A program made the translations under genes and the position numbers. Below the pieces are notes generated by a model. That model ran no database searches, was not told the DNA's origin, and saw only the letters and a program-made list of their open reading frames with translations. 64,000 nt of DNA from Naegleria gruberi (lineage: Eukaryota): the NCBI GenBank assembly GCA_000004985.1, contig GG738859.1; one strand, 5' to 3'. Below, piece by piece: positions 1-64,000 of the stretch (position 1 is the first letter of the stretch; each line of letters starts with the position of its first letter).

Positions 1-523
1 AAAAAGTTAAATCTTGTTAACATTCTCAAAGTTGTGAAGAGTTTTGGATTGGAAAATAATGTAACCATTAATGGATGGATTAAATATCTCAATTCTAGGG
101 AGAAACCATATAGACAGTATAGAAAATTATTCAAAAGGGAATGAATTAAGATAATTGCAAATAGATAACAGGAATTAATCTCCTTTATTTTCACTTATAC
201 AAACTTACAATTATTCAAAGGGAATAAAAAGATAATAATAAAAGGTTTGATTGAGGCAAGGAAGGAATTGAACCTTCGACCAGGTCCATTCTCAACGATC
301 CCGCCAGAACATGACGTATCATTAAAAGATGAGAACCTTACTCTCCCTACTGAGTTACTCGCTCCAAGAATTTTCTCAAATTCAAGATTGTTTTTTTTGT
401 ATTGGATGAAATTCCCTAACATCATTATGGTTTCATTGAATATTCCTGTATTCATCTAGATTATTAAGAGTGATAATAAAAATTCGAAAGTGTTTACTAG
501 TCTAATAGGGTTTGTTGAGTACT

Positions 524-1879
524 TTACTTGGGATAAACCCCATTCACAGCATAAATAGAATCCCCGTTAATGGAAATTAAATAATATTGGTTGTGAAAAG
601 CTCCAATCAATTGAGTTCGTTCATTAAATTCCACATTCGAATTTTTCAAAGTAATCTCGCCCACAGAGTCTGTCTGTAAAATTATCAATCCATTTGAACA
701 TGGAATTCCAAAGTACCCATGTTGGAGTGTAGAAATGGAAAGAGAGCATCTTGTTCCTTGTACTACCTTTTGATTGGTGACGTGTATTTCAGAATGAGAT
801 CCCTCAGTGACAACTTGGAATATTTGAGCTACATAGATAAAGGATCCCTTTGTTGGATATTCTACAGAACACACAATTCCAAACTTATCTGAATTATTGA
901 ATGCAAAAGCATTGGAACAATTCCTCATACCCTGCTTTTGGAAAGTTAACTTGTAAGAGTCTGTAGAGGTGATGGTTGTAGTCTTCTTATCCATAATTGA
1001 GAATTCCAAGTTATCACCTGTTGTATTTTGGCTTAAAACGATCAAATAATTATCCAGTGATGTCATTCCTAATAATGGAAATGAAATGTGTTGCTTGGAA
1101 AAGTCTACTGATTGAACAATTTGACCATTGATACTGTTAAACTTTACCAAATAATCTCTACTTGTAACGTAACCATCCACAGATCTAAAATCCAATAAAA
1201 ATTGGCTAAACATTTTGAACTGATTAGGTCTATTGATAATCCACTTTACAGATCCAGCATTTGAATCAATTGTGAGTACCACATCATCCAAAGCAATCAA
1301 TAAGGTGTTATCTGAAACGGTCATCAGATCATTGATCACTTGAGATATTCTGAAGATACATAGAATTGATTGTCTACTAATCTTTAAAATACCATATTCC
1401 TTTGTTGCACGGCACTGTCTCACAATAAAATAATTTCCATAATTAGCATCTACTACTGCATTCAAAAAGCCAACAGTTGGTCTCGACCATGACTTGTAAT
1501 CAATAAAACTCTCACTCTCAGAATAGGTTCCATTCTCGTTTCCTATATAAATCAAACGTTGTTGTGTTTCATCTTTCGACCCCAACACTACCATCTCACC
1601 TCTATTAGGATCCATCAATAAAGATTCAATCTCTATCGAATCAAATGTATTCTTGAACTTTCTAGTCCACTCGGCATGATTAGTAAAGTAGTGTGAATGA
1701 CGAGAACGAGCACTGTTTCCGTATCGTTGATTCCAACTATCATCAAGTGCCGATTCAACACCACTCGTAAAATACTTGATCACAATCAGTAATGTTATTG
1801 TTATTATAAGTTTAATTGAACAACAGTGTTGCTTGTTCCTATGATCAGAACCAATAGCAGCTACCGAAGATACCATCAT
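524..1879 (-). CDS. hypothetical type II (signal-anchor) membrane protein, 451 aa, single exon
   Basis: Uninterrupted ORF. N-terminal hydrophobic stretch (LIITITLLIVI) after a short basic segment, then a ~410-aa hydrophilic domain with repeated beta-strand-like segments. No recognisable catalytic motifs. Confidence 0.45.
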   Translation of the reverse strand: MMVSSVAAIGSDHRNKQHCCSIKLIITITLLIVIKYFTSGVESALDDSWNQRYGNSARSRHSHYFTNHAEWTRKFKNTFDSIEIESLLMDPNRGEMVVLGSKDETQQRLIYIGNENGTYSESESFIDYKSWSRPTVGFLNAVVDANYGNYFIVRQCRATKEYGILKISRQSILCIFRISQVINDLMTVSDNTLLIALDDVVLTIDSNAGSVKWIINRPNQFKMFSQFLLDFRSVDGYVTSRDYLVKFNSINGQIVQSVDFSKQHISFPLLGMTSLDNYLIVLSQNTTGDNLEFSIMDKKTTTITSTDSYKLTFQKQGMRNCSNAFAFNNSDKFGIVCSVEYPTKGSFIYVAQIFQVVTEGSHSEIHVTNQKVVQGTRCSLSISTLQHGYFGIPCSNGLIILQTDSVGEITLKNSNVEFNERTQLIGAFHNQYYLISINGDSIYAVNGVYPK

Positions 1880-2229
1880 ATTATGAAAATCTAGTTCGGA
1901 TATTTTTTTTGATATTGTTTTTCAATAGTTCAAGATTTTTCCCGCCAATATTTTAAAATCTCCAAGTCTTTAATTATCAATGTGGAGAATTAAATAATAA
2001 TTGCTTGATTACTTTTTGAATAGGGATTTGACTTGAGAAAGTAAATTATCCAAAAGTGAAGAGTTGGAAGTTGTAATTCCATTCAATTTGGTGTTATTGT
2101 TAGTTGTTGTGTTTGGGTCCTGAATTGAATAAATAATTTGTTTTCCTCTTGTTCTGTATCTCTCGTAAATTGATAATAATTTACTATCATTATTTCTCTG
2201 TTTTTAATAATATATTAATTCAGATATAT

Positions 2230-2565
2230 TTAAATATTATTAATTCCGAATATTATTCTTTTACATACATGTAATAGAAAAGCAAGTAATCCTCCATAAT
2301 AAATAATTAAAGCAGCCATTCCCAATTTTACATTCCTCAATTTTTCAAATGATTTTAAACTCGATATCACTTGATAGACAAGATGAAGAATTGGCACTGA
2401 AATGTTATCAATAAATGTTTGAGTGAGTGATGATTGTCCCGAAAATACAACAAGATTTGTTTCCTTTTGATTTAAATTTGTTGAAACTAGATTCCGATGA
2501 TTTGTTATTTTCTCATCATGGTGCTGAAAATTGCCATCCGAATGAGCAATTTGTGATTTAATCAT
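2230..2565 (-). CDS. possible small tail-anchored membrane protein (111 aa)
   Basis: ATG-initiated ORF with a C-terminal hydrophobic segment (GMAALIIYYGGLLAFLLHV). Isolated in a ~1 kb otherwise ORF-poor stretch. No homology recognised; could be spurious. Confidence 0.2.
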   Translation of the reverse strand: MIKSQIAHSDGNFQHHDEKITNHRNLVSTNLNQKETNLVVFSGQSSLTQTFIDNISVPILHLVYQVISSLKSFEKLRNVKLGMAALIIYYGGLLAFLLHVCKRIIFGINNI

Positions 2566-2925
2566 TTTTTAAATATTTTCCACCATCTAATAAGCACAGC
2601 ATTTTGGTATTCAAACAATAAATTGACATCTTACTACTGGTAATAGATATGTATGAGGAAACATCATCTTACAAAGAATAACACTAAGCCAACTAACTCC
2701 TCTTGGGATGTGATTGAAGAAAAACTTAATCTTCCTATTTGGAAATGTGAAAAAGTACTTGATAACAAAACAAGTGTCGGTTGTGCTCTAACAAAATGAA
2801 ATAAGCCACAACGCTGTTACTTGAAGCAACCTTCAATAAGAAACTTATCATTCGGGCATGAAAATCATCTCGTCAAGTATTGAGATAGGAAACCAAACTC
2901 ATTAAAAAAAAAAACAATCATTCGA

Positions 2926-4015
2926 ATGTATTCCAAACATTTTCTTTCATTCTGTTGTTTCTTTCTGTTGCTGCTATCTTTCTATCAACAACACCAGTTG
3001 TACTCAGTAACCAATGCTCAATTATCCTCCGTTCAATTCAATCAAGCTGTAGATGCAGCTTTAAGCAAGTTAGTTGCCGACAGTTCCTTTCAAAATTACA
3101 TCTATGATGGTATGTTGTTTGTTATCTTGAATATCATCCATACATATGAACCATGCTGAATGAATTTCTCTAACCATTTTCACAAGCCATTGCTTTCCCT
3201 GTTCCAACATGTGCAACACCAACCTCCTTTCCAACAATTAATCCCATTCCAAGTAATGTTTCAACTATCAAGATGTGTTATGATGGAGCTGGTTATATTT
3301 CTGAACCGTGGCTTTCCATTTACAAATCAGTGGTATGTTTATTTCTTGTTTCATCTCTCATAAAAATTGGAATTGTTGTGTTTAGGGAAATGGAATTGTG
3401 AAATATTTAAATAGTCAATATACAATTCAATTGACAGCATCCTTTGTGATGGTCAATACTGAGAATGGTTATTTCTCCTCAATGAAAAAGGCAGTGGATA
3501 CTGCTGCTTGCGATGTTGCAGTTGCTGACACTACCATTACAACTGAAAGGTCAACCCAAGTCAACTTTGCCAAATGTGCATATGGTTCAACTGCTAATGG
3601 CTTTTTGAGAAATGAATTGGATAATTCCACAATTATGATTTCCACCTTTTCAGATTTGAATAATCCAAATGTTACAGTTGCATTCTATGAAGGAACAATA
3701 TACGAAACTATTGCTAATCAATCACTACCTCTGGCTAAAAAAATTCCTTCAACCTATGATGAACAATTTGATTTACTAACCAAAAACAAGGTTCATGCTA
3801 TAATAGGAGATGGAATTGATTTTTTCCAATTCAAATCTAATAATTTGAAAAGCTGCTCTTCATGTTTTGTCAAGATTTTTGGAGAGAGTGCACCATTTGG
3901 AGTGTTTACTCAAATTACCACTCGTACAAGTGCAAGTGTCAGCTGCCATTTCGAATACTTTTCATTTACTGGACTAGTTTTGATAATTTTATCAACAATG
4001 TTAATGAATTTGTAA
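2926..4015 (+). CDS. secreted solute-binding-protein-like protein (bacterial SBP family 3 / ionotropic-receptor ligand-binding-like fold) with a C-terminal hydrophobic GPI-type tail; 3 exons (~2926-3109, ~3187-3332, ~3386-4015)
   Basis: Exon 1 encodes a cleavable-looking signal peptide (MYSKHFLSFCCFFLLLLSF). Spliced product contains ...KMCYDGAGYISEPWLS...VADTTITTERSTQVNFAKCAY...KVHAIIGDGIDFF, which matches the two-lobe periplasmic amino-acid-binding fold. GTATGT donors and AG acceptors keep the frame. Ends in the hydrophobic tail SFTGLVLIILSTMLMNL. Confidence 0.5.
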
Positions 4016-4169
4016 AGTCTTGGAAAACTATTAGCAATTAACAACCCTCGTAGAATCGGATAAGTTTAATTTACCCTATCAATCACCTCGTACGCACTTT
4101 CTCATTCAAAATAAATAAAACAAATTTTCAATTTCAGAAAATAATAAAATTAAAAAAAAAACACAAGAA

Positions 4170-5423
4170 ATGAAATACGTTAAATTTGGTAATACTGGCT
4201 TGAAAGTTTCTCAAATTTGCTTTGGTAAGTTGATTACTCATATTAATTATAATAATAATTATTAATTATGATCAATTTGATGATGGCTTAATTTTCTCTC
4301 TCGGAATTTTCAAATGGTGATCGGAATTTGATGATCAACAACAAGGTTGTATGAGTTTTGGATCACCAAAGTGGCAACCATGGGTATTGGATGAAGCTCA
4401 ATCATTGCCAATCTTGAAGAAGGCCTGGGATTTGGGTATTAATTTCTTTGATACTGCTGATATGTACTCAAATGGTGAAAGTGAGAGAATTTTGGGTAAA
4501 TTCATCAAGGAGAATAATATCAAGAGAGAGGAAATTGTTATTGCTACCAAGGTTTTCTTCCCTATCGATAAATCTGGTGAGCAAAAGACTCTGTTTAGAA
4601 ATGGTGTGCAAAATCTCGTTCCAAATACTTATGGTTTGTCGAGAAAGCATATCATGCATGCTGTTGAAGATTCTTTGCAAAGATTGGGAACTGATTGTAT
4701 GTATTTATTAATCATGATAATGTCGAATCATAATTCTAATATAATTTGCTTTGGAATAATTTGGAATAATTTCAAAAAGATATTGATTTGTATATTATTC
4801 ACCGTTGGGACAATAATACCCCAATTGAGGAAACAATGGAAGCTCTTCATGATTTGGTCAAGTCTGGAAAGGTCAGACATATTGGTGCTTCATCTATGTG
4901 GGCATGGCAATTCGCAAAGGCACAACACGTTGCAGAAATGAAGGGCTGGACAAAGTTTGTCTCCATGCAAAATCTCTACAATTTACTCTATAGAGAGGAA
5001 GAAAGAGATATGATTCCATTGTGTAAGGATCAATTGACAACATGCACACCTTGGTCACCAATCTCACGTGGAATTCTTGCCAGAGCTCACGAATTTGCCG
5101 ACTCAACCCAAATTGAAGGATCTTCCACTAGAGCTACCACTGATCCATTTGCAAAGCAATTCGAAAAGGAATTAACAGAGGGTGATAAGGAAACTTTGAG
5201 AAGAGTCTCTGAGATTGCCAAAAAGAAGGACGTCACCCCTGCTCAAATCGCCATTGCTTGGTTGTTGACCAAGCCTTATGTTTCTGCTCCAGTGGTGGGT
5301 GTTACCAAGATTGAAAATGTAGAGTTGAATGTTGCTGCAACAGAAATTGTCTTTACTGAGGAAGAAATTAAGCATTTGGAAGGTGCTTACGTTACTAAGG
5401 CTGTTCAAGGTGCATTGCAATAA
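4170..5423 (+). CDS. aldo-keto reductase family protein (aryl-alcohol dehydrogenase / pyridoxal reductase-like); 3 exons (~4170-4224, ~4346-4696, ~4780-5423)
   Basis: MKYVKFGNTGLKVSQICFG | CMSFGSPKW...FFDTADMYSNGESERILG...LQRLGTD | YIDLYIIHRWD...HIGASSMWAWQ... These are AKR motifs. GTAAGT/GTATGT donors and AG acceptors restore the frame. Confidence 0.8.
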
Positions 5424-5522
5424 ACTCCTTAAATTGTACACATTTTTAGCTTAGTATTTCCTTATTGCATTTTACTAAGGGGTATTTATAATGAAAATGC
5501 CCCGTGCTGAAAGTAAGTTGAT

Positions 5523-7268
5523 TTATTTCTTCACCATTGCTTCAAGGAGCGCCTGCATAAGACTGTGCCTGTCCCCTTCCGAGAGAGTTGTCACAAAGCT
5601 CGCCCACCTATTTTCACTTTGTGGTGATGGACTTCCAATAGAGTCGTTATTTTCTTGAATTGTTGCTTGACTGGAATTATCAGCAAATGAACCTCCACAA
5701 CTACTAGTTGGTGTTGCAAGTCCTGCTGGAGATAAGAGGTCAGTTCCATTTTGACTTACACTAGATGGATGAACTGATATTGAATGAGTCCTTGCTGTTT
5801 TCTTCCTTGATCCTGCACCTGTAGGTGTTCCAGAGAATACAAAGTAATTATTCTTAAACTTGTTATTTTCACACAGTACAGTCTCGTTCTTCAATAAGGG
5901 TCTACTAAATTTTTCATTCTTCTTTTCTGATGCATCACCATTTTGAGGTGTTGATGTTCCATTTGAATTGGTATTATTACTATTAGAATTTGGAGAGATG
6001 GATAGAATAGCTGATGGAGATGTATCAGCATATTGGACATGTTGCTGAGGGACTAATATTGAAATTTCTTGAACATTCTTTTTGGATTTCTTTGTTGGTT
6101 TCTTATTTGTTGAGGGTGCTTTGGTAACTTTTTTAGTTCGTTTCTTTTTTCCTCCCTTTTGTGGTTTATCCTCATCTATCATTTCACTTGTGAATGTTTC
6201 ATTCATCACATTCATGAATGCAGATTTTGAAGTTTCTCCAAGCATTTCCTCTACTGAACCTTGTTGAAGTGTTGAGGTTTCCATCATTGAGTTTGAAGTA
6301 AACGAGTGTGAATGAACTTGTTCATCGTTAGATGCGCACAAATCTACTGGTTTTAGTAAATCTTGCATTTGGTGAGAGGAGGTATTTAAGGCATGTTGAG
6401 GTGAATGTGAAATTAGTGCTGAGAAATCATTCGGATTAATGATAATGGACGCTTGATGATGATGAGGAGATGATGAGAATACATCCGACGATGATGATGT
6501 TGGGTGGTTGTTCATGGATCCAAATACAACTTGTTGTTGTGGGTTTACACTTCCATTAAGCATGATGGGTTGATTTTTCGAGACCATTCTTTGGTTATTA
6601 AGACTAGATTGTAGCAATTGAAGAATTGAAGTTTCAGATAAGTTACTATCTATCATGCCAATATTTACATTGGAGGATGGTTGCTGTGGAATTTGATTTT
6701 GTTGAGAGAACATTTGTAACAGTTGAAGGTTAGTTTGATTGAAATTGTTAGGGGAGGTGTCGGAAGGAGAGGGAATACCATTCATCTTCCATGTAGAGTT
6801 TACAGAGTTTGTATCCATATTGATGGTAACTTGTTGGGTGTGTTGAAGATGAGACTGGTTATTGTTGGAACAGTTCATGTTAGGTGGGAGAGGAGCAACA
6901 ATATTCGATTGATGATTAAGCATTTCAACTTGCTGTAGTAATTTTTCAATGGAAATGTTATTCGTGTCGAGACACATGTTAGAATTCAAGGATTGTTGTG
7001 ATTGTGAATGATTGAGAGTATTTTGATTATTATTTGAATTTTGTTGGAGGAGAGAATTAAGCGAATCTTGAGTATTAGGAGTCATGAATAAACCATGTGG
7101 AGAAATGATACCGTTACCTAAAAGCTCTGACAGCGTCGATGAATTGTTGGTAGCAGTGCCAGCTTGCTGGTGTTGTTGGGAGTGTGTTGGTGAGGATAAT
7201 TGTTGAAAGAGTCCTTCACCAATATTGTTATTATTATTATTGTTATTAGTTTGTTGCAATTGTCTCAT
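5523..7268 (-). CDS. N/Q-rich low-complexity protein (581 aa) with lysine-rich NLS-like patch and conserved FSRPLLKNETVLCE...NYFVF motif; paralog of 55022..56929
   Basis: Long uninterrupted ORF with poly-N and Q-rich runs and a KKKRTKKVTKAPSTNKKPTKKSKK patch. The motif KFSRPLLKNETVLCENNKFKNNYFVF is shared 15/15 in its core with the 55022..56929 ORF. Confidence 0.5.
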   Translation of the reverse strand: MRQLQQTNNNNNNNNIGEGLFQQLSSPTHSQQHQQAGTATNNSSTLSELLGNGIISPHGLFMTPNTQDSLNSLLQQNSNNNQNTLNHSQSQQSLNSNMCLDTNNISIEKLLQQVEMLNHQSNIVAPLPPNMNCSNNNQSHLQHTQQVTINMDTNSVNSTWKMNGIPSPSDTSPNNFNQTNLQLLQMFSQQNQIPQQPSSNVNIGMIDSNLSETSILQLLQSSLNNQRMVSKNQPIMLNGSVNPQQQVVFGSMNNHPTSSSSDVFSSSPHHHQASIIINPNDFSALISHSPQHALNTSSHQMQDLLKPVDLCASNDEQVHSHSFTSNSMMETSTLQQGSVEEMLGETSKSAFMNVMNETFTSEMIDEDKPQKGGKKKRTKKVTKAPSTNKKPTKKSKKNVQEISILVPQQHVQYADTSPSAILSISPNSNSNNTNSNGTSTPQNGDASEKKNEKFSRPLLKNETVLCENNKFKNNYFVFSGTPTGAGSRKKTARTHSISVHPSSVSQNGTDLLSPAGLATPTSSCGGSFADNSSQATIQENNDSIGSPSPQSENRWASFVTTLSEGDRHSLMQALLEAMVKK

Positions 7269-8043
7269 TCGTATATATGGTGTTATAATGGTATTGAGAA
7301 ATGACTGGTGGTAGGATGGTTGTTATTAAGTGATGAATTGCTTATATTCTAGGTTTTTAATATTCTTATTCTTTATAATGACTCTTATTGTTGTTGGTAC
7401 GTTCAACTCTTATAAGGGTGCATTCACAAAGGAAGGCTTTCCTCAAATGAATCGTTGTTTAATATTGTTGTTACCTTTTCTTTTGGGCAAAAATGCTCTT
7501 GTTGTTGATCACTGCATCTCCTGTGCATGCTGCGTGAAAGAGGATGATGCTGCTTAAATAATTTTTACAGGACATCTTAAAAAGTATTCAATTTTTCGTT
7601 TACGCGTAAAATCACCGAATAGGTGTTGCTTAAATGGCTTTTGGTTTTTTCTATTGGTGTATTAAGAAATTTTGGTATCGTTCATGGGATGAATAACCGA
7701 CAACGACTGGTCTATTAAGGAGTGAAGCACCAATTTTAATCGAAGAATCTTTATGCTGCTCTTGTTTAGAAATAATGAGTTTGGTTTTCCTAGCCTTCAC
7801 CAAGCATCCCAGTTCAAACAGCCAGTTTTCTTTGTTAGATTCACAACAGAGAGAGCGTGATCTCAATTTGACTCTTCCTCACTGTTCTTTCCACCAACAT
7901 TACAGTACCTGTATTGTCAAGATCTTGCATTTTTCAACTGAAACCCATATTAATCTTGAGAGTTTTTGACAATTCTAATAATCGATAGCTGCTTTTGTCC
8001 TTAGTATCATAAATAACACCTCCCTATTCAACCTTAATAACAA

Positions 8044-8116
8044 GCCGACATAGCTCAGTTGGGAGAGCGTAAGACTGAAGATCTTAAGGTCCCTGGTTCG
8101 ATCCCTGGTGTCGGCA
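8044..8116 (+). tRNA. tRNA-Phe (anticodon GAA)
   Basis: GCCGACATAGCTCAGTTGGGAGAGCGTAAGACTGAAGATCTTAAGGTCCCTGGTTCGATCCCTGGTGTCGGCA. Canonical cloverleaf, A box TAGCTCAGTTGGGAGAGC, B box GGTTCGATCC, anticodon loop CTGAAGA. Near-identical to textbook eukaryotic tRNA-Phe. A T-run (TTTT) lies 4 nt downstream. Confidence 0.9.
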
Positions 8117-8279
8117 AATTTTGATTTTGTATCTCCATCTTCAAATTTGCATAATAACGTCATTTTCAAAAGCCATTCAAAAAACAAAAGTCTGCATTTC
8201 ATTCCACTTTGCTCCTGGACCCATTTTCTTTACTGTTCGACAATAATATTCAATAATACTGTTCCTTTTTGTCATTTAA

Positions 8280-9680
8280 ATGATGACCACAGATTTTCTG
8301 TGTCCTGAGAATGCTTCCTCCCTCAAACCTCGTCCTCCAACCTCACCGTGTACTTCTTCTTCATCATCGGGAAGAAGACAAGCAAGTGTTCGAAATTTAC
8401 AATTTTCTTCTGTACCCTCTTCTCCCTCATCATCCAAAAGAGCTTCTCCAACCACATCATTAAACAGTTCAAAACCCTTATCATCTTCATCGAATAGTAA
8501 AAGTCCATCACTAACCATAGGAACTGCCACATTATCACCAAGAATAACAACATCATTATCTGCACAACAAGCACCTCCATCACCCTCATCAGCAGCAGCA
8601 AGAAAGATACGTCTCAATATTGATTTGAATCAAATTCAAAAACAAAATGAAACTACCATCGCAATTGGATTAAAAAGATCATCTTCTAAGAGTCATTCAT
8701 TGAACAGCTCCCCAATTAATCATCTCCTCTCACCCAATTCCATCCTTTCAAACAACTTATACTCGAGTAATAGCAATCAATGCACTCCAGCTACAATGAT
8801 AACCGTTACTTCATCCTATCGGAGCACAGTAGAGAAGGATGATTTGATGAAAATTGTACCCTACTCTCCACACATTCCCTCTCCCATAATGAGTAAGGGA
8901 TTGTTTGAGAGTGATGGATGTGAATTCTCTCCACGTGATGCTCACTGGCTGCCCAAACAAAAGAAAACCATCACTAAGGAGAAGAGTTATCAATCGTTGC
9001 CACCCCAGGTTGAGGAGAATGAATTTAATCTGATGAGTCCACGACACATTGTGGAAACTTATTCAACTACAAAGAAAAAGTTTACAGAGATTAAGAATAA
9101 CCCAATATTCGATACTGCACTATTGGAAAATAAGGCTAAAGTTGCTGAATTTAAAAGTGAAAAATTCAAAATTTTGAGAGAATTTTGTGATATGAATTCT
9201 ACATTGGATGTTTGTTATAAGGAATTGGGTTCATTTACAAGTTTGGAAAATCCACAAGATCCACTCAAAGTTGTGGTTGACAAAGCAGCTTTTGAACAAT
9301 CACCAATTCATGAACATGAGGATGCTCTTCATAAACGAAGACAACTCAAAAGAATGATGAAGAATGCCAAAAATCAAAATATTGCCAATGACTATGCAAG
9401 TGACATGGATTTGAAATCTCTCTTACTCATTTGTGAGTTGAGAGAGAAGGAAAAGAAGGAATTTCCGACACCAAGGAAATCACTTCTTAAAAGTCCAAGA
9501 ACTCCCAGAACTCCAGGAAGAAATGCCAAGTTGCCACCTCTCAAATTTTCAGAACAATACAGATTAAGCAAAATAAGACAATCTATGGAAGTAAGTGGCA
9601 CTGATTCCTCTTCTCCAATAAGTAATGGCTCTGTACAACAATCAACTGTGATGCTATCACCTTCATCTCCTAATAATTAA
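8280..9680 (+). CDS. Ser/Pro-rich hypothetical protein (466 aa) with clustered proline-directed (S/T-P) sites
   Basis: Uninterrupted ORF, Ser-rich N-terminal half, multiple SPxK/TPR motifs (SPRTPRTPGR) near the C-terminus. The antisense ORFs 8276..8617 and 8323..8601 are alternate-frame artefacts. Confidence 0.4.
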   Translation: MMTTDFLCPENASSLKPRPPTSPCTSSSSSGRRQASVRNLQFSSVPSSPSSSKRASPTTSLNSSKPLSSSSNSKSPSLTIGTATLSPRITTSLSAQQAPPSPSSAAARKIRLNIDLNQIQKQNETTIAIGLKRSSSKSHSLNSSPINHLLSPNSILSNNLYSSNSNQCTPATMITVTSSYRSTVEKDDLMKIVPYSPHIPSPIMSKGLFESDGCEFSPRDAHWLPKQKKTITKEKSYQSLPPQVEENEFNLMSPRHIVETYSTTKKKFTEIKNNPIFDTALLENKAKVAEFKSEKFKILREFCDMNSTLDVCYKELGSFTSLENPQDPLKVVVDKAAFEQSPIHEHEDALHKRRQLKRMMKNAKNQNIANDYASDMDLKSLLLICELREKEKKEFPTPRKSLLKSPRTPRTPGRNAKLPPLKFSEQYRLSKIRQSMEVSGTDSSSPISNGSVQQSTVMLSPSSPNN

Positions 9681-9707
9681 TTTATTAGAAAGGTTAACAT
9701 GCGGTTT

Positions 9708-11748
9708 TTATTGACCAATGGATTGCCAAATACCTTCTAATTTATCTTGGTATTCTTCATAATCATTTGCATTTCCTAATTGTTGTAATAATTCGGTAAT
9801 ATCATTATTGCATAGGAATGAGTCATTGCTGTTTGTTTGCTCTATTGCATTAAATTCTTGATATGGCTGCATGGTTGTTTGATTTGAGGTTGGTATCGAA
9901 TAACTGCTATTGGTAGAAGAAGCTTCTCTATCACCATTCATGATGGAAGAATTCAAATTTACCAGAAAATCATTCAAATCTCTCCTTTTTCTCATCAATT
10001 GAGTCATTTCGCTCAAAGTATTTTTCAACACTACGAATTTGGAACTAATAATCACAAGTGAATTGAAATTTTCAATAATCATACTAGAATCATTCACTCT
10101 CAGATTGACCTTAATAAGAATTGGAAAGAAAATTATAATGACAGGAGCAGATTTCCAAAAAGTTGCCCTCGATGCCAATCCACTGGCCATTGTAGCGCAA
10201 TGTAAACCCATCTTTTCCAAGCCACACCTCACCAAAATGTCAGCCCTCAAAGAATAGAGACAGAATCGGTGGACATTCTTTTGAATATCATGTTTCTGGA
10301 ACTTGTCAGATTCAATATACTTTTCCAGAGTTTCCAATTTTCTCAATATCCCAATCAACTCTGTCTGATTATTTGATAAGTATGCAACTCTAGAATACAG
10401 CAAGTAATAAACCAAAGTGGCGGTGAAGGAAATTTCTTCACTTCCCTTAATGAGTGACATTTCACTAATTTTCCTTTCTAATTGTTCAATCTTTCGAGTA
10501 CATTTGGATGATGTGAGATAATTACTTGTCTCCTCCACTATTTTCTGCATATTTTCATCTATTTTCTCAATTTCTTCCAACTTGTTTACTCCCAATTCTG
10601 CCAAAAATTTTGAAATGGAATTTGCAAATGAAAGTGCTGAAAGAGCTTGATAAAATTTGTCATCCTCAACCTGATATGAACATATGCTCGATGACATTTC
10701 CAATGCAATCCTGTTATACATATGACTCTTTACTCTTTCACCTTCTGAACAAGCATACACTCCCATCAAACTCAAAGCACACGAAGCTTCTCTAGAAGGA
10801 TGATCGAATAGATAACTTGCCTGAGATCTAGCTCTATTGAAAAAGTCGACACAATTCTTTCGATCCTCCAATCGTTGAGCTCCCATTGCACAGACGATGT
10901 TGAGCAATAAATGGAAGCCATAAGGATCTGGTGAGTGATTAATTGGGCTCATGAGAGATGAATTGAGGCATTGATCTAACATTGGACCATCTACTAGTGA
11001 GTGGCATGTTACACAACTTGTAATGTTGAGTATGAAATGTCATTATGAATACTTACTCTAAAAATTGATTCATGAGAGTTCTTGTTTGAGTGGTGACATT
11101 AAATTGAAGTCCACTTAATGGACTTGAGTATAAAGAAGTAATGGGGAATGCTTGAGAATGATTCTCATTAAATTGATCGATAGAATTATTTGATTGTTTT
11201 TCATCTACTGCAATTTCATGATTAGTGACATTATCTGAATTTTCTAAATCATCAGATGATGACGATTTTCTCTTCTTTGGGCCTCTTTTCTGAGGTGGTA
11301 GGTAAGCACAACTAATTCCCTTTGATTTACATCTTGTGCATGAATTTGGAGCTTCACCATCGCATTTTTCTATTTTAGGAAAATGCAATAAGAGAAATTG
11401 AATATTTGTAAAGTACTTACTGTGCAGCTTGTTACAATAGACGCATGCAGATTTGTGCTTTCGTTTCTTTTCGGAAGAATTTGAACTGTGTCTAACTGTT
11501 GACAAGGTTTCGGATTCTTGTGGATGGAAAGAGGTTTCGTTTGGTAGTGTTTGGGATTCGTTAACAATTGAAAGGATATTTGATGATGTGGTTGGTGTGA
11601 AATACATGTTGGTTAACTGTTCAAAGAATGGCAAAAGTACTAATTGGAAATTATTCGAAACATTATTGTTGTGCATGACTGGTTGATTAGTTGAAGATGC
11701 TAACTGTCGATTGTTCTGTTGCCACGATGCTTGTTCATTGGATGACAT
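9708..11748 (-). CDS. Zn(II)2Cys6 (Gal4-type) transcription factor with fungal-type middle homology domain; 3 exons (~11748-11421, ~11369-11057, ~11016-9708)
   Basis: Exon 1 ends ...KHKSACVYCNKLH. An intron (GTAAGTAC...AATAG) splits the zinc cluster, which continues KKCDGEAPNSCTRCKSKGISCAY, giving CX2CX6CX7CX2CX6C, followed by basic PQKRGPKKRK. Exon 3 (ORF 9708..10982) resembles the fungal_trans regulatory domain (LLLNIVCAMGAQ...SLMGVYACSEGE...). Confidence 0.7.
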
Positions 11749-12271
11749 TTTTTTCTTTATTAGTTTCTGATTTCGATAATACAACTTTCGTTTGGTTTCT
11801 TATGACCACAAGACAAACAGCTATTCTCCATTTGTAGAATCTTAATTGCCTTACGGAAAACCTTGCTTCAATTTGGCATGAAATTGAAAACTGTATCTCA
11901 ATACAAAACTCCTTTCCAGATTTTAGATTCCAGTTCTGAAATTTAATAGAATCTCAAAGAGAAAATCCTTTCCCAAACGATGACAATCTTCACTGTCTTA
12001 TTGTCTTCATTCCTTCATTCTTAGTACTTTATTCAAATATCGAATATCGTACCATCACTTGCAAAAAAACCAATCACGAAAATACATGAATGAACTTGCT
12101 CAAATTGTACTTGAGGTTACATCCCTCACCCATCGCCCTCGTCTATTTTGATTTTATATTCGATGATTAACAGCTCTTTTGTGAACAAGCAACAACTCGG
12201 TAAAAATATTCAATATTAAGAAAAAACAACAACTAGTTACCCACCCTACCTTCTTTTTGTATTATATAGAG

Positions 12272-12949
12272 ATGAATCCATATCAACAACCATACGGTTA
12301 TCCACCACAAGGAGGTATGCCACCACAAGGATATGTAAGTTTTATATTACTATATGAATTTGATAGAGTTTTTGTGATTTTTGTGATGTTTTTGTGATCC
12401 ATGGTGATCTTTTGTAAAATTGAAAAAACGTTTAAATTTATTATTTGCTGATGATCATCATATATTTATTGTACAATACAACATACATATTTATAATTAT
12501 ATTTGAAATAACGACAATTTTCATATGAAAATATTTAAATTTGTGGACAACAAATATTTTCGGATTTTGATGACACTTGATAATCACACAAATATTTAAA
12601 TATCATATTGATGATGATTTAGCCAATGCAACCAGGTATGCCAATGCAACCTGGCTATCCAATGCAACCAGGAATGCCAATGCAACCAGGTTATCCTATG
12701 CAACCAGGTATGCCTATGCAACCAATGCCAATGCAACCTGGAATGCCAATGCAACCAATGGGCCAACCTGGATATTATGCTCCACCAACTGGTTATGTTC
12801 AACCACCAGTGAGTTATAATACCACAACTAACTATGCTTATCCACCTACTCATGGTCACGGATATTATCATCATGGAAAGAAGATGAAGTTCGGTAAGAG
12901 AATGAAGTTTGGTAAGAAATTTGGTAAATTCGGAAAGAAGTGGTTCTAA
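12272..12949 (+). CDS. small Pro/Gln/Met-rich repeat protein (~129 aa) with basic Lys/Phe-rich C-terminus; 2 exons (~12272-12334, ~12623-12949)
   Basis: Exon 1 MNPYQQPYGYPPQGGMPPQGY, GTAAGT donor; exon 2 has about ten tandem PMQPG(M/Y) units (15-nt DNA repeat). Ends ...GYYHHGKKMKFGKRMKFGKKFGKFGKKWF. Confidence 0.45.
12623..12790 (+). repeat. coding tandem repeat, ~15-nt unit (CCAATGCAACCAGGW) x ~10
   Basis: Direct reading of aatgcaaccaggtatgccaatgcaacctggctatccaatgcaaccagga... The periodicity generates overlapping ORFs in all frames (12577..12819, 12596..12874). Confidence 0.7.
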
Positions 12950-13296
12950 ATTAATTCTAGATGATCTTATTTCTATAAATTATTGATTTATTGTCAATAT
13001 TGAAATAGCTCACTACTTTTTTCTAACTGAACAACAGATGGATTGGTGAATTGCTTACGATATTGGTAATTGAGAGAACCTGTTGTGAAGGTGGTTGTGC
13101 TTGAGGACCACAACATTTTGTGAGTCACCAACAAGCTTTTACATTCGATTACATTCTTGTTGGATTACTGACTTAATCTTCTTAATTACGTGTATCTAGG
13201 AGTTTCTTTCTTCAATTTCAATTTTTCACATCAACTCCGATCTTTTTTGAACAACTCAATTCACCTCGTTACAACTCCATAAAACAATAGAAAAAA

Positions 13297-13830
13297 ATGG
13301 AGGCAATGCAAATTGTTGGATTGGTAGACTCTCTCGAATTATTGGAAGCCATCAAATCAGTTCGGAATCAAGTCTTTGTTCAGGAACAAGAAATTGACTC
13401 TACTCTAGAATTTGATGCCAATGATATTCAATTTAAAGAAGGATTGGAAAATTCATCAACAACCTCTCTTTTAAACAAACTCCGCTATTATTATATTAAA
13501 TTCAATGGTGATGATGGAGAGGTGTGTGGTACATGCCGAGCAAGAAAAACCACTGATTCAACTTGGAAAATTGAAAGAGTGGCCACTTTGAAAAATCATA
13601 GAGGAAAGGGATTGGGACAGAGTTTGATTTCGTTTGTTATTGATGATTTGTCCAAGTTGGATGATTCCAGTAATAGTGAGGAAACAACTTTTTACATTCA
13701 TGCTCAATTGTCTGCTTATCCATTCTGGAGTCGAGGCAATTTCAATAATGGAAAATTTATTAAAGTTGGAGAAGATTTTGAGGAAGCTAGTATTCCACAT
13801 TGTAAAATGATCTACCATCCAAATAAGTAA
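13297..13830 (+). CDS. GNAT-family N-acetyltransferase (177 aa)
   Basis: Single ORF with GNAT motif A, ...KIERVATLKNHRGKGLGQSLISFVIDDL... (R/Q-x-x-G-x-G/A), and a typical ~170-aa size. Confidence 0.65.
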   Translation: MEAMQIVGLVDSLELLEAIKSVRNQVFVQEQEIDSTLEFDANDIQFKEGLENSSTTSLLNKLRYYYIKFNGDDGEVCGTCRARKTTDSTWKIERVATLKNHRGKGLGQSLISFVIDDLSKLDDSSNSEETTFYIHAQLSAYPFWSRGNFNNGKFIKVGEDFEEASIPHCKMIYHPNK

Positions 13831-14408
13831 GAGAATAAAATTGATGATCTTTTAATCTCTCATCACCCTAAAGAATCCACAGATCATCCTATTCCACAAA
13901 TCTTGCTGATAATGATGAAATACTGCACCGGAGTTAAAAGTCCTTACGATTTTTTTGCATTCATCACCAGTAACTCATTTCTCACCCTCAACTATCTTAC
14001 TAGATCGTCATCATCGAAATATCGATCCTCCTGCAATATTCATCGACTCCACTTTCACAACCAAAAAAAACATTTGAAAAAAATATCAAGAGGTGAGTTT
14101 TTGATTTTTTTGCATTTTTTTTAAATCTTGCATTTTGTGTTCGTGATGATTTTTATTATTTTATAATGATGGTGATGAATTATAATTTTGTTGTTGTTTG
14201 GGGATGATGGATGAACTGTGCATGATTGTGGGATGAAATGCAAATTTTTCCATGTAAAAAACTCTTGAAAATTAATGATTTGATATTGATGATGATGAAT
14301 TTATATTTTATCCTATGATATTGAATGTTGAACATTAACAATCTAATAACAATCTAATCTATCATTTTGATATTATCCATGTAAAGAAAGTGAAAAATAT
14401 CAAAAAAA

Positions 14409-16931
14409 ATGGTTTATGTTAACGAGGAAATTGAACAAGCTAAAGAAAAGGTTTTGAATGAATTGGGTTATGCTCCAATGGCCATTGTTCTTGGAAGTGG
14501 TCTTGGTGATTTTCCAAAAGTACTTTTAAATGCTAAAAAGTTATCCTACTCTCAAATTCCACACATGCCACAAACATCAGTTCAAGGTCACTCTGGAGAA
14601 TTGATTCTTGGTGAATTGCCAACCAATGATAATCAAAAGAGACTTATTTACTGTTTTGCTGGAAGAATTCACTCATATGAAGGAGGTCCTTGGGATGAAG
14701 TTACCTTCCAAGTTAAATTGATGGCTTCAATTGGTTGTAAACTTTTTATCATGACAAATGCAAGTGGTGGTCTTTTTGATGAAATGAGTGGAGGTTGTTT
14801 GTGTTTATTGACAGGTCATTTCCGTTTATTAGCAAGAATGGATCCAAACAGTCTTGCACCTGGGGCTAGAGTTTCAAATGGTCAATTATTAGAAACTAGT
14901 TTTGAAAAGAATGAACAAATTTCACAAATTGAAGACAAGTACTCACACTTTGCTCCAGATTATTGGACTTCCAAGTATGTTAATTTGTGTAGAAGTGTTG
15001 CCAAGGAGCAAGGTATTAAATTATTCGAAGGTTCTTATGCTTGGGCTAGTGGTCCTTCATTTGAAACTCCACTCGAAGTTTTGATGGCTAAACAATTGGG
15101 AGGTGCTTGTGTTGGTATGTCAACTGTTCCTGAAATGCTCACATGTAATTATTATGGAATGGAATGTATGGGTATTAGTATGGTTTGTAATTTGGGAGCT
15201 GGTTTGCAAACTGAACCACTCACTCACAAGGAAGTTTTAGAAAATTCCAAGATTGGTACTGAACATATGCAATTGTTGGTTAAGGAAACTCTTTCCAAGA
15301 TTGATTTTGATGAAGCCACTCCACAAACTACCACCACCACTGAATATCTTCCACTCAGAAAGAATGAATCCACTCACAAACTCACAGCTGAATCTATTGC
15401 AAAGGCTGCTGAAATTATTAGAGTAACTTTGGGAGAAATTGACTCGGTTCAAATGAATGTCTATTGTACTCTTCCAGATGCTCCAAATGTTAGTGAACTC
15501 GAAAATAAGGTCGACTTGATGACTCTTCCACAATTCCCATACAGTACTGCCTCTGGTAATTTTGGTTACTTTACCAAGAATTCCAAGAATCAACTCACCT
15601 TGATTACCAATACTCACTCCAGTTTGGACAATACATTGACCACTGAAGAATCTACTTACATTGCTTTGGTTCTCAACTTACTCAACATTCCAAACGTTGC
15701 CTACTTTGTCAAGTGTTCTGATTCAAAGGTTGTTCCAGGTGTCACCCAACAAGAAATTACCAACGTTACCAACTTTGGTTACTATGAACCATTAGAATAC
15801 GTTGAAACAGTTTACAGAACTTCTGAACGTTTCGTTGATACTACCAGCAAAGATACCAAGAAGAATTCCTACATGGCCTTTATGGGTCCTGATTTACCTT
15901 GTGCTATGGAATGTCACACTGCTGAAGAATTGGGTCATGCTGTTTATGGTGTTACCTCTCTTGCTTTGCATAATTCTTTGAAGTATTTGGGTTTCAATGT
16001 CAAGACTTTTGTTGAATTTGTTGGTGCTCCAGAAAAGAATGCTGTTCAAATTGAAAATGTTGCTACTAGAACTGTCAAGCAAGTTGATATTGAACAAAAC
16101 CACAAGCTTCACTATCAAATGCTCAAGATTAGTGAAATTGAAGAAGCCACTCAGTTTGTAAAGGAACAATTGGAACTCACTGATAAGAATATTGAATCTG
16201 TTATTCTCGATTTGAACTTGAATTTGCCATTCACTCAACATGAAAATATCAAGATTATCAAGTCTGTTCCATTCAAGAATATTCCACATCTCCAAACTGA
16301 ATTTGGTCAAACTCTCTCATTGGCCACTATTGGTGATAAGCACATTTTGGTTGTTCACCATATTGATCAATCTGATGAAAGCACTTATTTGCGTAGTAAT
16401 TCATTGATTGAATTGTCATTCATTATCAGAGTTTGTCAACATTTGCACACTGTTAATAATATTTATCTCAATAGTGCTGTTGTCAGTGCTCTCAATTCAA
16501 ACTTTGAACCAATTTATACTCCAAACACATTAGTTCAATACCGTGATCACATTAACTTTACCGGATACAATCCATTGATTGGTAAGAATGAAAACAGATG
16601 GGGTGATAGATTCTTTGATGTTTCAGGATTGTACAGACCACTCAAGACCTCAACTAAGGTTGAAACTACCAATGTCATGTATGCCAATCACATTCTCCAA
16701 CTTGATAATAAGGAATTACGTTCTACTGTCTCTAAATTCAACGTTAACGTCTTGAGTTCTGTTGGTGGATATGAAGCTCTCGTTGCTCACCACGATGTCA
16801 AGCCAAAGGAAGAAAGAGTCAGATGTGTTTCATTGGGATTGGTTATTAATGAAAATTCTGAAAAGTTAATTTGTCCAGAAAAGAAGAAGGAATTAATCAC
16901 CACTCTCTGTAATGATATTTTAGGATTGTAA
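14409..16931 (+). CDS. multi-domain purine nucleoside phosphorylase (PNP/MTAP family) protein with three tandem PNP-like domains (840 aa, single exon)
   Basis: Domain 1 (aa ~20-290): MAIVLGSGLGDF...HMPQTSVQGHSGELILG...GRIHSYEG...IMTNASGGL...SGPSFETPLEV...GGACVGMSTVPEM (canonical trimeric PNP motifs). Domain 2 (~330-575) is degenerate (PQFPYSTASGNFGYF...HAVYGVTSLALHN). Domain 3 (~590-840) retains RDHINFTGYNPLIGKNENRWGDRFFDVSGLY, matching the PNP [34 protein letters not shown] loop. Each domain is ~270 aa. Confidence 0.75.
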   Translation: MVYVNEEIEQAKEKVLNELGYAPMAIVLGSGLGDFPKVLLNAKKLSYSQIPHMPQTSVQGHSGELILGELPTNDNQKRLIYCFAGRIHSYEGGPWDEVTFQVKLMASIGCKLFIMTNASGGLFDEMSGGCLCLLTGHFRLLARMDPNSLAPGARVSNGQLLETSFEKNEQISQIEDKYSHFAPDYWTSKYVNLCRSVAKEQGIKLFEGSYAWASGPSFETPLEVLMAKQLGGACVGMSTVPEMLTCNYYGMECMGISMVCNLGAGLQTEPLTHKEVLENSKIGTEHMQLLVKETLSKIDFDEATPQTTTTTEYLPLRKNESTHKLTAESIAKAAEIIRVTLGEIDSVQMNVYCTLPDAPNVSELENKVDLMTLPQFPYSTASGNFGYFTKNSKNQLTLITNTHSSLDNTLTTEESTYIALVLNLLNIPNVAYFVKCSDSKVVPGVTQQEITNVTNFGYYEPLEYVETVYRTSERFVDTTSKDTKKNSYMAFMGPDLPCAMECHTAEELGHAVYGVTSLALHNSLKYLGFNVKTFVEFVGAPEKNAVQIENVATRTVKQVDIEQNHKLHYQMLKISEIEEATQFVKEQLELTDKNIESVILDLNLNLPFTQHENIKIIKSVPFKNIPHLQTEFGQTLSLATIGDKHILVVHHIDQSDESTYLRSNSLIELSFIIRVCQHLHTVNNIYLNSAVVSALNSNFEPIYTPNTLVQYRDHINFTGYNPLIGKNENRWGDRFFDVSGLYRPLKTSTKVETTNVMYANHILQLDNKELRSTVSKFNVNVLSSVGGYEALVAHHDVKPKEERVRCVSLGLVINENSEKLICPEKKKELITTLCNDILGL

Positions 16932-17061
16932 ATAGATATTATAAAGTATATTTATTAAGTTGGTTGGTCTCACTAATTTTTCTCACACTAAATCACTAGA
17001 TGGTTGATGAAGAATAATTCATTCTCGAAGAAGATAGGTACAAAATGAATACATGTATCAT

Positions 17062-19288
17062 TTAAAGAGCTTCTCGACGAGTCATGGTCAATAATTGTTG
17101 AGCATAATTCATACAGACCTTTTCACTCTCACTCATCCATTTGCCTTCTCTTCTCTCCTTCAATTTGGTCTGAATAATTTGAGCCCATTGTTGATCACAT
17201 TGAGCAAAGTGTTGCAACATTTTATCAATCACTCTTTGTTCAGTCACTCTAAAGAAGCTGGCAGCAATATTATCACACAAATTATTCTTATCCTTCTCTG
17301 GGAGAATCTTCCAGAAATCAGCAACTTGAGAATACAAATCCTCGAAAGAACCTTCATTTGGAACTTCATACAGACCACAATTTCCAGTAACCTTAAATGG
17401 TGGATCAATGTATTTGGCATTTGGTTTCAAACCTCCAAAGGCACTTCCAGTATAGTGAGGGAAGGAATCATTGATTGGAATGTACATGTTACCACCCAGG
17501 TAATTATTCATTGGTTCAATGCCATGTGGACGATTGACATAGAGTTGCTTAAAGTTTGGACCAATACGATGAATTTGAGTATAATCATAAATTAATAATC
17601 TTCCTTGCAATAGCTATTAACGAAAAACATGTATAAATATTTCAAACTCATGAACAAGTAAACTTACCTTATCAGGACTCAATCCAATTCCAGGAACAAC
17701 AGTAGCAGGAGAGAAGGCCACTTGTTCAACCTCTGTGAAATAATCCACAACATTTCTATTCACCTCCAACGTACCAACCTCAATCAATGGATAATCTGCA
17801 TGTTTCCAAACCTTTGTAGCATCAAATGTCCATGGATGTTTGTAACCTTCCTCCTCTGGCATGACCTGAATCATCATCTTCCAACGAGGGAAATTCTGTT
17901 TCTCAATTGACTGATACAAATCACGAGAAAGGAAATTTGGATCCTCACCTGCTACTAATTTTGCTTCATGTTGATTGAAACCGAAAGCTCCTTGTTGAGA
18001 AACTAAATGGAATTTGACCCAGAAACGTTCTTTGGCAGAGTTGACCAATGAGAAAGTGTGGCAACCATAAGCATTCATGGTTCTGTAGGAAAGAGGAGTT
18101 CCAGTTCGATCTGTGAAGAGCATGGCCATTTGATGGAGTCCTTCTGGGTGGTTGGCAACATAGTCCCAGGTTTGGGTAATGTTCCAGCAACCAGTTCTTG
18201 GATCACGTTTGAAAGCATGGACTTGGTCTGTGTGGTTGAGGAAGAATGTAGAGTTTAGTTGTTGGAAAGGTTTAGTTTGAAAAATTGTTAGTGGAAAGTG
18301 AAATAAACAACTTACCTGGACCTGCTTTGGCATCTCTGACAGCAAAGACAGGAGTGTTGATGCCCAATAAATCCCAGTTACCTTCCTTAGTATAGAATTT
18401 GATAGCGAATCCTCTTGGCTTGGAAATTGAAAAAATGATATTCGAAAGTCAATATTAAACTTAAAAACTTACATCTCTTGTAGTTTCTGGATCTCCAACT
18501 TCAGTAAAGATACCAGAAAATCTAGTAATAAATTGAGTTGACTTTCCAACTTGATTAAACAAATCAGCACAAGTATACTTGGAAATGTCATTTGTCACAG
18601 TAAATGTACCATAAGCACCAGTTCCCAAAGCATGTACATTTCTTGGAGGAATCTTTTCAGTATTGAAATGTTGAAGCTTTTCTAACAAATCCAAATCTTG
18701 AACACAAAGTGGACCTTGACTGCCAGATGTTAAAGAATCCTTGACATGACCAATTGGACAACCTGTTTGTCTTGTAATGATATTTTGTCTGTTAATTTCA
18801 TTTTGTTCAATCACACCTGGAATTTTACCAAATTGCTTACTGACTTCCTTGGAAGTGAATGAGTCTGAACCATATCCAAGCGGACATTTTAATTGTTGTG
18901 ATAATTGACTACTTTCAAGTCCTTGTTCTTGTTGAAGCTTTGGTTGAGTGGATTGAATTCCAGATGGTTGTAATCCAGAAGTTTGCTTTCCATATTGTTG
19001 TTGTTGAAGTTGTGGTTGTTGTTGCAGTTGTTGTGGTTGCTGTTGAAGTTGTGGTTGATTGGGTTGTTGTAAGCCAACCTGTTGTTGTTGTACTCCAGTT
19101 GGTGATTGTTGCATTCCAGTTGGAGATTGTTGTGATTGTTGTGATTGTTGTTGAGTGGAAGATAAATGAGAAGGTCTGAAGGCACCACTAGCATACGTTG
19201 GTGAAAAACCTTGTTGTTGCTGAGTGGGTGATTTCTGTTGTAAACCACCCTGTTGTTGTTGAGGTGATTGTGGTTGGTTTGATTGCAT
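17062..19288 (-). CDS. catalase (monofunctional, heme) with ~170-aa Gln-rich N-terminal extension; 4 exons (~19288-18473, ~18418-18315, ~18227-17668, ~17613-17062)
   Basis: ...[33 protein letters not shown]...ETTRD | [34 protein letters not shown] | [13 protein letters not shown]...SPDK | [21 protein letters not shown]..., collinear with catalases. Introns have GTAAGT donors. The N-terminus [15 protein letters not shown]... is encoded by a CAA/CAG-rich region. Confidence 0.85.
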
Positions 19289-19503
19289 TTTGTTTTGGCT
19301 TAATAAACTTTTTACCCTCCAAATGATTCAAGTTTTTAAGTTAATAAGTGGGACGAACTTATTTGGAAAATTGTTGAATGAAGAAATTGCATTAGAAAGT
19401 CAACGAACTAAGCTTTACTTTTGGAGAATTTACAAAAATCCAAAAGTCGATTTACTAAATGTGGGTGGTTCCAAAAGGAGTTTACAGTTATTGTAATAAT
19501 TAT

Positions 19504-21924
19504 TTATTCGTCATCGTCTGAATCTTCTTCGCTGTCTTCTTCGCCTTCCTCAATGTCTTGTTCAAAATCATGTTTTCTCTTCTTGTTGGATTTAATACTT
19601 CCTGATTCTTCGTCATCGTCGTCTTCGTCCTTATTCTTTCTCTTCTTTCCTAGAGCATCCCTAATACCTGCTTCTTCATCATCGAGATCTTCATCAGAAT
19701 CATCTTCCATGTCAAGATCAGTTCCTAAGGCATCAATAAGTCCACCCATTTCATCATCCTCATCATCTTGCTCTTCTTCAGAATCAGATCCCATAATTTC
19801 CTCCTCATCAGAATCATCTTTAATTTCTTCTTCTTCATCTTCATCGACGAGGTCAACCATTTCGTCATCCTTTTCGTCTTCTTCGTCTGCTTCTTCATCA
19901 GCCTTGAATTCATCATCGTCTTCATCTGCTTGGAATGCATTGAGTAAACCAGCATCGATATCACCATCCACTTTCATGTTACCTTCTTCTGGAGGTACTT
20001 CCTCTTCATCATCTGATAAATAAACCTTCTTCTTGCTTGGCTTTTCCTGCACTTCAAGCACTTCAACAACATCAATTTTGGATTTCTTTGAACTTTTCTT
20101 GCTTGGCTTTTCTGTTGTTGCTGTTGCTGTTGCTGTTGTTTCAGCAATTGATTCCTCCTTTACATCAAAGCCAAAGTTTTGCTTAAGTTTTGGTAAACTC
20201 AGATAGAAATTGACTTCATTAAATGGATTGAAGTCTGGCTTCTTATTTTCGTCTTCCTTAGCTAAACTGACAAGTTCAGCACCACCTCTTGACATTCTCG
20301 AAATCATCTTTCTTGCAAAAGAACTTTGAGTATCTGGACTTACACCCATCGAATTGAAACACATTAATATCTTTTCTGTTGTCATTTTAGTGTCTTTTTG
20401 TATAGCAGCAACGAGTTCTTTCCTCATATAGAAATTACACATGAGTAAGGCAGATGCAAGAAGGTGACAAGCAATACGAACTTGTACAGTTTTACAAATA
20501 AATTTGTCAACATTCAAATGTCTCAATTCTCTTGGTCTAGTCTTTTCATCAGTAACAGCAAAACGAAGAAGTAAATCTTGAAGACATTTTGAAGATTTTG
20601 GAAGGAAGAGATATGGGTGTTTCTTCATTGCTTCAACTGGAGCATTTGGGAAAATAGCTTCAACACTTTCAATACCAGTATCCTTCTTTTCTTTCTTTTT
20701 TTCTTCCTTTTCTTCCTTTTCCTTCTTTCCAGCTTTCTTAGTTTGTTTACGATCAAGAATTCCATTTACATAACAAGTTCTAATAATATTTTGAGCATGA
20801 TCCTTGAATCTTTTAGCTTGTGAAATTTGGAAAAGACCCAACATGACCATATAATAATGAGCAATAGCTGGAATGTCACCAGCAACAGTTTGTAAGAATG
20901 TTGAGAAATCCTTTTGATTATCCGTTTCCTCTTGATCAGAATCTTGTTCGTCATCACTAGTAATGAACTTTTTCTTTTTCTTTCTCTGTTCTTTAGAGAC
21001 AGCATTCCAATTCCTATTATCAATTATTGAACCAAAATAGGTTTGTAAGAATTGTGGAAGGTGGGTGAAATCTGATGTTGATTTAATATTCACATTAACA
21101 TCTTCACTCAAAGCACCTGTTTCTTCAGTGGCATCTTCAAGAACTGCCCAAACTTTTTGAAGTGACTTGTTTCTATTGTGTTTTTCCTCAAATTGTTCAA
21201 TGAGTTGTTTCTCTGAAAATAATAAATCCCTCTTTAAATCAAGAACTTCATGTAAATGAGTTGTATGAATATTGAAACTTGGCATGTACTGTTGCATAGT
21301 AGACAAGGCAGAAGCTCTTGTTGTTTTTCCGACCAATGTTTGCAATTCTTGTAATTGAGCCTTTCTCAAATCAGTTGCTGAAGTAGTAGCTCTCTTTTCT
21401 TGAATTTTAGTGTATTTCTTAGAGTTGAAAAGTGTGAGACCATCGTTTTTAACAATGGCACCACCAAGTACTCTCTTTTCAAAGAATTGTTTGTATGTGA
21501 TACCTGGTTGGACAGAATCAATTCCTCCTTGTTCAATTTCCCTCTTTAAAGTTTCCTTTCTTTCAATATTTTGTTTAGAGTCCTCGTTAATAACATAAAA
21601 TTCAGGTACATCAATAATTGTTGGCTTGCTTTTACCTTGTTTTACTACAGCCAATAAATATTTAGACCCTTGATTTGTGTTATTTGATGAAAATTGCATT
21701 GTTTTAGATTCTCCGTATAAGAAAGACTTGGATTCTTCATCTCGCACTAATGTAAAGTGTACATTAGAAATATTAGGAGGTGCAGAGATTGAATTTGAAA
21801 ATTGAACAACACATGGTGTTGTCAAGGATGTTTTTTTGCTCTTTTTAGAGGAGCTTCTTGTCTTCTTTTCATCCTCTGAAGATGATGAAGATGACTCCAC
21901 TGGCTTGTTTTTGTGTTTACCCAT
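19504..21924 (-). CDS. nuclear/nucleolar-type protein with long D/E-rich acidic C-terminal tail (806 aa); N-terminal region weakly resembles RNA polymerase I subunit A49/PAF53 dimerisation domain
   Basis: Uninterrupted ORF. N-terminus ...CVVQFSNSI...VHFTLVRDEE...PTIIDVPEFYVINED loosely recalls POLR1E/A49. Lys-rich patches and a ~200-aa Asp/Glu tail follow. The +strand ORF 19421..20023 (poly-Ser) is the antisense of this acidic tail. Confidence 0.45.
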   Translation of the reverse strand: MGKHKNKPVESSSSSSEDEKKTRSSSKKSKKTSLTTPCVVQFSNSISAPPNISNVHFTLVRDEESKSFLYGESKTMQFSSNNTNQGSKYLLAVVKQGKSKPTIIDVPEFYVINEDSKQNIERKETLKREIEQGGIDSVQPGITYKQFFEKRVLGGAIVKNDGLTLFNSKKYTKIQEKRATTSATDLRKAQLQELQTLVGKTTRASALSTMQQYMPSFNIHTTHLHEVLDLKRDLLFSEKQLIEQFEEKHNRNKSLQKVWAVLEDATEETGALSEDVNVNIKSTSDFTHLPQFLQTYFGSIIDNRNWNAVSKEQRKKKKKFITSDDEQDSDQEETDNQKDFSTFLQTVAGDIPAIAHYYMVMLGLFQISQAKRFKDHAQNIIRTCYVNGILDRKQTKKAGKKEKEEKEEKKKEKKDTGIESVEAIFPNAPVEAMKKHPYLFLPKSSKCLQDLLLRFAVTDEKTRPRELRHLNVDKFICKTVQVRIACHLLASALLMCNFYMRKELVAAIQKDTKMTTEKILMCFNSMGVSPDTQSSFARKMISRMSRGGAELVSLAKEDENKKPDFNPFNEVNFYLSLPKLKQNFGFDVKEESIAETTATATATTEKPSKKSSKKSKIDVVEVLEVQEKPSKKKVYLSDDEEEVPPEEGNMKVDGDIDAGLLNAFQADEDDDEFKADEEADEEDEKDDEMVDLVDEDEEEEIKDDSDEEEIMGSDSEEEQDDEDDEMGGLIDALGTDLDMEDDSDEDLDDEEAGIRDALGKKRKNKDEDDDDEESGSIKSNKKRKHDFEQDIEEGEEDSEEDSDDDE

Positions 21925-22095
21925 TTTTTTTCAAATTCAAAAAATTATTATTCAAATTATTTTTGAATGTGAAAGCGTTTCTCTTATGTTTGGGTGTTTG
22001 CCAGTGTGGTAACAGTCACACAGATCGGATTTAAGAAAACAAGTTTGTTTATTTTGTTATTATCTTGAATATGTACAATGTGAAGGGAAACATGA

Positions 22096-23211
22096 TTATA
22101 TAATGTTCAGTGTTTCCAAATCCTTTTGAAGCAAGATATTCTTCACATCATTAAAGACCATCTTGATATTATTGGTGTTGGTGGCTGTTGTTACATGGCT
22201 ATAGAGTTGAGTATTCTTAGAGTTAAGTGATTTGAATTTGTTAATGATGAAATCTCGAGCTGATTCATATTGATGTCCTCCATGGTAATCACTAAAGGCC
22301 ACTCTCAGATCTGCATTCTTAATCTTTTCTCTGAACAGATCATCCTTGTTGAATAAGACAATAATTGGAATGGACTTGAAACAATCAAGCTCACAAATTT
22401 CTCTAAAAAGAAGTAAGCTTTCGTGTATTCTATTGGTAGTCTTATCTTCCTCTAAATTCATATCAAAATCATTAAGTGAGCAAATAAACACGACAGCTGT
22501 AGTATCCACAAAGGCATGAATCCACTTTCTTCTCTCCGTCCTTTGACCACCAACATCTGTGAATTTCCATCTGTATCCATCGGCATCAAATTCAACCTCA
22601 GTAATACCTAGGGTGGTTAATCTGGCTTTGATGATGTCTTCCTGGGTGGCTACATAATCTGGTTTGCATATTCTTTCACAATGATCCAGGAAACTGTTGA
22701 ATTACCAATGATGAAAATTAATTAATATATATTAATTAGAACAATCATTTCTTAAATAACATCTTCAAATAACTTACTATTCAATAGTGTCATTGATGGT
22801 AAATTCAGATCTTTTGGCCAAACACTGTTTCATGCCTGGATCTTTCCACAGTTTTGCAATCTTTCCAGCAATATCCTCTCCATAATTCTCGGTTTTTGTT
22901 GTTAGGATTTTTTGAATTTCAATAACAGGCTCCTTAGCAATAGACATTATCATTGAGGCTGTATCTTCATTCTCCTTCATCAACTCAATTCCTAGATCGT
23001 GCATTGCTTTGAGTATTGCCGAACATCCCTCAATCAAATTCTCTCTCACCACATTCGACATGGAAATCTTTTCCTTCTCTGTGAAGGGCTTATTATTAAT
23101 AATTCTCAATTGTTTAAAGAGTGTACTCTTTCCACTTTGAGCCGTACCTAGCAAAATGAGCTTTAACACTCTCTTTGGTTCATCTTCACCTCCACAGTCA
23201 AAGCAGCCCAT
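22096..23211 (-). CDS. heterotrimeric G protein alpha subunit (divergent), 2 exons (~23211-22778, ~22693-22096), ~344 aa
   Basis: MGCFDCGG... (N-terminal Gly/Cys lipidation signals), P-loop LLGTAQSGKST, switch/G3 DVGGQRTERRKW, NKDD (NKxD), TTATNT (TCAT-like). Intron has GTAAGT donor / CAG acceptor. The helical-domain region is divergent. Confidence 0.85.
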
Positions 23212-23670
23212 TTTTTTCTTAATAATTTAATCCTTAAGGATTTTACTTCTTAACGGTCAAAAGAAAAAGACTTGATGAATCGTTCCTTCTTTCCAATGCA
23301 TGAATATATAAAGCAGTGAATTAAAAATGGAACAAAAAATTCAAAATTCCTTAACATTGTTTTTCAATTCAATTGAAGTAATTGACCATGAATGGGTAGT
23401 TTTTTAGTTCTACGGAGTTTCAAACTCCAGCAATCTATCATAATTTTATTAGAAAAAGAACAAGCAATTCTCTTTATGATTTCTAATTTAAAAAAATGAG
23501 AAAACGTTGCTGAGCAACACATAATCATCAATTATTACATTCATTAAAACAATTATTGATCAGTAAAGAGAATTTAAAATCGGATACTATTTACTATTCA
23601 TTTATACATCATCAGCATCATTTAGAAAAATATATATCTTGTTGTTGTTATTACATAAGACAAGGTGAGA

Positions 23671-26600
23671 ATGAGATTACCAATTCCTCAAAATGTAATG
23701 CCGAATAATATGGCAAATAATCATCATCATCCTCCTCATCATCATCAAAATAATAATTACCCTAAACATCATTATCATGCCCATTCACGATTTAATGTTA
23801 ATACTCAACAAAAGCATTTACCACTTTTCAGAAGGGATTTTATTATAGTGGCTGAGTTTTGTGAACAGAAGGGTCCGACACCTCTTCTCGTCTTGCCAAA
23901 TGATCGAGCCTTGGAACGTTTCAATGTTCAAAAGTTTGTAACAAGAGTATTGGCTGGTGATCACACAAGGAAACACGACAAGTTGGGAGATAATTGTACT
24001 TGGATTTGTCCAGAGGATACTCAAGTCTACTTGACAGATTCTGCTCAAGGAGCTTTTGCCTATGTATGTTTCAAAATCAATTCATTATTGGAAATTAATT
24101 TTTACTATCTTTCTCTGTTAACTTTACTGTTTATTTATCTTGTTTGATTATCAATCATCTACACAACAACAGGTACATCACATTACACTTCATGATATCA
24201 ATGCAAGAGGATATGTTAGACCAATGGTCATGTGCTATGTGACCAATGATAAGGATAAAATAATGCACCATTTTGAATACTTGCTAAATACCTTTACACA
24301 AGTTTCACAAACACTCAAGTATGGAAACAATTGTAAATTCTTGAGCGATACTCAACATCAATTATATGGAATTCAGAAAATAGAAATGAAATTACATCCC
24401 AACAGTGGAAATGAACTGTCTTCACCAAGTATTAGTTCCTCACAGGAATTATCAAATGAAGAAAAAATTGAAAAACGTTGGAGAGAAATGTCAGAAGGTT
24501 TATTCTCTCCCAACAATGAGAATGCACTTTCAAAGGATACTTTCGAATTGGTAATGAAAGAATTGAAGGATTTGAGACGAAGATTCATGATACACATGAA
24601 CAAGTCCTCATCCATACTGAAACCAAAAAAGAAGACTCAAAAAAACAAAAAGAATTCCAAATCAGGTCCATTACAAAATCATACATATTTATTTGAAGAA
24701 TCGAGGTCAAGATCTGCGAGTAATAGCTCACAATCTACCTATGGAGCTGGGTCCACAGAGGAAGATAATTCCGATCAGGAAGTTTCTTCGCTAGGAGATC
24801 CTAGTAGTGGTGACTACAAAGTAGTTCAAATTGTACATAATAGCAGCAGTGGAAACAAATTGGAGGAAAATGATTTCAATGAAGAATTGGATGAAGAGTC
24901 TACCGAACTCATCCTCAATAAGATTGCTGATGAGGAAACTCTTGATACGGGGTTAATCGATCATATTTACATGTCGTTTAGTGCTGGAACTTCCTCAGTT
25001 TCATCTCTACATTTACATCCAACATTTGCAGTTAATCCTAAGGCAAATCTGAATGCTGTACCATATAAGAGTTCGCATTTTGTTGGAGGGTTTAGTGGTG
25101 CTAGTGTTGGTGCTCCAACAACAGCCTTCTTGTCCTCTCCTCATCAAGGTTCACATATTCAAAACACATCTCATATGGTGAATGTACTGAATGATATTAG
25201 TGATTCTCCATATTTGAACAGCATTTCCAGTCCAACATTCAATGCAATGAATTCTCTCAAGGTTCAAAATCCTGACTTTGTGGAATTGTATGAGACTGGT
25301 CTTTCTGTGTCCTCTCATAATTTGAAACAATTCATGCCAACCATTTTAAGATGTATCCACAGAAATACTAATTTTGAAACCACCCTGAGAACGTTAGCTC
25401 AAATTGCTGGACAGAAATTTTATGAAACATCGGTTGATTTGATGTTGAATATTATCGAACATTTCTATAGAGATTGTGATGTTATTGATATGGAAAATGC
25501 CGACTTGGATATTATCAATTCGAATGACCTTAACTCAATGCTCTTCATTGGAAGAAACTTTTTATTGGACTTTAATATTGAAAATGGTTATCATTACCCA
25601 CCAACGTTAAGCAATACCACATTTACAAAGAGCTTCCAATACCAATCAGCTCTGAATACTAGTGCTAGCATCAACTCTTCCAATGATGAAGTTTCATGGT
25701 TAGACAATGAAAATACATACAATGATGCTGAAGATGAGGCACTATCAACCATCTCTCATGATGAGCAAGACAATCCACTATTTGGAAGCTTCCCTTCCTC
25801 CTCTCCTGTGATGGCAAACAACTCTATCGAACAAAGCAACTCTCTTTCAACCAACAACAGTGACCGCTTTCAACTGTACAGAAATGGATTCAAGGGCACT
25901 GGTTCCTATGTCAATAGTCTATTCCAAGAATATGACAAGTATGATGAATTATTCCACGAATTGAAAAAGAGAAAACATAATTCCTCCAATTATACTGCAT
26001 CAAATAATAACCAAAATCAATCCCTTCTAACCTCTCTCCTGTTTGAATATAATTATGGTGAGCATAGTTACGGAAAAGGAATATTAAGGTTTTTCAGAGA
26101 ATTTTCATTCACAAAAGATATTGCCTACTCCATCATGATTGGTCGACCTATAGTAATATATGCAGATTCTAATCAAGAACAGTAAGTATTAGATCACCAC
26201 TCTTTTCAAAAATTAATTAATACTTTTATCCAATACAGAATTGTAAGAAGTATTGTCAACTCCCTAGCTTTATTCATACCAGGGTTTATCAATGGAACAT
26301 TTGAAAATACAAAGAATGACTACTTTTCTGTTTGTTATTGGAAGACCACTCCAATCAATGTAAGTTTTTTCAGCAACATTCAATATCAACTCTGAAAAGA
26401 TTCTTGATTTTTCCACAAACAAGATTATTGGGCTGAGTAAGAAAGTTCATTTCCCTACAACATTCGAATCTTGGGTGAGCATTTTGGATTTGGAAAATGA
26501 ACTCTATACTGGACCAAGCTATTATGGAAGATATTTGGATATTATCTTTGATGAGTCAAAGGAGTGGTTTACTGAGGATGCATTCTTGGCCTTTACGCAT

Positions 26601-27083
26601 GCCATCTTTTTAGAAATGGGCATGAAGGCATCACTCTACAATCAATTGTATTCCATTGCAAAAACTAGAGGGCACTTTTACAAGAAATCCCTCCACAAAA
26701 TCTCAACCACTGATCAAGCACCAAAAGATGGAGGAAGATCATCTCTATTTGGACCAATGTTCCCATCCCTACCACCACAAATGATTCACAAACATAATTC
26801 TCAATCCTCAAAGAAATCCAAACAAAAGAAAGCCTCTCAGCATTCACACAGCTACCCTATTGGTTCAGGTGCTCTGGAATCCATGAAAGATTGCAGTAAG
26901 ACCATCCAAAGACAATTAGGACTCAAATCTTGTGACTCTAAAATAGTTGATTATTTGGTAGATTTGATTCACATTCAGGAATCTATGGAATTAATGTTAA
27001 ATCCAGTCCTTCAAAACTCCATTCGTGTTGACACTGAAGTTTCTCTCAAGCATACCAATAAAAGAAGAAAACAAACCAAGTGA
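23671..27083 (+). CDS. folliculin (FLCN/Lst7)-like protein with long Ser/Asn-rich insertion; 4 exons (~23671-24063, ~24173-26181, ~26239-26359, ~26424-27083)
   Basis: N-terminus FIIVAEFCEQKGPTPLLVLP and ...AFAY | VHHITLHDINARGYVRPMVMCYVT match folliculin HFCELHGP / [24 protein letters not shown]. Donors are GTATGT/GTAAGT with AG acceptors. The C-terminal exons encode a DENN-like region. Confidence 0.55.
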
Positions 27084-28104
27084 GATGGACAATCCACTGT
27101 GGTATTCCTGATAATCGAAAAAGTGACTTATTTTATCAAATTTTCAATTGTTTCAATGATTTAAATTCAATCACAAGATAGATGACAATGAAATGAAACG
27201 GAATTGTTGTACAGTTAATTGAAGATGATCCACTTATCATGTGGTTGTAATAATTTACTTTCATTGTGTTCGCTTCACACTTTGGATCATTTATAGAATG
27301 AGAGTAATTAATTGGAATTTCATTTATTCGAAACCATGAATCCCAACTCTCACGATATTTTTATTCGAATTATCCATCAACAGACATTCAAACACTTTTC
27401 GTGATGAAAAAACTGTAAATGTACTTTTCAATGCTTGTTCCATCATCAATACATTTCAAGTTGGTTCTCAGTGAGAGATATTTCTCTTACCATTCATCTT
27501 ATTGAAAAACAAAGCTCTTTGGAAGTGCTCTAACCCTAAACTAAAAGAAAGATCATTTCGTTTACTTTCGTCTTCAGTTTCTGATTTTGACAACAATCTT
27601 GCATAAGATAATCCCACAAGTCAACCAAATCTCAATTATTGCAACTCATTCCAATGATGTGAATCACTTGCCGAGTATTTCACGCTGCAAGCCAAATAAA
27701 ATTCATGCCTTCTTTTTTAATGGTTGTTCGTCAAAATGATGTATGGAGACGTCAGTTGTCTATCAATAAAAAACAACGTAAAAAAAAACACTTTTCATCC
27801 TCTCGCACACTCACTTCATCCAAAACTTCATCAACGAAGCGAAAAGGACAAACTTGAAAACACAACACACTGATTAAAACATTGAAGTGTGTTCCATTGT
27901 TCATTAAAGGCGTTTTCCTCTCTAAAACATTGAAAAAAAAAAGCGGCGCGCTTTATTTACCGTAAATTTTAAAACATAGATAACACACAACGCAGGAAGT
28001 TGCTTTTGTTTTCTCTCTCACTCTCTAGGAATAAGAAGATAACACACATATAATATTTGTAGATTACAAATTACATACAACAATTGATTTAATATAGAAG
28101 AAAA

Positions 28105-29357
28105 ATGGGTATTTGCGCAACTAAACAACCAGGATCAGTCCAAGCACTGAATGAAATTGAAAAGGGAAGACAACAACAAGAAAGAGAAATTAAAGTCTTG
28201 CTTTTGGGAGCAGGTGAATCTGGTAAGAGTAAGTAATCATAACGATAATTGATGGTGGTTGACCATATACAACAATAACAATTTTAATAACTACAAACTA
28301 CTAATGATTGTTTGTTGAATGAACATGTTTAATAATGGTAATGATGATCATATGAAAACCTTTTATCTTTGTTTCTTCAACTTTAACTGATTATAAATTT
28401 ATATATTGATGATTTATAATAGGTACCATTTTCAAGCAAATGAAGATTATCCATCAAAATGGTTACTCTGAAGAAGAAAGAGAATCATACAAGGAAATTA
28501 TCTACGGTAACATATTAAAAGCCATGAAGAATCTGGTCCAAGCGACCTTCTCTTTTAACATTCCTATTGAACAGGAAGAAAACAGAGAACGTGCTGGTAA
28601 GATCAATGAACTCGAACAAGAAGCTCTGCTACACGTACATAAATATTGGACAGCTGAAATTGCTGACGATATTCAATGTTTGTGGTCAGATCCTGGTATT
28701 CAAAAAGTTTTTGAGAAACGTAACGAATTCCAATTGGACGATTCTGCTCCATACTATTTCACTCACCTTGATAGAATTAAACAAGCTGACTATAAGCCAA
28801 CTTTAGAAGACGTTGTCAGATCAAGAGTCAAGACAACTGGTATTGTAGAAATGAGCTTTAAATTAGATGATAGATCTGTAACCTTGATCGACGTTGGTGG
28901 CCAAAGAAACGAACGTAAAAAGTGGATTCACTGCTTTGAAGGTGTCACTGCTATTATCTTTGTTACATCACTGAGTGAGTATGATCAAAGATGTTATGAA
29001 GATGATTCCACCAACCGTATGCATGAATCCTTGCTATTGTTCGACGAAATTTGTAACTCTAGATGGTTCATGGATACATCCATTATCTTGTTCTTGAACA
29101 AGATGGATTTGTTCAAGGAAAAGATCAAGAGAACTGATCTCAGTCAATTCTTCCAAGAATATGAAGGTGGTAGAAACTTTGAAACTGCTGCCAGCTTTAT
29201 TCGTTCTAAATTCGAAGAAAAGAACAGAAATCCAAGACACAAGACCATCTATGCTCACTTTACATGTGCCACAGATACACAACAATTACAACAGGTCTTT
29301 GATGCCATCAAGGATATCATTCTTAACAAGACTTTAAGAGAACAAGGTCTTTTCTAA
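28105..29357 (+). CDS. G protein alpha subunit, Galpha-i/GPA1-class (352 aa); 2 exons (~28105-28228, ~28423-29357)
   Basis: MGICATKQ...KVLLLGAGESGK | STIFKQMKIIHQNGYSEEE...RVKTTGIVE...DVGGQRNERKKWIHCFEGVTAIIF...SIILFLNKMDLFKEKI...FTCATDTQQ...REQGLF. All G1-G5 boxes are canonical. The ~194-nt intron (GTAAGT...TATAATAG) falls in the P-loop codons. Confidence 0.9.
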
Positions 29358-29575
29358 ATGTCCTCCCACATTGTCATATTACTCTATTATCAACCCAAAA
29401 GAACTTTTCCAATTCTCTTTCCCCACAAACAATCACACATAAAACATCGAATGAAAATAAGTGTTCAATTTTGTAAATAACATAATACTTCAATTCCAAT
29501 TAAATAAAAACACATTAAAAACATTATGAAACAAACGAGTGAGCGAACAAACTCAAATAATGAAAGAACTAAAAA

Positions 29576-30661
29576 ATGGGTGCAAAACAAAGCAGGAATA
29601 GTGCAAAGAAAGTAGACGAAAGCTCATCCACAATACAAGAGAAGAAAATACAAGAAAGAACCGTTATGCTTTTCTCAAAATGCGGAGCAAGTACATTCAG
29701 CAGACAACTCACGAATGATAAATTACATGATAAAAATCAAATTGACTATTGTTGTCATGCTCTGTTATCACGAATGGAAAATTTTGATGAATTTTATTCT
29801 ATGGATGAAGAATTTGCAAGATTAAAGAATTTCAATCAATTTAATAGAATTCCAAGACCTAGGGAAATGCTTACAAGAATTTGGAAACATGACGAAATGA
29901 GACGAATCTTAATGGAAAAGTATCACAATGTTTGGAGATTTGAAAATTTATCTTTATTTATGGAACACTTATTGAATGGAAATTTTGATAATCAATTGGA
30001 AAATCCTTTTACATATGCTTCAACAAAAACAACAGGTGTTATAATTAGTGATTTCATTCATAGTGATCCAATTATTGGTCAACCCATTAAATACAATCTA
30101 GCAGAAATTGGAGGATCTAGAAGTGAATGGAAGAAAGCATTTATCTGTTTTGAAAATGTTTATTTTATATTCTTCTTTTGTGGACTTTCGGATTTTCATG
30201 ATAATCCTAACTATGATTTCGAACATGAATTTGTAAAATTCAATTATGTTTTTACCTGCAATAAGTTTCATGAGATTAATCCAAATTGTAGAATAATATT
30301 CTTATTTACAAAACCAGACATCTTACAATCAAAGCTTAAAAGGGGCAGTATTTATGACATTAAGAAGAATTATGAAATAAGGGAAGAATTGAAACAAATA
30401 TCAAATGAAAATGAAAGAAATGTCATCAATTCCATAGTATGTGATTTTTTTGCAGAGCACGAGACGGAGTATCACATTGTAAATTTACTAAATAAGGAGG
30501 AGGTTAATCAGGTGAGAGATTTGATTTTGAGTGGAGTGAAATCAAGGTTTCCATTCATTTCTAAATGTTTGAGAGATGAAGGAAAATGGAGGCAAGTTCT
30601 TTTCAGAATATTGAAAGATTCTAAACTTGGTGATATTTCAATAATTGCCAGAGGTGAATAA
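29576..30661 (+). CDS. G-alpha-like protein with degenerate nucleotide-binding motifs (predicted pseudo-GTPase), 361 aa, single exon
   Basis: MGAKQSR (myristoylation-type MGxxxS). Where the P-loop aligns it reads TVMLFSKCGASTFSRQL instead of LLLLGAGESGKSTIxKQM. Switch I STKTTGV is retained. G3 is EIGGSRSEWKK (catalytic Gln->Ser). NKxD becomes TKPD. Collinear with Galpha through WIHCFEGV->AFICFENV and ILFLNK->FLFTKP. Confidence 0.7.
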   Translation: MGAKQSRNSAKKVDESSSTIQEKKIQERTVMLFSKCGASTFSRQLTNDKLHDKNQIDYCCHALLSRMENFDEFYSMDEEFARLKNFNQFNRIPRPREMLTRIWKHDEMRRILMEKYHNVWRFENLSLFMEHLLNGNFDNQLENPFTYASTKTTGVIISDFIHSDPIIGQPIKYNLAEIGGSRSEWKKAFICFENVYFIFFFCGLSDFHDNPNYDFEHEFVKFNYVFTCNKFHEINPNCRIIFLFTKPDILQSKLKRGSIYDIKKNYEIREELKQISNENERNVINSIVCDFFAEHETEYHIVNLLNKEEVNQVRDLILSGVKSRFPFISKCLRDEGKWRQVLFRILKDSKLGDISIIARGE

Positions 30662-30719
30662 ATGTATTTAATTGTATTATTTTGAAATATATAGACAGTA
30701 CTAATAATATGAAGGAGAA

Positions 30720-30792
30720 GCCGACATAGCTCAGTTGGGAGAGCGTAAGACTGAAGATCTTAAGGTCCCTGGTTCGATCCCTGGTGTCGGCA
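30720..30792 (+). tRNA. tRNA-Phe (anticodon GAA), second copy
   Basis: 73-nt sequence identical to the copy at 8044..8116. Followed by AAATTTTAG (T-run). Confidence 0.9.
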
Positions 30793-31018
30793 AATTTTAG
30801 ATTTTAGTGTCTTCCCTTAACTGCACAATAGCCATTTTCATAACGATGCAATCTCAAAATAAATTCATGTTAAAAAAATGTTAGAAAAAAATTAATTCTT
30901 TCATTTTTGGTAGTTTACCATTTTGGTTAATTTATCTTCAATATTTGCTATTATCCTTTTTTGTTTTTTTTACTTTTTGGCTACCTTTTCCAAGTTATCT
31001 TTAAAAAAAACAAGCAAA

Positions 31019-33238
31019 ATGGTAGAATCACCAATTCTTCAAAAAGATCCTAATGAACAGCTGTTGCTACAAAGCCAAAAGCCACTTGGTCAACCACAAC
31101 AGCAACCTTACAATGCCATGCAAATGGAACTCACTCCACAACAGCAAACTCTGGAAAGTGTTGATAGACAAATGACTCAAGCATTTGGTCAACCATTGCC
31201 CCAACAGCAACCCATCCAATTTCAACAGCAACAACCATTAACCAGTAGTAGTGGTACCTTGCCAACTGCTAGCAATTTGGAAAGAAGAGAAGAACCTGAA
31301 AAACTTATTCAACCTTCTGAAGAATTAATGGAAGAGAAACAAGGTGGTAGTGCTCTTGGTGTTAGCAACATTTCTGGTTCTAGTAGTGGAGCTACTCAAC
31401 AAATGTCCATTTCTCCTTCGGTAGAAAAGTCAACCTTGCCACCCTTACCAACTAGTACCTTGCCTCAATCTGAACCATTTAGCCAGGAACAACATATGGT
31501 TAGTCATGATGTGAAAACACCTCACATTCGTGAGTACCCATGTATGAAAGCAGTTGTTACTTGTAACTATCAACAAGATGAACCAGAACACATGCTTGTT
31601 TATGTTGACAAGTATCCAAGACCTATTCGTATGAAATCTGATGAAATTCTTGTCAGAATGAAATGTGCTAGTGTCAATGATTTGGATTACAAAATCTGTC
31701 AAGGTAAAATTCCAGTTGAAATTCAAACTACTCCAATTCATTATCCGCTCATTGTTGGCGCAGATGGATGTGGTATAATTGAGAAATTAGGTGGAGATCC
31801 AACTAATCTCAGAGTAGGTGATTGTGTCTTTGGTTTCACCAATCAATTGGGTACATTTGGTGAGTTTGCTATCTTTAAGGAGAGAGAAGTCATGATGAAA
31901 CCTGACTGGTTGAGTATGGAAATGGCCAGCTGCATTCCATTCAGTGCTCTTGCTGCAATGAATTGTTTCCTTCTTGTTGATAAGAAGAGAAAGAAGAAAC
32001 ATGGTTTATTGGGTCCTTCCTTGTCAGTAATGAATAGAATTAGCAAATCACCTCGCTCAGTTGGTCAATCATCAAGCGTAGAAGAATCCTTTGAGAAAAA
32101 GGTCATTGAAAGCTCACAATCTCATCAGAAACTAACTCATGAAAATGAACCAATTAACCTTGAAGTTGTCAACCAACTGTTAAATGGTGACAAATCTGGT
32201 TCCATTCTCATCCAAGGAGGTGATACTTATATTGGCTCTTGGTGTATCTTACTAGCACGTTACTATTTTGGAGCTCAACGTATCTATACAACCATCAGTA
32301 CAATGGACAATGAAGAATATGTTAGAAAGATGGGTGCTGATGTCATTCTCAATTCACACGATGCCAAATATGAAGAAACCATTGAAAAAGATTTGTTGCA
32401 ATATTGGGAAACATTTTGTTGTGAATTGGATCCTCACAAGAATCAACAAACAATGCAACCTCCAGCAACCTCTACATTGAATACAAGTACTGGTAGTGAA
32501 ACTGTAACCCAACAAATGCAACCAACTTCAATGGTCAATCCACATCAAATGCAAACTACCCAACAAACCATGCCTAGCTCAAACATGCAACAAACTTCAT
32601 ACACAACCACTACAGAGACAGTTCAAGAACAAGTGGGTTTTCCTTCTTCTTCTCAACAAACTCATACAGTTCCAAGTCAAATGGAGTACAAGCCAAGTAT
32701 GATGCATCAAACAGAACCTTCCAATGTTTCCATGTCTCCTCAACAACCATCTCCAACTCATACTCCACTCACTCAATGGCCACATCCTGCCTTTAAATCA
32801 AAGAAGGAAATGGAGAAGTGTAAGCTCTTGATTTCAACACTCCAATTATCAATTGACACAGTTGGTGGTTATGATAATATGCAAAAGTCATTCAATTTGT
32901 TGAATGGAAGTACCAGTCATTACATTACTACCAATCCACCAATTGAGTTGGAACAAAAGAAGGTCAGTGGAAAGGATGTTTGGAAATTGGTAAGTATGGC
33001 AGCTGCAAACAGATTGAAGAGTTTCTTTGCTAATTATCCACATTTCCACCTCTTGCCTGCTGTTCAATGTGAGAGAGAATTGATGGTAGAGTTGATGAAA
33101 TGGTTTGAACAAATGGATAGAGATTGGATCCACAAGTTACTTCCATTCAAGACTTATCCAATGACTGAAGCTGCTCGTGCTATGGCAGATTGTAAAAAGA
33201 ATCCTTTCAAATTAGTGATTAACGTATCCAATGAATAA
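31019..33238 (+). CDS. medium-chain dehydrogenase/reductase (quinone oxidoreductase / zeta-crystallin-like) with Gln/Ser/Thr-rich N-terminal extension and insertions
   Basis: ADH_N/GroES-like segment ...ILVRMKCASVNDLDYKICQGKIP...YPLIVGADGCGIIEKLGGDPTNLRVGDCVFG... Rossmann segment ...ILIQGGDTYIGSWCILLARYYFGAQRIYTTIST...GADVILNSHDAKYEE. Long Q-rich insertions flank these. The first ATG in frame is MVESPILQK; the ORF track starts earlier at a non-ATG codon. Confidence 0.55.
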   Translation: MVESPILQKDPNEQLLLQSQKPLGQPQQQPYNAMQMELTPQQQTLESVDRQMTQAFGQPLPQQQPIQFQQQQPLTSSSGTLPTASNLERREEPEKLIQPSEELMEEKQGGSALGVSNISGSSSGATQQMSISPSVEKSTLPPLPTSTLPQSEPFSQEQHMVSHDVKTPHIREYPCMKAVVTCNYQQDEPEHMLVYVDKYPRPIRMKSDEILVRMKCASVNDLDYKICQGKIPVEIQTTPIHYPLIVGADGCGIIEKLGGDPTNLRVGDCVFGFTNQLGTFGEFAIFKEREVMMKPDWLSMEMASCIPFSALAAMNCFLLVDKKRKKKHGLLGPSLSVMNRISKSPRSVGQSSSVEESFEKKVIESSQSHQKLTHENEPINLEVVNQLLNGDKSGSILIQGGDTYIGSWCILLARYYFGAQRIYTTISTMDNEEYVRKMGADVILNSHDAKYEETIEKDLLQYWETFCCELDPHKNQQTMQPPATSTLNTSTGSETVTQQMQPTSMVNPHQMQTTQQTMPSSNMQQTSYTTTTETVQEQVGFPSSSQQTHTVPSQMEYKPSMMHQTEPSNVSMSPQQPSPTHTPLTQWPHPAFKSKKEMEKCKLLISTLQLSIDTVGGYDNMQKSFNLLNGSTSHYITTNPPIELEQKKVSGKDVWKLVSMAAANRLKSFFANYPHFHLLPAVQCERELMVELMKWFEQMDRDWIHKLLPFKTYPMTEAARAMADCKKNPFKLVINVSNE

Positions 33239-33285
33239 GTGTAATATAATATTGTAAAAAAATAAATAGTATTATTTGTGAAATG

Positions 33286-36200
33286 TTACTGTTCTTCAAT
33301 ATCTTCAAAATCATCATCGTTTTCAGAGTTGCTATTTCGTGACCAAGCAACTAATCCAATTGCAACATTGACCACATACTTGAAGTAGGTCTTTCCATTG
33401 ATAGTGCACATGGTGGGAGCGTATAAATCTCTTCGTTTCAGTGAATTACCAGCACTTCTTAATCCGTTAAGAGTACTTCTTCCAATGTACATAGAGTCAG
33501 AATCAAAGTCAGCATTGGCAAACATGAATTTGATTTCCACTTTTTCTAATGCATGCTTTTCCTCGTTTTTATCAAATGAGCAGAGAGTTAGGAAGATGGC
33601 ACACTTATCCGATTGGTCATCAACCAGCACTATAATTGTTGAGATAATAATATTTCATTAAAAACTTACTTTTTGTTTCTCCTTTTGGATAGAAACAAAC
33701 ACACCACTTGAAACCAAATGCATTGATAATATCTGAATAACAATCATCACCATTCTCCTCTGATGTAGAAAGAATAGAAACAGTATGAATGGATGTTGGC
33801 AATTCGTCAAAAGTTCTAAAAATCCAAGGGGCATAATGTCTAGAAGATAATTCCTTTTCTCCTTGGTGAATTTGTTCAATTTTCTGAACAGTGGTCTCTG
33901 TTTTGTATTCTGGAATTTCCAACAGCTTGAGACAAACTACAAACTTGTAAATATCAAATTCATCATTTGTTTCGAATGGATGGAATTGAGTTGCATCTAC
34001 ATATTCTCCATAGGAACCACCCAACATTTTAAATTTCTTAACATAGACCAAGTATGTTATTGGGTTAAAGTCGTAATTGCACATCATGTATTGGAGTTTG
34101 ATGTGGTCAAACTTGTCATGTTGTAGTGGGCTCTTTGTGGAATCGAGAGTCAAGTAGATGGAGGAAGTATGTTCATCATCATTTTCATCATCCTTGTCTT
34201 TAGGACAAAAATCAATAATCCATCTGTAGCCATAGGCTTCGAAAGGTTCTGATTCATAGTGTCTTGTTCTACTTCCGCTCTTTGGAATTTTAACTGTTGT
34301 AATGTGGATGGAAGAATCCTTGTAGGATTGTGGAATTCTCTCATGAATGCATTCTAATGGATCCTTTCCTTCATAGCTCTCAATTGAAAGTTTAGAAATA
34401 TAATCATCACCAGGATTGAGTGTCTTGGCAAAATTGTCCAAAGCATGTAAGGTAGGAACGTGATTCTTCAAAATATCTTGATTCATTAAATAGTGAATAA
34501 AGTCCAAAACTTTTGAAATGTGAGGATAGCCTCTGGTTAAAATGTCTGCCATTTGCATAATGTAAAAAACAGGATAATTCTCAATGATACCATAATTATC
34601 CAAAATATGCTGAATTATTTGTTCAATGAGTGGATCAATAGATTCATCACCAGTAAATTCATCAAGTTTGAATAGACCATTGATAGTGTATCTAATTTCT
34701 CCAAGATTGAACAATATCATGGATGCAATTGTAAAGCATCTACAAGATGTCACAAACTCCAAGCTCTTTCCAATGGCTTTTGCTAACTTTTTCTTTCTTT
34801 CATCTGTTACAATCTCTCTATGGTCTCTCATGATATGATCAAGTAATTCGAATATATTGCAAATACCAGTAGAACCTCCACAGCCACTAGGGAATGTTAG
34901 TATGTACTTGTAACAGAAATCATAAATTTTTTCTTGTGGTAGAGGTTCTGATTTAGGGTCGTGAATATATGGATTTTTGCTCAAATATAAATCTAAAGCA
35001 AAATTAGCCAAGGTCATTTCTCTACTCTCCAAAAGAATGTTGACGTAATCCTCCACTGCATGGTAATTATTATCTCCGTAAATCCAACCATGATATGATT
35101 TAAATTCCTCATATTGCTCATCAATTTCCATTTCCTCATTTTCTGGCTCATCTACTACAATGGTAACGAATGGATGTTCCTGTTGGAAAATGGAAAATTC
35201 TTTGGAAAATAGAATATTTTCACAATATTGAACAACTATAAGATCACAGTTTGTGAGTTTTCCAAGGTATGGAAGACAGTTATTTGTAATGGTATTGATA
35301 TGTTCAAGGTATAGGCAAATAAGCTCCTTTTCGTTGAGAGGAAGTAATTGTTCAATAAACTTGTCAGAAAGGTCGGATCCTACAAAGAACAATTCTCGCA
35401 ATCTTGATAATGACAAAATATTGGAAATAAAACCAGGTTCCAAACCAGTGAGGTGTTGAGTTCCAGTGAACATTAGCTTTTTCAAAGATGTTGGAAGGAT
35501 AAAATCTGTAAAATCAGTAACCTCCTCTTCAAATGCACTACACTCCAAGCTCTTTAAATTTTTAAACTCTCTCAGGAATGGAATGTGGCTCTTTTTAATT
35601 CCATATAAATTGAGTTTGGTAATATTTTCTTTAGGTAGGTATTGTGCAAGGGAACCTCCAATGCCATTTCCTTCAACTTTACTGAGTGGAAAGTTCATTT
35701 TTACATTACTCTTCTTAAGTGTTTCATGGAGAGGTTTGAAAACTTTCACTAGTGCTTCATTGGTATTTTCATCACCTTTAACAAATAAATTAATCAAGTT
35801 TGGTGATTTTCTAAGGAATGAAAAGTCCAGATTTGGTTCTTCTAAAATATCTAGAATGAGAGTTTCCAAGCTTGGACCGACCAGAGCATTGATAATCTCC
35901 GAGAATGGTCCCTTTACATAGAGTCCACTTTTAATTTTCAAGTATTTCAGGGAATTTTTCATAGTAGTATTGAGTGATTCCAAACTGGTTTTGGAGGCCT
36001 TGAGGAAGAAGGCATAGAGTTGAAATTTGAGGGTCAATGAGTTCAACTTGGTGAGAGTACTCAGTGTATTTAGAACACCATCAAATGTGAACTTGCTTCC
36101 TTCAAATCTTGGAATAAATTTCAAACATAGTTTTTCTAAATATGGAGCCAGTGTAGAGATTGATTTTTGTGCGTTAACAATGTGAGCCTCAGTGGAGAGA

Positions 36201-37256
36201 ACGTATGGAATATTGAGAGATCTTATATTTCTAAGAGTTTCTGTTTTAAAAATAGTATAAAAGCCACCTTGAATAAGAGTCATTTCTTCGTCCATGTCTT
36301 CATCTTCGTCATCATAATTTGGACATACTACCAATTTAAAGTCTTGTAATTTTTTCAATGATTTTAACATCATTTCAACTGGTTTGTCTTGTAAATTGTC
36401 GCCTCCTACATAAAATTTGACAAGATTAGGACATTGGTTTACAATGCTCTTAACGTTCCTATAAACAACTGGATAGTAAATTTCTAATTCTTCCAAAGTA
36501 GGAGGAAGTTCAATACTAGCCTGTTTCATATCTTGATCATTAACGTCCAATTCGTCGGCATCTCTTCCAAGTGAAAGTATTTTAAGATTTTTGAAATGTT
36601 TTAATAGTGGAAGGTGTTCCAAGAGAGTATTTGAAATTTTAAGACTCGTTATTGTTTCCAATAATTTGCTATTGTTTTTGACCCATTCCTTGAGATAACT
36701 ACCATGTGCTTCATCGAGAGCAAATAATTCCACCTCCTCTAGTGTTTGCAATTTTGACAAATGACTCAGTCCAACATCTGTTTTTGAAAATAATGATAAT
36801 ATTATTAGAGCAATCTCAAGAACAAATAAACCTACCAGTGAGTGAAAGGGTACTAATTAAATCAAAATCTTGAAAATCAATCTTTTTAAGCTTTGGTAAA
36901 TGTACAAGAAAATGATCAACAATCTTCTCAAACTTGGTATTTGTTGTTCCGACACGAATAGAATACTTGGTTTTCATATTAACAAAATAATACCACACCA
37001 AATCTGACAAGTTTTTAGAAACAAGTCTAATACGTAATAATTGATTGGTAGTAAAATAACCAAACAAGTGTTCAACCCAAACATCATGCGGAACACCAAG
37101 AAAATGGTCTATCAAATCCAATCTAAATTCATGATAAAATTGATGATGTTCACTTCCATTACTAGCAACTATTTCCTCCACTTTTGAATATTCTTGCTGC
37201 TGGTGAGACTGCACACCATTTTGCTGCTCCGAATCTTGTGGTGAGGAGTTTTGCAT
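33286..37256 (-). CDS. F-box / leucine-rich-repeat protein with two C-terminal MATH (TRAF-like) domains, ~1290 aa; 3 exons (~37256-36836, ~36777-33670, ~33629-33286)
   Basis: Exon 1: ...DLIDHFLGVPHDVWVEHLFGYFTTNQLLRIRLVSKNLSDLV (F-box). Exon 2: ~500 aa of LxxLxLxxN-type LRRs (LKILSLGRDADELD..., LEELEIYY...), then a helical region, then MATH 1 (HYESEPFEAYGYRWIIDFCPKDKD...IYLTL). MATH 2 spans the last intron (FGFKWCVCFYPKGETK | LVDDQSDKCAIFLTL...NGKTYFKYVVNV). Introns GTAGGT...CAG and GTAAGT...TATAG. Confidence 0.6.
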
Positions 37257-37525
37257 TTTTATTAATAAGTTTAAAAATAATTGTTGGATTTATTTTTGGT
37301 TTGAAAATTGAATTGAACGTACTTATTGAAGTTTGAATAAGAGAAAGGTAGCAATGAATGGTATTCTTATATTGAGTCTCAAACCTTAATGAATTTTTGT
37401 GTTTAATTCTTGTTTTTAGATGACACTCAAATTGGGATCAGCTCCTCTAGGAATACAAGAGCAATCAATTTGAAGTTGGTTTAATAGTAAATAACGGATT
37501 GAAATGTAACTTAATTTATAGATTT

Positions 37526-38881
37526 TTATATGAAAGTGAGTATCCTCTTATTGGAAGAATCAACAATTAGTAATTCTCCAGTTTTTTCACAAAGACAAAG
37601 AGCATTAGGAAATGAGAATTCATTTCGTCCCTTTCCTTTTCTTCCAAAACTTTTAAGATGATGACCATCCTCACTGAATACTTGAAGTCTATGGTTTGAA
37701 TAGTCACAAACAACTATCCTCTTGTGAACTGAGTCAAAGACAATTGAGCTTGGATATTCCATTCGCCCATTTTCGCTTCCCCTTCCACCAATGATTTTGC
37801 TAGTTTTCCAAATTTCTTGATATTGGTTCGAGTTGTCAATCTTTGTTAAATGGCGTTTCAATATTTGAATTCTGTGAGAAAGACTCTCGGTGACAATCAT
37901 TTCCCCACAACTTGTAAAGTCAATTCCCCAAGGACTTGTCATTGAAATTCTATCCTGAATACCTATTGAGGTTACAGTTTGTCCGTTCAATGTTTTCATC
38001 ACTCGTACACAATTCGAACTTCCATCACAAACGAAAGTGTAATTTCTCTCAACTCGTCTCTCATTGATAATGTCTACAAATTTCCTTGAAACTATTCCAT
38101 TTGGATATTTAACATCAGTGTTTCTCCACAAATATTTTGATTCCTTACATTCAATCATGGATTTGAGATCGTACTTGTAAACAGAATTATCATTACTTGT
38201 AAATAAGAGAGCATCATTTCCGTAGCCATCATAATCTGACTCAATGTGCATATATCGAGGGGTGGAAGGTAAATTGATTGAGGTGAGGAATCTACGAGAA
38301 ATTAAATCAAAGAGTTGAATCATTCTCGACTCCTTCTCACTCACCAAAACACAAGAGCACGAGAAGGAAATTTTAACATCGAAAGGATTTTTAAGGAGAG
38401 GTTGTTGAGAGGAGTTGTTGTCTGGTTGTGAACTTCTTCCATCCTCAATACAAGGTTCTGAGCAATATTCGAGAGAATGAATGAGATGAAAATTCATGGA
38501 GAAACCTTTTGGGGAATCAGAATGGGCCATTCTAATTCGAAGTTGTTCGAAGGAGGTACTTGTTGATTTGTGCAAGTCTATCAAGTGAACAACTACTTGA
38601 TCTGCTGTCGATGTTGTTGTGGTTGAGGCCTGATATTGGAACGTCATTATTTTGCTAAATTCCATGCTTGAAGTAAAATTATTATTAATGAGAGAATCTC
38701 TACAGTTGTTCATATTGTTAGTGTTGTTTTTTCTGATTATTATTTTGAAGAACACAATGGAGCAAAAATTTAAATAGCAAAATTCAATGGTTGTCCTCTT
38801 GGAATTATAATAATCAAAGTTCGAGATAAGTTTCTTGCAGTACTGAGAGACAGGACATTTTCGATGTTCGTCCTTGTACAA
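37526..38881 (-). CDS. NHL-repeat (six-bladed beta-propeller) protein, 451 aa
   Basis: C-terminal half has tandem NHL units: ...SSIVFDSVHKRIVVCDYSNHRLQVFSEDGHHLKSFGRKGKGRNEFSFPNALCLCEKTGELLIVDSSNKRILTF. Uninterrupted ORF; more 5' exons are possible. Confidence 0.6.
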   Translation of the reverse strand: MYKDEHRKCPVSQYCKKLISNFDYYNSKRTTIEFCYLNFCSIVFFKIIIRKNNTNNMNNCRDSLINNNFTSSMEFSKIMTFQYQASTTTTSTADQVVVHLIDLHKSTSTSFEQLRIRMAHSDSPKGFSMNFHLIHSLEYCSEPCIEDGRSSQPDNNSSQQPLLKNPFDVKISFSCSCVLVSEKESRMIQLFDLISRRFLTSINLPSTPRYMHIESDYDGYGNDALLFTSNDNSVYKYDLKSMIECKESKYLWRNTDVKYPNGIVSRKFVDIINERRVERNYTFVCDGSSNCVRVMKTLNGQTVTSIGIQDRISMTSPWGIDFTSCGEMIVTESLSHRIQILKRHLTKIDNSNQYQEIWKTSKIIGGRGSENGRMEYPSSIVFDSVHKRIVVCDYSNHRLQVFSEDGHHLKSFGRKGKGRNEFSFPNALCLCEKTGELLIVDSSNKRILTFI

Positions 38882-39952
38882 AAATATTAATGCTCAATTA
38901 ATTTGGAAAATATGATGATTGAATCATACATGTTTCAATTTTTCAAAAATCTATCTTTTCCTTTCCCAAAATCAATCAATTGCTGTTCAATAGGTATACG
39001 AAGGATTCTTAGATGGATTCTTGAGTGTTTCTTATTATTTAGAATACAAATCAATCTCTATTTTCAATACAGTTCTTTCAGTTTTGTTTTTGATATGATA
39101 TCTTCCAGATTGGTGTTGACAATTGAAAGTCTGCTGAAATAATTGTTGTCTTGATGATAAGAATCCTCCACAGAAGTTTGAAATCTTCTCTTGTAACGGA
39201 GGTAGGAGTATGTTGTTTTAAATGGTTCGAAGAATCCTTAGATTTTTCAATCAATGTGAAGGAGAACACTCCTTAGATTCGTTTCTATAAGTGTGAGAGA
39301 ATAAGGCAAATTAAGTCAAAGATAGGTTCATCAAAAGGGAAGTATCACACCATTCTCATATTATAACCAATATCCAACGTGGATGTTCTTTCAACGTAAC
39401 AACAGATAAAATCCTTTTCTAATTCGGTGGATAATATTGTTATTGGTGTAGTGTTGCTTGTTGGATGGAAAATAACGTGAAGATAGGCGTATCTTGGATC
39501 ATGATTTTTGTTTGCTTGGATTGTGAGTTGGAGAGAAGGTGAGGGCTGTAGTAATTAATATTCATTGTACTCTGTGTGTTGAAGATTGCGGATAACCTTA
39601 ATGTTCTTTGGAACAATCGATAGTATTGAATGATATGCTGGAAAGTATTTGAATGGTTTTTTATCAAAAAATTCTTCATTTTCTTTGATATTAGAAACTA
39701 TAAGCGTCTTATTTTCTTTGGTATCAATGGCTCTTCTTAGGTTTTGAGGTTGAACTTATTTTCCCGCCAAATTCCTTAACGCCATCTGTAAATTTAGGTT
39801 ACGAAAAAACTTTAAAATCACTTTAAAAAAATTTGGACAATTACCCTCAGCCTTCCACTCAGAAGAGCTCTTGTCCAATTATAACAACATCAACAACAAC
39901 AAAATCATCAACTCATCATCATCAAATTATTGGTTTTATTGGAATAAGGAAT

Positions 39953-42900
39953 ATGAGTGAGCAAGAGGATATTCATCAACAAGTAGAAAAATTCTGCTTT
40001 CAAGCAACTGAGGCAATTAACTCTAATAATTTAAAGTCAGCCTTTGAATTTGTTAGTAAAGCTAAAAATTGTATGCCCTCAGACTCTTGGACAAATGAAT
40101 CGTTCTATGAACAAGTTTTAAACGTTAATCTTTTATATGCCGAGTGCGAGTACATCTCTGGCAATCATTCATCAGCAATAGAAATATATCAAAGTATTCT
40201 GCCCAACATTGTGGATAATGTAGACAGGCTGAAAGTCAGATTTTTACTGCTAAAATCATCATCAGCATCATCCAAGTATGAAATTATGTATGACGAATTT
40301 ATTGACTTGCTGGCGTCAAATCCCTCAACACATTGTCTAGTTGCTAATGGTGATGCCTTTACCGAAAAATGGATAGAGTCAACAACAATACAAATCAAGG
40401 AAAGCCTTGAATCATATTCAACACTTAGTGATGTATTACAAATGAAAGAATGTGAGGATGAAGAATCTGTAGCATTTGCTAGATGTTTATTGGAATGTAT
40501 TCAAGGAGTGTACATAGGAAAAAACTCCAACAAAATCTTTCTCTTTGTAACCCCACTTTTATTGTTCAAATCAATGCTAGAAGATGGATTGTACATGGAT
40601 TTAACTCATACCATCTTAACAGCTCTAGGGTAAGATTATTTTATTAGTATCAATTAACTAAATATTATAGATGGCAATTTTCTTATTTGGATGACCCAAA
40701 ACTAGGAAGCGACTTGTCAGAGGTTGGTAGTACCTTAGCAAAAGAGCATCACTCTACAGAAGCAAATTTTGCCCTCACAAAGTTTTTCGAATTGTGTATA
40801 ACGGCTTGTACAGGCGGTCTAGATGATGTTTTGAAGGTTTCGTATGATGCTTTCAAAATTGCAGAAACAGTTGAGGAAATTTCTTGGGGTGCTCAAAGTG
40901 GTTTTGTAAGTTTTAGTTCTTGCTTAAGAGTTTTCTAAATTATTACTATAGTGGCTTGGATTGACAAGTATTTTAAAAGGTTTTGATAAGGATTCGAATG
41001 AAAATCATTTGGAGGAAATCAAGACATTCAACAGAAAATGTAGTAGAGAATTCGAGAGTGATTTACTGGCTTGTATTGAACAAATTCCATTGTTTTTATA
41101 TGGAGCAACTGAGAATTTTTCCCCTAGTTTCATGCTTGACGGTTTTGAAGAGATAACCTTCTCAAGATTAATAGTCTTCTTTACAAAAGCTTTAATTCAT
41201 TTTTTCAAGGGTCAATATCAGGAAGCAGCTGAGCAAATCAATGAATCTGATGATGTGATAGATGACTGCTTTGGTACACCGTTTTACATGTTCTACAAGT
41301 GGTTTTCCTTCATTATTTTATCCTCCTTCTATGAAAAATATGATGATATAATGGCAACCAAAAACCAGAAAAAGTCCAAACTTTCAATAATGGAAGTAAT
41401 GCTTGGTCCCAATGCCAAAGCTCCAAAAACAATGAAAGAAAAGACATTGGAAAGAATTTTAGAGCACGAAAAGGATATTCTTGACTTGCATGCCAAGTAT
41501 CCTCATTTGATGGCAGCTGCTAGATCCATGTGTTCAGCAGAAGTCACTAAATTGCACAATGGAGATAAGGATGAAGTGATTGAGCTTTATGTCAATGCGT
41601 ATGAAGTTTCTGTGAATCAGAATATGCACCTCTATGCTGGTTTGATCCAAAATAGACTGTGTGACTTTTGTGTCTCAAATGAAATAGAGACAAAGTTCAT
41701 CAAATCATACGCAGAAAATGCAATTAAGACATGGAAGATGTGTGGTGCTCATGCAATGGTTTCCAAATTGAATGAGCAATATAAGGATGTACTGACGTTG
41801 GAGGTTGGAGATTCTCCAGAGTTTGAAAATATTGTTCCTATTGACTCGATACCACTGTCCATTGTTCTATCTAAGCAAACTCAAAGTTTCCTTTCATTCT
41901 CTAATTGTGATAGATTGGGAATATTTGTAAAAGAGCCAAACACTAAGGAATTCATTTTATTGTGCGAAAAAGAAAAGGGACACGAGGTAGAAATTTTCGA
42001 CGAGTTGGAACTCTCCCAAGCAGATTTCAAGTTTAGCATCAAGTCCCTTAAGATTTGTCTAAATTGCAAGAATCCTGTAATTATCTCTAATGCTGCTGGA
42101 AGTGACTATACAAGAAATCAAGTTTCTGATTGTGAGTATCTGCAGCAAAACAAAAATGTAAAAGAACAAATGATTATTCCACTGATTGGAGAATCAATAC
42201 TGAGAGGAGCCATAGTTTTTGAGTCATCTGTTGAAGAAACATTCAATAAGAACATGCTCAATAATACCAAGGCCCTTGTTGATACGCTTATTGATGGGTT
42301 GATAATACAGAATGAACAATTTAGAGCCCAAAGAAAGCTTGTTCCATTGGAATCTCTAAAACAATTAGGCAAGGATGCAGGAAGTGTACAGTTAGGAGAT
42401 CATGCCATCAAGAACGCTACCATTATGTGTTTGGAATTGAGAAACTTTACGGAAATAATAGAATCAGGACTAAGCTTTGTAAACTTGTTAATAGGGACAA
42501 TATCTCCAATAATAGAAAACCTAGGTGGATTTATAGAAAATTGTACAGGGCCAAAAATTGTGGCAGTTTTTACTAATTCTTCATCGAAGGCAGTAAGCGC
42601 CTCTTTGGATATTGTAAAAGCTTTGAGAGATTTGGGCAAAAATGTTAATTCAAAGACAACTCCTTCAATAGGTATTGGTATCCATTCAGGTAGTTGTTCT
42701 TTTGGAGTGGTAGGATCTTCTCAAATGTTTTCCATCATGTATTCCGAATCATTTTCAATGTGTTTGGAACTTACCAAACTTTCAAACAGCTTGGGAGCTA
42801 TTGTTGTTTTGACTCAAGATGTTCTCGATAGTCTAAATGCTCAAGAGTTGAAATTTAAATCAAGAAAGCTAGGGAAATTTATTTTTGAAAACAAAAAGAC

Positions 42901-43444
42901 CCATCCTTATTCACTCTTTGAAATTTCAGGACCTGATTGGATTGAATACAGCAATGATATTTCAAAGAATATTTCTCAACAAGTTGAGGAGTGTATTGAC
43001 TTTTTTTCAAAGAAGAAGTTTGACAAGGTTTTAACCATCACAGAGGGTTTAGAAAAGACAGTTAGGGACAAGTTTGATAATAATCCTTCACTCTTAGGAT
43101 CCCTCCCTCATCTCAAACTAATTCAAATGTACAGAGATCAAAGTAAGCGAAATATGAGTGTGACCTCTTTGCTGGGTGATTGGTGCGGAGAAATTAGCAT
43201 TGATCATTCCGGTAATCCACAACATTTATTCGAGCAATCTATAACATCTGAACAAGTACAGGTAACCCCAAAGGCAAATGAAGTGAATGAAGACATTGAA
43301 AAGAAGCTGAGAAGTTTACAAACTCAATTGGAACAACTAAAGTCAGAAAATGAAAACTTGAGATCTATTGCCAAGAATGAAGACTCAGGGATGGGATGTT
43401 TTTGTATGCCTAGCAGGAAGAAGATACATCCAACTAATAAATAA
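39953..43444 (+). CDS. TPR-like / GAF / class III nucleotidyl-cyclase-homology-domain protein with catalytically degenerate cyclase domain and C-terminal coiled coil; 3 exons (~39953-40635, ~40679-40906, ~40952-43444)
   Basis: Helical TPR-like N-terminus. GAF-like block ...FSNCDRLGIFVKEP...IPLIGESILRGAIVFES... Cyclase domain ATIMCLELRNFTEI...GPKIVAVF...IGIGIHSGSCSFGVVGS...FSIMYSESFSMCLEL aligns to FADIVGFT...KIKTIGDAYM...RIGIHTGPVVAGVIG...YDVWGDTVNxASRMES. The first metal Asp becomes Glu and the second Asp is lost. The transition-state Asn/Arg are absent. Ends with a coiled coil (LRSLQTQLEQLKSENENLRS). Donors GTAAGA/GTAAGT. Confidence 0.6.
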
Positions 43445-43458
43445 CAAGTAATTATTTC

Positions 43459-44382
43459 TTAATTGTTGTTTTTAGCCTTCTCTGCCTTTTCTAAACCTGT
43501 TATAAACTGATCCCAAAGAACAAATTGTTTGGAAATGGTTAAGATCTGTAATTCATAATAAATAATAAATATAATTAACACGTTGAAACATACCATACTG
43601 TTATAGGCTGATAATTGTTTGAGAATAGTTTCTGCCTGAATGGTGGAAAGATCATGCTTTTCCTCCATCGATAAATGAAACTGTTTCAAATCTTCGAGCT
43701 TGTTACAAAGTAAGTCCAATTGTTCCCTATCTGAAATCATATCCACAACAGGTAATAACTTTTCCAACTCTTCGAAAGACTTTGACATGTGTTCAATCAT
43801 CTCTTGTTGCTGGTTGATATAATTCAATAGGGCTTCCTTCTTGAGAAGAGATGATGGCAATTCTTCCTGAATATTCTCATAATCTGACGAGGTAAAATTT
43901 GCATACTCTTGCAAATCCTTTGCTTCCTCAATAAAACTCTCATACTCATAAATATTTAAATCTTGTATTTGATCCACAAACTCTTTCACTAGTGGAGTCT
44001 CCAAACTCTCAAAATTCTCCTCAATATCCTTCAACTTTTCCAAAAAACTAGGCTTCTTCTTTTGATTTTTAAATCTATTCCCTATATAATACTCCTGATC
44101 AAACTCTTCCCAAATACTATCATTAACATGCTGATGATGATTCGATTTCTGCAATCCACCACTGGAATTCAACAAGTGACCAGAATCCCACGTTAATTGT
44201 TCCATCGGAAAGAGTCTACACTCCAATTCTCTAATTCTATTCTCCAATTCATCTATATTCATTGTTTTATTCAGAACTGTTCTTGTTGAATCATCATCTT
44301 GATCTTCATGTTCTACTTCTCTATGTTGTATTTGAGGTTGGCGTTGATTTTCAGTCATTTTTTTTAAGGTTTTCTTCTTCAT
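43459..44382 (-). CDS. coiled-coil hypothetical protein (~307 aa); probably one short 3' intron
   Basis: ORF rich in heptad-like E/L/K segments (ELENRIRELECRL..., LEKLLPVVDMISDREQLDLLCNKLEDLKQF). A GTATGT...ACAG intron is likely near the 3' end. No family assigned. Confidence 0.35.
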   Translation of the reverse strand: MKKKTLKKMTENQRQPQIQHREVEHEDQDDDSTRTVLNKTMNIDELENRIRELECRLFPMEQLTWDSGHLLNSSGGLQKSNHHQHVNDSIWEEFDQEYYIGNRFKNQKKKPSFLEKLKDIEENFESLETPLVKEFVDQIQDLNIYEYESFIEEAKDLQEYANFTSSDYENIQEELPSSLLKKEALLNYINQQQEMIEHMSKSFEELEKLLPVVDMISDREQLDLLCNKLEDLKQFHLSMEEKHDLSTIQAETILKQLSAYNSMVCFNVLIIFIIYYELQILTISKQFVLWDQFITGLEKAEKAKNNN

Positions 44383-44492
44383 ACAAAAATCAATGATTCC
44401 TTATCAAAGATCTTCGTCATCGCGACATGCAGTATTACATTTTAAATTATATAATTTTTGTAAAGCGTTTTAAATATATTTAAGGTGCAATA

Positions 44493-46304
44493 ATGAAAAA
44501 GACCAAGAATAAAAAAATGCCACCAAAACATCAAAAAAAGAAGGGATTTTACGGAGGTAAAAAGACTCTCCAAGATTTTGATTCCATCCAGGGAATTTTA
44601 TTCACCTGTAATGGTACTAGGCAAAAGGAAGCTGCACAGGAAGCTCTCGGATTAGTAGAACAGGTTTGTTTCTTGTTGAATAATAGTAATAATAATAGAA
44701 TTTCTTGTTGAATTATTTGATGATGATGAAATTGTTGTTATTATTGCATAACACCATTATTATTTTATTTAATAATTTACTAATTTAATATTTTAATGAA
44801 AGTTTGGAGATAAATTGGTGGAAACGAGTGATACTTTGCAAAATGATATTTTGGAAATAATGACAAAGGAACAAGAGAAACAAATAGCTGCTAGTAAAAA
44901 GAAGCAAGATAGAATTAATGCGAGAATTTCAAGAGAACAACAAGGTGCTGCCTCTTCTTCAGTTGATAAAGCAATAATCAATCCAACAACCACTGATAGT
45001 AGTTCAAATGAAACAAAGGTTGAACTAGTCCCTACTCCTTCAGAACCAGTGAAATTGGAAATTAAATCGGAACAAGATGCTGTAACCAATGTTGCTAGTA
45101 ATGTTTCAACAATTGTGGAAAAAGTGGAAGAGCAGGAAATTAATTCAACAATACAGAAATCATCAGAGGATAAACCATTGGAAGGAGTTGCAGCAACTCC
45201 TGTTAGTGATTCCGATACAGCAATAGCAACAACAACAAATACTACTGTAACATCCGAAGTTAAAGAATCACAAACAACCACTACTTCAGAGGAAAAACAA
45301 AAATTAACAACATGGCAAATGAAGGAAAAGAACAAACCACTTCCAACTGGTTTGGACTTGTCAACAATATTATCATGTGAATATTTGGAAACTGAAGTTA
45401 AAATTGTAAAGGATGGAACTAAGAATTACGAATTATTGGAGACTGGAGTGAATGGTCAACTCTTTGTTCGTATTAGAAATAGAGCTATTTCACCAGTAGC
45501 CGTATGTCAAAAAATCTCAAAACATTTCAAAAAGGCATACGATAATCAAGAAGAAATTTCCTCTCGATTTTTATTCAAAATGTTCCCAATCTGTGACATG
45601 TTCCAAGCCAATGAAAATAATTTAAATAACAGATTTGCAAGTAAGTTTACACAATAATTCTTCATTTTGTGACACTCATAGATATGATTGAAAATAAGGT
45701 TGATAGGACAAAAGCTGTGAAATATGTAGTTAATATCAAATCCCATCACAATAATTCCTTGGACAAGAAAATTATTTATGAAACCATCTCTCAGAGAATG
45801 CCTAATGGATCTGTGGAGTTAAACAATGCCACTGTGGAATTTCATGTCTTCCTCATGAAGGGCAAGTGTTTATTAGGCATTTCTACTGATTGTGATATTT
45901 TCAATTATAACATTAATGCAATGAGACACATGACAACACAAGATGAAATTTTGAAGGAGAACCAAAGAAATGCAAGTAAACGAAAGGCTACTGAAATGTT
46001 AACAGAAACCTCCCTTGAGGTTGCAGATATGATTGAAGTGGAAAATTCCAAGAACACCAATGAGCCATCCGAAAAGGAGGACGAAACAATGGAAGATAAC
46101 AATCCATCAGCATCCAATGCTACTGAAACCGATTCTCAAATCAATCCAAAGACTGAGGAAAATGACCAGGAAATGTATGAATTTTTGGAAGAACCAATCG
46201 TAGTACCTTTGGTGGAAGCAACTGTTTCTTTACAAGTTTATTCAAAGAGGCGAAAAATTGAAAATCATCCCTCTCTTGAATTTGACGATATTAAAGTTAT
46301 TTAA
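44493..46304 (+). CDS. THUMP-domain protein (THUMPD1 / Tan1-like, tRNA acetylation cofactor); 3 exons (~44493-44663, ~44803-45640, ~45682-46304)
   Basis: N-terminus KKKGFYGGKK...GILFTCNGTRQKEAAQEALGLVEQ matches the THUMPD1 GILITCNMNERKCVEEAYSLLNEY block. Later NGQLFVRIRNRAISPVAVCQKI and KAVKYVVNIKSHHNNSLDKKIIYETI...VEFHVFLMKGKCLLGI match the THUMP core. Donors GTTTGT/GTAAGT. Confidence 0.65.
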
Positions 46305-47115
46305 TTGATGACAATTCATTTCTTTATTCTTTGCAACAACTGAACAACAAATGAACAATATTGTAAAGATTAACATTTTCAGAAATTATTTGCATGAAAA
46401 AGGAAAGATTCGTTAACATAACAATACATTCTAGTTGAAGCACTCAGATTTTGATATTCTGTGGCCAGTTCTGTGATCCTTCTGATAAAACATGAATCAG
46501 TTAAACACCTGCTTTATCTTTTCTGATACAAATATCTGTACTATTATCCTTACTATCTCACTCGGCAACCTCAACCCCATTTTCTCATCACATTATAATT
46601 TCCCAAACAAACATTAAGCATATTAAGTTAGGTATGACTTTTGACATTCTACCTTCCACATCAAATACATTTACCGCCAAGACATTAGACACCTATTATC
46701 AAGTCATTGCCGTCCATTTAAATCCTTTATGTGTCGGACCTTAACACGCACCGCAGAATCTCCAAATATTTTGTGATGAAACATCGTTTAAAAAGCACAA
46801 GAAGAAAAAAACGAAACTCTTCCCCGAACGAGCATCAAGCCATAGAGCTCTTTGTAAATATATTATAGTTGTGTTATTCCAAGCAGCCTGTATTAGCATA
46901 TATTGTATTATTATTATTTGTAGTAATATTATTATTTAGTATTTAATATTTAATATTTAATATTTAAAATTGAAAGTAGGAATAGTCTTTGCTTTAATAC
47001 AAAACAACAACAACTAATTGTACATTAAAATATTACCCATCTTGATTATTTAGTATTAATTAAATATTAAATATATATTTAAACTATTAAAATATAATAG
47101 AAGAAAATTAATAAT

Positions 47116-50100
47116 ATGAAGAAACTATTATCAACAATGGGAGCTCACGATTCTCAACAACAACAACAAAATCATGGAAATTCATCATCAACAACTCCAC
47201 GAGAACAATTACTTGGTATTCCATTGAGTGGAAAGAGAGCGACAACTAATTTGAGTGGCTATTCGAATCAATCATCCTCCTCCTCACCAAATACCACAAC
47301 AAGTGTCAGCAGTAGCAATGTATTTAGTACAAGTAGTTCGATACTGAGTAATTCGAATAGTGCTGTTTCGTCTCCTCCTCATCATTCTATGCATTTTACA
47401 AATCCAATAACTTATCCATCATCTTCATCATCAGCAACAACAACAGGAGGAGGAGGAGGTAGAAATAGAAGTAACAGCTCCTCTTCAACACATCATCAAT
47501 ATTTGGGAGCTACTTCTCCATCAACCATGTCAACTTCACCACACAATGCCATTTCTCCCAACACTTTACAAAGTCATATTCAAAATATGCAACAAACAGC
47601 AAAGAATGAACAATTACATGCAAAGCAAATTCAATTAGCCAAGATGTATAAATTCCAATTTGAGGAAATTTATGATAATCATGAAACTAGAGCCCTTTTT
47701 AAACAATTTCTTATCAAGAATCAGAACGGAGAAAATATCTATTTTGATAAGACTCTAGATTCCGAGTATAAACCTCTAAAATCGAATAGAAATAGATATT
47801 ATATGGCAAAGAGAATAGTAGAGACGTTTATAAAGGAGGGATCTCCGTATGAAGTGAATTTATCAGAAAAGGTGAAACATGCCTTGTTGAGAGAGTTTGC
47901 AAAGGCAAGTGAAGAAAATTGTCCTTTAGATTTATTTGATTCTGTTCAGTATCAAGTTTTAAGTTCAATGAGAATGGTATGTTTTTTTTATTGATCGATT
48001 TGAATTTGAATTTTTATTATTTGATTTTATAATTATTTGATGATTTGATGATTTGTAATAATTTATTGGAAACTACATAGGATGCCTATCCAAGATTTGT
48101 ACAAAGTGATGAATTTTTAAGTTTTATTGGAAGTAAATTATTAAATGCAAAGAATATGCATCATAAACTGAGGTTTTTAAAGGCCATTAATGCTGTTAGA
48201 AAGGTTTCACCTCTGGAATTATCATCTTCAAAGGCCAATCTCAGAAAGAGTTTGAATGTGAAACAAAAAAAGACTGAGGAAGATCAATTGAAGGAAGCTC
48301 TAATCATGGACCAAATAGAATTGGAAGATAATGCTCATGAAAATTTAATATTACACATTCCTGATGCTGATCCTACATTGACACCTCGATCCTATTATAC
48401 CTACACTTCTGCACCTGCCAATGGTCAAACAGCTCCATCACTCAATTCTCCAAATAATACCAACAATCATGCACATACTCATCAAACATCGGAAATTAGT
48501 GAACCTTCTACAATTAAGAGAAGTATGTCAAATTTGATGGGACATTTCTTTAAGAGTGGCGACAAACAATCAAGTAACGAAAAGAATTCAAACAATAGAA
48601 AGAGTACAGCTGCTACTCCAGTTCAACCCTATGTTCATACCACTAGAAATAGACATTCTAGATCAGGATCTGCTCTTGGTCTTTCTCTGGGTGAGTTGAC
48701 AACAAGTAGTAATAGCATTGGAGTTAAATTGCATGACAGCTTACCGAAAGCTATTCCTCCAATTAACAACTTTATTGTCACACCTGGTAGCGATGATGAA
48801 CATGACGATGAGGAAGATTATTCCAACAATACTGCCGACCATCAAGATAATGAGGATGACGATGACATTCCACTCTCTGAGCACGAAAGAGTTAAAAGAT
48901 TTGACACCATTCTCAGTAAGAGTAACATGTTTGGACAAAATCATAATCACCATCATCATCATCAAGATGAAATGGTTGAAGTTATTGATCCATGGCAAGA
49001 TGTGGAATCTTACATTTCTGGAGATTCTTCTGACGATGATGAAGATGAATTGGATCAAATGGATATTGGAGGAAATTTGGCAGCTATTGCTGGCACTCAT
49101 GTTAATTCCAGTCCTCTTACACACAATACAATTGTTCCAATTCTTGAAGGATTGTCGACTCATATAGAAGATCTACAACTTTCTACAAGAGAAGTTGAAG
49201 CCATCAAATCTGAGTACATGCACTATGTGGATAACAAGTCAGTATTGGATCTTGCAACCATTTTGAAACAAGTAGATGAGAAGGATAAGAAAACTAAATC
49301 AGGATGGTCCATGGTCAATTTGCAACCTAAAAAGAGAAGACTCGGCAGGAGAAGTAAATCAATTTCCTCATTGGACCTGATTGCACAACATTCAGTGAAG
49401 GCCTACTCTGCAAGATTTGACTCTATTGCCACCGATGATATTACATACATGTTGAGAAGATCTTGTCGATTGCCTTACAATGCCTTTTCAGTTTTACAAA
49501 TTTTGGCAGATGAAAGCACGGACGAAAGTATTGTCAATCCGTTATTGACAAGTCCAGCAGAATATATCGAATTTATTGTTAAGGAAACTGAACATGCCTA
49601 TGCCTCATTGATTACTTTAGAAGGTGCCAGATGGCCTTGGCCTCTTAAACAACGTCACTATGTCACCACTGGTACTGTTATTTCTGATATTATCAATGAC
49701 GAAAAGGATAATCCAGGAAGAAAACGTTATGTCATTATCAAGAGAAGTGTTGTAAATAATCCAAAATTGGAAATTACATTGAGTAAGAAGGATAATCCAA
49801 ACAGAGTATTTGGACTCAAATTAGAGGCCTACTTTATCGAATCTTTCAATACCAATGAATGTACATTGACCATGTTCAATGAATGGAAATTCACCAATGC
49901 CAACAAGTGGTCCTTCCCAACCAAACTCTTTAGAAAAACTCTGAGAACCTTCTCCACTGATTTCCATCAAAATTTAATTGACAGATTATCGAGCTCAGCT
50001 GGTCATCAACCAATTTCCTATCATGAATTCATCAGCCATACCAATACAGCTCACGATGTCTCTCCAAGAAACGATCACACTCTCCTCCACACACTCTTCC

Positions 50101-50348
50101 GTAATCAAGCTCTATCTCCATATAAGAAGAAGGAGGAAATTAAGGGTAAAGTTCAGAGTGTTTTCAATACATTATCCCTGATGAGATTATTCGAGTATGA
50201 TCTTCATGAAACTTGTCGAATCATTGAGGAAAGATATCACAATTCAAGTGCTACTACACCATCTGATGATAATAATCAACATCTTGTCAATCCTTCCATT
50301 CACATTGTTTCTGAAGAATCATCTCAGAAACAAACAAAAGTCTTGTAA
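47116..50348 (+). CDS. RGS (regulator of G-protein signalling) domain protein, ~1042 aa; 2 exons (~47116-47976, ~48081-50348)
   Basis: Ser/Asn-rich N-terminus. RGS domain FEEIYDNHETRALFKQFLIKNQNGENIYFDKTLDSEY...AKRIVETFIKEGSPYEVNLSEKVKHALLREF...QYQVLSSMRM | DAYPRFVQSDEFLSFI, split by a GTATGT...CATAG intron. Long C-terminal region without recognised domains (includes a His-run and acidic stretch). Confidence 0.7.
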
Positions 50349-50797
50349 AAGACATTATCATTACCAACATATACAGGTTGTGCCAACTTACATTGGTTTT
50401 CAACAGTCAATTATATCCCAAATTAAATATTTAATCCAAGAGCAACAACAAGGGATTATTCAATATTAAAATATGAGAATTAAATAATTGTTAATTTATT
50501 CGAATCAACGTTTTTCAATGGTTGTTAAAAACCGTATTGGAAATGGGCGGTAAGAGCAAGCAAATAAATTTGCAACGCACGTTTAAATGTTCTCCCAATC
50601 TTCACAAGTTAAAAATAAAATTAGATCAAAACCAAAGCAAATCGTGATGATGGGAAGTCACGAATTTGCACAAATCTATTTTTTCACATGTGAAACATTT
50701 TGCATTAAGCTATTTAAACTGACTTTAGTTTCAGCACCATTTCTTCCAACACAAAAAAAACAAATACAACAACTGAAACACTCTAATCACGTTCAAT

Positions 50798-51904
50798 ATG
50801 CAAACAACTCAACTCACTTTCGATCAAATTAAATCCTCAATTCTCGTCTCTTTAGATAAGAAGAAATCTGATCAACATTGTAAACTTCTTTTCGAACAAC
50901 TTGTTGGAAAGTTTAAATTCAGAAATAACAAATATACCTTCTCGGGATCATATGATCTTGCACAGTGGCTGGTTCTCTCTTTTGATTCAATGATTAAGGA
51001 AGATGAAAAGTTTTTCACAGAGATTGTCATTCCTATTGTTGCCTATATTTCAATTGTGGATGATGCTTGTGATGAGAACATGACTCTTTCGTCTATTGCA
51101 GAGATGAAAGAGCACTGTAAGATATTTAGAGGAGAACCAGTTTATGCTTCTCACCAAGCTCTCAAGATGGGACAATTTGTGTATAATCTTATCAAGGGAG
51201 AAAGATTCGAATGTATAAGAAGAAAGGTTTTGGAATTCCTGGTGACTGGAACTAATCTAATTGTAAAGGCAAAGCAAGAATGTGAAAATGTCACTAAAGA
51301 AACATTGGAAAACTTTTTAGAGGATAGAAGAATTGACTCCATGGCATCACTTTTCTTTACAATTAATAATTTCTTTAAGAATATTCAAGAATTTGACAGA
51401 TGCGATACTGTATCCACTTTATATAATCACAAGGCAAGTGACACCATCAGTTTATTAAATGATGTTGCCTCCATTGCAAAAGATACCAAAAAGCAACTTG
51501 TTAACAATTATGTAATATTGAATAAGGGATTGAAAGAGAACTTGACATACACTCAATTGAAACAACTCCCAATTGAAGCATTTGAATCATCCCTGAATGA
51601 AGTTTTAGAATTAATCAAAGACAATTTACTCCAAATGCAAACAATCAAATCCTCCAACCCATCCTACTCCACTCAATTCGATTCAATCGATGAAGTCATG
51701 AAGGGATATTGTACATGGTGTATCATTTCCAAAAGATTCCAACTTGAAAATCATCTCCTTCCTGAATATCATCCAAAGATGACATCAGGTGAGTTGAAGC
51801 CAGCACAAAAACCATGGGCTGATGATGATATGGATACTTATTTTGTTGATATTGAAAAATTCAATGAAGAACTTCTCCTCACTTTCAGAATATTGATGCT
51901 GTAA
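50798..51904 (+). CDS. class I (microbial-type) terpene synthase-like protein, 368 aa
   Basis: Single ORF of typical sesquiterpene-cyclase size. Asp-rich motif VAYISIVDDACDEN (DDxxD) at ~aa 85. NSE/DTE-like motif LLNDVASIAKD (NDxxSxxxD) follows ~135 aa downstream. The rest is predicted all-alpha. Confidence 0.5.
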   Translation: MQTTQLTFDQIKSSILVSLDKKKSDQHCKLLFEQLVGKFKFRNNKYTFSGSYDLAQWLVLSFDSMIKEDEKFFTEIVIPIVAYISIVDDACDENMTLSSIAEMKEHCKIFRGEPVYASHQALKMGQFVYNLIKGERFECIRRKVLEFLVTGTNLIVKAKQECENVTKETLENFLEDRRIDSMASLFFTINNFFKNIQEFDRCDTVSTLYNHKASDTISLLNDVASIAKDTKKQLVNNYVILNKGLKENLTYTQLKQLPIEAFESSLNEVLELIKDNLLQMQTIKSSNPSYSTQFDSIDEVMKGYCTWCIISKRFQLENHLLPEYHPKMTSGELKPAQKPWADDDMDTYFVDIEKFNEELLLTFRILML

Positions 51905-52423
51905 TCACACTTGCCTTCTCACTTGTACAATTTTGTAAAATATCTCAGTGTAAATAATAAATATCATGTAATTGAAATAATTAATAATTATAATTTGACA
52001 ACTTTCCAGAGAAATTCAAGGAAAAGTGAGTGAAAACTTGGAATGAATATAAGCCTGTCAATAATGGCTCATTCAAATACAATGAAGTTTTCAAATATTT
52101 CATCATGAACATTAGTAATCATGTTGCTCAATCAGAAGAACAACGCGAGAGAGCTAATAAACTTGAAAGAATAAGGAGTTCCAATAGAAGAGAGTTGGGT
52201 CTTTGCAGATGTGATGAGAGTGTGATGATAATCTTGATAAATGTAACGCTTGTGTTCTCAAGAATGCAGAGCAAAAGAGAGTTCCTGTCTTTTGTGTTAT
52301 GGTATTCCATTGATGATGAAAAGATGTAAATATTCTTGCTTAATATTAAATAACAAGTGGGTGAAAGATAATATTGATTATTGAAAAACTAAAAGTGAAT
52401 TGAGAAAAGATCCAAAAGTCAGA

Positions 52424-52504
52424 CGCAAACTGCAGGATTTGAACCTGCGAGGGTTTCCCCACGAGATTTCGAGTCTCGCGCCTTAACCTCTCGGCCAAGT
52501 TTGC
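52424..52504 (-). tRNA. tRNA-Ser (anticodon CGA), type II with long variable arm
   Basis: Reverse complement GCAAACTTGGCCGAGAGGTTAAGGCGCGAGACTCGAAATCTCGTGGGGAAACCCTCGCAGGTTCAAATCCTGCAGTTTGCG: 7-bp acceptor stem, anticodon loop CTCGAAA, long extra arm, B box GGTTCAAATCC. A T-run follows on the coding strand. Confidence 0.85.
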
Positions 52505-52643
52505 TTACATTAAGATTTGAAAAATTAGCCTTGTGGGAGGTATAGCACGGTATTGCCTTAATAAAAAACAAATGTTTGATATCATCAACTAGATAATAAA
52601 CGTATTTATCGAGAGCCTACAAGAAAGAATCAATTCAAGTCTT

Positions 52644-53703
52644 TAAATTTGTACACAATTTTTTTTAATAAATTAAATAAGTTTCTTGGTTTTGAAAAAG
52701 CTTCTCAAACTAATCAATTGGAATGTTGCTGAAATAGTGTTAATATATAAATGTAAAAAAAAACAGAATACCTACTTCCGAAAACAATAAAAACAAATTT
52801 AAGAAAACCAATCCAGAATGTTCTTTCATAAGTACTATCGGTAGTATCACGGAATCTACTTTCTCTAGTTCTGAAATAAGTTTGTTCATCACGGATAATA
52901 TCAATTTGATTCTTGATATCTTTCAACAGGGTTGAGAGACGATCAAGTTGGTCAACTGTTTGAGGTTCCTTTTCCAAATGATAATGAACATCCACATCAA
53001 CACGAACATCAATAAATGATTCTACAGCAATAGATGGAGAAAAATCGAAACAAATTTCTATTCCAATTCAATAAAATTAAATGTTATCAATCATTACAAG
53101 TTCATATGAAGAAATCAAATCCATTATTATTATTATTATATTTTTAAAATAATAACAAAATATATAATATCAAATGTAAAGAGTAATATTCAAGAAGTAA
53201 ACATACCATATTCACCAGTGACACCAGAGTGTGCTTTTAAATGGAAAACACTTTCCTTGGCCTTGTCCAACATTTCACTCTTCAATTCATGTCCATATGG
53301 ATCAGTGACTCTGAGTTGAGCACTATCTGGACGATTAAAATATGGTCGAACAGTGAGTTTAAATGGTGTATTTTCACTATTTAGTAGTTTCCAATCATGA
53401 TTTTTCATCCGATTAATTATATTATCCAATAGATAGTAGGTAAATAATTATTGATGATCCAAAAATGTTATTGGTGATGTAATGATGAGGCAATGATGAT
53501 GATATTTAGTAGTAAATAATATTATTGTTACACAAGATATTTGGTCAAGTCAATATATTGAAATCAACAAACCTCAAATGTTCATGAAGACAAGCTTTAC
53601 TTCCTCTAACCATCTTGACCAATACTCCTTCCGTGCCCACACTCATCATACCAATCAAGGTGATGAAAACCAGCAGACATGAAAAAACACATGAAATTTT
53701 CAT
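52644..53703 (-). CDS. p24/emp24/gp25L family cargo receptor (GOLD domain); 4 exons (~53703-53573, ~53376-53207, ~53057-52776, ~52728-52644)
   Basis: Signal peptide MKISCVFSCLLVFITLIGMMSVG. GOLD-domain pieces ...SKACLHEHL | SENTPFKLTV...LRVTDPYGHELKSE...VTGEYG | EICFDFSP... Coiled-coil/stem ...DQLDRLSTLLKDIKNQIDIIRDEQTYFRTRESRFRDTTDSTYERTFWIGFLKFVFIVFG | TTFQLISLRSFFKTKKL... (TM plus short basic cytosolic tail). GT donors and AG acceptors are consistent throughout. Confidence 0.65.
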
Positions 53704-53853
53704 TTTTTTAATTTTAAAAACATATGACGATCGATGACAACAAGATAATCTCGTCATCATCAGAATAGATAATATTATTATTATTTAATAAATTGGATAA
53801 CATCATCTTCATCGATAACGGATTTCATTCATTATAATATAAAACCATGGAAG

Positions 53854-54642
53854 TTACAACTGGGTGAGAGGAGTGGTTGGATTATCATAATAATTCTTGT
53901 CAGTAATACGTTCAGACAAGAAGGAATATGGTGCATGGGACCACTGATCAGTATGAGAATAGAAGAAATCGTGAATATCTTCTCCTGGAGCTCTATTGTT
54001 CAATATTTGCTTATCGATAGAGTAGACCTCCTCTTCGAAAATGTAACATTTCGAGTCGGTGAACATGTAGGCATAAACAACATCATTATTACCAATAGGA
54101 CTGTATAGTGCTTGAATAGGCTCATCCATAGTAAATTTACCAACATGAATACCAAAGAACCAACATTCATTGGAAGGAATAAATCTAATCAATAGGGCAG
54201 CACCATGGAAGAGTATTGGATACGCATTGCTTGGAAAGACCTCTGCAGTATTATCAATACCAGGGAAAACTTCAAAAGGAGTTTCATTGGCATCTAATTC
54301 CTTGATGAGAGCAAAGAAGTAGGCCTCTCTTTGGTTGAATTCCTTCAAGTACAAACCCTTTCGAGTGATCTTGTCTCCATTGGAGAGGATGATTTCTTGT
54401 TCGACCATATTTACACTTGTTTGATCACGAGATTGCTTGGTGAAGGAAGCTTCGTAAATGTAGATGTGTTGTTTATCATTTCTGACTTGAATAACAAAGG
54501 CACGACCTCCATTGTCATGTGTTACATAGAGTTGATAATCAGCAAAGGTTTGATTGGAAAGTTCAACTTCTTGGAAGGAGGTGATTTGTGGACCCGATTG
54601 AACAGCCTGGTTGTTCATTGGTGTACTGACGAGAGTTGGCAT
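53854..54642 (-). CDS. hypothetical protein, 262 aa
   Basis: Uninterrupted ATG-initiated ORF with ordinary (not low-complexity) composition. No family recognised. The ORF continues in frame to the stop at 53854; upstream exons not assessed. Confidence 0.35.
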   Translation of the reverse strand: MPTLVSTPMNNQAVQSGPQITSFQEVELSNQTFADYQLYVTHDNGGRAFVIQVRNDKQHIYIYEASFTKQSRDQTSVNMVEQEIILSNGDKITRKGLYLKEFNQREAYFFALIKELDANETPFEVFPGIDNTAEVFPSNAYPILFHGAALLIRFIPSNECWFFGIHVGKFTMDEPIQALYSPIGNNDVVYAYMFTDSKCYIFEEEVYSIDKQILNNRAPGEDIHDFFYSHTDQWSHAPYSFLSERITDKNYYDNPTTPLTQL

Positions 54643-55021
54643 TTGTTTTGTTGTGAAATATCATTACCATCTGAATCATGCTTTGAACATTTCACAAATG
54701 GTGAGCTGTTGGAAATGTTAAAAAATCTGTTTTTCAACCAACAACAGGAAGATTGGTTGTGGCAACACTTTATGAACAATTGTTGATATCAACAGAAGCA
54801 TTTGCGCTATTTTTTTTTAAAGTTACCGTTACATATTTTATTTTGAATTAATAAAAAATTCTTTCTTTCAAAACTGTCTTCATCATCATCATAAACAATG
54901 CTGTTGGATTGCTTCCATACAATAGCATCTTCCTTTGGTCTTGTATATCCTCCAACACAAATATGATTCGGAATATTCTCATTATCATCATTAACGCACC
55001 TATCACCAAATATTAAACCAA

Positions 55022-56929
55022 TTAATTGTTATTATTATTCTTATTCATCATGGCAATATATTGTTCTAATAAATCAGACCATTGCTCCTGACTCAATTCT
55101 TGCAATGGAACAGAAGTTGATGCTGATGCCATAGTTGCTGTTGTTGCTACAGCAGAACTATTATCAAATACAAAATTGCTCAAATCCTCCTCAACAATGA
55201 AATCCTCCAATGGAAGAAATGATGATGAAGGTAAAACTTCGGCATTCATAAAGCTAGCATTGTTATTTGCTGCTGCTTCGTTATTAGTAGTAATAGATTG
55301 TTGTTGTTGTAGATGTTGTGGAAATAGACTTTCAACAACAGGTGATAAACTGGCAAGTAAATTATCAACTGGATTAATATTGGTATCTTGATGGGAACAA
55401 TTCATCATTGAATTATTAGTGTTAGAGAATGAGCTGATGGGAGTATATTCATTGTTGTTTAAACAGGATAATTCAAGATACTTATTTCCAACAAATTGTT
55501 GATTATTATTAACATTGGAAAGGAGAATATTCAAAACATTGGAATTATTCTCAATTGGAGGAGATGATCGTGTTGTTGATGCTGTTTGTGTGGTTACTGA
55601 AGGAATAATTGCCTGTTGAGTAAGTAATTGATGAGTAATGGTCATTGGTTGTTGATCCAATTGACCATTTGAATTATTAGAGGAATTAGAAGTATTTGGA
55701 GAATGAGTCATTCTAATATTTGATTGAATAAATTGTTGTGGTACATGTTGAGTTAATTGCATTTGTGGAATAGTTAACATTGGAGAAGATTGATTGGAAG
55801 CAGATGAAGAATCCAAAGATTGCATTGATTGACTTGGAATATGTTGTTGAAAAACTTGAATTGGTTGTTGTGCAAAAACACCAAATTGTTGTTTCATTTG
55901 CTTATTTCCCATTCCATTATTCGAAACCTTCTTATTCTTCTTTTGATTATTCAATTTAGGTGAATTTCCACTTCCACTCTGAATCTCTCCACTAATAATC
56001 TCATTCACTGAAATATTATGAAATGAAATTTGTGCCTTTTCCTTCTTCTTTTCAAATACGAAATAATTTTGCTTGAATTTTGGTTTTTCACACAAAACTG
56101 TTTCATTCTTCAATAGTGGACGACTGAATTTTCCTTCACTCTTAATGACAACATTCCCAGTAGAGAGAGAAGAATTGAATTGTTGTTGTGGAGTCAATGG
56201 AGTTGAAGAGGAGGATGAAGAAGCTAGTTCTGAACTTGTTGTTGGTGAAGAATGAAGACATGTTGATGAAACATGTTGAGTCAATTTGGCCATTTTGTGT
56301 GATTTTTGAATGCCTCTAGCATGTAGTGGTGGAGTGGATGATAACTTTTGAAGTGGTGGGCTAGGTGTTAATGAATCATTCAAATTAGTTTGATTGTTTG
56401 TTGTAACATGTTGTTGATGAAAATTGAAAATTTGATTGTCAGCACTTGACATGTTAAATTGGTGTTGATTATCAAAATGTGAAGGAGAAGAATTGTTTCC
56501 ACTCATGTTATGACTCTTTGAAGGTGTTATACATGTATTTACAAGATTAATCATTGGATTTGGATGATTCAATGAAGTGTTATGACTATTGTTGTTAATC
56601 ACAACTAGAATTGGAGAAACTGAAGTTGAGTTTTGTTGAGTATGAGGTGGTGGTGATAATTTGCTAGTTGCAGCCAACAGTATTTGATCTAGTGTTGTTG
56701 TTGATGTGGATTCATTTTGTTGACATGTGTTGGCAGATGATTGAGAGGTGGCACTTTGCATTAATAATTGGTACATGTCCCAAACACTCTTATCTACAGT
56801 GACTGGTTGGGATGTATTTGTTGTTGTTGGAGAATTTTGAAGTGAATGATTTTCAGATGTCGAATAGAAACCATTATTCGAAAGGTTGTTGTTCGAGAGA
56901 TTATTCTTACTCATCATTAAATTGAGCAT
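55022..56929 (-). CDS. N/S/Q-rich low-complexity protein (635 aa) with conserved FSRPLLKNETVLCE...NYFVF motif; paralog of 5523..7268
   Basis: Uninterrupted ORF. KFSRPLLKNETVLCEKPKFKQNYFVFEKKKEK at ~aa 270, followed by a basic patch (NNQKKNKKVSNNGMGNKQMKQQ). The C-terminal LQELSQEQWSDLLEQYIAMM resembles the C-terminal end of the paralog. Confidence 0.5.
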   Translation of the reverse strand: MLNLMMSKNNLSNNNLSNNGFYSTSENHSLQNSPTTTNTSQPVTVDKSVWDMYQLLMQSATSQSSANTCQQNESTSTTTLDQILLAATSKLSPPPHTQQNSTSVSPILVVINNNSHNTSLNHPNPMINLVNTCITPSKSHNMSGNNSSPSHFDNQHQFNMSSADNQIFNFHQQHVTTNNQTNLNDSLTPSPPLQKLSSTPPLHARGIQKSHKMAKLTQHVSSTCLHSSPTTSSELASSSSSSTPLTPQQQFNSSLSTGNVVIKSEGKFSRPLLKNETVLCEKPKFKQNYFVFEKKKEKAQISFHNISVNEIISGEIQSGSGNSPKLNNQKKNKKVSNNGMGNKQMKQQFGVFAQQPIQVFQQHIPSQSMQSLDSSSASNQSSPMLTIPQMQLTQHVPQQFIQSNIRMTHSPNTSNSSNNSNGQLDQQPMTITHQLLTQQAIIPSVTTQTASTTRSSPPIENNSNVLNILLSNVNNNQQFVGNKYLELSCLNNNEYTPISSFSNTNNSMMNCSHQDTNINPVDNLLASLSPVVESLFPQHLQQQQSITTNNEAAANNNASFMNAEVLPSSSFLPLEDFIVEEDLSNFVFDNSSAVATTATMASASTSVPLQELSQEQWSDLLEQYIAMMNKNNNNN

Positions 56930-58032
56930 TTCAGAGAGAATGGATATCTTTGTGATGTTTTGTGAAATAGTGTAATAAACAAGGAGAGAGATTATTAACT
57001 AATAGTCTTGTTTCTAATAGAGAGGCGGCTGATTTCGTTTGTTTTCGGATGTACAATGGTTGATGTAAAACTCAAATAGTCCTTCTCAGAATAATAAACG
57101 ATTCTCAAAGGTAGATGTTGGTTTGTTTTTTTCAAAATTGCTAAAACTTTGGAAGTCTAATCATCTTCCTTTAAAAGTTGTAGAAATAGCTTGAAATTAA
57201 ACCTCGCTCTTGAAAATTATGATGAAAAAATCATCATCGTCCACCTGTCGACTATTTAGGTTGAAGATAAAAAAGGATCAGTCAACGTCAGTAATCAAAT
57301 TTAGAAAAAAGCGCTGTCAAAAAAATTGGAACTAGCACCTTGGAGCGACATGAGAGCATTCAAACGAAAAGTTTTGGGCGAGTTACTAAATTATCATGCA
57401 TTCTCAACTTCTCAAAATAAAATGATTAACCAAAAGCAATGTGGACTCACTCAATTCGTATAACATTCGTTGAGATTATTCTTTTTAAAGATTAGTATCC
57501 AGGGGCAACGTGGGTTCTTATCGTTCAAATAACATTGAACGGTTTAATTGGTGATATTGGACGAGTTAGAATTGGGGCATTTAGTTTCGTCTTGTTTCGT
57601 TTTTCTAATTTGAGAAGAAATAATTGTGTGATCCTCCTATGTAGGAAGAGTTGACCGTTGGTGTATTTAAAAGAGGTGTAATGCTAAACTGTTGTCTATC
57701 CATTGACTGGAGATTCTATACGAAAGTAACCTAATAATTGTAATCTTCCTTCTGTTAGAGAATCAGCTCTAAACCTTTTTACAGCAAACACCTCAGCATT
57801 CAAAGCAGCTTTTCAATATTGTACAAGTTGTTGTCATCTTTCCAATTCATGAAAAATTAAATATTTTAAATTCTCATGAGGGTTATTCTAAATAGTAAAG
57901 ATTAATCTCCTTTCGTCCAATGTTTACATAAATTACAAAGACAACATTACAATGATAATTTGGTTTATTACACTGTGAATGTATTATGAGAGATTACATA
58001 GTATTAGTTTTTTAGAATTTATTTTGGTCAAC

Positions 58033-58998
58033 TCACGGTTTTGAAGTTGGAGGTGAATTTTGTAATCTGAAACTTCTTGAAAGTTTTGAAAATGACAATC
58101 TTGGCAAATGTTTCTCTTGTGGTTGTTCAGGTGTGACTGGAATTGTAGACGATTCTCCAACACTAGACGAAACATGAATTGGTGGCACTGCCGAAGGTCC
58201 ATTCTTCAAAGCAGTTGAAGCTTGCTTTCCAATCGAAACATTCACCAATAGCGCTTCAATAATCAATAAGGGTTTAGTTCGAGATCTCTCTAAGAATCCA
58301 TTCTCAACGAATTGAGATTCTAATTGAATTTCTAATTGTAAATAATGAGGTTTCTTCTTCTGATCATACATTGCTTGCTTATATTCATATGATTTCCATA
58401 AATCTCCCCAATTGACTTGAACATATTTGGATGCTGTCAAGTCAATGTCATGAGATTGTGACATTTCTTGTATTTCTTCAATTTCTTCATCTGAAAAATT
58501 GACAAATTCTGCTTGTTTCATTGTAGGAGTGGGAGTTGGTGGAATATTTACCAAATTATGAAAATCTTGCACAATTGACTGAGAATCTGAAAGATACAAC
58601 CACCAAGGAGGACCATTTCCACTCTCATCTTCACATTCAACTGGACAACCATCGAAAATACACGAAAGTGGAAGAAAGCACTTTCCAATCTTTTCATTTC
58701 TACCAATTCTATCATGATCATAAATTGTAAACTCAATCGTGTTGGTTTTCTTTGTTTCTCTATTTGGAACGAAGAGTGTTGAAGTGCTAATAATTGAGGG
58801 ATATAAATTTTGTAGAGTTAAACCTTTCAGATTGAACTGCATGGTTTCGTCCCAGATTGGATTTAAAGTTTCTTTCAAAACTGCAGTTTTTCTTGAATGA
58901 CCATTTATATCAATTTCAATAAAGGGATCGGATTTTTTGAATAGATCAGAGGGAGGCAGATGATGTGCTCTAATGACACGAATGAAAAGTTTTGCCAT
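58033..58998 (-). CDS. C2-domain protein, 321 aa
   Basis: N-terminus MAKLFIRVIRAHHLPPSDLFKKSDPFIEIDINGHSRKTAVLKETLNPIWDETMQFNL fits the Ca/phospholipid-binding C2 consensus (basic/Asp-rich loops, NPxW). The remainder is Pro/Ser-rich. Confidence 0.6.
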   Translation of the reverse strand: MAKLFIRVIRAHHLPPSDLFKKSDPFIEIDINGHSRKTAVLKETLNPIWDETMQFNLKGLTLQNLYPSIISTSTLFVPNRETKKTNTIEFTIYDHDRIGRNEKIGKCFLPLSCIFDGCPVECEDESGNGPPWWLYLSDSQSIVQDFHNLVNIPPTPTPTMKQAEFVNFSDEEIEEIQEMSQSHDIDLTASKYVQVNWGDLWKSYEYKQAMYDQKKKPHYLQLEIQLESQFVENGFLERSRTKPLLIIEALLVNVSIGKQASTALKNGPSAVPPIHVSSSVGESSTIPVTPEQPQEKHLPRLSFSKLSRSFRLQNSPPTSKP

Positions 58999-59143
58999 TT
59001 TTTTTTATTAAAGTAAATTACAATTTTTGGAAATCAAAAGAAATTTGATTGGATTAATTTGGATAAATTCCAAATTTGGAATGTTGATAGATTACAAATT
59101 GAATTGATTGGATGGGGAGTATTTTGGATCATAAATATTTGAG

Positions 59144-60534
59144 TTAGACAGTATTCTCTTGAATATTACTTGGGGCAGTATGCAATTCTTGAGATTCGTC
59201 CACTTTAGCTCCAATTTTGTTGGTTTGTTTTCGTTTAGTTGACGAGGTTCCATTAGAAGATATGCTATTTCTTCTAAATACTCGTTGAACCTCCTTCAAT
59301 GGTCTATGAATTCCAATAAACAAACTAACAATCACAACAATAGTCACGTCATAAGTCACAAAATAAACCAACATTAAATTCTTATCAATCATTGACAGTG
59401 GAATGAAAAAGAATCCAATAAACTGAATGACCAAACACACTGTTGCAACAATCAATATAGCCCATGCTTTTTTCAATACTTGTTTCTTAATATTTACGGA
59501 ATTTTCTTGTTCCTTACTTTCAATGTAAGGCGTTTCAATTTTTTCTGATTTTTCTTGTTGTGTTTGTTGAGTGATTTCTGAATTATTATTTTGATTGATT
59601 GAAGGATTGGTGAGCTGAGCATTATTTTGAAGAGCTTTGGCTCTTGCATGACCTTGATGGAGAGATTTCAAGAGTATACTTCCAGTCATCTGGAAATGTC
59701 ACATTGACATGTATGAAATTAAAGTATTACTTACATGGAGAAGACATAAAATACAGATGGACAATACAAAGAATGTCAAGGCACTAATCAAGAAAACAGC
59801 CAATATCAAATTATTCATCACTGGAGTATTTCCATATCCAGCAATTAATCCTCCTGCCACAAACAAGATTACAGTCAAGACACAAATTATAATAAACAAG
59901 ACAATTAAAAATCCAATAATCAAATATCTCATAATCTTGTACTTTCTAGTCGAAACTGCTCCAACTGCCTTTGTCGTATTCAAACTATCATTATTGTAAA
60001 CTCTTAAAAATCCTTAATTTCAAAAAAAACTTACAAAATCAATGAAACATGACCCAACAATAGAAATTCCCAATAACAATTCCATGAAATTACAGTTCTA
60101 TCCAAAGCTTTCATTACAGCATAGATTTCATCTGCCTTAACAAGAGTTGGATCTAAATAACTCAATTCGGCACACATTCTTGTGAGCATATTCAAAGTGG
60201 AGAAACTGCAAAATGCCATTAGAATGTAAAAGATTATTCTCTGGTTTCGTTTTAATTCGCTTTTCATTGTAATAATTTTGTAAATGCATAAAAATAATAA
60301 AAATGGAAAGATGAACATGAAGGGAATGTTAATGCCGAATGTGGTGTATTGATAATAAGTCATGTGGTGAGTGACTGTTGTTGATGAATTGTTGGTGGAA
60401 TTGAAGGTATCTGAAAGGTTGTCAAGGGTTGTACTTTCGAATAAGAAACTATCCAAAAAATGATGATTCCCAAATAGAAAATTTAAAGACAATTGTTGAA
60501 AATTGTCGTTTAGAGATGTGGAGCTATCTGCCAT
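59144..60534 (-). CDS. multi-pass transmembrane protein, 3 exons (~60534-60035, ~60002-59735, ~59689-59144)
   Basis: Three ORF-track pieces join in frame through two short introns (GTAAGTTTTTTTT...TTAAG and GTAAGTAATAC...TTTCCAG). At least six hydrophobic helices (e.g. IPFMFIFPFLLFLCIY, YLIIGFLIVLFIIICVLTVILFVAGGLIAGY, WAILIVATVCLVIQFIGFFFI). No family recognised. Confidence 0.45.
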
Positions 60535-61305
60535 GATGATGGTTCAGTATGTTGAAGGGTAAAATATTTGACAGAAGGTGTGGGAAACCTTTCGTTCTTT
60601 TTTTTATGGTTGAACGTTGTTTATTAAGAGAGGTTTGGACACATGATTTATTATTCATCTTTATCTTCTGTTTCCATTCGAAACTGATTTCGGTAGATAT
60701 TACGAAGCTAATTTTAAAGTATGTTCTAAATTGTTGTCAAGATTCCAAACCAGAAGGAAAAAGTAAAAGAAATGAAGTTATAAGAATCAATTTAGTTTCG
60801 CTCCTTCTTTCGCATTATCAAACGAAGAGCTTCTAGAATATCTTAATGGGAAAGGTTCTGTTTGGGAATATTTTATCCGTAAGGTTGCAAAATTATGCAG
60901 CAAAAACAATAAAACTTTTGCTGACGGACGGGATCGAATTGTTGCACATAAGGTGGCGATTTTCCAACAACTATTACGGTTTTACGTCTTTTTGAATTAA
61001 GGCACAATGCTTAGACATCTACTTACTGATCAAACAACAATAAGAAACAAAGAAGACAGGGCTGATGTTTCTTACAATGTAATTATGTCTATGAACTAAA
61101 TTTCCACTTTCATTATTTGCCATGTTATTAGTGTGTAAATGATGTTTGTTGGTAACTTTGTCATTGCTCTATTCATTAAATTTTGTAAGTGTTGCACATG
61201 CGCTTAGTCCTCTCTTGTTCAAATTACCGTCTAATGCGAAAGAAGCGGGGAATAAAATCCCATTTAATAAGATGATCATGTTTTTTAGATGGAATTTTAA
61301 AAAAA

Positions 61306-62984
61306 ATGAAAACTCTTAAGACAGTTACCTTGCTGGCTTCAAAACAACAAACTACAGCCAGAGCCTTCTCCACTACAACTTTAATAACATCCCAGAAATG
61401 TCCACATTTAAATTCCGAATCCTCCTCAGAAACATCAACATTAAACAAACAACCATTGAAAAGATTTGATGAAATGCCAGGCCCTAAGGGATTACCAGTC
61501 CTTGGAAATGCTCTTGAATTGGCCAAACATGCCAACAATCCAGTTCAATATTTTACTGAATTGGCTGCTAAATATGGTGATATGGTTAGAACTAGGGTTT
61601 TCAATGAAAAGATGGTTTTATTATCTGATCCTCAATTAGCTCGTGTCTTGTCTAGAGAAGAGGAGGGAAGAATCACTCTCAAAGCTGGAAGACATTACTC
61701 CCTCGACAGGGGATATCCACTCATTCCATTATTTGCTTATACACATGAGAATTGGAATGACATGCGTCAAGTTTTAAATGTTGCTATGAAGCCACAATTT
61801 GTTAATGAGATTATTCTTCCACAATTAACTGAATTGAATAGTGATTTATTACAAGATATCATCAAACATTTCAAATTTGATAAGGAAAGACAACAGTTCT
61901 ATATTGAAGATCCAAATAGAGATGTCACAAGCCCGTATGCATTTGGCAGTGTATTGAAATCAATTCTTGGTGGTCGCTTATCAAAAGAAAAATTGAGTCA
62001 ATTTGGTTTCACAGTGCGACAATTCATTGACGATGGAAATGTTGGTGCTGATCTCATTACAAAACTTCAATATCTTCCACAAATTTACAAATATTACAAA
62101 ACCAAAGATTACAAAGAATTTGAAAGAGTTTTGGATTTGACTCATACTAGAGTTGAACGAATGATGGAACTCTATAAGGAAAATGAAAGTGGAAAGGCAA
62201 GATTAGTGGAATATTTTGAAGAAAGAGCAAAGGAAAGTAATATGGATTCAAAATGTGTTGGAGCATGTACTGGAGCTCTGTTCAATGCTGGAACTGATGT
62301 TACTGCCAAAGTTTTGGCTATTTTGCTTTACAGAGTAGCTAACGAGAAGGATTATGCTGATAGGATGTATGAAGAGCTAGTGACTGTATTTGGAGAACCA
62401 ACTTTGGATGAAATTACAAGTGAGAATGGACTTGTTGTCACTTCAGAAGACTTGAAACAATTGAGATTGTGTAAGAATTTCATAGATGAAGTACTGAGGG
62501 TTGATCACATTATTCCAATCAGAAATACAAGATATCTCTCAAAAGATATTGAACTGGGAGGTTATCTTTTAGAAAAGGGAACATTAATCTCCTTTCTGGA
62601 TGAACTTAACACGCAATCAAAATATGTTCCAAGAGGTTGTGAATTTTTACCAGATCGCCATGAGAAGGGATCTGATTTGAGTGAACCAAAGGGTTATCTT
62701 GGACCATTTGGTCGTGGTGCTCGTAAATGTCCAGTAAGTTTCAAGTTTAACAATTAATTCATTAATCGAAAATATAGGGAGAAAGAGTTGCTGGAATTGA
62801 AGTTTATTTGACCTTGATTAATGTAGTGAGACATTTCAAATTAGCTCATTCAAATGGTGATCAATTTCCTCCATTGTCAGCTGACAAGTCAATGATGTTT
62901 ATGGATGCTTCAAAGTATAGATTATTCTTCACTCCAAGAGACCATTTAATTAATCATTTAAAACAATTAAACAAGTATCAATAA
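61306..62984 (+). CDS. cytochrome P450 monooxygenase (~544 aa) with presequence-like N-terminus; 2 exons (~61306-62733, ~62778-62984)
   Basis: I-helix FNAGTDVTAKVL (AGxDTT), ExxR (DEVLRVDH), PERF-like FLPDRHEKG. Heme-thiolate loop PFGRGARKCP | GERVAG is split by a GTAAGT...ATATAG intron just after the ligand Cys. N-terminus MKTLKTVTLLASKQQTTARAFSTTTL is basic/hydroxylated and lacks a hydrophobic ER anchor. Confidence 0.8.
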
Positions 62985-63687
62985 TTTATTTGCATTATTA
63001 AAATTAATGTTTATCCAAATTACATATTTAAAATTCAACAAATGGACCTTCATGGCCTTGACACGATTTTCAGAGTGGTTTCACATCGTCATCTCAGTGT
63101 CATCTAAATAGTAGTAATAATAGTAATTTTTGAGTAATTAGTGAGAATGTTTCATCATGAAATTTTGGATACAAGTTGGTGTTCCATCATCCGATCATTC
63201 ACCAACCAATGATCATTATTGTTTTCCATCAATATTATAAGCAAGTTGGAAAACATGTTCATTTATTATCAGATTTTGATCATCGTGTTGTAAATTTATC
63301 AAGTACCGATATTCAATGCTACCCAATTTTTGATCGTTTAGTACAATTTTCGCAATACCCACTAACAATTTAAATTTCTTTAAACTTTGTTGATGGTATT
63401 TGACATAATCTTATCTTAATGATTAAATAGTCATTCATGAATACAAATCAGTATATGCAAAATATTCAAATTAAAAAATATTGATACATGACACAGAGAT
63501 AATTGCGTGCGAATTTCGTATAATTTCGAATAAGGTTTGTTGTGACCCTGAAATAGTTTGAAATCTCTTGAAGGTTTTAGAATGGACAAAGAGACGAAAC
63601 AAACATGTGGTGCAATCACCATCTTGATATCTCCTGAAATTTGTAATATTGTTTCGTGTTTCAAGATATCAACAAAATCATAAAAAA

Positions 63688-64000
63688 ATGAAAGAAACGA
63701 AACAAGTCATTCCAATTGTCAAATCAAAAGATGAACGAGAGGTCGATGAGGAAAATCCAAAGGATGACACATCAAGTGATCTTTTTATTCAAGAAGATAA
63801 GAGAAAGATTGCATTCTTTGGTTCAATTAAAATGTGGCTAATTTTGATAATTTCCATAATTGTATTGTTGACAGTTTTTATTCTGTCAGCGATTTGGTTG
63901 AGCAGTTTTATGCCATCAGTGGTTTCGTATAGTTCAGAATTGAGAGATTTTGAGTTTAACAATATTATTTCATTTGTAGAACAGTTGATTAGAGAAGTGT
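63688..64000 (+). CDS. 5' part of a gene encoding a membrane protein (runs off window end)
   Basis: ATG-initiated frame MKETKQVIPIVKSKDEREVDEENPKDD...FFGSIKMWLILIISIIVLLTVFILSAIWLSSF (signal-anchor-like TM), open to the window edge. Confidence 0.3.
   Translation, partial: MKETKQVIPIVKSKDEREVDEENPKDDTSSDLFIQEDKRKIAFFGSIKMWLILIISIIVLLTVFILSAIWLSSFMPSVVSYSSELRDFEFNNIISFVEQLIREV

What the first reader, a model, noticed from the sequence alone, without database searches (positions are those of the whole stretch)
39953..43444. TPR-GAF protein with a class III cyclase-homology domain lacking all catalytic residues
The cyclase-fold signature is clear (CLELRNFTE..., IGIGIHSGSCSFGVVGS), but both metal-binding Asp positions and the Asn/Arg of the transition-state motif are replaced. 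So this is probably a pseudo-cyclase used as a regulatory or dimerisation module. It is coupled to a GAF (small-molecule/cyclic-nucleotide sensor) domain and an N-terminal TPR-like region. A sensor-type cyclase-like protein in this organism is unusual, and it sits in a G-protein-rich neighbourhood.
Basis: partly seen in the sequence, partly recalled or inferred. Interest (0 to 1): 0.65.

Follow-up and report, generated by a model that had tools for sequence, protein, structure and literature searches.

The report
Catalytically dead Naegleria cyclase-like protein
This Naegleria gruberi gene is annotated as an adenylate cyclase, but all seven catalytic positions of its cyclase fold are replaced, so it is most likely a conserved non-enzymatic signalling module: a clear pseudoenzyme and probable misannotation, but not a new kind of system.

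Summary
Window 39953-43444 (+) is a three-exon gene. Its 1134-aa product is identical to RefSeq XP_002679040.1, annotated "adenylate cyclase [Naegleria gruberi NEG-M]".

Domains, in order:
- TPR-like helical solenoid (~19-590)
- Divergent but real GAF domain (602-745)
- Conserved helical linker/transducer motif
- Class III cyclase-homology domain (CHD, 790-960)
- Helical extension
- Leucine-zipper-like coiled coil
- Conserved GCFC-plus-basic tail

The protein is a truncated derivative of the kinase-AAA_16-TPR-GAF-output sensor family, without the kinase and ATPase. N. gruberi keeps intact paralogues of that family.

Best reading: a non-catalytic, probably dimeric and membrane-tethered sensor/scaffold. 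It could act alone or by poisoning intact paralogues.

The G-protein-rich neighbourhood is real, but a functional link is unproven.

Verdict: new variant of a known kind, moderate interest.

The parts
39953..40629 (+). Exon 1 (residues 1-225 plus two bases of codon 226); start of the helical solenoid
   Evidence: Sequence and splice sites read; spliced translation is identical to XP_002679040.1
40630..40670 (+). Intron 1 (41 nt, GTAAG...TAG)
40671..40905 (+). Exon 2 (residues 226-304)
40906..40951 (+). Intron 2 (46 nt, GTAAG...TAG). It diverges much faster between strains than the exons (4 differences in 46 nt)
40952..43444 (+). Exon 3 (residues 305-1134 plus stop)
40007..41809 (+). TPR-like alpha-helical solenoid, residues ~19-590 (interrupted by the two introns). 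It is homologous to the helical region that lies between AAA_16 and GAF in kinase-AAA_16-TPR_CHK1-GAF sensor proteins. It is the most conserved part of the protein
41843..42274 (+). Divergent GAF domain, residues 602-745
   Evidence: hhalign to Pfam-annotated GAF domains, probability 94.3%, E 1e-7; AlphaFold pLDDT 83, pTM 0.81; all top 50 Foldseek PDB hits are GAF domains; no Pfam GAF hit for this protein
42275..42406 (+). Long helical linker plus the conserved pre-cyclase motif (RKLVPLESLKQLGKD). P769, L773 and G777 are invariant across divergent family members
   Evidence: Helix H433-462 in the model; aligned to the bPAC segment just upstream of its cyclase domain; invariant columns
42407..42919 (+). 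Class III cyclase-homology domain with all seven catalytic positions replaced. Codons: E799 (42434-42436), N834 (42539-42541), P838 (42551-42553), M896 (42725-42727), E903 (42746-42748), S906 (42755-42757), E910 (42767-42769)
42920..43207 (+). Post-cyclase helical extension ending in the W-x-G-E-I motif (residues 961-1056). It is shared with bacterial and protist relatives
   Evidence: Collinear alignments; helices H669-735 in the model
43274..43375 (+). Predicted leucine-zipper-like coiled coil, residues 1079-1112. ENENLR is invariant, and an Asn occupies a core heptad position
   Evidence: Single long helix H775-809 in the model; invariant columns; the heptad pattern was read from the sequence and is an inference
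43388..43432 (+). Conserved C-terminal tail GMGCFCMPSRKKIHP (G1119, C1120, F1121, C1122, K1127, H1130 and P1131 invariant). It is a candidate S-acylation plus polybasic membrane-anchor motif
   Evidence: Invariant columns; the same tail occurs in metagenomic relatives. Acylation is inferred and was not tested

Best explanation
The gene encodes a pseudo-cyclase: a protein that keeps the class III cyclase fold but cannot make cAMP or cGMP.

Origin. It descends from bacterial-type kinase-AAA_16 ATPase-TPR-GAF-cyclase sensor proteins, which Naegleria still has in active form. This lineage lost the kinase and ATPase and every catalytic residue of the cyclase domain. It gained a C-terminal coiled coil and a Cys/basic tail.

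Proposed mechanism (inferred). The cyclase-like domain and the coiled coil hold the protein as a parallel dimer. The tail tethers it to a membrane through S-acylation and basic residues. The GAF domain, still joined to the cyclase-like domain by the conserved helical linker, senses an unknown small ligand and changes the conformation of the dimer. The output is not a nucleotide. It is a change in what the highly conserved TPR-like solenoid, or the cyclase-like surface, binds.

What is shown: the fold, the loss of catalytic residues, the conservation, the selection and the ancestry.
What is inferred: dimerisation, membrane tethering, ligand sensing and the protein-binding output.
For: Fold:
- Ortholog profile vs solved cyclases, E 2e-18.

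Loss of catalysis:
- The seven catalytic columns read ENPMESE here, while 111 of the 150 nearest relatives in an exhaustive search read DKDRDNR.
- Orthologues read ERGRESH (N. lovaniensis, N. fowleri) and NRSCEDC (Willaertia).

Not a decaying gene:
- Intact collinear orthologues in four species at 40-59% identity.
- 11 synonymous vs 6 non-synonymous differences against a 98.8%-identical strain; pN/pS 0.14; binomial p 1e-4.

Signal path kept:
- GAF fold.
- Linker motif P769/L773/G777 invariant across nine divergent relatives.

Ancestry:
- Collinear with a 1808-aa kinase-AAA_16-GAF-cyclase protein over 92% of its length.
- hhalign probability 99.7%.
- The family has varied outputs (histidine kinase, PP2C, GGDEF-EAL, cyclase).

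Where constraint lies:
- The helical solenoid (38-42% invariant) and the coiled-coil/tail (36%) are more conserved than GAF (20%) or the cyclase-like domain (18%).

Tail:
- The coiled coil plus CF-C plus basic plus (I/V)HP tail is shared with metagenomic relatives.
Against: - No biochemical data exist. Loss of canonical residues makes catalysis very unlikely but does not formally exclude an unorthodox activity.
- Dimerisation, acylation and ligand binding were not tested. No multimer model could be run.
- The GAF ligand is unknown, and GAF is among the least conserved parts, which weakens the 'sensor' part of the model.
- Intact paralogues with the same module exist in N. gruberi. A role through heterodimers is therefore not excluded.
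- Glu at the first metal site could still bind a metal.
Confidence: 0.6

Rival explanations
1. Dominant-negative or regulatory partner of active paralogues. The dead cyclase domain heterodimerises with the intact cyclase domain of kinase-AAA-TPR-GAF-cyclase paralogues and silences or gates them. In class III cyclases each active site takes its metal-binding Asp residues from one subunit and its Lys/Asp/Asn/Arg from the other. A subunit lacking both sets therefore leaves both sites of a heterodimer incomplete.
For: - N. gruberi has intact paralogues with the same helical-GAF-linker-cyclase-extension module and the DKDRDNR signature: XP_002671953.1 (2148 aa) and XP_002678939.1 (854 aa, on the same 530-kb scaffold as the candidate).
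- These align with the candidate from the end of GAF to the W-x-G-E-I motif at 25% identity, E 1e-29.
- The composition of the active site across the dimer is established knowledge of class III cyclases (mammalian C1/C2, soluble guanylate cyclase alpha/beta).
Against: - At 25% identity the dimer interfaces may no longer match.
- The candidate has its own coiled coil, which the intact paralogues lack, and this favours homodimers.
- The strongest conservation is in the helical solenoid, not in the cyclase-like domain.
- No interaction was tested.
Confidence: 0.2
2. Nucleotide-binding sensor. The cyclase-like pocket still binds ATP, GTP or a cyclic nucleotide without turnover and uses it as a ligand, as reported for a bacterial class III cyclase-like ATP-binding protein.
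For: - Ser902-Glu903 (at the position of the substrate-specifying Gly-Asp) is invariant in all orthologues.
- The glycine-rich structural motifs of the pocket are kept.
Against: - The base-specifying Lys, the phosphate Arg and both metal ligands are all replaced, and they differ between orthologues (N/R/R/R, M/R/R/C, P/G/G/S).
- That variation argues against a conserved nucleotide pocket.
Confidence: 0.1
3. It is a working adenylate or guanylate cyclase after all, as the RefSeq name says, using non-canonical residues.
For: - RefSeq/UniProt name 'adenylate cyclase'.
- Borderline Pfam Guanylate_cyc hit.
- Glu at the first metal position could bind metal.
Against: - Zero of seven catalytic positions are kept, including Pro at the second metal site and Glu in place of the transition-state Arg.
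- The replacements are not conserved among orthologues, so no alternative catalytic set is evident.
- The name is an automatic annotation.
Confidence: 0.04
4. Decaying pseudogene or gene-model artefact.
For: - Weak Pfam scores.
- A metagenome gene caller produced a different, intron-retaining model (P0001).
Against: - Open frame of 1134 codons with canonical introns.
- Full-length orthologues in four species.
- pN/pS 0.14, while intron 2 diverges about five times faster than synonymous sites.
Confidence: 0.02

Closest known systems
Kinase-AAA_16-TPR-GAF-cyclase proteins of bacteria and protists (e.g. the 1808-aa bacterial P0006; N. gruberi XP_002671953.1, 2148 aa; N. lovaniensis XP_044543424.1)
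   Same: The TPR-like solenoid, GAF, helical linker motif, class III cyclase domain and post-cyclase helical extension ending in W-x-G are collinear with the candidate.
   Different: Those proteins have an N-terminal Ser/Thr-kinase(-like) domain and an AAA_16 P-loop ATPase, and keep the full DKDRDNR catalytic set. The candidate starts at the solenoid, has 0 of 7 catalytic residues, and adds a coiled coil and a Cys/basic tail.
Candida albicans CHK1 / S. pombe Mak2-Mak3 type sensor kinases, and cyanobacterial 'trifunctional Ser/Thr kinase/ATP-binding/histidine kinase' proteins (Pfam PF25503 TPR_CHK1)
   Same: They share the sensor core: the helical region after AAA_16, followed by GAF (weak PF25503 hit in the Willaertia orthologue). 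The architecture of CHK1 is described in PMC9069115.
   Different: Their output is a histidine kinase/receiver (or PP2C, GGDEF-EAL, sigma-54 activator) rather than a cyclase fold. The kinase and ATPase are present.
Solved class III cyclase domains: CyaB (3r5g), Cya2 (2w01), CyaC (1wc1), bPAC (5m27), OaPAC (4yus)
   Different: All of these are active enzymes with both metal Asp and the Asn/Arg pair. The candidate has none of them.
Half-degenerate heterodimeric cyclases (mammalian membrane adenylyl cyclase C1/C2; soluble guanylate cyclase alpha/beta)
   Same: A cyclase-fold domain in which catalytic residues have been lost and the remaining pocket or surface serves regulation.
   Different: There, each subunit keeps one complementary half of the residues, so one active site survives (established knowledge). 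Here both halves are lost, so no partner can restore a site.
Class III adenylyl cyclase-like ATP-binding protein of Pseudomonas aeruginosa (PDB 6yii)
   Different: It is bacterial, has a different architecture (transcriptional regulator) and binds ATP. There was no sequence-level hit to the candidate profile at E<=1, and ATP binding by the candidate is untested.
Degenerate GGDEF domains used as receptors or scaffolds (e.g. LapD 3pjx, FimX 3hva)
   Different: They belong to a different family and bind c-di-GMP. The resemblance is by analogy only (own knowledge).

Membership tests
Class III nucleotidyl cyclase (catalytically competent) | Cyclase-homology-domain fold | tested here: met
Class III nucleotidyl cyclase (catalytically competent) | Two metal-binding aspartates | tested here: not met
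   E799 and P838. Orthologues have E/E/N and G/G/S. 111 of 150 relatives have D and D along with the rest of the canonical set
Class III nucleotidyl cyclase (catalytically competent) | Transition-state Asn and Arg | tested here: not met
   S906 and E910. Orthologues have S/S/D and H/H/C
Class III nucleotidyl cyclase (catalytically competent) | Substrate-specifying pair (Lys/Asp or Glu/Cys) and phosphate-binding Arg | tested here: not met
   N834, E903 and M896
Class III nucleotidyl cyclase (catalytically competent) | Pfam Guanylate_cyc gathering score | tested here: inconclusive
   22.2 bits for exon 3 alone and 21.2 bits for the full protein, against a cut-off of 21.9
Class III nucleotidyl cyclase (catalytically competent) | cAMP/cGMP synthesis; dimer formation | not testable with these tools
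   Needs an enzyme assay and a solution-state or multimer analysis
GAF domain | GAF fold | tested here: met
GAF domain | Match to Pfam GAF profiles | tested here: not met
   No hit for this protein. The Willaertia orthologue scores 17.7 bits, below the 22.4 cut-off. Homology is shown only by profile-profile alignment, 94.3%
GAF domain | Small-molecule ligand binding | not testable with these tools
   The ligand is unknown, and I could not score a cyclic-nucleotide-binding signature reliably
Kinase-AAA_16-TPR_CHK1-GAF-output sensor proteins | Helical TPR_CHK1-like region followed by GAF and a C-terminal output domain, collinear | tested here: met
   BLASTP collinear over residues 9-1050; hhalign 99.7%, E 6e-26
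Kinase-AAA_16-TPR_CHK1-GAF-output sensor proteins | N-terminal Ser/Thr protein kinase domain | tested here: not met
   The protein begins at the solenoid, and there is no Pkinase hit. The same start is seen in the N. fowleri and Willaertia orthologues
Kinase-AAA_16-TPR_CHK1-GAF-output sensor proteins | AAA_16 (STAND-type) P-loop ATPase | tested here: not met
   No AAA_16 hit. It is present in relatives P0006, P0030, P0035 and P0045
Complementary half-site cyclase subunits (C1/C2, sGC alpha/beta type) | Retention of one complementary set of catalytic residues, either the metal set or the Lys/Asp/Asn/Arg set | tested here: not met
   Both sets are lost. A metagenomic relative (L003) does keep D, K, D while losing Asn/Arg

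The most novel reading that the evidence does not exclude
The dead cyclase fold has been kept as a G-alpha-binding surface. On this reading the protein is a membrane-tethered, non-catalytic G-protein effector or scaffold, a 'cyclase without cyclase activity' downstream of Naegleria's expanded G-alpha family. The GAF domain would add a second input.

Hints:
- Three G-alpha genes and one RGS gene lie in the window.
- In Willaertia the orthologue is transcribed head-to-head with a G-alpha gene only 134 bp away. That gene's best match in the window is the copy at 22.1-23.2 kb.
- The conserved C-terminal 'MGCFC' resembles the N-terminal acylation motif of those G-alphas: 'MGCFDC' in N. gruberi and 'LGCFC' in Willaertia.

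Against: no G-alpha gene lies within 10 kb in N. fowleri or within 5.7 kb in N. lovaniensis. Eukaryotic gene order is also weak evidence of function.
Probability: 0.08. Interest if true: 0.75.

Novelty: new variant of a known kind. Interest (0 to 1): 0.42.

Why it matters
- It corrects a public annotation. XP_002679040.1 and its N. fowleri and N. lovaniensis orthologues are named adenylate or guanylate cyclase, but they almost certainly make no cyclic nucleotide. Counts of 'cyclases' in Naegleria (about 80 in N. fowleri) therefore include non-enzymes.
- It gives a clean, evolutionarily old example of a cyclase-fold domain that has lost every catalytic residue while staying under selection, together with its sensor (GAF) and linker. 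Intact paralogues and intermediate relatives are available for comparison. This makes it a useful natural experiment on what the class III fold does apart from catalysis: dimerisation, allosteric relay or partner binding.
- One orthologue is in the pathogen N. fowleri.
- Pseudoenzymes are common, however, and no new principle is demonstrated.

Tried and rejected
- Pfam alone gave only a borderline cyclase hit and no GAF or TPR hit. I needed ortholog profiles, profile-profile alignment and structure prediction.
I modelled the exon-3 product (residues 305-1134) and the GAF segment instead, so residues 1-304 were not modelled.
- Word-indexed homologue searches found no Naegleria paralogue. The paralogues appeared only in the exhaustive profile search followed by name look-up. 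An interim conclusion of 'single-copy, no intact partner' was therefore dropped.
- The AlphaFold-database fold library was unavailable.
- No paper in the held library mentions the accession numbers. The paper on PDB 6yii is not held.
- No second cyclase domain is encoded in the window.
- The G-alpha synteny test gave a mixed result: present in Willaertia, absent in N. fowleri and N. lovaniensis. I kept it only as a lead.
- The 'pseudogene' reading was rejected on orthologue conservation and pN/pS.
- I could not score a cyclic-nucleotide-binding signature in the GAF domain reliably, so I make no claim about its ligand.
- The organisms behind the metagenomic relatives (P0030, P0035, P0043, P0045) could not be identified. 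Their contigs only look eukaryotic.
Full report
**What is there.** The window is AT-rich eukaryotic DNA (GC ~0.34). The finding spans one gene on the + strand with three exons: 39953-40629, 40671-40905 and 40952-43444. They are joined across two short GTAAG...TAG introns. The spliced 1134-aa product is identical to XP_002679040.1 / EFC46296.1 / D2VAF0, named 'adenylate cyclase [Naegleria gruberi strain NEG-M]'. The window is therefore N. gruberi.

**The cyclase fold is real.** Pfam alone is not convincing. Guanylate_cyc scores 22.2 bits for exon 3 and 21.2 bits for the whole protein, against a cut-off of 21.9. Stronger evidence settles the point:
- A profile of the four orthologues matches solved class III cyclases over the whole domain plus the upstream linker. 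bPAC scores E 4e-19 to 2e-18, and OaPAC, CyaB, Cya2 and CyaC also match.
- tblastn with intact cyclase domains finds window 42386-42898 at E 3e-22 and nothing else in the window.

**The catalytic residues are all gone.** I aligned the 150 best relatives from an exhaustive profile search to the ortholog profile. That search covered 1.84 billion representative proteins and returned 28,045 hits at E<=0.001. I then read seven columns: metal Asp 1, substrate Lys, metal Asp 2, phosphate Arg, substrate Asp, transition-state Asn and transition-state Arg.

| Sequence | Seven catalytic columns |
|---|---|
| 111 of the 150 nearest relatives | DKDRDNR |
| Candidate (E799, N834, P838, M896, E903, S906, E910) | ENPMESE |
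| N. lovaniensis and N. fowleri orthologues | ERGRESH |
| Willaertia magna orthologue | NRSCEDC |

These readings come and agree with the pairwise alignments to Cya2 and bPAC. The first metal Asp is replaced conservatively, by Glu. The second is Pro, and the transition-state Arg is Glu. The replacements differ between orthologues, so no alternative catalytic set is conserved. The glycine-rich structural motifs of the fold are kept.

**GAF and the TPR-like region.** No Pfam GAF or TPR model hits this protein. The Willaertia orthologue gives sub-threshold GAF and TPR_CHK1 (PF25503) hits.

Profile-profile alignment of the ortholog alignment against the helical-plus-GAF region of twelve bacterial kinase-AAA_16-...-GAF proteins gives:
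- 99.7% probability (E 6e-26) for residues 19-745
- 98.6% for the N-terminal 19-435 alone
- 94.3% (E 1e-7) for the GAF segment alone

**Ancestry.** The protein is collinear over 92% of its length with a 1808-aa bacterial protein carrying Pkinase, AAA_16, GAF and Guanylate_cyc domains. The wider family pairs the same kinase-ATPase-helical-GAF core with other outputs: histidine kinase, PP2C, GGDEF-EAL or sigma-54 activator. This is the architecture known from Candida CHK1 (PMC9069115). The candidate starts exactly where the helical region starts, and so lacks the kinase and the ATPase.

Naegleria retains full-length, catalytically intact members:
- N. gruberi XP_002671953.1 (2148 aa)
- N. gruberi XP_002678939.1 (854 aa), a near-identical partial copy on the same 530-kb scaffold as the candidate
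- N. lovaniensis XP_044543424.1 and XP_044543369.1

The N. gruberi paralogue aligns with the candidate at 25% identity from the end of GAF to the C-terminal W-x-G-E-I motif.

Unnamed relatives from eukaryote-like metagenome or read-archive contigs show intermediate states:
- P0035 has a kinase-like domain, AAA_16, GAF and a dead cyclase domain (NRDSSST).
- The gene in L003 has a kinase-like domain and AAA_16. Its solenoid is very similar to the candidate's (479 bits). Its cyclase domain keeps D, K, D but has lost Asn/Arg, and it has the same C-terminal tail.

After the cyclase-like domain come three elements:
- A helical extension shared with the relatives.
- A predicted coiled coil at residues 1079-1112. 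It is a single long helix in the model, with ENENLR invariant. Read from the sequence, it has a 3-4 hydrophobic spacing with an Asn at a core position.
- A tail, GMGCFCMPSRKKIHP, in which G, C, F, C, K, H and P are invariant across the four species. The tail recurs in metagenomic relatives as 'SCFPCLTSPKKIHPM' and 'KCLPCFTSPK'.

I read the tail as a candidate S-acylation plus polybasic membrane anchor. This is an inference.

**Selection.** Orthologues exist in N. lovaniensis (57-59% identity), N. fowleri (~55%) and Willaertia magna (40%), all full-length and collinear. Against a 98.8%-identical N. gruberi strain recovered from a metagenome (L001), the coding region shows 11 synonymous and 6 non-synonymous differences. 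That gives pS 0.0165, pN 0.0023, a ratio of 0.14 and binomial p 1e-4. Intron 2 has 4 differences in 46 nt.

Conservation is uneven:

| Region | Columns invariant across four species |
|---|---|
| Helical solenoid | 38-42% |
| Coiled coil and tail | 36% |
| GAF | 20% |
| Cyclase-like domain | 18% |

In addition, the linker motif P769/L773/G777 is invariant even across nine divergent family members.

**Mechanism.** Shown so far: the fold is kept, catalysis is lost, the gene is under constraint, and it descends from active sensor-cyclases.

Inferred: class III cyclases are obligate dimers. Each active site takes its metal Asp residues from one subunit and its Lys/Asp/Asn/Arg from the other (established knowledge for C1/C2 and sGC). 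This protein lacks both sets. It can therefore neither be active as a homodimer nor complement a partner, and in a heterodimer it would kill both sites.

I favour (0.6) a non-catalytic dimeric module held by the cyclase-like domain and the coiled coil, and tethered to a membrane by the tail. In this model the GAF-linker-cyclase relay is kept as a conformational switch, and the well-conserved solenoid is the partner-binding output.

The main rival (0.2) is a dominant-negative or gating partner of the intact paralogues. This is possible because they exist, but the 25% identity and the private coiled coil weaken it. A nucleotide-binding sensor role (0.1) has a solved precedent (PDB 6yii), but the pocket residues vary between orthologues. 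Residual catalysis (0.04) and pseudogene or artefact (0.02) are unlikely.

**Neighbourhood.** The window holds three G-alpha genes (22096-23211 on the - strand; 28440-29357 and the divergent 29576-30661 on the + strand) and an RGS-domain gene at 47116-47994. In Willaertia the orthologue lies head-to-head with a G-alpha gene 134 bp away. That gene's best match in the window is the 22.1-23.2 kb copy, at 50% and 42% identity for its two exons.

In N. fowleri, however, no G-alpha lies within 10 kb, and in N. lovaniensis none lies within the 5.7 kb available. There only the downstream dynactin-p22-like neighbour is conserved. N. fowleri has 13 G-alpha genes and 80 putative cyclases (PMC9283941). 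The tail's 'MGCFC' resembles the G-alpha N-termini 'MGCFDC' and 'LGCFC'. I treat a G-alpha link as the most novel reading that is not excluded (probability ~0.08), not as a finding.

**Comparison and novelty.** The protein works like known pseudoenzymes built on nucleotidyl-cyclase folds: half-degenerate C1/C2 and sGC subunits, the P. aeruginosa cyclase-like ATP-binding protein, and degenerate GGDEF receptors. Its membership status is as follows:
- It is a member of the class III fold family, but it fails every catalytic criterion.
- It shares the sensor core of the kinase-AAA_16-TPR-GAF family, but it lacks two defining domains of that family.
- It cannot be a complementary half-site subunit.

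I file it as a new variant of a known kind: a kinase-less, ATPase-less, fully dead, tail-anchored derivative that is conserved across Naegleria and Willaertia.

**Limits.**
- No biochemistry or multimer modelling was possible.
- Residues 1-304 were not modelled.
- The organisms behind the unnamed relatives are unknown.
- The strain comparison rests on only 17 substitutions.
- I did not survey all Naegleria cyclases for other dead members.

Noticed in passing
window 22096-23211 (-), 28440-29357 (+), 29576-30661 (+), 47116-47994 (+): Three G-alpha genes lie in the window. One is split by an intron, two are in tandem, and one of the tandem pair is highly divergent (62 bits). An RGS-domain gene is also present. 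Together they form a local G-protein signalling cluster.
   Followed up: partly
L005 8805-9867 (-) next to 10001-13613 (+) (Willaertia magna JBEGDK010000153.1): The Willaertia orthologue of the pseudo-cyclase is transcribed divergently from a G-alpha gene only 134 bp away. That gene's best match in the window is the copy at 22.1-23.2 kb (50%/42% identity). The linkage is absent in N. fowleri within 10 kb, and in N. lovaniensis within the 5.7 kb available.
   Followed up: partly
window 43388-43432 (+) and 23173-23211 (-): The conserved C-terminal 'GMGCFC' of the pseudo-cyclase resembles the N-terminal acylation-type motif of the nearby G-alpha ('MGCFDCGG') and of the Willaertia neighbour ('MVLGCFCADD').
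   Followed up: no
N. gruberi XP_002678939.1 (P0046) and XP_002671953.1 (P0200); outside the window: An 854-aa intact helical-GAF-cyclase gene model on the same 530-kb scaffold as the candidate is more than 90% identical to the C-terminal part of a 2148-aa kinase-AAA-GAF-cyclase gene on another scaffold. It is either a recent partial duplication or a truncated gene model.
   Followed up: no
L003 1420-6972 (+) (JGI metagenome 3300062135): A eukaryote-like metagenomic gene was split into three ORFs by a prokaryotic gene caller. It has a kinase-like domain, AAA_16, and a solenoid very close to the candidate's. It apparently has no GAF. Its cyclase domain keeps the metal Asp residues and Lys but has lost Asn/Arg (a 'C1-like' half-site), and it has the same coiled coil and 'CFPCLTSPKKIHPM' tail.
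   Followed up: partly
L001 (ENA metagenome ERZ929261), aligned to window 40111-44500: A 98.8%-identical N. gruberi strain turned up in a metagenome. Its called protein (P0001) reads through intron 2, because a 1-nt deletion and substitutions remove the in-frame stop. This is a gene-calling artefact, not an isoform.
   Followed up: yes
window 50798-51904 (+): An ORF with a microbial-type terpene synthase C-terminal domain (PF19086, E 1.5e-8) in an amoeboflagellate genome.
   Followed up: no
window 43459-44382 (-): A dynactin p22-like gene lies convergent with, and only 14 bp from, the stop codon of the pseudo-cyclase. The same neighbour is conserved in N. fowleri and in the second N. gruberi strain.
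   Followed up: partly
window 37526-38881 (-), 33620-36760 (-), 30923-33238 (+), 45669-46304 (+): Other neighbours are an NHL-repeat beta-propeller, a MATH-domain protein, a long protein with zinc-dependent alcohol dehydrogenase domains, and a THUMP-domain ORF. Several large ORFs have no Pfam match (19504-21924, 24140-26185, 48156-50348, 55022-56929).
   Followed up: no
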